A stretch of DNA of 64,000 bases from Carpediemonas membranifera BICM (taxonomy: Eukaryota; Protista; Fornicata), in assembly GCA_019828565.1 (NCBI GenBank), contig JAHDYR010000064.1, positions 789,162-853,161 on the forward strand, given 5' to 3'. Each line of letters starts with the position of its first letter. The stretch's first letter is position 1. The notes under the pieces are model-generated. The model had not been told where the DNA came from. It saw only the letters and a list, made by a program, of their open reading frames with translations, and did no database searches. Made by a program: the position numbers and the translations under genes. Positions 1-64,000 of this stretch are shown here, piece after piece.

Positions 1-336
1 GACCACATTGGCCTTCCAGTGCCACCTAGGCGTGGCGAGTTGATTGGATTTGATATGGTCAGGGTGATTCGGAATTTAGATCTCAGACAAATCAGGACTA
101 TTGCAGAGTAGAGAGAATGAGTGATCCGCAGGCAGATGCAGCCATTAACTTACATGGAACCGAAGTTGAAAGCGCCGGAAGAACCCGGTTCAGCCCCTCA
201 GGCTGTTAAGATGAACCGAAATAAACTTCTTACCCCCCCCCCCCCTTTGGATTAGGAACACATGAAATATGGCTTGCCAGTCAAGCAGACATCGCCATAA
301 ACTGCATTGCCGAAATTAGGGTCTCTGAATATAATA

Positions 337-409
337 CACCGTCAAAGGGACTCGAACCCTTGACCATCTGATTAAAAGTCAGACGCTCTACCAACTGAGC
401 TATGACGGT
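337..409 (-). tRNA. tRNA-Lys(UUU)
   Basis: Reverse complement is ACCGTCA-TAGCTCAGTTGGTAGAGC-G-TCTGA-CTTTTAA-TCAGA-TGGTC-AAGGGTTCGAGTCCCTT-TGACGGT-G: full cloverleaf, A and B boxes, anticodon TTT. Confidence 0.95.
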
Positions 410-564
410 TTCGCGAAGTGTATTTTGTTTAATCGTCAATAGTGCTGTCTAGTTCATAAAGCTCCGAAACGCCCCAAGTCCTACGCCTCTGGCCACGGAC
501 CTCTTAAGAAGCCCTGTCCCTGGGAGAACTCGATGTTCTGGGTCTCGAGGATGGTGTAGTAGCC

Positions 565-794
565 CTGAGCACGCTCTCGCTGCCGCCCATGATCAGGAAA
601 TGCAGCGATTGACCGACAACGGCACCATCAGCACCGTAAAACTGCACCAATGAGGGGATGCCCCGATGGCCGGCCCGCTCCTTGAGGGGGGCCAGGGCGC
701 ATGTGGAGTCGTCGAACACCCACTGCCGCAACGCGTTGTCCGCGTGGCAGGTGAGAAGGATGCTCTCGCCCTTGATCCATTTACTGTACTCTGA
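565..794 (-). pseudogene. Isolated WD40 fragment resembling WDR36/UTP21
   Basis: Frame reads KWIKGESILLTCHADNALRQWVFDDSTCALAPLKERAGHRGIPSLVQFYG, recalling the UTP21 motif GEP.L.TS..DN.L..W.FD....LLR.R.GH..P...I.FYG. An in-frame TAG lies just upstream and there is no start codon. Confidence 0.45.
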
Positions 795-820
795 CTAAAC
801 ATAGTAAACATCGTCGAGCC

Positions 821-2434
821 TCACCCCCGGGCCAGACCAACAAGAAGGTCAAACGCCTCGTGCCACCGCTCGATCGCCTTGTCCGGCTTGAGCTCGAGCT
901 CACCGTCCTCGTGCTGCACGATCAGCCCCTTGACCTTGGACCCGGACGTCTTGACCGACACCCCGCTGATCTTGGCCGTATCCAGGGTCTCCAGTTTTCC
1001 TCTGGACTTCTCACGACCCTCGCACCAGCAGACCTGCGACCCGTCGTCCGACAGCCACAGGTAGCGCCTCGTCTTCTTCTTGCCCACCTGGGACATGCCT
1101 CCTGCCTTAGCGAAGGCCAGCAACTCCATGTACTCCTCGAGCTTCGGGTTCTGCGGCCTGTGGACCTCGAGGAATGACAGCGGGGCCAGACCCACGTCGC
1201 CGATGTTGCTCTGGACCACAGCCCAGCCGCTCGTCCCGCCCTCGTCGAGCACGACAACCTCCTGGCCGGCGAACAAGGCCAGCTGAGACGGCCCTGTTGG
1301 CTGGAACGAATGGCGCACAGTCGCTACGAGTGGCTGCTCCTCGGGGGGAATATCTGGATACAGTGAATCTTGGTTGAGATCATCAACACTAAATCTCGAT
1401 TCCAAGATATGGTTCAATATTGTAAGGGGCGGGAGGAGGAGGTTGTCATTGAGCAGCAGCGCTTGCTCCTCCGGGCAGTCCACATATGAGGCGGGCACAA
1501 GGCCGATGACCTCCCCGCTGAGAGGTGCGTCGTCCTCCACAAGGTCCATTCTTATGCAGAGGGCCCAGCCCTCGTTGGACATGGCGAGGACGTGGAGCCG
1601 CTCCTGGGCGTCTACTGAGATCTCACTGCCGCACCTCGAGGTGAAGGCGAACTTGGCCACGCCTGGGGCGCCCACAGGCGGTGGCAAGTGCTCTCTCCTG
1701 GCGTCCCTAGTCTCGTCATAGCCCAGACCTTGGGCGGTGGGCTGGAGAGACATCCGGAGGAAGGCCAGGGTCGTCTTGTCCACAGGCTGGGCGGCCTTAG
1801 CGGCGGGCAGGGGCGGGGGTGCTGGTGGACGGGCCTGAGCGGAGGAGGCTGGCACCGCAGGCACCGGCGGGGGTGGGGTGCGCGGCCTCACAGGGGTGGT
1901 GGGGCCGTCGCCCTTGACGACGCGCATGATCCGCTCGAGTTGAGCGTTCCTATCAGCGAGGTGGGAGAGCTCCTGCTTCAGGGTGGTAATGGCTGAAATA
2001 GCGATGGACATGTCATGCTCGAGCTTGGAGACCGTGCCCAAGAGATGGGAGTTCCGCCCCTTCTCCGCAGCAAGCTCCTTGTGAAGCTCCGTGATTCTTC
2101 TGTCAACAGCAAGGACCCTGCCCGCCAGATTCTGCGGCTCGGCAGCTGGGGAGGTGGGGGAGACCACAGAGGTGCCCAGTAACGTACTATTAGTCCCATT
2201 AAACCCGGATTGGTCGTACGTTGACGCTCTCACACCCAGGCCGGTGTTGGACGCCGAGCGGCGCAAAGGGGGTGGCGCCGCGGTGTCGGCAGAGGGATAC
2301 TCGCGGGGCTGGAAAGCACCGGCCCGCCGGGATGGGGAGGGCGCCGTCTGATTCTCTTGGGGGGCTTGCTGGCGGCTGTGGGCAGGAGGGCGCTCGTCCA
2401 TGGACATGGCCGCTCCCTGGCCGTAGTTGTCCAT
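821..2434 (-). CDS. Coiled-coil, Pro-rich, 2x SH3, C-terminal PH-like adaptor protein
   Basis: SH3 motifs (AKFAF...EGWALC...GLVPASYV; VRHSFQPTGPSQLALFAGQEVVVL...GWAVV...GLAPLSFL) and a PH-like end (KKKTRRYLWLSDDG...ERWHEAF). Start is uncertain; the ORF is open to 2668. Confidence 0.8.
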   Translation of the reverse strand: MDNYGQGAAMSMDERPPAHSRQQAPQENQTAPSPSRRAGAFQPREYPSADTAAPPPLRRSASNTGLGVRASTYDQSGFNGTNSTLLGTSVVSPTSPAAEPQNLAGRVLAVDRRITELHKELAAEKGRNSHLLGTVSKLEHDMSIAISAITTLKQELSHLADRNAQLERIMRVVKGDGPTTPVRPRTPPPPVPAVPASSAQARPPAPPPLPAAKAAQPVDKTTLAFLRMSLQPTAQGLGYDETRDARREHLPPPVGAPGVAKFAFTSRCGSEISVDAQERLHVLAMSNEGWALCIRMDLVEDDAPLSGEVIGLVPASYVDCPEEQALLLNDNLLLPPLTILNHILESRFSVDDLNQDSLYPDIPPEEQPLVATVRHSFQPTGPSQLALFAGQEVVVLDEGGTSGWAVVQSNIGDVGLAPLSFLEVHRPQNPKLEEYMELLAFAKAGGMSQVGKKKTRRYLWLSDDGSQVCWCEGREKSRGKLETLDTAKISGVSVKTSGSKVKGLIVQHEDGELELKPDKAIERWHEAFDLLVGLARG

Positions 2435-2780
2435 GAACGCATTCAGGCGATTCAATGCAGCAAGCGATTGGTTCGGTCGCTCTGGTGTACCGCGGAATTC
2501 TTGCGGCGCATGGCTCTGCGCACTGTTGTTCACTGCAGGTGGATGCTCGGTGGCTTTGGCCAGGGCATTCGGCGTACGATAGTTGAATTTTAGTGATCGC
2601 GCGCCATCCTTGGAAATCCCAAGACTAGAAGTTACCGGGATGAAGCTCATCAGCTGCGATACGAGCAATTGTGCAGTTTATGTCACAAAATTTCTGCGGC
2701 CAAGCGGCTACACCAGATTCGTTTTGCACAGCTCAATGGCAGATACTTGATGTATACGCCATATATCGCCTCGCACGTAC

Positions 2781-3488
2781 TCACGCCGAGCTCTCCTTCT
2801 TGATATCAGCCAGCCTGGCCCTTGACCCCTTATCCGCAAGCCTGATGGGCTCAGGGATTCTATGCATGCAGCACTTCTTGACTATTTCCACCGAGTCCTC
2901 CAGGCTGACCATGTGCCCCGAGCTGACGAACAGGGGGTACTTGGACTGGCCTGACCGGAACATGGTGGCGATATGGGTCCCAGAGGTGGTGTGGACGGGC
3001 GCAGTGCCGTGCACTTGAGGGATTTCCTGGCGGACGTCAGGCTCGTGGATGTTTTCGGCGACGTAGGTTTTTTTGCCCACGCCAATGGTTGCAATTCCAA
3101 GCTGGACTCCAAGGTGCGTGGCAACACCGGCCTCGCGGGCGTGGTACTGACCATTACCGTCCACTAGGAAGAGGTCTGGGAGCTCAATGTTCTTCTCGGC
3201 GCACTGCGCGAAAAGTTGCTCGTAGACGTGGACCTCTCGGAAGGCGAGGAAGCCAGAAACGTACTCGGGAACATGCGCATCATCCATTTCAAGCATTTCA
3301 GTGTGCTCTTCCTTCATGTCTGGGAATGAAACGATGGAGAGAGCGGCGATACAGCGCTTCGTGTCGGGATCGAACGTTACGTCAAGACCTCCAATGCGCC
3401 GGACTTTGGAGATATCAATAGTAGTGTTATGAACAGCAGCAGCAGCTATCTGTGTCTGTAGAGCTATCCACTCGTCTGTTTGAGCCAT
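2781..3488 (-). CDS. ENDOV: Endonuclease V
   Basis: Motifs GGLDV, YVSGFLAFRE, LVDGNGQYH, GVATHLG, IGVGKK, PLFVSSGH, RIPEPIRLAD. Start taken at MAQTDEW. Confidence 0.92.
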   Translation of the reverse strand: MAQTDEWIALQTQIAAAAVHNTTIDISKVRRIGGLDVTFDPDTKRCIAALSIVSFPDMKEEHTEMLEMDDAHVPEYVSGFLAFREVHVYEQLFAQCAEKNIELPDLFLVDGNGQYHAREAGVATHLGVQLGIATIGVGKKTYVAENIHEPDVRQEIPQVHGTAPVHTTSGTHIATMFRSGQSKYPLFVSSGHMVSLEDSVEIVKKCCMHRIPEPIRLADKGSRARLADIKKESSA

Positions 3489-3979
3489 TCTGCCTCGACA
3501 AAATGATCGAATCAATGCCCAGAGGGCCGTGCCGCTGAGCTGGACCAGCCTTGCTACTATGCCCGTGTGATCAGGTAATGGGAATGCGATGCTTCCTGCC
3601 CGCCTGGGTTGAGATGCATTTGATGAGAGATCATCATCATTCAACCTCCTGCCACTGGTGATAGACCACCCTCCATACTGGGCTACCCGACTGCGGTTGA
3701 AGCCCAGCTGGACCCTTCAATAGGTGCGGTCTAGTGTCACGTGTCAGCTTTTGACCGAATAAGACCATGTCATGGATCTAAAAAGATTTAGTCAGGTCAA
3801 TCCTCGCGACTGCGCAGCCACATAAGTGATTGGCAGCTACCAGACGTTCGATTGAGGCAGGCCACTGAGTTTGACCGGTTGGGGATCCGAATATCGACCC
3901 CGATTTGACGGAAGACGGTCGATCAGCTTTTTTTGGCAAGAAAAAATGTGAAACGACCAAGAAGCCCGATAGAACGTAT

Positions 3980-4828
3980 ATGAGCGCTCCGATGACGCCA
4001 CAAGCACCTTCAACAGGTGCAATGCACAGTCGGTCTGCATCTCATACCCTTTCTCCTGGTGGAATGCACCGTCGTTCCGCCTCCCACACACCCGTTTCGC
4101 GTGGCAACTATGAATCGAGCGGAATGGCTCGTCTTGAACGTGTGACAAGAGAATTCAGCCACTCTCCATCTGCAAAATACGCCTACAAGCAAACTTCTCA
4201 GCGATTTGAGAAGAACGCGGCCTTCTCTCCCGGCCCAGGCGCCTACAACGTCGACCAGGTCATCACCATCACCAAGTCAGGCAAGACCGTCCGCGCCCCC
4301 TTCGCGTCCCCCCGCCCGGCCTCCAAGCCCACTGGCATGGACATCCCCGGCCCCGGCAGTTATTCACCCGAGCATAACCCGACACTGACACCCGCTCACG
4401 GCGCCTACAAGGTCACGTCCGGCCGCTTCAAGAGCGATGCTACCGAATCTCCCGGCCCTGGTGCGTACCACAGTGATAACTACTGGACGAAGTCGAAGAG
4501 ACCTTCAAGCGCTCGCACATCGAGCATGGGGTCTCAGGCCCGTCGCTCCCCGTGGCTTCAGGGCCCCTCTACTCCTGGCCCTGGTCAGTACAGCGTGTAT
4601 ACACCCACCTCTGGCCCCTCGTCTCGCGCTTCCACTCCCGGCGGCGCGAGCTTCAACACTACATCCCGCAGGTTCGATAACTACAACGAGGAGGTTCCGG
4701 GCCCCGGCGCTTATCACAGGGACAGAGTCTACCGCCGCGAGAAGAAGCCGTTCATGATCTCATCTTCTTCTCGCTCCACTGGTGGCCCCAAGAGCGAAAG
4801 CCCCGGCCCTGGCGCTTATTTCGTGTAA
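3980..4828 (+). CDS. SHIPPO/STPG (ODF3-like) repeat axonemal protein
   Basis: Six (S/T/I/V)PGPG(A/S/Q)Y repeats, most preceded by S.RF-type motifs. Confidence 0.85.
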   Translation: MSAPMTPQAPSTGAMHSRSASHTLSPGGMHRRSASHTPVSRGNYESSGMARLERVTREFSHSPSAKYAYKQTSQRFEKNAAFSPGPGAYNVDQVITITKSGKTVRAPFASPRPASKPTGMDIPGPGSYSPEHNPTLTPAHGAYKVTSGRFKSDATESPGPGAYHSDNYWTKSKRPSSARTSSMGSQARRSPWLQGPSTPGPGQYSVYTPTSGPSSRASTPGGASFNTTSRRFDNYNEEVPGPGAYHRDRVYRREKKPFMISSSSRSTGGPKSESPGPGAYFV

Positions 4829-5105
4829 GCCGCCCTTTTTGATTGTACTAAAGTGAATTTGATAGTTTTCTTCTTGTGAATACGATGTTGGATGATCTCG
4901 GGTGGTGTTGACCAGTTGACCAGTTTCCTTTTTCCGTCTCGGTCACACGGATCGGTGTCCTGGAACAGGGGAAACGAGGGCATTCATCCTGGCTGGCTCC
5001 ACTACTCCATCCATGTCACCTTTTGAGTCGACCACGTCTGTACTCTTTGCTTGAGTCGAGTTGAGTTGGCCCAACAACGCACCAAGACACATATCGACTT
5101 CAACC

Positions 5106-6518
5106 ATGGCATCAATGAATTGCACGGCAGATCTAGAAGAGATTAGCTGTGCTAGTGATGCTAATGCTTTTGAAAAGGAGACAGTGCGGCTTCAAACGCT
5201 CGAACTGCCCGACCTCACTGGACCTGCCACAGCAAGCATATTAGGGCCCGCAAACGCCCTGCACACGGCAACAATGAACATGTGCGAGTGCATTCGATCC
5301 TTCCAGCGCGCTGCAGACGCCTCCACGTCCATACTGGAGGATCGTCATTTCGTCGAGGCAACCAAAGTCACCGCACGCTCGCCAAGACTGCAGCGAAACA
5401 GGACCGCAGAGGAGCTTATCGCGGAGGTGAAGGTCATGAACGAAGAAAAGAAGAAGCGTGACCGCGAACACAAAAACCTTGAGGCCGTCCTGGCACTGAG
5501 GCTTCCAATCCTTCTTGGAGACAGGCCAGTCAGCGTATTCGGTTACAAACGCCTGCAGAGCTCAGCCACAGATCTGAAACATGCCATCGAGGCTTACATT
5601 ACAGCCTTTGACGGCGTCTTCGGCACTGCCGGCCTCACCCGCCTGCAGGAGGAGGAGCGAGCGGCGGCCAGGAACTACATGGCTAAGAAGGTGGTCCGGC
5701 CCGGTGTGTGCACGCTCTACGCCCTCCACCGGTACGTCTGGGGAGTGTACTCATCCCTTCTCTGGTGCCGCCTCTTCCTGTTCCCACTTGGTGCCTTCCC
5801 CCTCTCAGAGGCTGCCACGAAGACTGGGCTGAAGCATAAGCCGCCCAAGACCAGCGGTGTCTTCCTGCCCGACGAGCCTGCATCTCAATCAAATGATGCA
5901 ACCAAGCTCGACGGGACGTTCACCCTTCGCATGGCACCCCAGGAGCAGCAGAAGGGCCCCAGCTCGGTCGACATGTCCTCCCAGCTCGCCGTGGTTGTGA
6001 TGAACTCAAAGACTCAGGGGTCGAGGGGGGCCCAGCCGTTGCCGCCCACCAACACGAACTGCACCGTCAGTCTTTGGGCGGACTCTGCCCGGGAGGCCCT
6101 CAAGGCGTGGGACTCCCTCCTTGCTGTGACTTCGAGGCACATGGGTGATATAACTCGGTTTAAGTCACTATGGGCAGAACAACAACCCGCCAGGAAGCCC
6201 AGGTTCGCTGCGGCAAAGAAGGAGAGGAAGGTTGAGGATAGGAAGGGTCCTATCAGGACGTTGTCGAGCTCCTCAGTAACTGCATCCGACTCGGTTCCAA
6301 AGTCGGCCGGAGTCGCCGCCGAAGAAGAGGCAAAGCGCCAGGCCGAAGCGGAGTACGTAATCGCCCGACAGACAGACACACAGGAAGCCTTCCAGCTAGC
6401 CCAGTTGCTACGTAACAAGGTGCCTGTGTTCAAGCCCGGCCGGACAATGGATGATGTTGATGAAACGAGGGTGGAGCAGGTCATCGGGGTGACGATGGCC
6501 GAACTCGGATGGAGGTGA
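5106..6518 (+). CDS. Hypothetical protein (about 470 aa)
   Basis: Long ORF with coding-like codon use; no motif recognised. Confidence 0.65.
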   Translation: MASMNCTADLEEISCASDANAFEKETVRLQTLELPDLTGPATASILGPANALHTATMNMCECIRSFQRAADASTSILEDRHFVEATKVTARSPRLQRNRTAEELIAEVKVMNEEKKKRDREHKNLEAVLALRLPILLGDRPVSVFGYKRLQSSATDLKHAIEAYITAFDGVFGTAGLTRLQEEERAAARNYMAKKVVRPGVCTLYALHRYVWGVYSSLLWCRLFLFPLGAFPLSEAATKTGLKHKPPKTSGVFLPDEPASQSNDATKLDGTFTLRMAPQEQQKGPSSVDMSSQLAVVVMNSKTQGSRGAQPLPPTNTNCTVSLWADSAREALKAWDSLLAVTSRHMGDITRFKSLWAEQQPARKPRFAAAKKERKVEDRKGPIRTLSSSSVTASDSVPKSAGVAAEEEAKRQAEAEYVIARQTDTQEAFQLAQLLRNKVPVFKPGRTMDDVDETRVEQVIGVTMAELGWR

Positions 6519-6874
6519 GGCAGCGGGTGCATGATCTGTGGTCGTAAAATTGCAGAAGGTCGACTTTTTAGTGAGCTAATCACTTGCATTTATGCGATTC
6601 ACGACGGGAGCAGTTTTATGAGATCAGACCTATTGAAGGCTCGGATAATGAGTCTAATACTATGAGTAATACTGCGCAACACTGCCCTGTGTCCCTGCTG
6701 CTCACGTCTTAAGTTGGCAGGGAGGTCGTCTTGAACACCGCAAATTATTGATCTGTGGTGTATTTCCCACACCACGTGCTCGTTGGTGGCCGGCTTGGCA
6801 TTGATCGGCTGGATTTACGAGAGAAGCTGGTAAATCTTCAGTTTTCCTCGATCGTCAGAAGATCCTGTTCCCGA

Positions 6875-8698
6875 ATGAAGAATCGAGGCCACGGAAGCGC
6901 TAAGCGCTCTTTCTGTAGAGCTTTAGTATGCCTCGCATTCATTATGATTATTGCTTCCATTAGTGCGCTGGCACGGCCGGCATCGGCCAGCAATCAGCAA
7001 CTGTCTTTCGGACAAGAGAGCAGCTCTCTTGACCTTACCGCAGGCTCCAAGACATACGCCTGCGAGGACGTCCACACCTTCTCCGGGGACCAATGTGCCT
7101 TTGTGAAGCACTATTGCGCCGCGGATTCCGGTCTCATCAACCACCTCGCCGCCTACTACTGCGTGCAGCCCATCCTCAGGATAGCAGTCATTGTGCTCAT
7201 GTCCCTGTTCCTCGTCTTCATCTTCATCGTCCTGGGCTCCACGGCGGACAAGTGGTTCTGTCCCTGCCTTGAAGCCATCTCTGACCTGCTCCGCCTCCCA
7301 CCAGAGGTCGCGGGGGTCACGTTCTTGTCGTTCGGCAACTGTGCCCCCGATATCTTCTCAATTCTGGCATCTATCGGGTCAGCCTCGTCCATTGCATTTG
7401 GTGAGATCATGGGCTCGGGCTGCTTCGTCGGACTTGCCGTGCTCGGTGTAGTGACCATCGCCACGAAGCCCAAGCTCCAAGCAGGGCCATTCCTCCGAGA
7501 TGCAGGTATCTACGCCGTCTGTATGACGCTCTTCGGTGCGATTCTTATCTACGGCACCGTCCATTGGTGGATGGGCTTCGCGATGATCGCCCTTTACTTC
7601 ATTTACATACTTATCGTAATATTTGGCACCGTTCTCCGCTGGATCAAGGCCAGAGGCAGGCCCGACGCCCCTAAGCGCCACAAGGAGCTCATGCAGGGTG
7701 CCAACGACCTCCCCCTCGACGTCGGCGAGGACCTTGTCGTCAGGTACCAACACGGCATGCTAGAGCCTCTCCTGCTCGAGGACATGGAGGCGTTTGACCA
7801 GCAGGTGCTGGATCAGTACGAGGAGGCGCAGAAGTTGCCCCCCCACCACAAGCTCAACAGAAGAGGGAACTTGGCGTCGCGGTGGTGGCACTACTGCAAG
7901 GCCAGCGTCGCCTTCCCGCGCCAAGGACTTTTCGGCAAGATCGTCTACGTCATCGAGCTCCCACTCACCGTTGTCCGCCACGCCACCATCCTCCCCGGCG
8001 ACCTCGAGATGTACCACCCCGTGTTCGTCGGCCTCGCCCCCGTCGCCATCCCCGCCTTCATCGCCTGGTCCCAGGGCTGGTGGGGCGTCGGCCTCCACCT
8101 CTGGTCCGTCCTCATTCCATTCCCACTTCCTGTAGTGCTGCTGTGCGTCCCCCTCGCCGTCGCTGCGTTCCTAGTGTCGGCGAGGGTCAAGCCCGGTGAG
8201 ATTGCACTCGGGATCATGGCGTTTGGCGGATTTGCCATGGCTGTTCTCTGGCTCCAGACTATTGCTAATGAGCTTGTCGCGCTGCTCAAGGCATTCGGGA
8301 CCATTCTCATGATCCCCGACTCTGTTCTCGGTCTCACCGTTCTTGCGTGGGGTAACAGTGTGGGCGATCTTGTCAGCGATCTTTCAGTTGCCCGAAACGG
8401 AAGTCCGGAGATGGCCTTTGGTGCTATCTTTGGCGCGCCAGTCATGAATCTTCTGATTGGCATCGGCATCTCCTTTATCAGCCAGACAGTGCTAACAGGC
8501 GAGAACCTACACATCGTCATTGATCTACATGGATACATTGCGATGGTATTCCTCCTATTTACTCTCTGGAGCCATCTCATCGTCATATCAATCCATAAGT
8601 TCCGGTCACCGCGGTACTGGGGCGTCGTGTCCCTCTTGGTCTACGTGTTGTTCATGTTGTGTCAGCTGGGGGCACAGGTCATTCAGACGTACTTCTAG
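6875..8698 (+). CDS. Cation/Ca2+ exchanger, CCX/NCLX subfamily
   Basis: Alpha-1 repeat GVTFLSFGNCAPD, alpha-2 repeat GLTVLAWGNSVGD, Cys-rich N-terminus (C..V......DQCAFVK..C), multiple TM helices. Confidence 0.92.
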   Translation: MKNRGHGSAKRSFCRALVCLAFIMIIASISALARPASASNQQLSFGQESSSLDLTAGSKTYACEDVHTFSGDQCAFVKHYCAADSGLINHLAAYYCVQPILRIAVIVLMSLFLVFIFIVLGSTADKWFCPCLEAISDLLRLPPEVAGVTFLSFGNCAPDIFSILASIGSASSIAFGEIMGSGCFVGLAVLGVVTIATKPKLQAGPFLRDAGIYAVCMTLFGAILIYGTVHWWMGFAMIALYFIYILIVIFGTVLRWIKARGRPDAPKRHKELMQGANDLPLDVGEDLVVRYQHGMLEPLLLEDMEAFDQQVLDQYEEAQKLPPHHKLNRRGNLASRWWHYCKASVAFPRQGLFGKIVYVIELPLTVVRHATILPGDLEMYHPVFVGLAPVAIPAFIAWSQGWWGVGLHLWSVLIPFPLPVVLLCVPLAVAAFLVSARVKPGEIALGIMAFGGFAMAVLWLQTIANELVALLKAFGTILMIPDSVLGLTVLAWGNSVGDLVSDLSVARNGSPEMAFGAIFGAPVMNLLIGIGISFISQTVLTGENLHIVIDLHGYIAMVFLLFTLWSHLIVISIHKFRSPRYWGVVSLLVYVLFMLCQLGAQVIQTYF

Positions 8699-9115
8699 TG
8701 TTGAGTATAGCTGTATATAAACTCGGTTGAGGAGTGATATTGGGTCGAGCGTGCACATTACACAAGCTCTGCGCTCGAATGTTGTTACCATACCTTGCAA
8801 CTCCCGATGGCCGTCCGACAAGCCCGTCGCAGGATGATAGGGAACTTCGCGGTTGTACTTGCCGAAGGAACAGAGCCGTCAACCAGCGAGCGGGCCGCCC
8901 CTGCCATCAGGGTTAACATCAAACTGAAGCGACCCACTCCCCGGAAACAAGCTTGTCTCACAGACAGCATAGTATCCAACCCACACCATGGATGGCGTAG
9001 CCCATGTTGATCGTTGGTGGCGAATAGTCACATGGACTACCATTATAAACTGCCGGGTTGGGTCGCCCCATCTCTCTGGCAGGATCAGAATAATAAAGCC
9101 GAGTTTACTGGCCGA

Positions 9116-11144
9116 TTAGAAGAACTCCTCGCGGATGACACGCTTGCTCTCCATGAGGATCTTGCGCGTGTTCTCCAGCTCCACGCGCTTGCCCCTCAGC
9201 TCGCGGTCCTCCTTGATGATCGTCATGATCTTCTTGTCAGCGATGAACTTGTCAGCGCCCTCGGAGTTGATCTGCCCGAGGTCGTCCGTGAAAGTCTGCC
9301 AGCAGTGCAGAATAAAGTGGTATGCGATCTTCATAGGAATCGCGTCCATTAGGCGGTCGCCGCAATGGGAGATGTAGACCTGGACGTTGTCGTAGAGACG
9401 TTCGTCGTCGTTAAGCTCGAGGTTGGCGTTGGTGTTCTTGAGACCCTCCATGAAAGCGGCCATCTTGGCCTTGTCAAAGTACCTCTCGCCCGTCTGGAAG
9501 TTCTCGCTGAAGATGTCGGCCTCGGGAAGGCGGTCAGCCATGCGCTGGGCGAGGGCCTTATCGTAGTTCTCGTTGCAGGCGTAGATGACGGACTGCTCCA
9601 TGCGGATGAGGTTAGATACCGACGTTCTAACGGAGTCGGCGGTCTCCTCGATGAAGGAAGACAGCATCTCCTCGACAACTTGGCGGGCGTGCGGATAGGC
9701 GTTGCACTTGCTCTTGATCGCGTCGATAGTCGTGTCGAGCACAACCTTTGAAGCAGTCTCGATGGCGGTGTCGATGGCGTCGCGGATGGAGTCAAGATAG
9801 TAACGGACGAAGGGCATAGCGGCCTGGTGGCTGAGGTAGTTGCCCACCCCGGCGCCCATGCCGGCTGTCGCGAGGCGTGCTTCTTGGATCTTCTCCTTGA
9901 ACTCCTCGTCTTCAAGGTCCATCGTGAAGTCAACAGAGTTAGCATGAATGATCTTGGAGAGATCCGCCATCGCATTGAAGAAGTCGCGGCAGCGGTAATT
10001 TCCGTCAAGCTTCACCGCGTTCTGCTGCTGAAGGACGGCGCGGATCTCAGCGACAGAGTCGTTGAGGATCTTCATCAGGACGAAGCGGCGGCCCTGTGCA
10101 TCCTCAGGGGGACGTTCGAGAAGCGGGGGTCCTGCAGCTCAGAAGCGACCTGCTCGAGCTGGTTGGCGATCTCCTTCTTCAGGTCGGGGAGCTTTTCACT
10201 GACGCGGTCAGAAAGGATCTCAGTCAGCTTCATCGCGAGGGCGTCGCGGCCGAACATCGTGGGCTTGAGCCTGGAAAACTCGGGCTTCGTGAAGAAGGCG
10301 TTCTCGACCTCAAAAGCCTTCTCGTAGGACATGTTGTTCTTCAGGTCCTGGGAGCTTCTGTTGCGGACGGCGATGTAGCCGAGAGAGAGGTTCACCAAGG
10401 CTTCGCCGGTGCAGGGCTCGACGATCATCTTCTCGCGATCGGCGGCGTTGACCTGGTCCACCTTGGTGAGGACACCGATGGTGCGGCAGCCACTGCGGTC
10501 GACCTCGCGTGCCATCTTGATGGACTCCGCAGTTGGGAGGTCGGAAGTGGCGGGGCAGACGGCGAGGATGATCGTCTCCTCCTTGCTGATGTAGCGCTTG
10601 ATCATGTTCTTGACGAGCTCCTCGATATCATCATCCTGACCCTCTGTGGCGACGCGGACGATGCCGGGCAGGTCGACCAATGTGAGGTCGGGCACCTTGT
10701 TGGACTCGATGAGGAGGGTGATCTCCTTGTCGATGACGTTCTTACCGTGGCCGGCGATGGCGTTCTGGGCCTCGCGGACGAACTGGTCGACCTCATGCTC
10801 CTTGCATTGCTTCTTAACGCTGTTGCCCTGGGCGTCCTCGTAGGCGATGGTCACCTGAGCCACATCGTCCTCGCTGGTCCGAAGCTGAAGGACGATGGGG
10901 CATCTGGTGCAGATACCTTCACCGCGAGGAAGGGAGATGCAGGCGAGACTCTCCTGTGTAACCTAGGGAGTGCGAGACGAACGAGAATGCTAGACTTACC
11001 AGTCGACTGGTCTCCAACCACAGCGATCTGTGGCAGACCGATGCCGATTTGACCGAGGCCCACTTCACGAAGGCGATCGATGAGATCGAGCTTCGGCTTG
11101 ATATCCTCAGCAAAACGATCGATCAAAGCACCAGACTTGGACAT
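9116..11144 (-). pseudogene. Mx-like dynamin, duplicate copy with a 1-bp frameshift (possibly an assembly error)
   Basis: Matches 15475-17504 except G5 instead of G6 at about 10107-10111. Confidence 0.8.
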
Positions 11145-11767
11145 GTACCTCTTTCCAGTTTCTCTGCAATTGGGTAACGCGTTGCACGACTGTGGCACTC
11201 GGTGACGCGTTGTGTCCCAGCTGGATCAATTTGGCAGCAGCAATCGCGATTTCTCGCTCCTCTTGACTTGTTCTGGTGAATTTTCGCCGTTTTATGCTCA
11301 TCAGGCGTTAGCTGTCCATTTCGGCCGAGATTGCATTCAATGTCATCGCGCAGGATAGCCAGTCGGTTGAGGGCTCGGCCGGTTGGGACCAGCACAGCTA
11401 GGGCAATAAATGTGTCAATCGTCCTGTCGCCAGAGCGCGCGCTCCATTGCGACATGCATCAAGCCATTGCCACACCCTCGAACGCCGGTAACTGACTGCC
11501 CCGAGTCCACACAGTTCATCTTCATCGTATCTGCAGCCGATATTCTGTCGCCACGCGCGCACAGTCGGAATCGAGGATCGTCGGCAGGCCTGACCCCGAG
11601 CGCGTCCCCAGTCTGACAACGCCCCCCGCAGAGCCCCAGGGGCTCGGGCGGGTCGAGACTGAATTGATGACACGCAGGCGGTTTTGAGATTGAGATGGAT
11701 CAGGCGATCATGCTCAAATCTCAGGTGGTGAGACGGTGCATCTTAAGCTCACAATACTGAAACGGAC

Positions 11768-12691
11768 ATGAAGTTCATCATCGCCTTGGCTGTTATTGCC
11801 CTCGCTTTCGCCCAGCTCACAGAGCGTGAAGCTGAGATGATCCGCCAAACTAGCCCTTCCTTCCAGGTTTGTGGCCGTACGCCATTCGTTCCTCACATAG
11901 GTCGGCATCCACGAGAAGTTCGTCGGCAAGTCCGATTGGGAGCTCTCCCGCATGGTCATGCGCACCATCCCCGCTCGCCGCCCCCGCATGTTCGCCGAGT
12001 CCACCTTCGAGCTCGACTATACTCTTCCCGAGTCCTTCGATTCCCGCGACAAGTGGGGTGCTTCCTGCCCCACCGTCAAGGAGATCCGTAACCAGGCCCA
12101 GTGCGGCTCCTGCTGGGCCTTCGGCGCCGCTGAGTCCTCATCCGACCGCTACTGCATCGCCAAGGGCGAGTCCGTGAAGTTCTCCGCTCAGTGGCTTGTT
12201 TCCTGCGACCACACCGATCACGGCTGCAACGGCGGTGCCATGTACAACGTCTGGAACTACATCAAGAACTACGGTATCGTCCCCAACTCTTGCCTTTCCT
12301 ACAAGTCCGCCCAGGGTGACGTGCCCGCCTGCCCCTCCACCTGCGAGGACGGCTCCGCCCCCAGAAGTACTACGCTACTTCTTTCAAGCAGCTCGGCTCC
12401 GTTGAGGAGATCCAGGACGAGATCTACAACTACGGCCCCATCGAGGCTGCTTTCATCGTTTATCGTGATTTCTACTACTACACCTCCGGTGTCTACCACC
12501 ACACCTCCGGCCAGGAGATGGGCGGCCACGCCATCAAGATCATCGGCTGGGGCGTTGAGGACAACACTCCCTACTGGACTGTCGCCAACTCCTGGGGCTA
12601 TGACTGGGGTATCGGTGGCACCTTCAAGATCAAGCGCGGTGTTGATGAGTGCGGCATCGAGAGCCTCGGCCCCATGGCTGGCCACTTCTAA
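11768..12691 (+). pseudogene. Cathepsin B-like protease, duplicate copy with a 1-bp frameshift (possibly an assembly error); intron 11867-11900
   Basis: Matches 13926-14850 except C5 instead of C6 at about 12358-12362. Confidence 0.8.
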
Positions 12692-13925
12692 GCTTGTAAA
12701 CTGAATACCATCATTTTTTCTTTCAGCACCAGTCTTCTTCGACTAGCTCGAATTCAAGTGAAGTTTCATGTTCTTTTGTGTTTGATCACACAAATACTGC
12801 CTCCGGGTAGTTTTTAGATCCAACCGATTTTTTCAGACCGGGGACTTCTTTCCTCGACTTGTTCTTGGAAAAGTCCCCTGAGGTTGCCGCAGCATTGCAC
12901 CCCCCGCCGTGTGCGGCCTCGCTTGTTAATAACATCAGTAACCGCACCTTGTGGAGCTTGGAGAAACACCGCATGCCAGTGCAACACTGTGTTCACTCCG
13001 CACACTTTGAACACCAATTGGAGCCCACTCCGAATAGGAGCTCACAGAGCTTGTCCTCGCGGTCTTACAAGCACTCATTGACACAAATACGCTGTGAGTG
13101 ATCGCCTTGCTTGCTATCTACGTGAATAGACCCAGCCGGTGACATGTGGTCCCGCAAATGTCTCAAGAATGGACGGTTCATTCTAAGTCAGTGTTTTTAG
13201 CGAGTGATTACCTGGCAGGCTGGCATAAGTTTGCCCGCTGGCGGAGTTGAACCGCCATCCTAAGAGTACAATCGAATTTGTTCTTAAACCTTATGTTCTT
13301 CCGTTAAACTAAGCAGGCATTCACCTGATTATGACCGAATCCTAATATTTGTTTCGATCACGTGGAGACACATGCTTCGGTTATGCGACTGTGCAAGGCG
13401 ACTCCACTCCATTCTTAGTCATCAACGCTGTCTGGTGCCATCATGCACAGGGTCGTGGACGGCGGGTAACGCCCACCACAGTGTCTCAGGTGTCATCGTC
13501 GTGTCTTCTGCGGGTGACAATGGCCATCCTAGATTCCCGTCATTTATACTTCGTTGCTGCTCACTAGCCCTCGCCGCTCCCTCGAATCCAGTCGGAGTCC
13601 TCCAGCGGATGTGGGTGGAATTGATTGACGACCAACACTGGCATGCGGTGTTTCTCCAAGCTCCACAAGGTGCGGTTACTGATGTTATTAACAAGCGAGG
13701 CCGCACACGGCGGGGGGTGCAATGCTGCGGCAACCTCAGGGGACTTTTCCAAGAACAAGTCGAGGAAAGAAGTCCCCGGTCTGAAAAAATCGGTTGGATC
13801 TAAAAACTACCCGGAGGCAGTATTTGTGTGATCAAACACAAAAGAACATGAAACTTCACTTGAATTCGAGCTAGTCGAAGAAGACTGGTGCTGAAAGAAA
13901 AAATGATGGTATTCAGTTTACAAGC

Positions 13926-14850
13926 TTAGAAGTGGCCAGCCATGGGGCCGAGGCTCTCGATGCCGCACTCATCAACACCGCGCTTGATCTTGAAGGTGCC
14001 ACCGATACCCCAGTCATAGCCCCAGGAGTTGGCGACAGTCCAGTAGGGAGTGTTGTCCTCAACGCCCCAGCCGATGATCTTGATGGCGTGGCCGCCCATC
14101 TCCTGGCCGGAGGTGTGGTGGTAGACACCGGAGGTGTAGTAGTAGAAATCACGATAAACGATGAAAGCAGCCTCGATGGGGCCGTAGTTGTAGATCTCGT
14201 CCTGGATCTCCTCAACGGAGCCGAGCTGCTTGAAAGAAGTAGCGTAGTACTTCTGGGGGGCGGAGCCGTCCTCGCAGGTGGAGGGGCAGGCGGGCACGTC
14301 ACCCTGGGCGGACTTGTAGGAAAGGCAAGAGTTGGGGACGATACCGTAGTTCTTGATGTAGTTCCAGACGTTGTACATGGCACCGCCGTTGCAGCCGTGA
14401 TCGGTGTGGTCGCAGGAAACAAGCCACTGAGCGGAGAACTTCACGGACTCGCCCTTGGCGATGCAGTAGCGGTCGGATGAGGACTCAGCGGCGCCGAAGG
14501 CCCAGCAGGAGCCGCACTGGGCCTGGTTACGGATCTCCTTGACGGTGGGGCAGGAAGCACCCCACTTGTCGCGGGAATCGAAGGACTCGGGAAGAGTATA
14601 GTCGAGCTCGAAGGTGGACTCGGCGAACATGCGGGGGCGGCGAGCGGGGATGGTGCGCATGACCATGCGGGAGAGCTCCCAATCGGACTTGCCGACGAAC
14701 TTCTCGTGGATGCCGACCTATGTGAGGAACGAATGGCGTACGGCCACAAACCTGGAAGGAAGGGCTAGTTTGGCGGATCATCTCAGCTTCACGCTCTGTG
14801 AGCTGGGCGAAAGCGAGGGCAATAACAGCCAAGGCGATGATGAACTTCAT
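13926..14850 (-). CDS. CTSB: Cathepsin B-like cysteine protease (C1A) with signal peptide; 34-nt intron 14718-14751
   Basis: Signal MKFIIALAVIALAFA; LPESFDSR; QAQCGSCWAF (catalytic Cys); GGHAI (His); ANSWG (Asn); GVDECGIE. No His-His occluding loop. Removing the GTTTG...CATAG intron joins the frames. Confidence 0.93.
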
Positions 14851-15474
14851 GTCCGTTTCAGTATTGTGAGCTTAAGATGCACCGTCTCACCACCTGAGAT
14901 TTGAGCATGATCGCCTGATCCATCTCAATCTCAAAACCGCCTGCGTGTCATCAATTCAGTCTCGACCCGCCCGAGCCCCTGGGGGCTCTGCGGGGGGCGT
15001 TGTCAGACTGGGGACGCGCTCGGGGTCAGGCCTGCCGACGATCCTCGATTCCGACTGTGCGCGCGTGGCGACAGAATATCGGCTGCAGATACGATGAAGA
15101 TGAACTGTGTGGACTCGGGGCAGTCAGTTACCGGCGTTCGAGGGTGTGGCAATGGCTTGATGCATGTCGCAATGGAGCGCGCGCTCTGGCGACAGGACGA
15201 TTGACACATTTATTGCCCTAGCTGTGCTGGTCCCAACCGGCCGAGCCCTCAACCGACTGGCTATCCTGCGCGATGACATTGAATGCAATCTCGGCCGAAA
15301 TGGACAGCTAACGCCTGATGAGCATAAAACGGCGAAAATTCACCAGAACAAGTCAAGAGGAGCGAGAAATCGCGATTGCTGCTGCCAAATTGATCCAGCT
15401 GGGACACAACGCGTCACCGAGTGCCACAGTCGTGCAACGCGTTACCCAATTGCAGAGAAACTGGAAAGAGGTAC

Positions 15475-17504
15475 ATGTCCAAGTCTGGTGCTTTGATCGA
15501 TCGTTTTGCTGAGGATATCAAGCCGAAGCTCGATCTCATCGATCGCCTTCGTGAAGTGGGCCTCGGTCAAATCGGCATCGGTCTGCCACAGATCGCTGTG
15601 GTTGGAGACCAGTCGACTGGTAAGTCTAGCATTCTCGTTCGTCTCGCACTCCCTAGGTTACACAGGAGAGTCTCGCCTGCATCTCCCTTCCTCGCGGTGA
15701 AGGTATCTGCACCAGATGCCCCATCGTCCTTCAGCTTCGGACCAGCGAGGACGATGTGGCTCAGGTGACCATCGCCTACGAGGACGCCCAGGGCAACAGC
15801 GTTAAGAAGCAATGCAAGGAGCATGAGGTCGACCAGTTCGTCCGCGAGGCCCAGAACGCCATCGCCGGCCACGGTAAGAACGTCATCGACAAGGAGATCA
15901 CCCTCCTCATCGAGTCCAACAAGGTGCCCGACCTCACATTGGTCGACCTGCCCGGCATCGTCCGCGTCGCCACAGAGGGTCAGGATGATGATATCGAGGA
16001 GCTCGTCAAGAACATGATCAAGCGCTACATCAGCAAGGAGGAGACGATCATCCTCGCCGTCTGCCCCGCCACTTCCGACCTCCCAACTGCGGAGTCCATC
16101 AAGATGGCACGCGAGGTCGACCGCAGTGGCTGCCGCACCATCGGTGTCCTCACCAAGGTGGACCAGGTCAACGCCGCCGATCGCGAGAAGATGATCGTCG
16201 AGCCCTGCACCGGCGAAGCCTTGGTGAACCTCTCTCTCGGCTACATCGCCGTCCGCAACAGAAGCTCCCAGGACCTGAAGAACAACATGTCCTACGAGAA
16301 GGCTTTTGAGGTCGAGAACGCCTTCTTCACGAAGCCCGAGTTTTCCAGGCTCAAGCCCACGATGTTCGGCCGCGACGCCCTCGCGATGAAGCTGACTGAG
16401 ATCCTTTCTGACCGCGTCAGTGAAAAGCTCCCCGACCTGAAGAAGGAGATCGCCAACCAGCTCGAGCAGGTCGCTTCTGAGCTGCAGGACCCCCGCTTCT
16501 CGAACGTCCCCCCTGAGGATGCACAGGGCCGCCGCTTCGTCCTGATGAAGATCCTCAACGACTCTGTCGCTGAGATCCGCGCCGTCCTTCAGCAGCAGAA
16601 CGCGGTGAAGCTTGACGGAAATTACCGCTGCCGCGACTTCTTCAATGCGATGGCGGATCTCTCCAAGATCATTCATGCTAACTCTGTTGACTTCACGATG
16701 GACCTTGAAGACGAGGAGTTCAAGGAGAAGATCCAAGAAGCACGCCTCGCGACAGCCGGCATGGGCGCCGGGGTGGGCAACTACCTCAGCCACCAGGCCG
16801 CTATGCCCTTCGTCCGTTACTATCTTGACTCCATCCGCGACGCCATCGACACCGCCATCGAGACTGCTTCAAAGGTTGTGCTCGACACGACTATCGACGC
16901 GATCAAGAGCAAGTGCAACGCCTATCCGCACGCCCGCCAAGTTGTCGAGGAGATGCTGTCTTCCTTCATCGAGGAGACCGCCGACTCCGTTAGAACGTCG
17001 GTATCTAACCTCATCCGCATGGAGCAGTCCGTCATCTACGCCTGCAACGAGAACTACGATAAGGCCCTCGCCCAGCGCATGGCTGACCGCCTTCCCGAGG
17101 CCGACATCTTCAGCGAGAACTTCCAGACGGGCGAGAGGTACTTTGACAAGGCCAAGATGGCCGCTTTCATGGAGGGTCTCAAGAACACCAACGCCAACCT
17201 CGAGCTTAACGACGACGAACGTCTCTACGACAACGTCCAGGTCTACATCTCCCATTGCGGCGACCGCCTAATGGACGCGATTCCTATGAAGATCGCATAC
17301 CACTTTATTCTGCACTGCTGGCAGACTTTCACGGACGACCTCGGGCAGATCAACTCCGAGGGCGCTGACAAGTTCATCGCTGACAAGAAGATCATGACGA
17401 TCATCAAGGAGGACCGCGAGCTGAGGGGCAAGCGCGTGGAGCTGGAGAACACGCGCAAGATCCTCATGGAGAGCAAGCGTGTCATCCGCGAGGAGTTCTT
17501 CTAA
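15475..17504 (+). CDS. Dynamin-family GTPase, Mx-like (666 aa); 29-nt intron 15637-15665
   Basis: G1 LPQIAVVGDQSTGKSS, signature LPRGEGICTRCP (restored by splicing), G3 DLPG, G4 TKVD, stalk and GED; no PH or PRD domain. Confidence 0.93.
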
Positions 17505-17879
17505 TCGGCCAGTAAACTCGGCTTTATTATTCTGATCCTGCCAGAGAGATGGGGCGACCCAACCCGGCAGTTTATAATGGTGGTCCAGGTACTTGCACGC
17601 CAAAACGACATCAAGAGAGAAGTCTGTAAATGTCTGGTTGCGATGACCCGTCGATCCTTCTTGTTCATCCTTCTGCGCCACACACTCGGTAATCTCCAGA
17701 TTTGCATCGATCCGGAATTGTCACTGGACCAGGGGCGGGATCCGGTCTGTTGTGGGCCGGGTGACAGATATTAGAGAACCGAAACCACGAATCCACATCC
17801 GAGATCGACTCAATCTCGAGATTGAGATCTCGGACCGGCAGCGACTCCAAGAAGATAGCACGACACAACCATCCATCCT

Positions 17880-18393
17880 ATGGCAGCCAAGAAGATAAGC
17901 ATCTACAAGGAAGTGAATACTGACGAGGAACTGCTTGAATCTCTTCATACGCAAGGGCTCGCATGCATTGAAATTGCGTCGCAATTCTGGTTTGTCCTTG
18001 TTCTCATCATTCTAACGCAGTGGCTATGCAAAAGCAATGGAACAGACAACACGACGCATATTCATGGATCGAGGCGACAGGCCTATCCATTTTCTCCGCA
18101 TTCTTGCCGAGAACTCGGAGCTCTTCGCTCCTTTGCGCGCAAGGTCAGCTCCTCACTTCGTCATCGTCAAGAACGGGGTCTTTGTCGAGATGTTGACTGG
18201 ACTGGACCCCACGAAGTTCGAGCCTGCTATCCTGAAGTCCGCCCCGGCCTCGCTGGACGACTGTCCTCGAGAGAAAGACCTGCCCCCCTTCGACACCGAT
18301 CATCTTATGCATATAATGAGCGCCCTGGACACACCCAAGCCGCCTGCCGAGTATCTGACCGTCTTTGAGGAGGAGGAAGAAGCCGACGAATAA
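17880..18393 (+). CDS. Thioredoxin-fold protein (NME8/9 or dynein light-chain-like), degenerate active site; 31-nt intron 17990-18020
   Basis: Splicing GTTTG...CTAACGCAG gives IEIASQFCGYAKAM...SAPHFVIVKNG, a Trx fold with CxxA in place of CxxC. Confidence 0.7.
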
Positions 18394-18465
18394 ATGATCC
18401 ATCTGCAGAGAAAGCACATGCCATACAGGCAGAGCAAAATGTCAGAAAGCAAGTATTTACAAGGC

Positions 18466-20388
18466 TCAATCCAGCTCCTCGACAGTGGGAGCACCCTGGC
18501 TCTGGCCTGCACCACCGCCCATGCCGGGCATCCCGCCGGGCATCCCGCCCTGGGGGTTAGAGTAGAGCTTGGTCATGATGGGGGTCGAGACCTGCTCGAG
18601 ATCCTTCTTCTTGGCCTCAAACTCCTCTTTGGTCGCGTCGACGTGGGTGTCAAGCCAGCTCATGACGTTCTTGATCTCAGTGTCGAGCTTGTCCTTGTCC
18701 TCGGCGGAGATCTTGTCCTTGAACTTCTCGTCCTCGATGGTGTTGCGGAGGGAGTAGGCGAAGTTCTCGAGGCCGTTGCGCGCCTCGACCTTCTCGCGGA
18801 CCTTCTCATCCTCGGCCTTGAACCGCTCGGCGTCATTGATCATGCGCTCCACATCATCCTTCGACAGGCGATTCTTGTCGTTCGTGATAGTGATCTGCTG
18901 GCGGTTGCCCGAGCTCTTGTCCTCGGCGGTGACCTGGAGGATGCCGTTGGCGTCGATGTCGAAGGATACTTCGATCTTTGGGATACCGCGTGGGGCTGGA
19001 GGGATGCTCGACAGCTCAAATGTGCCAAGTAGATTGTTGTCATGGGTCTTGACACGCTCGCCCTCAAAGACCTGGATCAGCACGGACGTCTGGTTGTCGG
19101 CGAAGGTCGAGAACATCTCCTTGGCGTGCGCGGGGATAGTGGTGTTGCGCTTGATGAGCGTGGTCATCACGCCGCCGGCGGTCTCGATGCCGAGTGAGAG
19201 GGGTGCGACGTCGAGCAGGAGGAGGTCAGAGACCTTCTCGGACTTGTCGCCCGCGAGGATAGCGGCCTGGACAGCGGCGCCGTAGGCGACAGCCTCGTCA
19301 GGGTTGATGTTCTGGCACGGCTGCTTGCCGTTGAAGAAGTCCTTGAGTAGCTGCTGCACCTTGGGAATGCGGGTCGATCCACCAACGAGGATGATTTCGT
19401 GGACGTCTGGCTTCCCAAGCTTGGCGTCGCTGAGCACGCGCTGGACGGGGTCGATGCAGGAACGGAAGAGGGGGCCGCAGAGGTCCTCGAAGCGGGCACG
19501 GGTGATGCTGGAGAAGAAGTCGACGCCCTCGTAGAGAGAGTCGATCTCGATGGCGGCCTGGGTGGAGGAGGACAGGGTGCGCTTGGCGCGCTCGCAGGCG
19601 GTGCGGAGGCGGTGGATCGCGCGTGGGTTGCCGCTGATGTCCATCTTGTGCTTACGCTTGAACTCGGTCACGAAGTGGTTGACCATGAGGTTGTCGAAGT
19701 CCTCGCCGCCGAGGTGAGTGTCACCAGCTGTGGCCTTGACCTCGAAGATGCCCTCGTCGATGGTGAGCAGGGAGACATCGAACGTGCCGCCGCCAAGATC
19801 GAAGATCAGGATGTTCTTCTCACCACCCTTGTTTTGGTCGAGACCGTAAGCGATTGCGGCGGCAGTTGGCTCGTTGATGATGCGGAGGACGTCGAGGCCG
19901 GCGATCAGACCAGCGTCTCGGGTCGAGTTACGCTGGGAGTCGTTGAAGTAAGCCGGAACCGTGATGACGGCCTTCTTGACCTCATGACCGAGGTAGGACT
20001 CGGCCGTCTCTTTCATCTTCCCCAGGACCATGGCGCTGATCTCCTCGGCCTGGAACACCTTCGTCTCACGGAGATACGACACCTGGATCGCCGGCTTGCC
20101 CTCAGGGGTCTCAACAACCTTGTATGGAAGAGTCATCATGTCCTTCTGGACGCGGCTCTCGTTGAAGCGGCAGCCGATGAGGCGCTTCACTCCAAAAACA
20201 GAGTTCGCGACATTCATCGCTGCCTGGTTCGCGGCACTCTCACCAACAAACCTTTCCTCGTCAGTGAAGGCAACAAAGGATGGCGTTGTCCGGCTTCCAT
20301 GTTCATTCGCGATGATCTCGACGCGGTCGTTCATGAACACGCCGACACATGAGTATGTTGTACCAAGATCAATTCCAATGGCCGACAT
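18466..20388 (-). CDS. HSP70: Cytosolic Hsp70
   Basis: [33 protein letters not shown] repeats, C-terminal PTVEELD. Confidence 0.98.
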
Positions 20389-20632
20389 GTGCGTTTGTTG
20401 CTTGTTCTGGTTGCTTTGCTGATTTCTGTGACATGCTTGTCATGACAAACAGTCGCGCAGTTTTGCCAGCTGTAGATGTAAGAAGCTGTGGCGTTTACAG
20501 CTACTGTGTCCAGCAGGCTCATCATCGTGGCATGGCTTGAGACTCGCCCCACAGATCACCGCACGACCATAACATTCAGCGGCTTGCTGCGCGTTGCCTC
20601 ATCACCGCTGTACAATCAACAAGACAAGCATC

Positions 20633-21073
20633 TCATACGGTACTTGTCGCCACGTTGACAATAACCCGAGCCACCGCGGTACCACTGATCACGAAGAGGG
20701 CAACGGCGACATACAAGCAATATACGATGAGGAGAATGCGCTCGATCATGATTATATATGCCTGGAGGACGGCTAGGTAGACACAACACAGGATCGCCAC
20801 GACACCACTGAGGACAGCAACAACGTGGGACGTGATGGCCAGCGGAATGTTGGCTCGCTTGTTGCCGTCATTCGTGAGAATAAAGCGAATTATCTCGGCA
20901 AGAACAAACACAATGAGGATGAAAGTATCGATGTACTGCTCTGGATAGACAGAACTGAGGGTGTAAGACTTCCACCACGCAAGGAGGATGAGGAAGAGAA
21001 CAAAAATGAATGAAATCGGGATCTGTATAGCCCAAAGCATCTGGGATGCCAAGCTGGCATGGATCATGGCCAT
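20633..21073 (-). CDS. TMEM17/TMEM216/TMEM80-like ciliary transition-zone membrane protein
   Basis: 146 aa with four TM helices; ASL..QML and E..RF.L...GN pattern of the Transmemb_17 family. Confidence 0.65.
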   Translation of the reverse strand: MAMIHASLASQMLWAIQIPISFIFVLFLILLAWWKSYTLSSVYPEQYIDTFILIVFVLAEIIRFILTNDGNKRANIPLAITSHVVAVLSGVVAILCCVYLAVLQAYIIMIERILLIVYCLYVAVALFVISGTAVARVIVNVATSTV

Positions 21074-21184
21074 ATTGGCGTAGATTGAGGCCTCAAAATT
21101 TCTAACATAAACTGCACGAACAAAAACGAACCGAGCATTTATGAATGCCTACGAAGCGATAGAGAGTAACCAAGCCACACCCGG

Positions 21185-22075
21185 TCATACCTTTCCCTTG
21201 TACAGGATCTTAAGATGGTCAATCATCTCGTCCACATTCCGGACGCCCGGGTGGACGTTGATCCAGTCCGACGGCTGGTGTGACGTCTTAATGTGGCTGT
21301 ACAGCTGGTCCTTTCGCATGAAACGCTCATTGCATGCAATGCATTCGAATGGCCGCTCTCCCGTGTGGATCCGCTTGTGGAACACGAGGCGTTCCTTGCG
21401 GGCGAAGCTCTTGTTGCACCCCTCAAACTCACAGCGGTACATCTTGTGCGAGTGCACCTCATTCATGTGCCGCCGGAGCTGTGGGTATGTGCCGAACAGC
21501 TTGCCGCACTGCTGGCAACGGTGTCTGAGCTTCGAGTGGCGCTCGTTGAAGTGGGAGACAATGTCGGTGACGTTCTTAGCGTTGTACTGGCACATTGGGC
21601 ACGGGATCTCGAGGGGTGATTCCACGACAGACATTGAGGACTCCGCAAGCGTCTTTCCCATGATCGAGACGTCGTCGACACTAGACTGCGCCTTGGGCTC
21701 GTGTGACTTCGGGAAAACAGTGGTAGTTTGTTGTGTCGACAACAGGGCCAGCATTGGGGGCAGATGTGACGTATTACTGTTGGTAGAAGGGATCTCAATT
21801 GGGGTGGGGTTGATCGGTGGTATTTCTCCGAGACGGGAATTGGCAGGAAGAACGTCCAGCGATACATCCATGTGCGGGGGCAATGGAAGGGGCGGATGAT
21901 TCAATTTCGGGGATCCAAACTGCTCCAAAGTGGAGGGGAGCGTCACATGGCCTAGTTTCGGCGTATGGGAATCAGAAGGGTCCAAAGGAACTCCTCCTAA
22001 ATTCATTCCATGCACGTCATACTTCGGAATATCGGTAAGCTCATTCAATCCAGCTAGCGACGGAGCTGGATTCAT
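21185..22075 (-). CDS. C2H2 zinc-finger transcription factor (4 fingers)
   Basis: CPMC..H..H, CQQC..H..H, CEFEGC..H..H, linker TGERPF, CIAC..H..H. Confidence 0.92.
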   Translation of the reverse strand: MNPAPSLAGLNELTDIPKYDVHGMNLGGVPLDPSDSHTPKLGHVTLPSTLEQFGSPKLNHPPLPLPPHMDVSLDVLPANSRLGEIPPINPTPIEIPSTNSNTSHLPPMLALLSTQQTTTVFPKSHEPKAQSSVDDVSIMGKTLAESSMSVVESPLEIPCPMCQYNAKNVTDIVSHFNERHSKLRHRCQQCGKLFGTYPQLRRHMNEVHSHKMYRCEFEGCNKSFARKERLVFHKRIHTGERPFECIACNERFMRKDQLYSHIKTSHQPSDWINVHPGVRNVDEMIDHLKILYKGKV

Positions 22076-22379
22076 GCAAGCAACCTCTTTCTGGCGAAAA
22101 TGGAGAAAAGCTGCAGAAGAAAATAATCGACTCAGTGCGAGTCAGGCCTTGGAATCAATGGTAAGTATCACGTAGCAGTCTATTTGGCATCGCGATGGGG
22201 CCACTTTCATTTTTTCTTGAAATGAATGGTGGACACGCCGAGTATTACAAAATGTGACATGGGCAAGTACGGCTCCAAATTGTGCACATACAGCCACCTA
22301 TGCGTGTCAACCTAGTGTAGTTGACTCTGGAAAATGAGGCGCGTTTTATCGATAGAACAATCGGCACTTCGTTGAGAGC

Positions 22380-25328
22380 ATGAACGCTAATACGCTTCAA
22401 GCTCTCGCGAATGATCCAAACATGGGCATTATATATGATACAAACGACCTCTCTGACCTCTCCAAGACTGGTACGACGGAGATTCTCTCTCCTTCAAGCG
22501 TAGCCTCGCCCACGACGCCCATTGTCGTAGAGCAGATGGATTCCGTCACACCTACAAGCCCAGTTACTTGCTCTTCGCGCCCAAAACCCACAGCTGTCCC
22601 TGACGAGTGGCATGATGAGGTTCTTTCCGTTGAGAGCATTCTTCTCGCCGTCGACAAGCTCCGCCCCCGTCTATTCGACCAAGCAGACTACATCCACGCC
22701 GATGTGCTGGAGTACCTGGAGATATTCGAGCAGCACATGAAGCAAGCCGCGCAGGACGCCGAGAAGCCCACCGCGCATCTTCATGACATCCTTTTCCACC
22801 GAGTCACGCCCGTACGCACTCTGATGGCACTCTTAGACGTCCCTCTGGACAACATAGCATCCACTGCCGCTCGGCTCCTCCACGCCGTGGCCAAGGTCGG
22901 CGTTCTCACAGACGAGTCGCCCCTCAGCATTGATCAGGTCGTCGCCCTTCTCAAGGAGTCACCAAACAGGCCTGCTCCCATACAGAGGTGGACCCTGCGT
23001 GCCGTGCAGGCTGTCGTATCAGCTCGAGCAGTGCCATCCTCAGCCCTCGACACCGTCGTCGCCGCCATGCGCACCCTGCCCCCCGCCCCCCTCGTCCTGC
23101 ACGTCTACGACGCCCTCGTGGCCTGGGTCGACGAGGGTCTCCGCACCCCAGCTGTTAAGGCCCTAGCGGACCAGCTCGCGGTCCACATGGACACGGGGCC
23201 TTACCCCACTCTCATGCTCGCCCGCCTCCTTCGCAGCGTCTATACCTGGGTAGGCAACCAGCCCAAGTTCTTCCCCCACGCCACCCCGTCCGGTGCCTCT
23301 TCTATCCCAGCCCAGCTCACTGTCTTGCTAGACAGCAGGGGCCTTCCTAACGCTCTGACGGCTCAACTGTCGGAGTCGACTGACCGGAGGGCGACCCTCG
23401 CTTGTCTATACGCCACTGACCGTCTCCTCCGCCTTGTCATGAGATGCGACCCCGTTTCAACTGTCCCCGAGCACTTTTTGTCTGCCGGCCTGCCCCTTGT
23501 CCTGGGCTATCTCATCCTCAGCAACGACCCGCACATTGCCGCCACGGCATCCAGGGTGTCCATGCTGTTAGTGGTCCACTCAAACGGCCCCACCCCCGCC
23601 GAGCTGCTGCTCTGTCACAACGCCGCCCTGTTGGGGGCGGTGATCAGGGCTCTGGCGTCCCCGCCGGACTGCACGGCCACAGATGCTGTTACTGAGGCCA
23701 GCGACGCAAAGCTCTTCACCCAGCGACAGAATGCACTGGCCATGACTCTAGTCGGCGCCCTGGTGAAGGATACGACGCTCAGACGGTCGTTTAGAGCGAC
23801 TGTCGTGGCCCTCAACGTCAGGAACTACATACCAGTGGTGGGGGATGTGCTAAGGTCGGTGTTGTCATCGGTGGATCTCATGGCGGTCAACCTACCGATC
23901 AACTCGATCGATAGATTGCCGGGATCTGATCCAGAGAATATGACGACCGTCCATGATCATGTCATGATCTCAAGATCTTTCACTGCGGCCATCAGCTCTG
24001 ACGACGGCCTTATAGATGCTCAGACAAAGCTCGGTAGGATTACTCCACCTGCAGATCTTGTGGATTCGATCGTTGATATGGCTAGATATGCTTCGACCGG
24101 CGCTGATGACAGCTATATCGAATCCTACGCCAAGATCCTCGCCAAGATGATCGTCAAACGCGCCAAGGACGTGGCCGATCGCCCAGTCAACCCGACAACT
24201 GCCCCCGCCCCGCCACGTTGGCCTAGCTCTGGCGACGGCAAGCTCCTCGGCCTCAACCTCAGTGGAAAGGAGGTGTCTGTTCTTCTATTGCGCCAGATCC
24301 TGCTCCACTCCGTCCACATCAACTTCCCCGAGCGAATGAGACCCAAGGCAAGGACCAAGGTCAAGACTGTCACACCGAGGCGAGGGGCCCAGGACATGCA
24401 AGAGACCGACGCAGACACCACCGGAGCCGGCTGCTATGTCGCCTGGGACCCCATCCTCGAGGGCTTAGCCGCGGAGTCGACACCAACCTCGGCTGAGTCA
24501 ACGCCCGTCGCCATGGAAGCCTCCTCTCGTGTTACCGGCAAGTATTTCGCCTCAAGAACCCACCCAACGATGCCGATTGCTGTCGATGCCACGTTCACTG
24601 AGGCGCCATCAACACCGACCCAGCGGGAGCCAGTTGGGCCTTACAAGATCCGTGCCCCCAAATCTTACAGATTCAGGCCAGATCTTCGTGCTGGAAACGT
24701 GTCTGGATCTGCCACAATATTCGAGCGCAGCTTGAGGTCTAGTTTGACGAACTCACTGAGCAAGGCCAGGAAACGCGTCAGTGTCGAGCCAGACTGGCCT
24801 ATCATCGACGTAGCGCCGTTCACGGCCCTTCGTTCCTTCGAGGGCGGTGACGCGGTGACGAAGCTTGTTCTTCCGCTGCACAAGACGGTCAAGGAACTCC
24901 GGAGACAGATATCGGTCGACCGCAAGAGATCAGTAGTCACTCCAATGCGGTCGATGGACAACGAGGCGCGGTCAGCCCTCCGCGACTCCATCCACAGTCA
25001 CAAGGCCATCCTCGATGCTGTGCGCCGGCTGATCCACTTCATAGCCACGGGGTCTCTCGACCTCGACCTCTCGACCGGCCTGACTCGACTCGACTCTGAC
25101 TCGACGAATCCATCCTTTACACGACTGGCCGCGACTGTGCTCGAGTCAGCTGTGGCGCTCCATTTCAAGATGATTTACGATGAGACGACCAGTCACGACG
25201 AGCTGCTCAGGATCAGGGCGGATGTAGCCGCAATGACCCTTGGGCCGAGCGACCTCATCGGCGTCATGCGGCTCTGTATCAGGCTGCAGGGCACGGATAT
25301 GACGATTGGCAATCTTCTCCATGAATAG
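22380..25328 (+). CDS. Hypothetical 982-aa protein, probably helical-repeat (ARM/HEAT-like) N-terminal half
   Basis: Long ATG-started ORF with Leu/Ala/Val-rich amphipathic helices; no diagnostic motif. Confidence 0.7.
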   Translation: MNANTLQALANDPNMGIIYDTNDLSDLSKTGTTEILSPSSVASPTTPIVVEQMDSVTPTSPVTCSSRPKPTAVPDEWHDEVLSVESILLAVDKLRPRLFDQADYIHADVLEYLEIFEQHMKQAAQDAEKPTAHLHDILFHRVTPVRTLMALLDVPLDNIASTAARLLHAVAKVGVLTDESPLSIDQVVALLKESPNRPAPIQRWTLRAVQAVVSARAVPSSALDTVVAAMRTLPPAPLVLHVYDALVAWVDEGLRTPAVKALADQLAVHMDTGPYPTLMLARLLRSVYTWVGNQPKFFPHATPSGASSIPAQLTVLLDSRGLPNALTAQLSESTDRRATLACLYATDRLLRLVMRCDPVSTVPEHFLSAGLPLVLGYLILSNDPHIAATASRVSMLLVVHSNGPTPAELLLCHNAALLGAVIRALASPPDCTATDAVTEASDAKLFTQRQNALAMTLVGALVKDTTLRRSFRATVVALNVRNYIPVVGDVLRSVLSSVDLMAVNLPINSIDRLPGSDPENMTTVHDHVMISRSFTAAISSDDGLIDAQTKLGRITPPADLVDSIVDMARYASTGADDSYIESYAKILAKMIVKRAKDVADRPVNPTTAPAPPRWPSSGDGKLLGLNLSGKEVSVLLLRQILLHSVHINFPERMRPKARTKVKTVTPRRGAQDMQETDADTTGAGCYVAWDPILEGLAAESTPTSAESTPVAMEASSRVTGKYFASRTHPTMPIAVDATFTEAPSTPTQREPVGPYKIRAPKSYRFRPDLRAGNVSGSATIFERSLRSSLTNSLSKARKRVSVEPDWPIIDVAPFTALRSFEGGDAVTKLVLPLHKTVKELRRQISVDRKRSVVTPMRSMDNEARSALRDSIHSHKAILDAVRRLIHFIATGSLDLDLSTGLTRLDSDSTNPSFTRLAATVLESAVALHFKMIYDETTSHDELLRIRADVAAMTLGPSDLIGVMRLCIRLQGTDMTIGNLLHE

Positions 25329-25371
25329 CGCTGTAAAATAGATCCCTGGGAATTATCAGCATTCAGGCCAT

Positions 25372-26199
25372 TTAGATGATCTCAAGTGAGAACTCAACAT
25401 CTGTCTTCCATTCATCGCCTGGACTGACAACGATAGGATCAGTTAAGATGCCCTGACGCACGAATGAGGGCTCGATGCACACATATCCTTCCAGCTCTGT
25501 CTTCCGCCAGACGGTCGTCCGCTTGAAAGCACGGGAATCGTGGGAAACAGTCACACGGCGACCACCGCACTCCATCGAGATCTTGCCCTCGTGGTCCATG
25601 AAGTGGTAGTCTGGGGCACCGCAGACCCTGTATGCACTCTGGCCGCTGGAGTCGGTCGTCTCCTGGAAGAAAGCGCTGTCCTTCAGAGGGATCTCGGCAT
25701 ATCCGGCCGTGTTGTCGTTTCCCGTAGTCGCCGGAGTGGTGACAATAATGTTGTCGGCATCAGATACCGCGAAATACGGGTGAACGCCTGGTGCAACAGG
25801 GAGGGCCTTGTCGCCTTCATTCTTCATGCCGAGAGTGAGTTTGGCGCCGAAATCGGTAAGCTCATACGTAATAGTAGCACTAAAATCGAATGGGTACATC
25901 GATTTCATCTCGGGCTTGCTGCTGAGGCCAAGAGTTACCTGATCGGTGCCTTGCTCGAGCACATCGAATTCGAAATCTCGAAAGAAGCCATGTTGTCCCA
26001 GATGGATACCATTCCCTTCACTTGGAACGCCAAATGAAGGCATGCAAATCGGAATGCCACTGTGAGAAACGTCGTCATCGTCGAAATAGAGCATTTCGTG
26101 GCCATCCACGACAAGAGAGGTCATTTTAGCACCAAATGTGTCAATAATAGCGCTAATTGATTTGTTCTGCAGCGCTATTGCGGTGCCAAGAGTCTTCAT
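25372..26199 (-). CDS. Aldose 1-epimerase / galactose mutarotase-like protein
   Basis: GA...SL...G.E.LY, SGIPICMPSFG, QHGFFRD, YPFDF, GVHPYF, YVCIEP. Confidence 0.88.
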   Translation of the reverse strand: MKTLGTAIALQNKSISAIIDTFGAKMTSLVVDGHEMLYFDDDDVSHSGIPICMPSFGVPSEGNGIHLGQHGFFRDFEFDVLEQGTDQVTLGLSSKPEMKSMYPFDFSATITYELTDFGAKLTLGMKNEGDKALPVAPGVHPYFAVSDADNIIVTTPATTGNDNTAGYAEIPLKDSAFFQETTDSSGQSAYRVCGAPDYHFMDHEGKISMECGGRRVTVSHDSRAFKRTTVWRKTELEGYVCIEPSFVRQGILTDPIVVSPGDEWKTDVEFSLEII

Positions 26200-26567
26200 T
26201 GATGAATTGTGGAGTTTGGTGTCAAATCTGGCGTTACATCGCGCTGACAGGTTACCTCGGGTAACGGGCCGTGAGCGGAGGGCAATGAGATCGCCTCGCT
26301 CCGGCATGGTGATGCGCCGACCAGGCGAGCCGCGCAGTTTATGCGGGCAGAATGGTAGAAAATTCGGAACATCCAGATCCGACGGCACGATACTGGTCAA
26401 GACCGGTATATCCGCCCAGTAGGTAAGCTGGCCGGAGTCCCCTGATCGTTTACACTAACTCTCTTCTTTAATAAACGATCGCCCCCCCGTTGGGTAGAGC
26501 AAGTATGTCTAGAGGCTAGGACAGCTAGCGACTCGAATTTGAGTTGCTGCCATAGGAATGAAAAGTA

Positions 26568-26639
26568 GGCAGCGGCCGGGATTTGAACCCGGGACCTCCT
26601 GCACCCTAAGCAGGAATCATACCCCTAGACCACCGCTGC
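26568..26639 (-). tRNA. tRNA-Pro(AGG)
   Basis: Reverse complement is GCAGCGG-TGGTCTAGGGGTATGATT-CCTGC-TTAGGGT-GCAGG-AGGTC-CCGGGTTCAAATCCCGG-CCGCTGC-C, followed by a TTTT Pol III terminator. Confidence 0.95.
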
Positions 26640-27171
26640 GCTGCATACCGTCGTAGACGCGATGCGTAAGTACGCCTCGGGGCGTGGTACAGGCCCAGAT
26701 GGACTACCGGCCATCTGGTACAAATATTCGAGAGAGATCGAATATTGACCAAATATTCGAATCAAATCTACGGTCCAGTTCAGACCAATTTTACCAAGGG
26801 GTTAAAACCCCATTCCCCGGTAGTTCCGAGAAGATGGGCGACGCACAGCCCCCCGTGACACTGGAGAGCCTGGAGGTCAGAGCATGTTTCCCATCAATCT
26901 CGGGTATAAATTTGATCTAATCAATTGGAGACTTCGACCGTAGTCGACTGCAAGTCGTGACGCTACGGCAGGGCGGAGCCCACAAGCGGGCATCCGTGGC
27001 CCGGAGAGGCCGTGAGCGGCAACCCGGCCTGGGCAGCCCATCCGGGCTCCCGGGTGCGGCGGCGGCGGCCTAGTGGGGCCTGTACATGACCCCACTAATT
27101 CTGGCTTCGTGGCCATTTGACGAGTTCAAATGGCCATTGCGCGAAACGAAGCCGATGCCGCCGCCCCCTAT

Positions 27172-27288
27172 TGTCACGTTGTGTTAGCTGTCCCAATCAG
27201 TTCTTTTATGATTGGTCAATGATCGTCAAAGTCAATTTAAAGTTAGTTCATCGTTTCCCTTCGGTGTTCCTGTCCCCTGCCCGTCACA
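27172..27288 (+). repeat. Family A 5' LTR (117 bp)
   Basis: Same sequence at 31550-31666 and, inverted, at 50781-50897 and 55060-55176. Confidence 0.96.
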
Positions 27289-27321
27289 GTTATATAACTT
27301 TCGATTAAGGCTACTTTCCCG

Positions 27322-30300
27322 ATGAACATTGACGCCCTGTCTAACTTTTTGGCCCCATGGTTGAATTCGGCTAAGCCGAAATCATGGTACTCGTTCCGAG
27401 ACAATTACCGTTCTTTTAACGCCCGCACGAACTCCGAAATTCCGATCTTCAGTCTCATTAGCCCCATTGTTATTCAGCTCCTGGAGCTGAGTGATCCTGA
27501 GCTCCATGCCTTTATCGCAGAAGCGCGCGCGGCACTTGAATCTCCTCGTGTGCCTGAAGTGGCCGAGGAGAATGTAGGCCAGATCGCTATGGTCGCCGCC
27601 GCGCCTGCAGAAGAAGAAGAGGACGAAGACACGTCTGACGACTCCGACTCATCCTCTTCCGATGATGACAATGAGCTGGCTCCCCCTCCCGAAGACTGGA
27701 ATGAGGCTTTTTATTGATCGCGTGAACCGCATCTTCGCCCCCCTTGATAAGCAAGATGCTCTCGACCGGTTCGACGATATCAAGTTCCCCGACGGTAACC
27801 TCTACGAGTCCATGCTAACCTATGTGTTCCTTTACTCGCGGATGATTATGAACTGCGCGCATGTCCGTCCGAAGGAGTCTTCGTTAGTTCAGAAGTTCCT
27901 GACCAACGTGCGCGGAGACCGTCTACGTGAGCGCTGCGCCACCTACAAGGACAAGCGATCGTTTGAACGAACGGCTCAGGCAGCTATTGCGCAAGCCAGA
28001 AAGGCTGAGCAAGCGGAGAGAGAAGGTCGCCGGTCCAAGAGTAAAGGGCAGGCATACGTTGACTTTCTCCTCGCAGCTCTGACCCAAGGTAAGCCTAGCC
28101 AAGCCTCTGCTCGTCCCCTGTTCCCGATCTGCCTCCTGCAGTGCCCCTCATCTGCGTTGTACGACACTGGCGCCACGGCCAACTTTATCTCAGAAGAGCT
28201 AGCTTCCTCGCTGCCCATTGAGCCTTCACTCGAGTCCCATCAGGTCCAGTTGTTCACTGGACAGAAGGTTAATACGACCCATGTAATGACGGCTGACTGT
28301 GAGTTCCCCTCCGCCACTGGCCACAAGCTCACGATCAAGACAAAGTTCATTATCATGCGCGAAAAGCTCCCAGCTCCTACAGTCATTGGGTTCCCCTTGC
28401 TCGTGTCCGCCGGATTGATCCAATTCCCCGCTGACGACCTCATTGTGGAGGTTGGGGATGATTACGACGACATGTTCGATGTGGATGCCCTACATGACGC
28501 AACTGAGACCACCACACCTACGATCATGAAGTTCGAGGAGCAGATATCGCGAATCTTGCAAGATCTACCTGGCCTCTTCGAGGAAGATCTGTCCGTGACA
28601 TCAACTCTGCCCCCCTTCAAGGTCAAGACCGAAGACCCAGACAAAGTCATTAACGTCTACCCCTACCGCTATTCCACACCTGTACGGACCGAGATTGTGC
28701 GCCAAGTCCATGAACTAGAGGCCCAGGGTATCATCCGGAGATCCACATCGGCATTCAACAACCCGATAGTCATGGCTAAGAAGCGGGGCGGAGCCCTACG
28801 ACTATGCCTAGATTTCCGAGCCCTCAATCTCATCACCTCGCCCGACAGTCACCCCCTGCCACTGATAGACAACCTCCTGGATCACCTCGAGGGAGCAAAA
28901 TTCTTCGCGGCTTTAGACCTGAAATCGGCTTTTCATCAAGTTCCCATGGCTAGTGATAGTTGCAAGTATACTGCCTTCACAGTGGATGGCCTGGGGAAAT
29001 TTGAGTACTGCCGCATGCCGTTTGGAATGAAGAATGCCCCTATCCAGTGTCAACGGGCTCTCGAAGCCGTTCTCAGTGACAGCCTGTACACTCAGGCCTT
29101 AGCGTACGTGGACGACGTCATCATATATGGGAAGGATAGGAACACCTTCTTGAAGAACCTCCGGGACGTTCTGCACAAGCTTCACGCGGCGGGTCTCCGC
29201 CTTAACGCTGCCAAGACAGTCCTCGGTGTCGAAGAAATCGACTACTTAGGATGGAGACTCAATGCACGAGGCCGCAGGATCGCTCCTGATCGCCTCCAGG
29301 CGATTCGCGACATCAAGCCCCCCACCAACCTGACTGAAGCCCGCTCGGTGCTAGGCCTGGCAAACTACTTCCGCCCCATCATCGAGAGGTATGCCGACAT
29401 CACAGAGCCAATCACTGTGCTCACCAGAGCCACTGCAGGCCCCTTCGCCTGGGGTTCCAGTCAACAAAGAGCCCTTGAGGCAGTCAAGACAGAGTTACTA
29501 ACGGAAAGGGTGCTACGACACCCACAACCTGATGAGACACTCCATCTGTACACCGACGCCTCGGACGTCGCCGTTGGCGGCATGCTCGCGAACGAGGAAG
29601 GGCACCCCATCGCCTTCTTCTCCCACACTTTGAACCCAACCCAGCGCCGCTGGTCCACCACTGAACAGGAATGTTACGGTCTTTACTTTGGAATGACGAA
29701 GATGAAGCGATATCTCGCCGGACGCCACTTCGTAACACATACTGACCACCGCAACCTGTTATTTGCCCACAAATCCACCAACGCCAAAGTCATTCGCTGG
29801 CGACTAGCGATGAATGAGTTCGACTTCGACCTCGTCCATATCCCTGGTCAAGAGAACACCGTTGCTGACACGCTATCTCGCCTAGTCCATGTGAGCACTG
29901 CAGAAGCATCGCTCAACAAGCGCGAGACGTTCAAGGCACACCATGGCGGTTCAGCAGGACACCTCGGTGTTCGCGCCACCTGCCGTCGCATCGCGAACGC
30001 GGGACAATCTTGGCCGGGTCTCCACAAAGACGTCCAACAATGGGTAAGTGAGTGCCCAGTCTGTCAGCTCACCCGTCTGAACGTTCAACCCGTCGGCCAG
30101 CACCCGCATGCATTGGCTGGGGCATACCCCTTCCAAGTGGTACAAATGGACCACATTGGTCCGCTAGATGGTGTGGTGCAACCCAGATGAAGAGGAAGTG
30201 ATTTAAAGAGTCAACCCTCGGTGGGGAAAAGGGTTAAAACTAAAATATCAATTAAACGCACTACAGATGGTCACCCCTCACTCCGGCACGCACTAGTCGT

Positions 30301-31244
30301 AGTTGACACATTCTCTAAGCTCACCCAAGTGTACCCGACACAGTCGACCTCGACAGCAGAGGTCATCAACTCTTTAGAACACTGGATCAAACACTATGGA
30401 ATACCCGAAGCTATCGTCTCTGACAACGCATCCGGATTCTCTTCCCAGGCATTCAAGTCATTCGTGGCCGAGAATGGCATTAGGCATGAACTCGGTACAG
30501 CTTATCACCCGGCAGGCCGTGGTGTAGTTGAAAGACGCAACGCCGAGATCAAGCGCCATTTGAAGGCTTTTACCCTTGAATCAGGCAGGAGCTGGCCTGA
30601 GGAAGTCCCCAACACAGTGATTCTGCTCAACGACATCCCCTATGAGTACAGCGGCCTTTTCAGCCAACGCTGCTCTCTTCGGTAAGCAGCTCCACACGAC
30701 CAACAACGCGACCGATGACTCCCCTATTTCCCTCGAGCACTTCCGCTCATCCCTCCTCGCCCTTCAGGCCCACCAAGGATCAGCAGTGTCACGCGAGCCC
30801 CCTTCGGAGACGCACGCACCAATCGTTGGCGCAGCGGTTCTACTCCGGCGAGACACGCCCGTTGGCCCTATCATCCGAGGCCCTATGCGAGTCCTCTCAC
30901 CTGGCGACCACCCTAACGTCTACACCCTCAAGGACCTGACAACTCTTGCAACCGTCACAGCGCACGCAGACTCTCTTTATACGTTTAAGGGGTCATATAC
31001 AGATGCTGAGCTGCAACGATGGGCCGCCCGCCTGCACAACGAGTATGTCGTCCGAGGAGTTGACGCCCACCGCTGCAGGCAGAGGAACCTCCAATTCCAC
31101 GTGCTCTGGCACGGCTACGACGATAGTGAGGCAACTTGGGAGCCTTTTACCCGAGACCTCGACAAGCTCGCTGCCCTTGACGACTATCTTGCTGAGCATC
31201 CCCAATTGCTCAAGAAGATGAAGAGCGCCCGTAAAGCTCTCTAG
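27322..31244 (+). pseudogene. Family A gag-pol (interrupted)
   Basis: PR YDTGA, RT YVDD, RH TDAS, IN zinc finger (H..GH...CPVC) and DDE core, GPMRV, chromodomain. Broken by homopolymer indels at about 27710 and 30660 and by a solo-LTR insertion. Confidence 0.92.
30172..30265. mobile_element. 94-bp solo LTR of a fifth family, inserted in the family A integrase
   Basis: TGT...ACA ends flanked by a GATGG duplication (30167-30171, 30266-30270); the insert is absent from copy A2 at about 52180. Confidence 0.85.
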
Positions 31245-31549
31245 TTGTCGTCATCTACTTAATAATACTCCACATCTCTCATTGCGGAGGCAGAAACCGC
31301 AGATTTGCAAGTGCGGCTCTTGTATTGTGTGCTTTGCGTTGAGAATGATGCGGAACACGACGCCGTTCAAGAATATTGATGTTGATTAGTTACTTAGCGG
31401 TTCGTTGTATGATTTTGCGTGTATCCGGACAGATTTTCCACCATGCGAGTTCACCACCATCCTTCTGAATCAATTGATGAGGGGCCGAATGGCGACCCCA
31501 ATTGAACCCCCTACGAACATAGACGGCCTATGCCCACTCATGGAGGCAG

Positions 31550-31666
31550 TGTCACGTTGTGTTAGCTGTCCCAATCAGTTCTTTTATGATTGGTCAATGA
31601 TCGTCAAAGTCAATTTAAAGTTAGTTCATCGTTTCCCTTCGGTGTTCCTGTCCCCTGCCCGTCACA
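31550..31666 (+). repeat. Family A 3' LTR
   Basis: Identical to the 5' LTR; preceded by the short purine tract GGAGGCAG and followed by TSD CCTAT. Confidence 0.96.
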
Positions 31667-32234
31667 CCTATTAAACATCTTGTTGCCTACCTGCGGAGCA
31701 GCCGTTGGAATCGTACGCAGTGCGTGAAGGTGAGCGGAGGCACCGGACGATCTTCGGCTGAGCGGTCGAGGTCTTATTGATGCTGGCTCTTAGGTCGAAT
31801 CAGAGTCAGATCAATCCTGGCCAGTTCGAAGAAAGGCAAGAATACTATGCAGATGAACCGCACAGCAGCCACGGCTGCCTATCCCCCGAAGGACGGGGTG
31901 ACTCCGGGACTCTGGCCGAGGCCAACAAGTAAGAGGGTCCCGGAGAGACGAATTTAGCTTACACTAGCATGGGAGAGAGCACTATAAATTCGTTTCCCCC
32001 CCTCTGGGAGTGTAGACAGAGTCTACCGGAGTGTCTGCTTGCCAGACGGCTCCTCATTTCAGAGGGAGTGACATTGGAGCATGGGCGACGGATTTGGCCC
32101 AACCGATTTGGCTCAGGGAATCAAATCGTATCAGGATCGTGCCCAGTTGGGAACGATGGACGACGATAACGAGAACAACCCAAAATCGCATTGGGTCGCG
32201 CACTAGCTCAGTGGGTAAAGGAGCCGCACCCACC

Positions 32235-35200
32235 CGCCAGACGGCGGAGTCACTCGACTGGTAACTCGGGTGACAGAAATATTTCCCGCTTACATAGATA
32301 TCGCGCTGTAAATATTTCTCCCCCGTTTGGATTGACTAGTGAATGAATATGTTTGCAACGTCAGACGTTTTTCCGAAATTGTTCAATTCTGTTATGATTA
32401 TTTGGTGAATGGCAAGGCCAGCGGAGCCAACACTTCGGCTTGAGAGGTCGAGGTTGATACGATACGATCTCAAGGATGGGATCTTGCGTCTCATACGGGC
32501 AGTTCAGTTGTTCAAGAGCGAACTGAAACCGCGGAGCCATGCTCCCAATCCCCACTATCGAGAGGGTGACGCTCGGCAACACGTAAGGTCGAGCGAGGTA
32601 ACTTATTGTTATTCCGGCTTACACAGAGTTAGACCCGCGAGAACGCGACACAAGAAATTACCTACCCCCCCCCTGTGGGAATAGACGTAGTCTGCCGGAT
32701 CGTCAGCCTGTCTGACTACCGTGGACCGCTGCACATAAGCTGTCTTGCCATATGTAATGCGTGGCAATGCATTTATTGTGTCAGCAGCAAATTCGGCAGT
32801 GGGAGAGCCTTTCGACGTCTTCTCGTTTCTTGGTCACGTCTGGCTTGGCAGTGCTGTGGTCTTCTGATGCCGTCTGCGTTAAGTGGTGATCTCGGTTGCT
32901 GGTGATACCTTGCCTTGCTTTCCTCTTGTCGGATGCAACAAGCTGCTCACTGCTTCAAGATTGACGGCCAGGGTCAAGTCGAGCTCTTTCTCTCTGAATG
33001 TCGTCGCTGTGCCGCCTGTTGCTTGCGTCCATTGATCACCGATCCGCGAGACCGATATTGGTCGATGCTCACGTCATTGTACGGTCGTATGTCGCCTGTC
33101 GTTTGTTTGCTCAGCGATAATATTCCCCTTCGGCGCACTACACGGCACCAGCCCTGTAATCTCCGAAACAAAGCATGCGTTTATGTTAAGCTACGAGGTT
33201 ATTACCGCTACCGATAAATTCACCTGTTATATATGCTCTCTAGCAGATCCAACTTATGCTGCAGCTGACCAGTGCTTGGACTGATCACAGCCTTGGCCGC
33301 GGCCTCACCCCGCGGTGTCGGAGTGATCTGAATCTGACTGCTTCGCCGCGTCATCGTTGCTGGGGTTATGCTGCTGCGTCGCGGCGACATCTTCGGCAGT
33401 GGAACAGTGTTGTTGCCGACAGACGACCCGATGCCCGGCTCCGGACTCGCGTGCTTCTCCCGCCGGGGCGACACAAGACCGCCGTTGTTCCGTTGCCGTG
33501 CGAGTATCGGCTGCAGCTGCCGTTCCTGCTCGTACAGCGCCAGTCGATCGGCCATCTCGTCCATGTTCTTGCGGAGGAACGATATCTGCTGATTCAGCCT
33601 GGCCACCTCGGCCTTGAGCGCGTCACGCTCACCCAGCTGGCCAGTCAAGGACTCGACCTCCTTGGTCAGCTGGGCCACCGTCGACTTCAGCATGGTCGTG
33701 TTCTTGTCAGCGGGCGTCTGCCGTTGGATCGTGACACTCTTCGTTGGGACCTGTGTGGCCCTGGCGGCGTATTGGATGGCAGCAACGTTGTCAACGATGG
33801 ACTCGGCCACGGGCGACAGGCATGTGATGATCCCGGCCATGCTGTGCCCCGACAACACCCGCTGGAGCAGCAGAGTCAGCTTCGAGTCACGATACGGCGC
33901 CCACCGGCCCAGTGCCAAGGCTGTAATGCACGTGCCCAGCGCCAGGAGGGACTTGTTGATGTGTGAGCCCTCCTGCTGTCGCCGACCGTCGCCCTCCTTA
34001 CCACGCTCAGCTGAGGCCCGCTCAGAGCCAGCCAGGTCGACCAGGCTGATCGTGGCGTCCGTCTCAGCCGTGATCACTCGGAGAATGATCATTGCATGTG
34101 ACCGCGAGCTCGCTTCATTCAGACTGGTGCTGCTCCGAGTCCGACACATCGTTCCCCGCCTCAGCAGCTGCTCGGCGTCATCGATCGTCACCACCGGTTC
34201 CGACTTCATGTCCGGGAGCACCCAGCCCTTGGTAGCATGCTCCCGTAGGGTCAAGAACGGTCCTTGCACCCGTCCCTCCTCGTCCTCTGCGGCGGGGCCC
34301 CTTGCTGCGAGGAGGTCCCGGATCTTCTCGTTGTAAACCTCGATGAAGGCCATCTCCACAGTGAACTGGGGCGGGCGGCCAGTGCTCCGGCCAGCCCGGT
34401 CGGTGCTGACGGTGATCTTGCTCATGAGGTTAGCGATGACGTGCCCCACAATCCCGGGGGTGCCCGGCTGGCCGAGCATCGTGTAGGTGTTGTGGGTCAC
34501 CAGCATGCTCTCCGTGACAACGAAGCGGCAGGTCGGGCCCTCCATGGTGAAGCCGTAGTAGTCGTCCTCGGGCTGGGGGGTGACGGTGAAGCCGACGGGG
34601 TCGGGCCCGCTGCTGTTGGGCAAGGGGACCACCTTGCGGCATGGGAGGGGCGCGGTGGCGTGGATCATAGCGCAGGGGCGGTCCTCATGGGAACCCACGG
34701 TGACAGGGAACCCGAGGGAGCGGGCGATGAACTTGATGTCCTCCTCGACCTGGCCCTGTGCGTGGGTGATGACGAAGGCGCCACTGTCGAGCGTGCCGTT
34801 GGTGTCGATGAACCCGGCCAGGAGGCTGAGCCGCTGCTGCACGGAGCCGACCTTGATGGCTAGGGGAACGTGTTTGGCGGAGCAGAGGTCGTTGGCCCGC
34901 AGCCATGTCAGGAAGGGGCTGTCGAGACCGTCGGCACCGAGGAGGTTGTACGTGTCAGCCTCGTCAGCCGGAACAAGGCGGCAGCCGACCGACTTGACCG
35001 CCAACGTGAACCCTTCGACAACGTCTGGGTCGGCTGTGGTGAGTTGGGGGACGCCCTTGTGGCCCAGGCTCCCAGCACCGAGCCAAGCACCGAGGGTCCA
35101 CTCGAACGAGGGGGCGTCAGGGACGTCATCGACCACGGCCGGCGGTGAATTAGCGAGGGCTGCAGGCGTGTCGAACCGCTCGATGCGGGGGGCGTGGAAC

Positions 35201-35806
35201 ATGAAGGACCGCTCGCGGAGGCTGAGGTGCATGCATTCGTCGTCGAGGAAACGTCTGACTGGCATGTCGAGGATGGTGCCGTCGTGCAGGACGGGTAAGC
35301 CTTCGTGCACAGCGTTGGGCTGCTCCATGGTGGTCTTGAATGCCTCGGCGGCGTCAGCATCTGGGAAAGTCTCGGATCCGGCTCTGACGGCGGTGACCTC
35401 ATTGGCCTCGTCGCGGCTGACGAGGACGAACTCGACACGACAGTCGCTGTCCTTGGTCAAGGTAGGTCCAGCACCGCTCATCATGAATGATATGACGTGG
35501 GACATGTTGCAGGTGAACGCCCCGTCCCCCGTCTCAACCCGCGCCATCTCCTCCCGGCCTCGGGCGACTGTCAGGACGCGCTTGGGGGTCCCCTCGGCAC
35601 CCATGATCATGTCGCCGGCCTGGATGCCCTCAGCGCACTGGAACTGACCGCTGGACATAAGAACCTTGGTGCCGCGGGCGAGACACTTGCCCGATCCCGT
35701 CGTCCCGTACGCCATGAGCGCTCCCGGGATACCTCTGATTGCTGCTGCGACTATTGGGTAAGCCACTTGCTGGAAAACCTCCTCCTGAGTCGCGAGAGGA
35801 GGGAAT
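32235..35806. repeat. Left arm of 3.57-kb inverted duplication (partner 42714-46286)
   Basis: Reverse complement of 42714-46286 with a few indels and at least two substitutions. Confidence 0.93.
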
Positions 35807-36354
35807 ACCTTGTCGAAAGTAAACTCTCTGGGTTGCCGAGACCGCGACGTTCGAGAGGGTGGTGTGACTGTCAGCGCATTGGTTTGCTCCTCCACCACGA
35901 ATACCTTGTTGTGGTTCCGCGGGTCCTGCTTCTCTGCATTGATCAACGGCCGCATCCTGACGGCAACAAAGATCTTCGCCCAGTCAGGCTCCTTGCTCAC
36001 TCGTCGCAATAAACCATTTGGAGTGTTTGATCTGCTGATGGTCGGAGTCTTGAGCTTCGTATCTGCGTGGCATGAAGAGGGGCGGGCCGTTGAACGGGAC
36101 GACGACGCACCTGCCCGGGGGATAAGGGGTAACGCATCGGCATCGTTCAGCTGTGGATTGAGATTCAGGTGAAAACGTGTCCGTAATTCCTCAGTCTTGC
36201 GCCGTACAGGCCGCTCCATGCTCCTGGGATGCCTAACAGACTCCAAGGGGGACGATAGGTAGGCTGGGCTGCTGTCAAACGGCTTAAGAGCTACAGGCTG
36301 CGGCGTTGCCTTTGGTTGTTTGCGTCGCCGCTTCGGCTTCCTCTGAGCAAGCAT
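33220..36354 (-). CDS. Kinesin motor protein precursor containing an intein
   Basis: IFVAVRMRP, FTFDKVF, AYGTTGSGK|intein|TYTM, FIEVYNEKIRDLL, NEASSRSHA, LVDLAGSER, INKSLLAL, PYRDSKLT; C-terminal coiled coil. Confidence 0.95.
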   Translation of the reverse strand: MLAQRKPKRRRKQPKATPQPVALKPFDSSPAYLSSPLESVRHPRSMERPVRRKTEELRTRFHLNLNPQLNDADALPLIPRAGASSSRSTARPSSCHADTKLKTPTISRSNTPNGLLRRVSKEPDWAKIFVAVRMRPLINAEKQDPRNHNKVFVVEEQTNALTVTPPSRTSRSRQPREFTFDKVFPPLATQEEVFQQVAYPIVAAAIRGIPGALMAYGTTGSGKCLARGTKVLMSSGQFQCAEGIQAGDMIMGAEGTPKRVLTVARGREEMARVETGDGAFTCNMSHVISFMMSGAGPTLTKDSDCRVEFVLVSRDEANEVTAVRAGSETFPDADAAEAFKTTMEQPNAVHEGLPVLHDGTILDMPVRRFLDDECMHLSLRERSFMFHAPRIERFDTPAALANSPPAVVDDVPDAPSFEWTLGAWLGAGSLGHKGVPQLTTADPDVVEGFTLAVKSVGCRLVPADEADTYNLLGADGLDSPFLTWLRANDLCSAKHVPLAIKVGSVQQRLSLLAGFIDTNGTLDSGAFVITHAQGQVEEDIKFIARSLGFPVTVGSHEDRPCAMIHATAPLPCRKVVPLPNSSGPDPVGFTVTPQPEDDYYGFTMEGPTCRFVVTESMLVTHNTYTMLGQPGTPGIVGHVIANLMSKITVSTDRAGRSTGRPPQFTVEMAFIEVYNEKIRDLLAARGPAAEDEEGRVQGPFLTLREHATKGWVLPDMKSEPVVTIDDAEQLLRRGTMCRTRSSTSLNEASSRSHAMIILRVITAETDATISLVDLAGSERASAERGKEGDGRRQQEGSHINKSLLALGTCITALALGRWAPYRDSKLTLLLQRVLSGHSMAGIITCLSPVAESIVDNVAAIQYAARATQVPTKSVTIQRQTPADKNTTMLKSTVAQLTKEVESLTGQLGERDALKAEVARLNQQISFLRKNMDEMADRLALYEQERQLQPILARQRNNGGLVSPRREKHASPEPGIGSSVGNNTVPLPKMSPRRSSITPATMTRRSSQIQITPTPRGEAAAKAVISPSTGQLQHKLDLLESIYNR
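34489..35685 (-). mobile_element. Intein (399 aa) with degenerate LAGLIDADG endonuclease, in the kinesin P-loop
   Basis: Block A CLARGTKVLM, block B FTCNMSHV, block C WTLGAWLGAG, block D KHVP, block E LLAGFIDTNG, block F EDDYYGFT, block G LVTHN, +1 residue Thr. Confidence 0.95.
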
Positions 36355-36650
36355 TCTGCCCAAAAGTTCGTTCGAGGAAAATGCGATGCTTGTGCCATAA
36401 CCTGCACCAGTCAGAAACTGAGCACAGAGACAGAAACTTGACGTTTATGACCTCCACATGCTTACAGAAGAGAGGCCCTGCAGCCGAGTTGATAGCCGCG
36501 GTCGGGCAGGATGTGCTGTTTGAAAATTTTGCGAAGGCAGCCCAGTTTAGACTAGCATGCTTTGGTGGGATGACGGGCCAGCCATGGGCCAGCAGCGAAG
36601 CCATACTCGGTCGCTGTAAAAATGCTTCTTCTGCGAAGCAGTTACGACAC

Positions 36651-38357
36651 ATGCTCAGCTATCCAAAACATCTCTCTGGACATTTCCCAGTGGTTCTAGA
36701 ACGGTTATCTGCTGGGAAACGGGATATCAAGGCCTATATTCGCTACGTTGGCTCTTTGCAGCAGATAGAGGAGCAAACGGCGAAGGCTCTTAGCAACGCG
36801 CTCCAGCGGACGGGAAAGGGCATATTCTCAGATGTATTAGAGGGACCATGGAAGCAGGAGATGGCTCGTATCGCCGCCATGCGCGATACCGCCCTGGCCA
36901 GCGCTGACTGGTACCGCGACCAACAGAGCACCGTGAAGAGCTTCAAAGAGACGCTCAAGAAGCGCATCTCGGAGAGTCAGACATGGTATACAGGCCAGAT
37001 CTCCTCTCTCACGACGTCTTGCAATGGCGTCGAGACGGCATTGCGCCACTTGCGTGATTCGAATTCCCGCCGGACCAAGGCAGCGCAGGCCTACTCTAAG
37101 GCGACCGGCAAGAAGAAGGAGAGTGCCCGGCAACAGCTAGAGGCGGCCCATGCGGACGCGGTGACGCAGTACGGCGAGTACACTCGCGCCGTGGGGGCTG
37201 CCCGGATCGCCTTTGCGTCGACACAAGCGGCGATCAGGGATAAGTTGACCCAGCTCGAGGCCACAGACAGGCAGAGAATCGCTGTCATGCGGGAGTCACT
37301 CCGTAAGCTTGTCCAGAGGGCGGCGGACACCTCTCGTGTGGGCGATATCCACGTATCCCGCGTGTACGCTGAACTCGGGTCCGAGCGGTTGTCAGATCTT
37401 GACAAGGAAATATCCGAGACCGTCAGGAGCATCCTCAGCAACGGTGATGGCCCTCTCGTCAACATGCTGAGTGCTATGCGTCTCGCCCCGTTCGAAACGG
37501 ACGAGCGGGTTGATCGCATCGCCGAGTCAGCCGGGTGTGAGCCGCCTAGCATTACCTTAGCCGCCCCCGAGCCCCGTCTACCCTCGCTGCGGGTTCCCCC
37601 AGCCGAGTTCGTCTGTCCGATCGCCCACACGGTCATGACGGACCCTGTTGTTGCTGCAGACGGCCAGACGTATCAGAGAGGTGCCATCACTGAGCATCTA
37701 CTTAACAGCGTGGTGTCTCCAGTGACGATGGAGAAGATGGGAAGCAAGCTCCTCTTTGCCAATGCCGCCCTGAAAAAGCAGATCGACGATTTCCTGGGAT
37801 TCACTCAGCCACCCCTGACTGACATCATCAACACGGAGACCGGGCCGGACCTTGCTGATGACGGGGACGAATCCAGCTCAGACTCTGATCACCATTCAAT
37901 CAACTTCGAGGCGAGGGTCGTCGACTCCGATGACGAGTCGACCGCGCCTGGGACGCCGTCATCGCCCTTCCATGACATTCCCATGGCTACGATACCCCCA
38001 AGGGCGCCCTCCATGTCCCAGGCGATGCCCTCACCACCCGACTCGACCCAGCTTGTCCGGGACGCCCTCAGGGACCTGGACATGCTCTATCCCACAGAAG
38101 AGGCCCCGCCATCCCCTGCACCGAGGTCCGAGGTCCGCTTTGTCCGATCGTCGTCCGCATACAGCCTCGGGTCCCCTGCCCGGTCACCGTCTGCCAGCTC
38201 GTTGACGTCGCCCTCGGCTAGGGTATGGGGAGATGGGTCGGCGAAGTCACCACTGGGCGGGCAGCTCGCCCATAGCGAAGAGGCGCTCGTCCAGCATGTG
38301 GAGGAGTCAGACGAGGATACTAGCGGGCTTGGGAATTCATTCAAGCTTCCGATGTGA
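36651..38357 (+). CDS. Putative F-BAR plus U-box E3 ligase
   Basis: FCH-like start (F.VVLERL..GK......Y......IEE..AK.L), long helical region ending QLEATDRQRI; U-box PAEFVCPIAHTVMTDPVVAADGQTYQRGAI...SPVT...NAALKKQI. Confidence 0.8.
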   Translation: MLSYPKHLSGHFPVVLERLSAGKRDIKAYIRYVGSLQQIEEQTAKALSNALQRTGKGIFSDVLEGPWKQEMARIAAMRDTALASADWYRDQQSTVKSFKETLKKRISESQTWYTGQISSLTTSCNGVETALRHLRDSNSRRTKAAQAYSKATGKKKESARQQLEAAHADAVTQYGEYTRAVGAARIAFASTQAAIRDKLTQLEATDRQRIAVMRESLRKLVQRAADTSRVGDIHVSRVYAELGSERLSDLDKEISETVRSILSNGDGPLVNMLSAMRLAPFETDERVDRIAESAGCEPPSITLAAPEPRLPSLRVPPAEFVCPIAHTVMTDPVVAADGQTYQRGAITEHLLNSVVSPVTMEKMGSKLLFANAALKKQIDDFLGFTQPPLTDIINTETGPDLADDGDESSSDSDHHSINFEARVVDSDDESTAPGTPSSPFHDIPMATIPPRAPSMSQAMPSPPDSTQLVRDALRDLDMLYPTEEAPPSPAPRSEVRFVRSSSAYSLGSPARSPSASSLTSPSARVWGDGSAKSPLGGQLAHSEEALVQHVEESDEDTSGLGNSFKLPM

Positions 38358-38426
38358 TTAGGATTGTAAAACAGATTCAGATTTTCGCGGATTTAGTCTA
38401 TAGCAGGGGAATTGCGAAGGATCGAT

Positions 38427-39605
38427 TCAATCGTCCTCGAAGTCATCCTCGAAGTCGTCACTGACGCTCTCAACGTCGTCTTCACTCTCTTCATGATCAG
38501 GGATTGGACCCCGCTCAGGTGTCTTCTGTTTCATCGCAATATCCCGTTCCATTCTGACTCGACTCGACATCTTGACCTCATCGAGTGTTCTCAGTCCATC
38601 TCCGTTGTCCACGACAGGTAGGAAGGGGTACGTGGTCGCTGGGTCAGTGCTCCATTGGCTAGCGAGCGAGACCTTGAGGGGGGAGGATGTCTCAACAGCC
38701 ACCTCTTCGTCATCCTCAGTGGGCACAACCAGGTCAACGCTGAGGCCCTTGATGACAGCATCGATGTCGGGGTGGCTGCTGTACTTGCCCTTCATCTCAT
38801 CAAAGAACTGAAGGAGATCATCCGTCTTGAACACGCGACGGCTGACCTGCTCCTCAATGATGTAGCGGCGCAGGGTAGCCCGGTCGAACTCTGGCGAGGG
38901 CACTTTCACCGCAGTCACAGACTCCATCGCTGGGGCTGTCACGGTCACAGCCATCTCCTCCTTGAACTCCTCCTGGGCGTCGGCCGGGACCTCGATGGTT
39001 AGCTTAGTGCTACCGCTCATAGCCATCTTCGCAGGCTCTCTCCTAGATGACCTCGGCCTCGTGCCCTGTCGCCGGGGCTGGGTGAGGGCGAGTGTCCTCG
39101 TAGGGCTCTGGGCCAGCACATGGGACATATCAAACACCACCGGCTTGTTGTGGGGCACGGCGGAGTGTGGTCTATCTACTCTAGTCCCCTTCATCGTCGC
39201 CAGGTGGTGCTTCATCGCGGCAACGTTCGTCTGATGGTCAACATCCTTCCCCGCCTGGTGGGTCGGCGGGCGCCGAACAATGGACGTCCCAGTGTTGTCC
39301 AGGCCTGGTTTGACGGCCTTGATACGGCTGTACATCTTGTTCACCTTGGATTCGTGCTCCTCTTGAACCTGCCGTTGGAATTTGGACGTTCGTGGTTTGG
39401 CAGTACCAGGCTGGCGCGACTTTGATGTCTTTGGGCGCTGCGTTGTTCCTGTCTTATCCAATTCGCCGTTCTCTTCCGGCTTAGCTGCCGTAGTTGGTCT
39501 ACTTTTGCGGGTCTTCGATGTTTTCGGACGAGAAGAGGCGCCGTAGATCCTGTCAAGGGCCTTTCTGTGGGCCATATAAGATGATTCCAACATGCGCAGG
39601 CCCAT
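38427..39605 (-). CDS. Hypothetical protein, possibly SPATA7-like ciliary protein
   Basis: RP(K/T)T/SA low-complexity motifs typical of ciliary proteins; segments MYSRIKAVKPGLDN and IIEEQVSRRVF....L..FF....I..L.VDL recall SPATA7. Product call is tentative. Confidence 0.5.
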   Translation of the reverse strand: MGLRMLESSYMAHRKALDRIYGASSRPKTSKTRKSRPTTAAKPEENGELDKTGTTQRPKTSKSRQPGTAKPRTSKFQRQVQEEHESKVNKMYSRIKAVKPGLDNTGTSIVRRPPTHQAGKDVDHQTNVAAMKHHLATMKGTRVDRPHSAVPHNKPVVFDMSHVLAQSPTRTLALTQPRRQGTRPRSSRREPAKMAMSGSTKLTIEVPADAQEEFKEEMAVTVTAPAMESVTAVKVPSPEFDRATLRRYIIEEQVSRRVFKTDDLLQFFDEMKGKYSSHPDIDAVIKGLSVDLVVPTEDDEEVAVETSSPLKVSLASQWSTDPATTYPFLPVVDNGDGLRTLDEVKMSSRVRMERDIAMKQKTPERGPIPDHEESEDDVESVSDDFEDDFEDD

Positions 39606-39911
39606 TGGGTTCCTCACATCCGGAGCGACCATTCTTTCGTCGGTGCTGTTTTCGCAATTTTGGGACCAAATCTCCCTTCGAAAATTGTCGCTTGCCTTTG
39701 GGTCAGGGCTGCATACGTACTTGTCAGAGGCCATCCCCATTTCGTGGGTTTGTGCAGGCGGTCTGGCTTTGACCACAATGTGCCAAGCAGAGCCAATTAC
39801 CGCCGTCACAGCGGCCAGAAGGAATACATACGCGCCAGAGGGACGGAATGGCGCGCGGTGGGCAATCTCAGACCGTGCATTTTAGGGACACTTTGGCCAA
39901 CAACTCCAGAG

Positions 39912-42514
39912 ATGCACGACGAGGGTCGTAAGGAAGACGGAGAGACGTCTATCGTCGTCTCTGTCCGAGTTCGCCCTGAAACGTCCCGTGAGATATCGTT
40001 TGCCCCTTCTTCATTTTGGCTTACTCAGTTTTCGAGGCAAATACGCCAATCCATTGCCAATACAGATACACAATGATGCCGTTATTCTTCTAGACCCAGA
40101 TACACGAAGTACCGACCACGGACGACGCCAACGGGACTTCGTATTCGACCATGTTTTCACCGAATCGGCGTCAAACGAGGCAATCTTCCGTACTGTTGCA
40201 CTCCCTCTAGTGCGCCGCTCAATCGAGGGCTACAACGGCACTTGCTTTGCATACGGTGTGACTGGCGCAGGTTTGTCCCCCTCATCCCCGAACTAACCCA
40301 GGCAAGACCTACACAATGATTGGATCCCCAGGCGTCCGCGGGCTGATCCATCTCACTGCGGACGCCCTCTTTCAGGCGAGGAACGAGGCGGTGGATTCCA
40401 AGATCACAATCAAGATGTCCTTCCTTGAGATCTACAACGAGCACCTCTGCGACCTGCTGACTCACACGCGGAACATGAACCTGGACATCGTGGAGGACCC
40501 CCACAAGGGAATATGCGTCCCTGGCCTAACCGAGCAAGAGATCAGCACCACTTCCCAGGTCACTACGCTCCTCCGACAGGGCCAGGCGAGGAGGTCCACC
40601 GCCCCGACAGGCGCCAACGAGGCGTCGTCGAGGTCACACGCCGTGCTACAGTTTACGGTTATCAGCCGGCCTCTGGATGACAACTCGGCGCCAGGACACA
40701 TCGGAAAGCTATCCCTCATCGACCTGGCCGGGTCCGAGAGGGCCGCGGCGACTGAGAACCGCGGTCTTCGGATGACAGAGGGTGCAGCCATCAATAGGAG
40801 CCTGCTTGCACTGTCCAACTGCATCAACGCACTCGGGGATATCCAGGTTACCGGGCGGAAGGTCTTTGTCCCTTACCGTGACTCGAAGCTGACTCGACTG
40901 CTCAAAGACTCCCTCGGTGGCAACACAGAGACGCACATGGTGGCCAACATACCCCCGTCGGCATTGTACTTCGAGGAGATCCTCAACACCCTCAAGTACG
41001 CGTATAGAGCTAAGAGCATCAAGAAACGCGTGAGACGAAACGAGCTTGCTCTCGAGGCCACGCCAGCACAGTACGCGCAGATCATTGCTGGTCTTAAGCG
41101 AGAGCTGGAGAGATACAAGCGGGGCACCCCACAGACTGCGCCAGTCGATGTATCTACTGTATCAGTAAGGGATTCAGAGACAATCAAATCTGAGATGATG
41201 AAGGTCGAGCAAGACCTAGCCGACGCCGATGAGCGGCGTAAGGCAGCTAGCCACGAGGAGGAGAGCATCAGACGCGAGCAGGCGGTCGATCCAGGCCGGG
41301 CAAAGTTTGAGACGCTGAGCAAGCAGCTGCTGGATAACTACCAGAGCATTCTTGGTCTCAGATTCCACATCTCCCAGGACGATAGAGAGATTGCCAGCAA
41401 GAAGATGAGGCTTGAATCCCTGAGCAACAGTCCAGACACGCCCGAGGCCAGGCAGGAGCGGCTTGACCAGATGGCCGGGTTGATCGAGAGGTCGCAGTCG
41501 AGGGAACACATGATGAAGCGGCTGGAGACAGAGGAGCAGCACCGAGTGAGCCTCCAGCAGCAGCTGATGGCCATGAAATCTGGTACCCGAGAAGAAGTGC
41601 TTGATCTGACGCTCAAGCTCAGCAGGGCTCGGGTCGAGCTGTACGCCGCAAGGGCCGAGACGTTTGCCACACAGAAGAGGATGCTGGCCATGGAGCAGAC
41701 TCTCGCCGGCCTTGTAGGGAAGATCAAGAGCTCAGGCACTCCGCCAGCAGCCCCGCCGTCTTCAGCGAGACCGATTGCGACGACCCCGGCGACAACCAAG
41801 GTCACCCCGACAACGGCGACGCCGATCCAGCCGCCGAGGAGGGCAGCGCCAGTGAACGTCACACCTGCCACCGAGCCCCCGAGGCATGTGGTTCGAGAGA
41901 CCCCACACGTCAGCCGAATTGACTTGACCCGGCCTGCGTCTCAGATTCAGCCGAGACACCGCACACCTTATGCATCGAGCACGCGATATGCGGCCACGCC
42001 ACATGCCTCAGCGGTAGACCGACCGTCAACGGCGACGCACTACTCGGCGAGCCATCCGAGGCAATCGTCGGTCGGAGCCAACCTCAACCGGCCATCAACC
42101 GCGCTAGCTTCATCGAGTGCGTCTGCCAGGCGCTCCGAGAGCAGTGGACCGACCCGCCCTGCCCCAAGAAGCACGCTCTTTGCGGCACGGACGCCGAGCA
42201 AGTCAACCGTGTCACCCAACACGTTGACTCAGTCCCACGCCCCCAGCAGCAGCGTCGTGACAGGGTTACCGCGGCATTCGCCCGTCAAGGCCAGTACATA
42301 CGACCGGGAGTCGCGTTTGTCAATGCTTCATCGCATGGCCGAGCCAGCATCCAGCACATACTCGTCCTATGCGTCCAAGCGGGTTGGAGCATCCAACAGT
42401 GCATTCACACCGGCCCGCTCAACCGGGCTGGATGTCGAGCTCAAGACAAAGTGGGCCGCGTTGCAGCGGTCACACAGGGCACTGGGATATGTCTCAACGG
42501 AGCGGGGAAGGTGA
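39912..42514 (+). CDS. Kinesin-8-like motor (KIF18/KIF19 type), intein-free; introns 39998-40028 and 40271-40301
   Basis: IVVSVRVRP, FVFDHVF, FAYGVTGA|GKTYTM (after splicing), SFLEIYNE, GKLSLIDLAGSERAA, EGAAINRSLLAL, VPYRDSKLTRLLKDSLGGN, NTLKYA.RAK.I. Confidence 0.93.
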
Positions 42515-42713
42515 GCGCCGGCCTAGCGTCTGTACTAGTAAACTACATGGCAGGGTATTACGTGTTTGCTGGAATGTGTATAAGCAGACTTTGCTTTTTG
42601 ATTTTTGTTGATGTGAGCCTGCCCTTGACGGCGAGGACCGCGTGTGGTGATCGAAGGATCTGGTGTACCTTACAGTATACCTGTCATGGAGATGGCCGCC
42701 TGTGACTGTGGCG

Positions 42714-45300
42714 ATTCCCTCCTCTCGCGACTCAGGAGGAGGTTTTCCAGCAAGTGGCTTACCCAATAGTCGCAGCAGCAATCAGAGGTATCCCGGGAGC
42801 GCTCATGGCGTACGGGACGACGGGATCGGGCAAGTGTCTCGCCCGCGGCACCAAGGTTCTTATGTCCAGCGGTCAGTTCCAGTGCGCTGAGGGCATCCAG
42901 GCCGGCGACATGATCATGGGTGCCGAGGGGACCCCCAAGCGCGTCCTGACAGTCGCCCGAGGCCGGGAGGAGATGGCGCGGGTTGAGACGGGGGACGGGG
43001 CGTTCACCTGCAACATGTCCCACGTCATATCATTCATGATGAGCGGTGCTGGACCTACCTTGACCAAGGACAGCGACTGTCGTGTCGAGTTCGTCCTCGT
43101 CAGCCGCGACGAGGCCAATGAGGTCACCGCCGTCAGAGCCGGATCCGAGACTTTCCCAGATGCTGACGCCGCCGAGGCATTCAAGACCACCATGGAGCAG
43201 CCCAACGCTGTGCACGAAGGCTTACCCGTCCTGCACGACGGCACCATCCTCGACATGCCAGTCAGACGTTTCCTCGACGACGAATGCATGCACCTCAGCC
43301 TCCGCGAGCGGTCCTTCATGTTCCACGCCCCCCGCATCGAGCGGTTCGACACGCCTGCAGCCCTCGCTAATTCACCGCCGGCCGTGGTCGATGACGTCCC
43401 TGACGCCCCCTCGTTCGAGTGGACCCTCGGTGCTTGGCTCGGTGCTGGGAGCCTGGGCCACAAGGGCGTCCCCCAACTCACCACAGCCGACCCAGACGTT
43501 GTCGAAGGGTTCACGTTGGCGGTCAAGTCGGTCGGCTGCCGCCTTGTTCCGGCTGACGAGGCTGACACGTACAACCTCCTCGGTGCCGACGGTCTCGACA
43601 GCCCCTTCCTGACATGGCTGCGGGCCAACGACCTCTGCTCCGCCAAACACGTTCCCCTAGCCATCAAGGTCGGCTCCGTGCAGCAGCGGCTCAGCCTCCT
43701 GGCCGGGTTCATCGACACCAACGGCACGCTCGACAGTGGCGCCTTCGTCATCACCCACGCACAGGGCCAGGTCGAGGAGGACATCAAGTTCATCGCCCGC
43801 TCCCTCGGGTTCCCTGTCACCGTGGGTTCCCATGAGGACCGCCCCTGCGCTATGATCCACGCCACCGCGCCCCTCCCATGCCGCAAGGTGGTCCCCTTGC
43901 CCAACAGCAGCGGGCCCGACCCCGTCGGCTTCACCGTCACCCCCAGCCCGAGGACGACTACTACGGCTTCACCATGGAGGGCCCGACCTGCCGCTTCGTT
44001 GTCACGGAGAGCATGCTGGTGACCCACAACACCTACACGATGCTCGGCCAGCCGGGCACCCCCGGGATTGTGGGGCACGTCATCGCTAACCTCATGAGCA
44101 AGATCACCGTCAGCACCGACCGGGCTGGCCGGAGCACTGGCCGCCCGCCCCAGTTCACTGTGGAGATGGCCTTCATCGAGGTTTACAACGAGAAGATCCG
44201 GGACCTCCCTCGCAGCAAGGGGCCCCGCCGCAGAGGACGAGGAGGGACGGGTGCAAGGACCGTTCTTGACCCTACGGGAGCATGCTACCAAGGGCTGGGT
44301 GCTCCCGGACATGAAGTCGGAACCGGTGGTGACGATCGATGACGCCGAGCAGCTGCTGAGGCGGGGAACGATGTGTCGGACTCGGAGCAGCACCAGTCTG
44401 AATGAAGCGAGCTCGCGGTCACATGCAATGATCATTCTCCGAGTGATCACGGCTGAGACGGACGCCACGATCAGCCTGGTCGACCTGGCTGGCTCTGAGC
44501 GGGCCTCAGCTGAGCGTGGTAAGGAGGGCGACGGTCGGCGACAGCAGGAGGGCTCACACATCAACAAGTCCCTCCTGGCGCTGGGCACGTGCATTACAGC
44601 CTTGGCACTGGGCCGGTGGGCGCCGTATCGTGACTCGAAGCTGACTCTGCTGCTCCAGCGGGTGTTGTCGGGGCACAGCATGGCCGGGATCATCACATGC
44701 CTGTCGCCCGTGGCCGAGTCCATCGTTGACAACGTTGCTGCCATCCAATACGCCGCCAGGGCCACACAGGTCCCAACGAAGAGTGTCACGATCCAACGGC
44801 AGACGCCCGCTGACAAGAACACGACCATGCTGAAGTCGACGGTGGCCCAGCTGACCAAGGAGGTCGAGTCCTTGACTGGCCAGCTGGGTGAGCGTGACGC
44901 GCTCAAGGCCGAGGTGGCCAGGCTGAATCAGCAGATATCGTTCCTCCGCAAGAACATGGACGAGATGGCCGATCGACTGGCGCTGTACGAGCAGGAACGG
45001 CAGCTGCAGCCGATACTCGCACGGCAACGGAACAACGGCGGTCTTGTGTCGCCCCGGCGGGAGAAGCACGCGAGTCCGGAGCCGGGCATCGGGTCGTCTG
45101 TCGGCAACAACACTGTTCCACTGCCGAAGATGTCGCCGCGACGCAGCAGCATAACCCCAGCAACGATGACGCGGCGAAGCAGTCAGATTCAGATCACTCC
45201 GACACCGCGGGGTGAGGCCGCGGCCAAGGCTGTGATCAGTCCAAGCACTGGTCAGCTGCAGCATAAGTTGGATCTGCTAGAGAGCATATATAACAGGTGA
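42714..45300 (+). pseudogene. 5'-truncated duplicate of the intein-containing kinesin (intein 42835-44030)
   Basis: Begins mid motor domain (FPPLATQEEVF) and lacks the first ~185 codons; 1-bp indels at about 43940 and 44208. Confidence 0.88.
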
Positions 45301-46286
45301 ATTTATCGGTAGCGGTAATAACCTCGTAGCTTAACATAAACGCATGCTTTGTTTCGGAGATTACAGGGCTGGTGCCGTGTAGTGCGCCGAAGGGGAATAT
45401 TATCGCTGAGCAAATAAACGACAGGCGACATACGACCGTACAATGACGTGAGCATCGACCAATATCGGTCTCGCGGATCGGTGATCAATGGACGCAAGCA
45501 ACAGGCGGCACAGCGACGACATTCAGAGAGAAAGAGCTCGACTTGACCCTGGCCGTCAATCTTGAAGCAGTGAGCAGCTTGTTGCATCCGACAAGAGGAA
45601 AGCAAGGCAAGGTATTACCAGCAACCGAGATCACCACTTAACGCAGACGGCATCAGAAGACCACAGCACTGCCAAGCCAGACGTGACCAAGAAACGAGAA
45701 GACGTCGAAAGGCTCTCCCACTGCCGAATTTGCTGCTGACACAATAAATGCATTGCCACGCATTACATATGGCAAGACAGCTTATGTGCAGCGGTCCACG
45801 GTAGTCAGACAGGCTGACGATCCGGCAGACTACGTCTATTCCCACAGGGGGGGGGGTAGGTAATTTCTTGTGTCGCGTTCTCGCGGGTCTAACTCTGTGT
45901 AAGCCGGAATAACAATAAGTTACCTCGCTCGACCTTACGTGTTGCCGAGCGTCACCCTCTCGATAGTGGGGATTGGGAGCATGGCTCCGCGGTTTCAGTT
46001 CGCTCTTGAACAACTGAACTGCCCGTATGAGACGCAAGATCCCATCCTTGAGATCGTATCGTATCAACCTCGACCTCTCAAGCCGAAGTGTTGGCTCCGC
46101 TGGCCTTGCCATTCACCAAATAATCATAACAGAATTGAACAATTTCGGAAAAACGTCTGACGTTGCAAACATATTCATTCACTAGTCAATCCAAACGGGG
46201 GAGAAATATTTACAGCGCGATATCTATGTAAGCGGGAAATATTTCTGTCACCCGAGTTACCAGTCGAGTGACTCCGCCGTCTGGCG
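42714..46286. repeat. Right arm of 3.57-kb inverted duplication
   Basis: Reverse complement of 32235-35806. Confidence 0.93.
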
Positions 46287-46733
46287 CTTAGTATTACTAA
46301 GTAGGCTTTGGTCTTTTAAGCAGAGCCGCAGGGACGGCTTCGGCCCTGTAAGGTGACCTTCAGTTGAAACCGCCGGCGGGAGCTATCCAGCCACAAAACC
46401 AAGTATATCACAAGCTATCAAACGAACATTTACAGCATAAAGCAGCACAGACGTCGGTTCACATCCGAAATTTTCACCGCCAAGAACCAGGAGGTAAGGA
46501 ATTTTGCATCTCAATCATTTGATTCATTTAGGGGGATTCCGCATATACTCCACATAGAGCCCGAGCGATTCAGCGAGACCCTTGTCCAGGGCATGCCAAC
46601 TCGTGTTTTGTATGCGCGACCAACTTCGAAAAATGGTCGCGACCCAGCGCAACGAGTTGGAATGGGATCATCGGGAGATTGGCTTAATCGCGAGGGCTAG
46701 CTGAGTGCTGGTGATCAAGGGGGTGTGCCGCTG

Positions 46734-47190
46734 CTACCCCGGGGCCGCATTGCGGTTGCCCGAGGCGTTCGAAGCTGTGAAGTGGCGCTGTGAGGAGCGC
46801 TGGAAGTACCTGTTGCGCGAGAAAGGCTTACGGATCTGCTGGCGATGGCGGAAGCTCTGGGGCGGAGCGGCTTTCTTCGCTTTCGCGGCTAGCTTGATGA
46901 ATTCTCGCGGGTTGTTCTCGGTTGCAGCTGTAACTTGGAAGTAGCGTGCGGCGTCCTCCCCAACGTCGTCGAGGACACGGAGGAACTCAAGGCGGCGCTC
47001 GATAATGATGTTCACTTTGGTTGCTATCGTCTCAATAGACGTGGTTGCGGGGTCAGCAAGAACGGTCTTGATCTCGGCGTGAATAGCACGCAGGTGCGAG
47101 AATTCCTTTGTGACGGCCGGGATCTTAGAAGGCTTTCGAGTGTCTTCGGCATTGGTCCGAACGTCCTCAACAGACTCAACAAGGCTTGCA
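46734..47190 (-). mobile_element. Possible gag-like fragment of a DIRS/Ngaro-type retroelement
   Basis: IIERRLEFLRVLDDVGEDAARYF followed by a basic tail recalls YR-retrotransposon ORF1; 5'-truncated where family A sequence begins. Weak similarity, from memory only. Confidence 0.3.
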
Positions 47191-48019
47191 GGCAGCGAGC
47201 TTGTCGAGGTCTCGGGTAAAAGGCTCCCAAGTTGCCTCACTATCGTCGTAGCCGTGCCAGAGCACGTGGAATTGGAGGTTCCTCTGCCTGCAGCGGTGGG
47301 CGTCAACTCCTCGGACGACATACTCGTTGTGCAGGCGGGCGGCCCATCGTTGCAGCTCAGCATCTGTATATGACCCCTTAAACGTATAAAGAGAGTCTGC
47401 GTGCGCTGTGACGGTTGCAAGAGTTGTCAGGTCCTTGAGGGTGTAGACGTTAGGGTGGTCGCCAGGTGAGAGGACTCGCATAGGGCCTCGGATGATAGGG
47501 CCAACGGGCGTGTCTCGCCGGAGTAGAACCGCTGCGCCAACGATTGGTGCGTGCGTCTCCGAAGGGGGCTCGCGTGACACTGCTGATCCTTGGTGGGCCT
47601 GAAGGGCGAGGAGGGATGAGCGGAAGTGCTCGAGGGAAATAGGGGAGTCATCGGTCGCGTTGTTGGTCGTGTGGAGCTGCTTACCGAAGAGAGCTGCATT
47701 GGCCGAAAGGCCGCTGTACTCATAGGGGATGTCGTTGAGCAGAATCACTGTGTTGGGGACTTCCTCAGGCCAGCTCCTGCCTGATTCAAGGGTAAAAGCC
47801 TTCAAATGGCGCTTGATCTCGGCGTTGCGTCTTTCAACTACACCACGGCCTGCCGGGTGATAAGCTGTACCGAGTTCATGCCTAATGCCATTCTCGGCCA
47901 CGAATGACTTGAATGCCTGGGAAGAGAATCCGGATGCGTTGTCAGAGACGATAGCTTCGGGTATTCCATAGTGTTTGATCCAGTGTTCTAAAGAGTTGAT
48001 GACCTCTGCTGTCGAGGTC
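47191..48019 (-). mobile_element. Family A copy 3 fragment (integrase and chromodomain), host of element C
   Basis: Near-identical to 51272-52101; cut within the chromodomain tail with no 3' LTR. Confidence 0.9.
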
Positions 48020-48096
48020 TGTCATAAGGCATCCACGTCCGCAGTTTATGTAAATGTTCCAATCTCTTCGCCCCGGCACAGTGATCACTTTCCGAA

Positions 48097-50059
48097 ATGA
48101 ATAATTGGATTCCGCCATCACTATCGGACTTCTCTAGAGAGTCCGTTCGCGCGTTCAAACGCGCCCTCACGTTCGCGCAGAAGCATGCTCCTACCACAAC
48201 CGTCATAACGGCTTACGAGTGCCTCACCGAGGATCAAGTCAGTCATGTCCGATTTGTCCGCAACGTCGACGTCGAAGCACTCAACGACGCAGAACTTCTC
48301 GCCGAAATCACCGCTCTTTCTTTCCCGAGAACCCTTGAGAAAACCATCCAAGAAATCCGGGCCCTCACGCAGGACCGAACCAAGTCCACGATCGAGGCCG
48401 TATCTCGTCTCATGGCTGAGACCGAGGAGCTGCGCTCCCACGCCCATGCCCTTCTCAACGCCGAGCTCGGCGCCAAGCCAGAGCCAGAGCCCGCCGAGGT
48501 GGATGAAGACGAGGCCGCCCTCAGCAAGGTCATCACCCAGAAGCCAGACAGCACGCCGAGTGAGCAGGACCACCCCGAGAAAAGCCAGCCCCACCCGCGG
48601 ACTCGATAAGATCATCGCCAAAGCTTTTATCGCCGCCCTTCGCCCGGTCTCACTTGCCAACCGTATTCAGCAAAAGTGGGACCTCTCTGGCGCCCGGGAC
48701 ATCGATAGCTTATTTGTGCACACGCGCGAGCTCATACTGCACGCCATTGACGCCCGTGAAGTCCTCGGAAGCGTGATTCAAGACATATCCATCACATCCT
48801 CCAGCACGAGCTCCATCACGAGCTCCAGCACTGGCCCGAAACATAGCCAGAACGCCAACACCAGATCCCGCCGCGAGCGCCGGCGCCCTCCTCCATACGC
48901 GTGCTCGTGTGGAGGCATGCACTGGAAGGCTGATTGCCCGCACCGCGGCAGCACGCCCGGACAGCCCCAGGCTACCAAAGGCCACCCCGCCGCGGCCCGC
49001 GACGCCAGACCGGCACCTCAGCCGCAACGCCAGCCCCAAGCGGCCAACAAACCGGCTCAGCCACAGCCGGCACCAGCTGCTCAGAAGCAGCAGCAACAGT
49101 CATCCCAGCAGCCACAGCCTCGCCCCCGACGAGAGACGCGCTGGGAACATGGTGCTCCGGGACAGATCCAAGCTGATCAACTCTCGTCCAGGAGTCCACG
49201 AAGTCGAAGTCGCACACAATGCTTGTGATGATGCCTTTATCGAAGAAGTTGCCGCTTCAACTGCATTCTCAGTTAAGGGAGCTGTGAATGACCAAGAACA
49301 GGTGATATTGATCGATAGCGGCTCCGCAATCACGATCATCTCCACAACCTCCGTTAAGACGCTCCAACTCGTCACACATGAGCTTGAAAAGCCATTTACT
49401 GTTCAGTCCGTTACCAATGAGCCCATCCTCATCACTCACTACGTCCAAGCGCGGATCACGTTGCCCAGCACATCTGGAAACGTCATCGTCGATCTCATCC
49501 TCTACATCATGACGCGCGCCACTGAACGTGTGCTCATTGGATGCGACGTGCTTCGCGCGCTCGGTTATCTCTCCGAGAGTGGCCTCCACATCCCACTTCT
49601 TCCGGATTCACGCCCGGAGGACGCCACCGATGGCCTCCCACTCCACAAGTACCTCGACGCCCCCGTCGAGGCCGTCTCCTCAAGCGAGTTACACACCGAC
49701 GCGTGTGAGATACACGAGCTCTCCACCAAGGCCCAGACGAGCTACATTCGATCCTCCGTCGGTTCGATCACCTATTCGACCCCGTCATAAGCAAACAGCC
49801 GTGCTCGTTTGCCCCTATGCGCATCCCGCTTTACGACAACGCCCCTCCGATCCTTCTTCGCCCGCGCAACCTACACCCGAAGAAGCTGGAGTGGCTGTTG
49901 CCATACGTCGAGCGCCTGCGCCAGGACGAGATCACACAGCCCTCTGAGGGGCCTTACGCAAGCCCCATCGTCCTGGTCGCAAAGGGCGACGCCTACCGTC
50001 TCTGTATCGACTACGGCCGCCTCAACTCTTGGACAGTACCCGACCGGCCCCCGATCCCC
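48097..50059 (+). pseudogene. Family C gag, protease and RT N-terminus (frameshifted)
   Basis: Knuckle-like CSCGGMHWKADC, DSG protease motif, YASPIVLVAK...YRLCIDY. Confidence 0.82.
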
Positions 50060-50780
50060 TATGCTCCTACTGGAGGAGGGAAAGAACTTTAATAAAGAGA
50101 AAACCCAATGGTTGCAAATATGGTGTAATCTATAAGTCATAAACTATGTAAGTATTGGGTAAGACCCACTACACTGCCCCTTCAGTGCCCAAATGGGCAC
50201 GACCTCAAGCGGTGTGACTGTACGGCTAGTGAGGATTTGTCGAAGAGTCAACTGCTTTGTTCACGGTTGCCACGCCGCTCGCGCCGCAGTCCATCTCATT
50301 GGCAGTGAGATGGGCTATGTCTGACCTTCTCGTCGGTGTCGCTACGCGCACTGACAATGTCTCAAATCTTTTCCTGAGATTCAAATATTTTGTGTGGTAC
50401 CACTGGATAAATAGCGCGCTGATGTAAAATGGATCCTTACCGGGGACACTGCCCCTCCACGGCCAGTATAGGCCGTCAAATGAAACAAACCCGTTTGAAA
50501 CAATCAAACGGTGCACCTTTGGCCGTTAACCGCGTCGGGATTCTCGGGGTAGAGTTGAGGATAAAGCAGGCTGCTGGTAGGTGACGTATCCAGTTGGAAT
50601 CGTGTAAGTGAAATCTCCTCGCCTTCAGGATCCGCAGGACTTCTTTGTTGACACGCTCCACCATGCCGTTCGACTGGGGGTGGTGTGGTGTTGTAATGTG
50701 CGTCTCGAAGCCCATCTCCGTCGCGAGTCTGTGGAATAGCTGATTGTTGAACTCCGGACCACCGTCTGACTGGAGGACCT

Positions 50781-53700
50781 TGTGACGGGCAGGGGACAGG
50801 AACACCGAAGGGAAACGATGAACTAACTTTAAATTGACTTTGACGATCATTGACCAATCATAAAAGAACTGATTGGGACAGCTAACACAACGTGACACTG
50901 CCTCCATGAGTGGGCATAGGCCGTCTATGTTCGTAGGGGGTTCAATTGGGGTCGCCATTCGGCCCCTCATCAATTGATTCAGAAGGATGGTGGTGAACTC
51001 GCATGGTGGAAAATCTGTCCGGATACACGCAAAATCATACAACGAACCGCTAAGTAACTAATCAACATCAATATTCTTGAACGGCGTCGTGTTCCGCATC
51101 ATTCTCAACGCAAAGCACACAATACAAGAGCCGCACTTGCAAATCTGCGGTTTCTGCCTCCGCAATGAGAGATGTGGAGTATTATTAAGTAGATGACGAC
51201 AACTAGAGAGCTTTACGGGCGCTCTTCATCTTCTTGAGCAATTGGGGATGCTCAGCAAGATAGTCGTCAAGGGCAGCGAGCTTGTCGAGGTCTCGGGTAA
51301 AAAGGCTCCCAAGTTGCCTCACTATCGTCGTAGCCGTGCCAGAGCACGTGGAATTGGAGGTTCCTCTGCCTGCAGCGGTGGGCGTCAACTCCTCGGACGA
51401 CATACTCGTTGTGCAGGCGGGCGGCCCATCGTTGCAGCTCAGCATCTGTATATGACCCCTTAAACGTATAAAGAGAGTCTGCGTGCGCTGTGACGGTTGC
51501 AAGAGTTGTCAGGTCCTTGAGGGTGTAGACGTTAGGGTGGTCGCCAGGTGAGAGGACTCGCATAGGGCCTCGGATGATAGGGCCAACGGGCGTGTCTCGC
51601 CGGAGTAGAACCGCTGCGCCAACGATTGGTGCGTGCGTCTCCGAAGGGGGCTCGCGTGACACTGCTGATCCTTGGTGGGCCTGAAGGGCGAGGAGGGATG
51701 AGCGGAAGTGCTCGAGGGAAATAGGGGAGTCATCGGTCGCGTTGTTGGTCGTGTGGAGCTGCTTACCGAAGAGAGCAGCGTTGGCTGAAAGGCCGCTGTA
51801 CTCATAGGGGATGTCGTTGAGCAGAATCACTGTGTTGGGGACTTCCTCAGGCCAGCTCCTGCCTGATTCAAGGGTAAAAGCCTTCAAATGGCGCTTGATC
51901 TCGGCGTTGCGTCTTTCAACTACACCACGGCCTGCCGGGTGATAAGCTGTACCGAGTTCATGCCTAATGCCATTCTCGGCCACGAATGACTTGAATGCCT
52001 GGGAAGAGAATCCGGATGCGTTGTCAGAGACGATAGCTTCGGGTATTCCATAGTGTTTGATCCAGTGTTCTAAAGAGTTGATGACCTCTGCTGTCGAGGT
52101 CGACTGTGTCGGGTACACTTGGGTGAGCTTAGAGAATGTGTCAACTACGACTAGTGCGTGCCGGAGTGAGGGGTGACCATCTAGCGGACCAATGTGGTCC
52201 ATTTGTACCACTTGGAAGGGGTATGTCCCAGCCAATGCATGCGGGTGCTGGCCGACGGGTTGAACGTTCAGACGGGTGAGCTGACAGACTGGGCACTCAC
52301 TTACCCATTGTTGGACGTCTTTGTGGAGACCCGGCCAAGATTGTCCCGCATTCGCGATGCGACGGCAGGTGGCGCGAACACCGAGGTGTCCTGCTGAACC
52401 GCCATGGTGTGCCTTGAACGTCTCGCGCTTGTTGAGCGATGCTTCTGCAGTGCTCACATGGACTAGGCGAGATAGCGTGTCAGCAACGGTGTTCTCTTGA
52501 CCAGGGATATGGACGAGGTCGAAGTCGAACTCATTCATCGCTAGTCGCCAGCGAATGACTTTGGCGTTGGTGGATTTGTGGGCAAATAACAGGTTGCGGT
52601 GGTCAGTATGTGTTACGAAGTGGCGTCCGGCGAGATATCGCTTCATCTTCGTCATTCCAAAGTAAAGACCGTAACATTCCTGTTCAGTGGTGGACCAGCG
52701 GCGCTGGGTTGGGTTCAAAGTGTGGGAGAAGAAGGCGATGGGGTGCCCTTCCTCGTTCGCGAGCATGCCGCCAACGGCGACGTCCGAGGCGTCGGTGTAC
52801 AGATGGAGTGTCTCATCAGGTTGTGGGTGTCGTAGCACCCTTTCCGTTAGTAACTCTGTCTTGACTGCCTCAAGGGCTCTTTGTTGACTGGAACCCCAGG
52901 CGAAGGGGCCTGCAGTGGCTCTGGTGAGCACAGTGATTGGCTCTGTGATGTCGGCATACCTCTCGATGATGGGGCGGAAGTAGTTTGCCAGGCCTAGCAC
53001 CGAGCGGGCTTCAGTCAGGTTGGTGGGGGGCTTGATGTCGCGAATCGCCTGGAGGCGATCAGGAGCGATCCTGCGGCCTCGTGAATTGAGTCTCCATCCT
53101 AAGTAGTCGATTTCTTCGACACCGAGGACTGTCTTGGCAGCGTTAAGGCGGAGACCCGCCGCGTGAAGCTTGTGCAGAACGTCCCGGAGGTTCTTCAAGA
53201 AGGTGTTCCTATCCTTCCCATATATGATGACGTCGTCCACGTACGCTAAGGCCTGAGTGTACAGGCTGTCACTGAGAACGGCTTCGAGAGCCCGTTGACA
53301 CTGGATAGGGGCATTCTTCATTCCAAACGGCATGCGGCAGTACTCAAATTTCCCCAGGCCATCCACTGTGAAGGCAGTATACTTGCAACTATCACTAGCC
53401 ATGGGAACTTGATGAAAAGCCGATTTCAGGTCTCAAGCCGCGAAGAATTTTGCTCCCTCGAGGTGATCCAGGAGGTTGTCTATCAGTGGCAGGGGGTGAC
53501 TGTCGGGCGAGGTGATGAGATTGAGGGCTCGGAAATCTAGGCATAGTCGTAGGGCTCCGCCCCGCTTCTTAGCCATGACTATCGGGTTGTTGAATGCCGA
53601 TGTGGATCTCCGGATGATACCCTGGGCCTCTAGTTCATGGACTTGGCGCACAATCTCGGTCCGTACAGGTGTGGAATAGCGGTAGGGGTAGACGTTAATG

Positions 53701-55176
53701 ACTTTGTCTGGGTCTTCGGTCTTGACCTTGAAGGGGGGCAGAGTTGATGTCACGGACAGATCTTCCTCGAAGAGGCCAGGTAGATCTTGCAAAATTCGCG
53801 ATATCTGCTCCTCGAACTTCATGATCGTAGGTGTGGTGGTCTCAGTTGCGTCATGTAGGGCATCCACATCGAACATGTCGTCGTAATCATCCCCAACCTC
53901 CACAATGAGGTCGTCAGCGGGGAATTGGATCAATCCGGCGGACACGAGCAAGGGGAACCCAATGACTGTAGGAGCTGGGAGCTTTTCGCGCATGATAATG
54001 AACTTTGTCTTGATCGTGAGCTTGTGGCCAGTGGCGGAGGGGAACTCACAGTCAGCCGTCATTACATGGGTCGTATTAACCTTCTGTCCAGTGAACAACT
54101 GGACCTGATGGGACTCGAGTGAAGGCTCAATGGGCAGCGAGGAAGCTAGCTCTTCTGAGATAAAGTTGGCCGTGGCGCCAGTGTCGTACAACGCAGATGA
54201 GGGGCACTGCAGGAGGCGGATCGGGAACAGGGGACGAGCAGAGGCTTGGCTAGGCTTACCTTGGGTCAGAGCTGCGAGGAGAAAGTCAACGTATGCCTGC
54301 CCTTTACTCTTGGACCGGCGACCTTCTCTCTCCGCTTGCTCAGCCTTTCTGGCTTGCGCAATAGCTGCCTGAGCCGTTCGTTCAAACGATCGCTTGTCCT
54401 TGTAGGTGGCGCAGCGCTCACGTAGACGGTCTCCGCGCACGTTGGTCAGGAACTTCTGAACTAACGAAGACTCCTTCGGACGGACATGCGCGCAGTTCAT
54501 AATCATCCGCGAGTAAAGGAACACATAGGTTAGCATGGACTCGTAGAGGTTACCGTCGGGGAACTTGATATCGTCGAACCGGTCGAGAGCATCTTGCTTA
54601 TCAAGGGGGGGCGAAGATGCGGTTCACGCGATCAATAAAAGCCTCATTCCAGTCTTCGGGAGGGGGAGCCAGCTCATTGTCATCATCGGAAGAGGATGAG
54701 TCGGAGTCGTCAGACGTGTCTTCGTCCTCTTCTTCTTCTGCAGGCGCGGCGGCGACCATAGCGATCTGGCCTACATTCTCCTCGGCCACTTCAGGCACAT
54801 GAGGAGATTCAAGTGCCGCGCGCGCTTCTGCGATAAAGGCATGGAGCTCAGGATCACTCAGCTCCAGGAGCTGAATAACAATGGGGCTAATGAGACTGAA
54901 GATCGGAATTTCGGAGTTCGTGCGGGCGTTAAAAGAACGGTAATTGTCTCGGAACGAGTACCATGATTTCGGCTTAGCCGAATTCAACCATGGGGCCAAA
55001 AAGTTAGACAGGGCGTCAATGTTCATCGGGAAAGTAGCCTTAATCGAAAGTTATATAACTGTGACGGGCAGGGGACAGGAACACCGAAGGGAAACGATGA
55101 ACTAACTTTAAATTGACTTTGACGATCATTGACCAATCATAAAAGAACTGATTGGGACAGCTAACACAACGTGACA
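50781..55176 (-). mobile_element. Full-length family A copy 2, inserted in the B integrase
   Basis: LTRs 50781-50897 and 55060-55176; 5-bp TSD GACCT; splits B integrase at FGCPEV|LQSDGGPEF. Confidence 0.96.
51203..55026 (-). pseudogene. Family A2 gag-pol with a TTA>TGA stop at about 53433 and two homopolymer indels
   Basis: Direct comparison with copy A1. Confidence 0.88.
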
Positions 55177-56124
55177 GACCTCCGGGCAACCAAAGCGTAG
55201 CACCCAGTTGTTGACGAAGGCGTTGGCCGCAGCCTCGCCCGTGGTGCCGTTGACGGGTACCAGCTCGATCCAGCGACTGCACATGTCTATGATCACGGTC
55301 AAATGAGTATAACCGTCTGCCTCGGGGAAGGGACCCATCGTGTCTATGGCTACACGCTTGAATGGTTGATCGACACCAGTGTATAGGGCCTCGGGCTGGT
55401 CGACAGGTGGACGCTCGAGCACTTGGCACACTGGACAGGCGGACACGTACTCGTCGACTGCGGCACGTGATACAGACATATTGTCGGCTCTCAGTCGCTC
55501 TATGGTCATCCTCCTCGATAGATGTGCCCCAGCGGTCTCATGCGCCGTCTTAATATCTGCCGTCGACGCTGTTTGTCTCACTGTGAACACTCTCGATAGG
55601 CCATCGGCTGCGCCGTTATCTAGACCCGGGATGTGTTGAATGTCGAAATCCAGGTCCGCTATCGCGTCGGCCCAGCGCTTCACCTTCGAGTTGACGCTGC
55701 GATACATGAATAGTAGATTGCGGTGATCTGTCAGCAGGGTGAACTTTCCCCACGACAGGAACTTCCGCCACTTCTGCAGGGCTGCGACGATGGCATAAGC
55801 CTCCTTCTCGTTCGTGGCCCAGCTCGACTGCACGTCATTGAACGCCTTACTCATGTAGCACACGGGCTTGCCTTCTTGCAAAAGCACTGCGCCGTATCCG
55901 AGTCCGGATGCGTCTGTCATGACAGTATGCTCCTTGGTTGCGTCGAACAGCTGTAGGGTATGCTTGGAGGTGAGTGCCTTCTTGAGGCGATCGAGCGCGT
56001 CTTGCTGTTGTGCGCCGCCGATCTGGATCTTGCCTGCCATTGCGTCAGTCAGCGGCTTGGCGATCACGGCAAAGTCGTTCACGAAGTCCCTGAAATAATT
56101 GAGGAATCCGACTAGTCCCTGCAT
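55177..56124 (-). CDS. Family B RNase H and integrase N-terminal part (continues 50780-50476)
   Basis: MTDASG, EKEAYA, TDHRNL, H..GAH...CPVC, AIDTMG. Confidence 0.82.
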
Positions 56125-56155
56125 CCCCCTGACGGATTTGGGAAGGACCAGGTCG

Positions 56156-58231
56156 CTAACGTCTTGGGCACGCCGGTGAAATGTCGTAGGTGCCGTCTCT
56201 GATTACCCAGCCGAGGAACTCGACCTCACGCCCAAATTGACACTTCTCCCGGTTGAGCTGCAACTTGGTCTCCTTAGCCCTGAGCAGCACCTTGCGGAGG
56301 TTTGAAAGATACTCCGCCTCGGTCGCGCCGAAGACGATGACGTCGTCGATATATATGTAGCATGCTGACCCGACCAGACCTCGGAACGCCTTCTCCATAG
56401 CTCTCTGGAAATGAGCTCCAGCATTGCGGAGTCCGAACGGCATGCGTCTGTACTGGAATTGGCCTAGTTGCGTAGTGAACGCGGTGTACTTTCTGCACCG
56501 CTCCGACAGGGCGACCTGATGATATCCTGCGGATAAATCGAGTGTGGCGAACACCTTCATGCCGGAGAGCTGGGCTAAAACTTCGTCTATTCGCGGTATC
56601 GGGTAGTCAAACGGCGCTGTCATCGCGTTGACCTCCCTGAAGTCGACTACGAACCTAGTCTTGCCTCCCTTCTTCGGCACCGTCATGGCAGGGCTGGCGT
56701 ACTCACTCTGGCACGCTTCGATATACCTCTTCGCGAGCAGAACGTCGAGGTGCTCCTTGATGACATGAACCTTCTGCTGCGGGATGTAGTAGGGTCTGGC
56801 GTTGACCACTCTGTTGCCTGAGAGGATCAGATCGTACGGCTCGAGGACACTCGGCTCGTCTCGGTCCAGGAACAGTGAGTTGAACTCCTTGATGATACGC
56901 GCCTGTTCGTCGGCTGTATCTGCGCTGAGTTGATACACGGCTGCCTGTTGTTTGGTGGCTTGCGGGATCGATGCGTCTGGTCCCTCGAGTTGGGTGTCTT
57001 GGCCCACGCGGGGCATGATACCTAAATCCACCATATCTGGGTACCCGAGGATCATATCGAAGTCCGTGTCTAGTACCAGGCACGTGATCTGGCATGAACA
57101 CTGTCTGGGTGTAAACGCCGAGGGTAGCAGCTTGATGTCAGTCGTCACCACGCCTTGGGAACACTTTCGGCCGTTGGCCGTCTGCACGTCTGGGTTGTGG
57201 TTGGGGCTGTCGCGCTTCATGCCTTTCGCTAACTTTGAGTGAATGACGGACACGTTCGCGCCTGAGTCTAACAGGATGGAGATTACGGTCTGCTGGAACT
57301 TGGCCTTGACTAGGGGAAGGTTAGCTGAGGAATGCATCTTCTGTAGTGAAAGAACGTAGAGGGGCTGTTTACCCCGGCAGAACTTCTCCAGGTGACCTTC
57401 CCGACCGCAGGCTGAACACTTATGCTTCGGGACTGGGCATTTGTGCCATGGGTGGCCCGACTTGCCACAGTTGAAACACGTGTAGGTGTCGAACTTCTTC
57501 TTGCGATCCGTGTGGTTGCGTGTGTCGAGTCGCTTCATGTCCTTCTTCGCTTCGGAATGTTGGTGGCTCTCATGGGTACCGTGGTTCAACGGTTGACTGT
57601 CACGTTTCGGCTTGTGCTGGTTAAAGCGTTGATGTTTGTTAGAGACAGGTTGATCGCCAAAGGCTTCGGTGATCTCCCTGCTCTCCTGAACATCGCGGCT
57701 CATGGCCAGGACCTTGGGCATGGCTTCGAGCAACGCTTTGCCCTCGATCAGCTCTTTGACGCGGTACATTGTGCGGGAGCTAGAACCGAACTTGAAGCAC
57801 CGCGCGTACGTCTCTCTCAGGACCTCTTCGGACGAGTCTGGCTGCACCACGGCTAAGAGCGTAGTGAACTTACGGTTGATCTTCACGACCTCGGCAGGGG
57901 AGAAGTTAGCGGCGCGCGCTCGGAACAGCTCTAGGCGCGCGATCTCCCTGGTGGGACGAAGTGTCCTACCCAAGCGTTTGACCACGAATAGGTCGCGAGC
58001 TTTGCGCTTCTGCTGAGATGCCTTCTTGACGATGAGAGGGACGCTCTCTTCGCCATCAGATTCGTCACCAATCGTGTCTGTGACGTAATCGTGAATGGTC
58101 TTATCCACAAGTAGATCAATGTCTTGTTTTCCGCCCAACGCCCGGTAGTCCGAGAGTTCGTCCACGAACTTGATCAACGCGGGCATCGTTGGAGCTTTCA
58201 ACAACGGGGGAGTTACCTTTCTACTCTCCAT
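56156..58231 (-). CDS. Family B gag-protease-RT
   Basis: CFNCGKSGHPWHKC, CSACGREGHLEKFC, LLDSGA, LDLSAGYHQ, MPFGL, YIDD. Confidence 0.9.
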   Translation of the reverse strand: MESRKVTPPLLKAPTMPALIKFVDELSDYRALGGKQDIDLLVDKTIHDYVTDTIGDESDGEESVPLIVKKASQQKRKARDLFVVKRLGRTLRPTREIARLELFRARAANFSPAEVVKINRKFTTLLAVVQPDSSEEVLRETYARCFKFGSSSRTMYRVKELIEGKALLEAMPKVLAMSRDVQESREITEAFGDQPVSNKHQRFNQHKPKRDSQPLNHGTHESHQHSEAKKDMKRLDTRNHTDRKKKFDTYTCFNCGKSGHPWHKCPVPKHKCSACGREGHLEKFCRGKQPLYVLSLQKMHSSANLPLVKAKFQQTVISILLDSGANVSVIHSKLAKGMKRDSPNHNPDVQTANGRKCSQGVVTTDIKLLPSAFTPRQCSCQITCLVLDTDFDMILGYPDMVDLGIMPRVGQDTQLEGPDASIPQATKQQAAVYQLSADTADEQARIIKEFNSLFLDRDEPSVLEPYDLILSGNRVVNARPYYIPQQKVHVIKEHLDVLLAKRYIEACQSEYASPAMTVPKKGGKTRFVVDFREVNAMTAPFDYPIPRIDEVLAQLSGMKVFATLDLSAGYHQVALSERCRKYTAFTTQLGQFQYRRMPFGLRNAGAHFQRAMEKAFRGLVGSACYIYIDDVIVFGATEAEYLSNLRKVLLRAKETKLQLNREKCQFGREVEFLGWVIRDGTYDISPACPRR

Positions 58232-58368
58232 AGGCTTGGATTAGATCTAATATGCTCCTACTGGAGGAGGGAAAGAACTTTAATAAAGAGAAAACCCAAT
58301 GGTTGCAAATATGGTGTAATCTATAAGTCATAAACTATGTAAGTATTGGGTAAGACCCACTACACCCC

Positions 58369-60275
58369 AACATGCGAGAACTCCTCAACCTCGCGTCGGG
58401 CTGCACACGCTTTGCGACGCTAGACCTGACGTCGGGCTACTGGCAGGTGGCCATGCACCCAGACGACGTGCCTAAGACGGCCTTCACCGCCCCGGGCGTC
58501 TACGAGGAATTCCTCAGGATGCCGTTCGGCCTTTGCAACGCGCCTTCTCACTTCCAGCGGGAGATCGAAGGCATGCTCGCCCCACTGTTGTACAAGGGCG
58601 CCAACCCCTACATCGACGACATATTCATCTACGCCCGTGACGATGACTCCTTCCTACGCATTCTCCGCGACCTGCTCACACGCGCGGACGCTGCAGGCGT
58701 TCAGTTCAGCGCCAAGAAGGGAGTCTTCGGCACCACCAGCGCCAAGATTGTCGGCTTTACGGTCGACCAGGCCGGAGTACACGTCGACCCAGCCAGGACC
58801 CAAGCCCTACGCGATCTACCTGCACCCACCAACGTCCACGAGCTTCGCGTAGTCCTCGGACAGTTCCAGTACCTCGCATCATTCGTTCCCCATATACGAC
58901 ACGAGTACATGAGACCTCTCAACGATCTTCTGCAAAAGGACCGTCTGTGGGAATGGACAGCGGAGCACGACGCCGCTTTCGACGGCCTGAAGACCCTGTT
59001 CACTGACGATCTCTTTATCGCACATCCGGACGCCGACGCCGACTGGACGCTCGAGACAGACGCTAGCAACATCGGAGCAGGCGGCGTACTATGGCAGACA
59101 AAGGACGACAAGACACAGGTCCTCGCCTACTTCTCTCACACATTCACGTCAACCCAGTCGCGCTGGGCCACGTGTGAGCAGGAGCTATTTGCCATTGTCT
59201 TTTGCCTTACACACCCGACCCTGTCACCCCTCCTACGCCTGAAGAGGTTCCTCCTACGGACCGACCACCGTAATCTTATTTACATGATCGCCAAGTCATC
59301 CGAGAACGACAAGATCAACCGGTGGAGACTGACATTAGCAGACTACAAGTTCGATTTCGAGCACGTTCCCGGCCTACAGAACGCAGTCGCAGACGCGCTG
59401 AGCCGCTGCGGTCACTCGACCTCGCCCACTGTCGCAGCCATCACGACTGACTCCCGCTACCATGACACACTCATCAAACACCAGACAGACGACTCTACCG
59501 TCTCCAAGCTGACCGTAGACAGCGACGGTCTTCGCCGCAAGGACGGCCTCGTCGTCATCCCTACTTCAACCGTGTGCAGACCCCTCCGAAAGGAGCTGAT
59601 ACAGATCGCCCACAGAGGACACCACGGCGCCAAGGCTACCATCGAACGCCTGAGAGCAGACGGCTATACCTGGACAGGCTGCACAGCAGATGTCGAGGAG
59701 TTCATCGCCTCATGTGACGAGTGCCAGAAAGCTCGCCTACGCAACTTCGCCGAGGCAGAGCTCCGCACAACAGCAGTGTACAAACCGTTCCACACTGTCG
59801 CAGTGGATACTATTGGTCCAATCCCGGCAGACGCAGTCGGCTCCAGATACATCACAGTTATGGTCGATATGTTTACTCGCTACACTGAGTTGGCCGCGAC
59901 GGACGAGAACACAGCTGATGCAGCGTCAGAGGCCCTCTGGCGCCAGGTGATTACCCGTCATGGGACTCCCCTGTTCATCAAGTCCGACAACGGGCCTGAG
60001 TTCACCGGCAACGTCGTCAAGGCCCTGCTCGAAAGCGCGGACATCACCCAGCAATTCACCCTCCCCTACCACCCTCAGTCGAATGGGCTGGTAGAGCGTC
60101 GTAACGCGGAGGTCATGAAGCATCTTCGCTGTTTGATCCTCCAATTCGACAAGTTCTCCCGTTGGAGCGACCTCCTTCCGGTAGTTCAGCTGCTGCTGAA
60201 CACAACCACCTGCAGCGCCACTGGGGTCACACCCCACGCCATGCTGTATGGAGACCAACTCGACCCCAGCTCCAC
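58369..60275 (+). CDS. Family C RT-RNase H-integrase
   Basis: LDLTSGYWQ, MPFGLCNAP, YIDD, ETDAS, H.GH...CDEC, VDTIG, SDNGPEF, NGLVERRN. Confidence 0.9.
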
Positions 60276-60378
60276 TGTCACCGGTCTATAAACTGCTCCG
60301 TCCAGTTTTGACCACTTTTACCCCGCTGCGGTTTACTGTAAATGATTTCAACCGACAATACTAGTATTAGCTGTGCTG

Positions 60379-61284
60379 ATGTCGTTAACTGTTCAAATTC
60401 CTGAGCTTTCTCCTTCAAATCTAACACTAGAGACTCTTGAGGAGTTTGAGCGCCGAGCAACGATTTTTACTATACAAAACCCAAGCATCCCACTGTCCGT
60501 CCTCATTGAGGAGTCATTTGCCCTCGAACTCAAGGCCGAAGGCATAGACACATCCGACAAGAACTACACTCTCAAGAACTTCACCGAATGGTGTCGCCAG
60601 CGGCTCCTTCCCCACTCCATCCTAGCACTCGTCGAAGAGCTCCAAGACCTTCGTTTCCCCATGGTGCCGAGCACCGCACGCAACTTCGAAGCTGGCACGA
60701 GACTACAAGCGGCAGCATTCCGCAAGCGTATCGAGCTCTACTCCAAGACGCCAGACCCAGAAGGGTTCTTGGACCCCATCGACGACAACCCCAATGCCGA
60801 CGAACTGCTCGCAAGCTTTGATAAGCTGGCTGCACGGCTCTTCAGGGAGTCCCTGAACCCGACAGCATTCCGCAAGAAGGCACAGACCTTGCTTGCTCTC
60901 CACAACGTCAAGACCTTCGAGGACACCGTAGCGGTGGCTCTTAGGGCTGCTAGGGCGTATGACCATGATCAACCCCTCTCGCAAACCCCGGCCGGCGGAC
61001 CCAAGGCCCCGGCCCAGGCCAGGAAGGCCCAGTACCGCCCGGACGCGGCCAAGCGCCCGCCGGCCGACGGACCCAAGAAGCCGTCGCGCCCCTGTCGTTT
61101 CTGTGGCGGTCCCCACATGGACTTCAGATGCGATAAGCACCCCCGCTACAGCGAGAACAACAACGCCGACAGCGCGTCGACTAACGAGAAGGGCGGGAAG
61201 GGTCCACTGACGACCCCCGCTACTGTAAAAAGGCAAAACTTACTCGTTCGTTGTAGACACTGGTGCAAGCCGAAGCTTCATTAG
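60379..61284 (+). CDS. Family D gag
   Basis: ORF 21 nt after the LTR with a Cys/His knuckle; a homopolymer indel near 61226 separates it from the protease. Confidence 0.75.
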   Translation: MSLTVQIPELSPSNLTLETLEEFERRATIFTIQNPSIPLSVLIEESFALELKAEGIDTSDKNYTLKNFTEWCRQRLLPHSILALVEELQDLRFPMVPSTARNFEAGTRLQAAAFRKRIELYSKTPDPEGFLDPIDDNPNADELLASFDKLAARLFRESLNPTAFRKKAQTLLALHNVKTFEDTVAVALRAARAYDHDQPLSQTPAGGPKAPAQARKAQYRPDAAKRPPADGPKKPSRPCRFCGGPHMDFRCDKHPRYSENNNADSASTNEKGGKGPLTTPATVKRQNLLVRCRHWCKPKLH

Positions 61285-61318
61285 TTCGAAGGCACTACGT
61301 ACCCTACCCAAGGACACA

Positions 61319-63142
61319 GTGCAGACCTCTCTCGAGGAAAAGATCAAGGTCACGCTAGGAGACGGACGCTCCCTCGTGACAGATCAAGCAGTCACATTTA
61401 AGGCAGCATTCCCAGCACTAGGTGTCACACCGTTGGAGGTTACATGGAAGTACTACGTACTCCCCGGTGAGTTCTTCAAGGCTCTCATCGGGTGTGACTT
61501 GCTGAGGTCACTCGCACTCATTGGCGATGGCACACTCAACCTTAACCTGCACAAGCTCTCCTCAATTGAGGAGGACGAGGACTGGCTGCCGTTCTACCAT
61601 GAATATCTCACGGAGGACGCAAACATGGCGATAACCGACGACTACTGTGGTGTCCACGTCCCGGAGTCGAAGATCCGACCCGAGATTCTCGAGATAATCA
61701 ACTCATTTGACGATATCTTCGAGGAAGAACTACCCAAGGAAGGGTCTCGACTGGAACCCATGTCGATTGAACTGATAGACGAGCGGGCAATTGTACAATG
61801 CCGCGCTCGCAGACTCGACCCAGTGACCCAAGGCCTGGTGTCGACAGAGCTAGAACAACTCAGGCGAGACGGGATAATCCAGGACTCGACTGGGCCGTAC
61901 AGCTCGCCGATCGTAGTAGTCAGGCAGGGCCACAAAGGATCGACCAAGATCCGTCTTTGCATTGACTACAAGGAGTTAAACTCCAAGACAGTGAGGGATA
62001 ACTTCCCCCTGCCTAACACGCGCGAGTTTGTAGACCGAGCATCAGGCTGCAAATACTTTGCAGGCCTAGACCTCAGACAAGGCTACTACCAGATGCGGAT
62101 GCACGAGGAAGATATCCCCAAAACCGCTTTTGTCACTCCAGACGCATACTGCGAGTTCACCAGATGTCCATTCGGCCTGATGAACGCCCCGGCGAGATTC
62201 CAACGCGCCATGCAGAAGGCGTTCGCCGAGGTCCTCCACAAAGGGGTGGACATCTATCTTGACGACATCTTGATTTACGCCAAGACCGAGGCCCAGTTTC
62301 TCACCCTGATCAAAACCGTCTTCAGGATCTGTAGACATTATTCACTGCGCCTTAAAGGCCCGAAGTGCACGATAGGCTCAGCACACGTCGAGGCCGTCGG
62401 GTATATTGTCTCGGAGAAGGGGAAACAACTTGCCCCAGAGAAGGTAGAGGCGGTAAACGCCATACCGCTCCCGTCCACCGCAAAGGAGCTTCAGAGGACA
62501 CTGGGATCATTCAACTATGTCGCCCAGTTCGTCCCGGACTCATCACGAATCCTCAAACCTCTCAACGAGATGCTAACGGCACAGGAGAACTCAAAGAACA
62601 TAACTTGGAACCCCAAACAAGAAGAGGCGTTTACAACGTTCAAGGAGAGACTCAGCTCAGACACAGTCCTCCATTTCCCCGACTTCTCAAAGAAGTGGAC
62701 CCTCGAGACGGACGCGTCGAACGACGGACTAGGGGGCATTCTGTTCCAAGAAGACGACTCCGGCAACCGAGAGATCGTCTCGCTCTTCGCAAAGTGTCAT
62801 ACGCCAACCCAGACTAGGTGGCCGACCTACGAACAAGAGCTTCATGCTATCATCTTTTGTCTCACGAGACCTGACATGGCTCAACTTTTCCGCCTCAAGG
62901 ACAACATACAGATCCGCACCGACCACCAGAATCTGGTATATCTCATGCAGAGGAAGGAGCTTTCCAAGAAACTCCTCAGGTGGACGTCTGTCTTGTCGGA
63001 CTACAACATTACGATCGAGCATATTGCTGGAGAGACAAACAAGATGGCAGACATGCTGTCGCGTATCCTTCCCCGAGGGGGACCTCGGGCCGCAGCTGAA
63101 CCTGCTAGAGGCGGAGGACGCCGGCCCAGGGCTGACCCTTGA
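61319..63142 (+). CDS. Family D pol (protease C-terminus, RT, RNase H)
   Basis: YSSPIVVV, RLCIDY, LDLRQGYYQ, PFGLMNAP, YLDD, ETDAS, TDHQNL. Confidence 0.88.
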   Translation: MQTSLEEKIKVTLGDGRSLVTDQAVTFKAAFPALGVTPLEVTWKYYVLPGEFFKALIGCDLLRSLALIGDGTLNLNLHKLSSIEEDEDWLPFYHEYLTEDANMAITDDYCGVHVPESKIRPEILEIINSFDDIFEEELPKEGSRLEPMSIELIDERAIVQCRARRLDPVTQGLVSTELEQLRRDGIIQDSTGPYSSPIVVVRQGHKGSTKIRLCIDYKELNSKTVRDNFPLPNTREFVDRASGCKYFAGLDLRQGYYQMRMHEEDIPKTAFVTPDAYCEFTRCPFGLMNAPARFQRAMQKAFAEVLHKGVDIYLDDILIYAKTEAQFLTLIKTVFRICRHYSLRLKGPKCTIGSAHVEAVGYIVSEKGKQLAPEKVEAVNAIPLPSTAKELQRTLGSFNYVAQFVPDSSRILKPLNEMLTAQENSKNITWNPKQEEAFTTFKERLSSDTVLHFPDFSKKWTLETDASNDGLGGILFQEDDSGNREIVSLFAKCHTPTQTRWPTYEQELHAIIFCLTRPDMAQLFRLKDNIQIRTDHQNLVYLMQRKELSKKLLRWTSVLSDYNITIEHIAGETNKMADMLSRILPRGGPRAAAEPARGGGRRPRADP

Positions 63143-64000
63143 GTTGATCCAGGCTGCCCAGGCCATGGCACCTGGAGTCAACTCGAGTCGGCTGGGAGAA
63201 ACTAGAGGGAGTATCCATCGAAAACTCGATCTACTTCAAGGACGGAGTGCCGATTATCCCCAAGGGAGAGACACGCGACAAGGCCCTTCGGACCGCTCAC
63301 CAATTTCATACGGGAGCAAATTCAACGTTCCAAGCACTCGCCACGTCTGCATTTTGGCCGGGGATGCTCTTGGACGTCAAAAAGCACATCAAGACGTGCC
63401 CCATTTGTCTGAAGACTCGCATCAAGGACTACTTTATCGCCCAAAAGGGCCAGACAAGACGCACCAGACCATGGGAGACAGTGGCAGTCGACACAATTGG
63501 CCCTCTCCCAACGGATTCGCTGGGCGCTCGCTACATCATTGTGGCTGTAACTGTGACATGTTTACAAGATACACCGAGCTCGTCGCAGTCGCATCGATCG
63601 ACGCCGAGACCTCCGCCAGGGCCCTATGGGACCACGTTTTCACGCGACACGGGATACCGGCGGAGATTCTGTCCGACGGCGGCCCGGAGTACGCGAACTC
63701 GATAGTTGAACAACTCACAACGTCATTGAAAGTCGCACACCACTTCACCATCCCGTTTCATCCACAGAGCAATGGTCTCGTGGAGAGAAGGAATGCGGAG
63801 ATTGGAAGACACCTACGGTGGCTTGTCCTGGCAATAGCCTACAAAGACCAGTGGTGCGGACTCTTACCGACGGTCCAGATGATTATCAACGGCACGACAC
63901 ATACGGCCACGAAGTTCTCCCCGCACGAGCTGATATTTGGCCATGAGCACAACATGTTTACAAGCTGGTGGACGAACGACAACAACTCTCCGATCAGAGA

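What the first reader, a model, noticed from the sequence alone, without database searches (positions are those of the whole stretch)
34489..35685. Intein inside the Walker A loop of a eukaryotic kinesin motor
Seen: the kinesin P-loop AYGTTGSGK-TYTM is split in frame by 399 aa that begin CLARGTKVLM and end LVTHN, with Thr as the +1 residue and blocks B and F present. Known: inteins favour P-loops of ATPases such as RFC, MCM and archaeal ATPase A. Eukaryotic nuclear inteins are classically in VMA1, PRP8, GLT1, CHS2, ThrRS and RNA polymerases, with a large expansion in the metamonad Anaeramoeba. I do not recall a cytoskeletal motor as a standard host but cannot exclude a report. Inference: the +1 Thr is the Mg-binding Walker A residue, so the motor cannot hydrolyse ATP until splicing occurs. 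Splicing could therefore act as a post-translational switch.
Basis: partly seen in the sequence, partly recalled or inferred. Interest (0 to 1): 0.93.

Follow-up and report, generated by a model that had tools for sequence, protein, structure and literature searches.

The report
Gene-hopping intein inside a kinesin motor
A self-removing protein parasite (an intein) sits in the ATP-binding loop of a kinesin motor of the free-living protist Carpediemonas membranifera; kinesin inteins were already reported in Anaeramoeba, but here close sister copies with a dead DNA-cutting domain sit in the ATP/GTP loops of several unrelated genes, so this protist looks like a second, apparently unreported, intein-rich eukaryote.

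Summary
Observation confirmed. A 399-aa class 1 intein with the PI-SceI/VMA1 fold splits the Walker A loop (GSGK|T) of a kinesin-8-like gene of Carpediemonas membranifera. Both endonuclease catalytic acids are lost; splicing residues are intact. Likely-RNA contigs retain the insert.

The claimed novelty mostly fails: Gallot-Lavallee 2023 (PMC10710043) reports kinesin and dynein inteins in Anaeramoeba (exact site not checkable). No evidence supports a regulatory switch.

What appears new: its closest relatives sit at GK|T/S of unrelated genes of the same genome (RNF213-like, 89% nt; SMC6, 87%). A second subfamily occupies SRP receptor, SNF2 and a DEAD helicase (91-97% nt). Every C. membranifera copy examined lacks a working endonuclease, and copies are mosaics, pointing to ectopic conversion. 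Kinesins of Dysnectes brevis and an unidentified eukaryote carry non-sister inteins at the same site (AU p 8e-17). No paper in the library links inteins to Carpediemonas. The scan had already noted most of these hosts one by one on other DNA of this genome.

Best reading: a selfish, probably virus-derived P-loop intein family spread non-allelically, lost cutting activity, and its copies still exchange DNA. Splicing is inferred, not shown.

The parts
33220..36363 (-). Host gene: kinesin-8-like N-terminal motor, single ORF without spliceosomal introns (1047 aa from TTG; NCBI model 1044 aa from ATG 36354)
35686..35985 (-). N-extein part of the motor, ending in Walker A AYGTTGSGK
34489..35685 (-). 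Intein, 399 aa, class 1, PI-SceI/VMA1 architecture (Hint + DNA-recognition-like insert + LAGLIDADG domain)
35668..35685 (-). Block A with nucleophile Cys1
35497..35517 (-). Block B, FTCNMSH (N60, H63; VMA1 type)
35116..35475 (-). Insert in the Hint domain at the place of the PI-SceI DNA-recognition region (approx. residues 71-190; role inferred from the fold match)
35068..35097 (-). LAGLIDADG block C; catalytic Asp replaced by Ala204 (codon 35074-35076)
34795..34821 (-). LAGLIDADG block E; catalytic Asp replaced by Asn296 (codon 34798-34800)
34549..34569 (-). Block F, EDDYYGF (class 1; no class 3 Cys)
34489..34503 (-). Block G with His398 and terminal Asn399
34486..34488 (-). +1 Thr: splicing nucleophile and Mg-binding Walker A residue
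   Evidence: role from established P-loop biochemistry
33748..34488 (-). C-extein part of the motor with intact switch I (NEASSRSH), switch II (DLAGSE) and PYRDSKLT
42714..46286 (+). Inverted, 5'-truncated duplicate of 32235-35806 with a second intein copy (42835-44030); 99.86% identical, three 1-nt indels in C/G runs (two break the frame); real duplicate or assembly artefact undecided
40271..40301 (+). 31-nt spliceosomal intron in the P-loop Gly codon of the neighbouring intein-free kinesin-8 (39912-42514), ending 5 nt before the equivalent intein site

Best explanation
A selfish class 1 intein of a P-loop-specialist, VMA1/PI-SceI-like family. It is translated inside the kinesin and removes itself by the standard route (Cys1 N-S shift, attack by +1 Thr, Asn399 cyclisation), rejoining GSGK-TYTM into a normal motor [inferred from motifs, fold and purifying selection; not shown]. 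It persists because only exact loss spares the active site [established]. The family probably came from large DNA viruses, whose copies keep both catalytic acids [inferred; direction not shown]. It then spread non-allelically among P-loop genes of the Carpediemonas lineage [relatedness shown]. An endonuclease-active member with relaxed specificity for GK|T/S-coding DNA probably made the cuts, with repair using short junction homology [inferred]. The endonuclease then decayed [shown at sequence level], and copies in different genes have gone on exchanging DNA by ectopic gene conversion [mosaics shown]. That keeps them alike and blurs the insertion date.
For: Fold and motifs. Rough dN/dS 0.13-0.20 in the splicing parts against 0.41-0.71 in the middle. 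Sisters: RNF213-like 85% aa/89% nt and SMC6 79%/87%, clade 100/100; then a dynein AAA2 intein of assembly GCA_002919055.1 (96/92), which keeps the block C Asp; then XRCC3 (97/97). 224 of 271 extracted relatives sit at GK|T/S; about 85% keep each catalytic Asp. Virus-like contigs hold near relatives with intact motifs, and giant-virus inteins head the BFVD list. Mosaics: runs test p about 0.001 among the three sisters. The DEAD-helicase intein has 55 private sites in its first 200 nt and 13 in the other 800. SMC6 shares only GGC AAG with the other sites, little for pure homology capture. C. membranifera lacks NHEJ and keeps a-EJ and HR (PMC8516963).
Against: No endonuclease-intact member was found in C. 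membranifera among the eight hosts examined (the genome could not be searched whole). Parsimony puts Ala/Asn at the two catalytic positions already in the ancestor of the three sister copies, which also fits spread after death. Splicing itself is untested. The viral relatives are only about 30% identical and their place in the tree is weakly supported.
Confidence: 0.62

Rival explanations
1. Spread without its own endonuclease: catalytically dead copies were pasted into new P-loop genes during repair of breaks from other sources (alternative end joining or HR on short homology, or cutting in trans by a free-standing or viral endonuclease), so hopping is recent and still going on. Splicing is as in the main reading.
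For: All C. membranifera copies examined lack both acids or have lost the domain. SRP-receptor and SNF2 inteins are 97% identical end to end (dS 0.07) in unrelated hosts. Kinesin and RNF213-like sites share 17 nt across the junction (TGSGK|TYT). The organism lacks NHEJ and has a modified HR system. An unchecked scan note lists a free-standing intein-endonuclease gene in this genome (s1-536069).
Against: Ectopic conversion, shown here, can by itself make old copies nearly identical and carry dead alleles between them. SMC6, SNF2 and SRP-receptor sites share only 6-9 nt. GGC AAG are also the preferred codons of this GC3-rich genome. Exact in-frame insertion at one codon boundary is hard to get without a targeted cut.
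Confidence: 0.23
2. Domesticated switch: splicing is conditional (redox, metal, temperature or substrate) and gates the motor, and perhaps a whole set of NTPases at once.
For: The +1 residue is catalytic, so unspliced protein is probably inactive. Conditional splicing is known for some inteins (mentioned in PMC10710043). The intein has ten Cys and the host is an anaerobe. The splicing domain is under purifying selection.
Against: Purifying selection on splicing is expected for any intein in a needed gene. The site is the default target of the family in phages and viruses. Three kinesin inteins are unrelated to each other. Hosts share no pathway. There is no Cys in the eight N-extein residues before Cys1 for a disulfide trap. 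No conserved intein-bearing orthologue was found.
Confidence: 0.11
3. Not a working intein: an assembly chimera of repeated intein DNA, removal at RNA level, or a non-splicing relic in a dispensable kinesin paralogue.
For: The window has several near-identical inverted duplicates with homopolymer indels. Contigs cross the junctions by only 22 and 14 nt, below the tool's 31-nt rule, and the run type is a guess. The host is divergent and sits beside a more canonical kinesin-8.
Against: Independent short-read contigs cross both junctions with no mismatch and show no skipping joint. The ends are not GT..AG. All splicing and motor motifs are intact, and the ORF is open for 1047 codons. The copy has its own substitutions against its sisters.
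Confidence: 0.04

Closest known systems
Anaeramoeba inteins, including the kinesin intein shared by A. ignava and A. flamelloides, the dynein inteins and the cluster 1 P-loop inteins (Gallot-Lavallee et al. 2023, PMC10710043)
   Same: Metamonad nuclear genes, cytoskeletal motor hosts, spread among P-loops of non-homologous proteins, viral relatives, introns near the empty site of a paralogue.
   Different: Other lineage (Fornicata). Class 1 with Cys1, whereas their P-loop cluster 1 is class 3 with an atypical first residue. Here copies in unrelated genes are 87-97% identical in DNA, lack catalytic acids and are mosaics. They suggested NHEJ might help; C. membranifera lacks NHEJ. Their kinesin site could not be read (supplement not held).
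Sce VMA1 intein (PI-SceI/VDE)
   Same: Same fold and domain order (TM 0.74), NxxH block B, DYYG block F, insertion right after Walker A Lys (site from own knowledge).
   Different: About 19% identity; +1 Thr, not Cys; both catalytic Asp (D218, D326 in PI-SceI, from own knowledge) replaced; many non-allelic hosts instead of one allele.
Hom_end/Hom_end_hint P-loop inteins of giant viruses, phages and Bacteroidota DnaB
   Same: Same family and same GK|T/S target.
   Different: Those mostly keep both catalytic acids; the Carpediemonas group forms its own clade with a longer insert in the Hint domain.
Kinesin-8 (Kip3/KIF18/KIF19) motors
   Same: Best matches of the C-extein; all nucleotide and microtubule-binding motifs present.
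   Different: Only 35-40% identical; the subfamily is not settled; no close orthologue was found.

Membership tests
Class 1 intein | In-frame insert absent from host homologues, at a conserved site | tested here: met
Class 1 intein | Hint domain formed by both ends of the insert | tested here: met
   PF05203 E 1.4e-17; model and Foldseek
Class 1 intein | Cys/Ser1, block B His, block F Asp, His-Asn end, +1 Cys/Ser/Thr | tested here: met
   C1, H63, EDDYYGF, H398-N399, +1 T
Class 1 intein | Insert kept in the mRNA | tested here: inconclusive
   Likely-RNA contigs cross both junctions (22 and 14 nt), cover the gene body only and show no skipping joint; run type guessed, one data set; ends not GT..AG
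Class 1 intein | Self-excision with extein ligation | not testable with these tools
   needs a reporter or MS
Active LAGLIDADG homing endonuclease | Pseudo-dimeric LAGLIDADG fold | tested here: met
   (PI-SceI, I-DmoI)
Active LAGLIDADG homing endonuclease | Two catalytic acidic residues (blocks C and E) | tested here: not met
   A204 and N296; Asp in about 85% of relatives
Class 3 intein (Anaeramoeba cluster 1) | No N-terminal nucleophile; W-C-T signature with block F Cys | tested here: not met
   Cys1 present, block F Asp
Allele of the Anaeramoeba kinesin intein | Same site in an orthologous kinesin and sister position in the intein tree | not testable with these tools
   Dataset S1 not held; no identified Anaeramoeba sequence retrieved
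One allelic family of kinesin inteins | Inteins at the same kinesin site form one clade | tested here: not met
   AU p 7.8e-17 for three; p 1.2e-5 for C. membranifera + D. brevis
Conditionally splicing (sensor) intein | Splicing depends on a physiological cue | not testable with these tools
   no extein Cys near Cys1; no direct data
Kinesin motor | RxRP, Walker A, switch I SSRSH, switch II DLAGSE | tested here: met

The most novel reading that the evidence does not exclude
In Carpediemonas, inteins whose endonuclease is catalytically dead still colonise new, unrelated P-loop genes through the host's unusual break repair or a cutter acting in trans, needing only a few shared bases at the Gly-Lys codons. 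The kinesin/RNF213/SMC6 and SRP-receptor/SNF2/DEAD groups would then be fresh snapshots of endonuclease-independent intein transposition in a second intein-rich eukaryote lineage.
Probability: 0.23. Interest if true: 0.82.

Novelty: new variant of a known kind. Interest (0 to 1): 0.6.

Why it matters
Gallot-Lavallee et al. left open whether Anaeramoeba is an outlier and how inteins reach non-allelic sites. C. membranifera and D. brevis suggest that Fornicata are a second intein-rich group that went unnoticed in a published genome. The copies are close enough in DNA to read junction homology, conversion tracts and the order of endonuclease decay directly. The organism lacks NHEJ, which removes one proposed route. 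Three separate invasions of one kinesin codon boundary, plus dynein and myosin hosts, show that motors are ordinary targets of P-loop inteins. Removing the inserts would also correct the annotation of SMC6, XRCC3, SNF2 and RNF213-like proteins in a genome studied for its odd DNA processing. An intein that tolerates many GK|T/S contexts may be useful for engineering.

Tried and rejected
RNA-level removal: rejected (ends TG..AC, no shift possible, introns are 31 nt, no skipping joint). One allelic kinesin-intein family: rejected by AU test. Class 3: rejected. A DNA pattern scan of metagenome contigs for AYGxTGxGK-C gave 24 chance or intron hits and no intein; it also missed the known case L008, so the blank is weak. 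A search for an intein-free orthologue found only 35-37% kinesins. AlphaFold of the motor+intein precursor gave pLDDT 49, uninformative. NCBIfam gave only weak intein hits. IMG/VR gave relatives mostly at 23-38% identity, most with both acids, no close donor. Paper searches for intein with Carpediemonas, Dysnectes, Fornicata or metamonad found nothing relevant beyond the Anaeramoeba paper. The C. membranifera genome paper has no 'intein' in its text or nine supplements. No citable paper on PI-SceI D218/D326 was held. The organism of GCA_002919055.1 could not be confirmed; C. frisia is my guess.

Full report
Observation. The ORF at 33220-36363 (-) is a kinesin whose Walker A loop is interrupted after Lys by 399 residues (nt 35685-34489), with Thr following. 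The flanks match Pfam Kinesin (E 1e-74); the insert matches Hom_end_hint end to end (E 1.4e-17) and Hom_end weakly. Eight uninterrupted kinesins align with a clean gap at GK|T. The AlphaFold model of the insert (pLDDT 93.9) matches PI-SceI over its length (E 1.5e-24, TM 0.74). All class 1 splicing residues are present. The motor halves keep RxRP, switch I and switch II and are closest to kinesin-8 at 35-40% identity.

Source and expression. The protein lies on JAHDYR010000064.1 of GCA_019828565.1, the assembly whose other proteins are named Carpediemonas membranifera. Contigs of a run guessed to be RNA cover the gene body but not the intergenic DNA, cross both junctions without mismatch (by 22 and 14 nt, short of the tool's 31-nt rule) and show no joint that skips the insert. 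Runs X1 and X2 give identical numbers and count as one data set. The breaks near the junctions are expected, because a sister intein branches off there: all 40 listed variant letters equal the RNF213-like copy. The insert ends are TG..AC and the neighbouring gene's introns are 31 nt. RNA-level removal is therefore very unlikely; protein splicing is inferred, not shown.

Endonuclease. Blocks C and E carry Ala204 and Asn296 where 218 and 215 of 255 extracted relatives have Asp (that set is redundant and holds a few mis-cut rows). From established LAGLIDADG chemistry the domain should not cut. Rough pairwise dN/dS is 0.13-0.20 for the splicing ends and 0.41-0.71 for the middle (NG86, my boundaries, GC3 bias not modelled).

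Relatives. The nearest inteins are not in kinesins. They sit at GK|T/S of an RNF213-like AAA/E3 protein (85% aa, 89% nt) and of SMC6 (79%, 87%) in the same genome, clade support 100/100. Next come a dynein heavy chain of assembly GCA_002919055.1 (45%; keeps the block C Asp; organism unconfirmed, probably C. frisia) and C. membranifera XRCC3. A second subfamily occupies SRP receptor alpha, a SNF2 ATPase and a DEAD-box helicase at 91-97% nt identity, and an AAA ATPase holds another member. That makes eight host families checked here, all at Walker A and all without both acids. The wider clade (support 100/99) also includes Dysnectes brevis kinesin and ArsA/Get3-like inteins, myosin and ABCF inteins from one metagenome sample, apparently an unidentified eukaryote, and inteins on virus-like contigs, two of which keep intact motifs. 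Outside it, the family is common at GK|T/S in phages, giant viruses and Bacteroidota DnaB.

Kinesin site. Two more kinesins carry an intein at the same boundary: D. brevis EP00768_P005707 and a kinesin-14-like gene in JGI 3300044998. The three inteins are not one clade (AU p 7.8e-17; the two fornicate ones p 1.2e-5; 22 rows chosen from the hits, LG+G4, rest left out for run time; midpoint root only, so no donor is inferred). This means separate invasions or replacements.

Mosaics. Among the kinesin, RNF213-like and SMC6 copies the informative sites cluster by pair (runs test p about 0.001 at one site per codon), though uneven rates could add to this. The DEAD-helicase intein is clearer: 55 private sites in its first 200 nt and 13 in the other 800. 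Copies in unrelated genes therefore exchange DNA, and high identity does not date an insertion. This is why I rank 'active cutter first, decay and conversion later' (0.62) above 'spread of dead copies' (0.23). The latter stays open: no intact copy was seen, parsimony gives dead codons in the ancestor of the three sisters, and kinesin and RNF213-like sites share 17 nt across the junction. C. membranifera lacks NHEJ and keeps a-EJ and a modified HR (PMC8516963).

Switch idea. The precursor should be inactive, since Lys and Thr of Walker A are separated (established knowledge; the precursor model was too poor to use). That holds for every P-loop intein and is the usual reason they resist loss. 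Nothing here points to regulation (0.11).

Prior art. PMC10710043 reports one kinesin intein shared by both Anaeramoeba species, dynein inteins, movement among P-loops of unrelated proteins, viral sources, and introns next to empty sites in paralogues. The motor host is therefore known; the exact site could not be checked. That paper's main text does not mention Carpediemonas, the genome paper does not mention inteins, and library searches found no link. The library lacks most subscription papers, and one NCBI product is already auto-named 'Hom end-associated'. Earlier notes of this scan list most hosts one by one, and 36 notes matched 'intein'; they were leads only, and those I could not fetch are not counted.

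Exteins were searched apart by reference, and the neighbouring kinesin's exons were translated apart and not joined; the joined search of a spliced model was left out. In one local script I did join the two kinesin extein parts to BLAST them against proteins already fetched; that string was sent to no database.

Verdict. A real intein of a known kind in a host class already reported. The interest lies in an apparently unreported intein-rich fornicate with closely related, endonuclease-dead, mosaic copies across unrelated P-loop genes. Interest 0.6; new variant of a known kind.

Noticed in passing
window 39912-42514 (+), introns 39998-40028 and 40271-40301: Intein-free kinesin-8 about 3.5 kb from the host gene, with a 31-nt intron ending 5 nt before the equivalent intein site, the intron/intein exclusion pattern described in Anaeramoeba; may be chance.
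   Followed up: partly
window 42714-46286 vs 32235-35806; 9026-12981 vs 13636-17593: Two near-identical (99.85%) inverted duplications of 3.6 and 4.0 kb: one carries a 5'-truncated kinesin with the intein, the other overlaps a dynamin gene. Indels in the first lie in homopolymer runs; real rearrangements or long-read assembly artefacts.
   Followed up: partly
window 27172-31666; 47191-48019; 50781-64000: Ty3/Gypsy-type LTR retrotransposons with a chromodomain and 117-bp LTRs; a 99.7% identical inverted copy and several further pol fragments.
   Followed up: no
L012 8001-11519 and L009/L010 8001-10751 (JGI 3300056625 and 3300056624): A myosin head (GESGAGK|T) and an ABCF ATPase with inteins of the same clade, apparently in an unidentified eukaryote; I know of no reported myosin intein (not searched in the literature).
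   Followed up: partly
L008 1100-2100 (JGI 3300044998): Intron-rich kinesin-14-like gene of an unidentified eukaryote with a 298-aa intein at GSGK|T, closer to viral and bacterial inteins than to the Carpediemonas group.
   Followed up: partly
P0151 and P0138 (Dysnectes brevis, EukProt): Kinesin and ArsA/Get3-like ATPase with P-loop inteins, suggesting more inteins in this fornicate.
   Followed up: partly
L117 657-1652 (DEAD-box helicase intein): Chimeric intein: first 200 nt from another donor, the rest about 98% identical to the SRP-receptor and SNF2 inteins; the host gene has a second near-identical copy (KAG9394690.1).
   Followed up: yes
L005 501-15386: 4961-aa RNF213/mysterin-like protein in a metamonad, with the intein in the P-loop equivalent to the third AAA module of RNF213.
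   Followed up: partly
L011 (ENA ERZ23498485): Virus-like contig (TBP, histone, M28 peptidase, RING proteins; possibly mirusvirus or NCLDV) whose large helicase-like protein holds a near outside relative with intact endonuclease motifs.
   Followed up: partly
P0129 and P0125: Proteins with back-to-back inteins separated by only a few extein residues (HN-TGK-C in P0129).
   Followed up: no
window 36306-38357 (+): U-box protein with a long helical N-terminal part, head to head with the kinesin.
   Followed up: no
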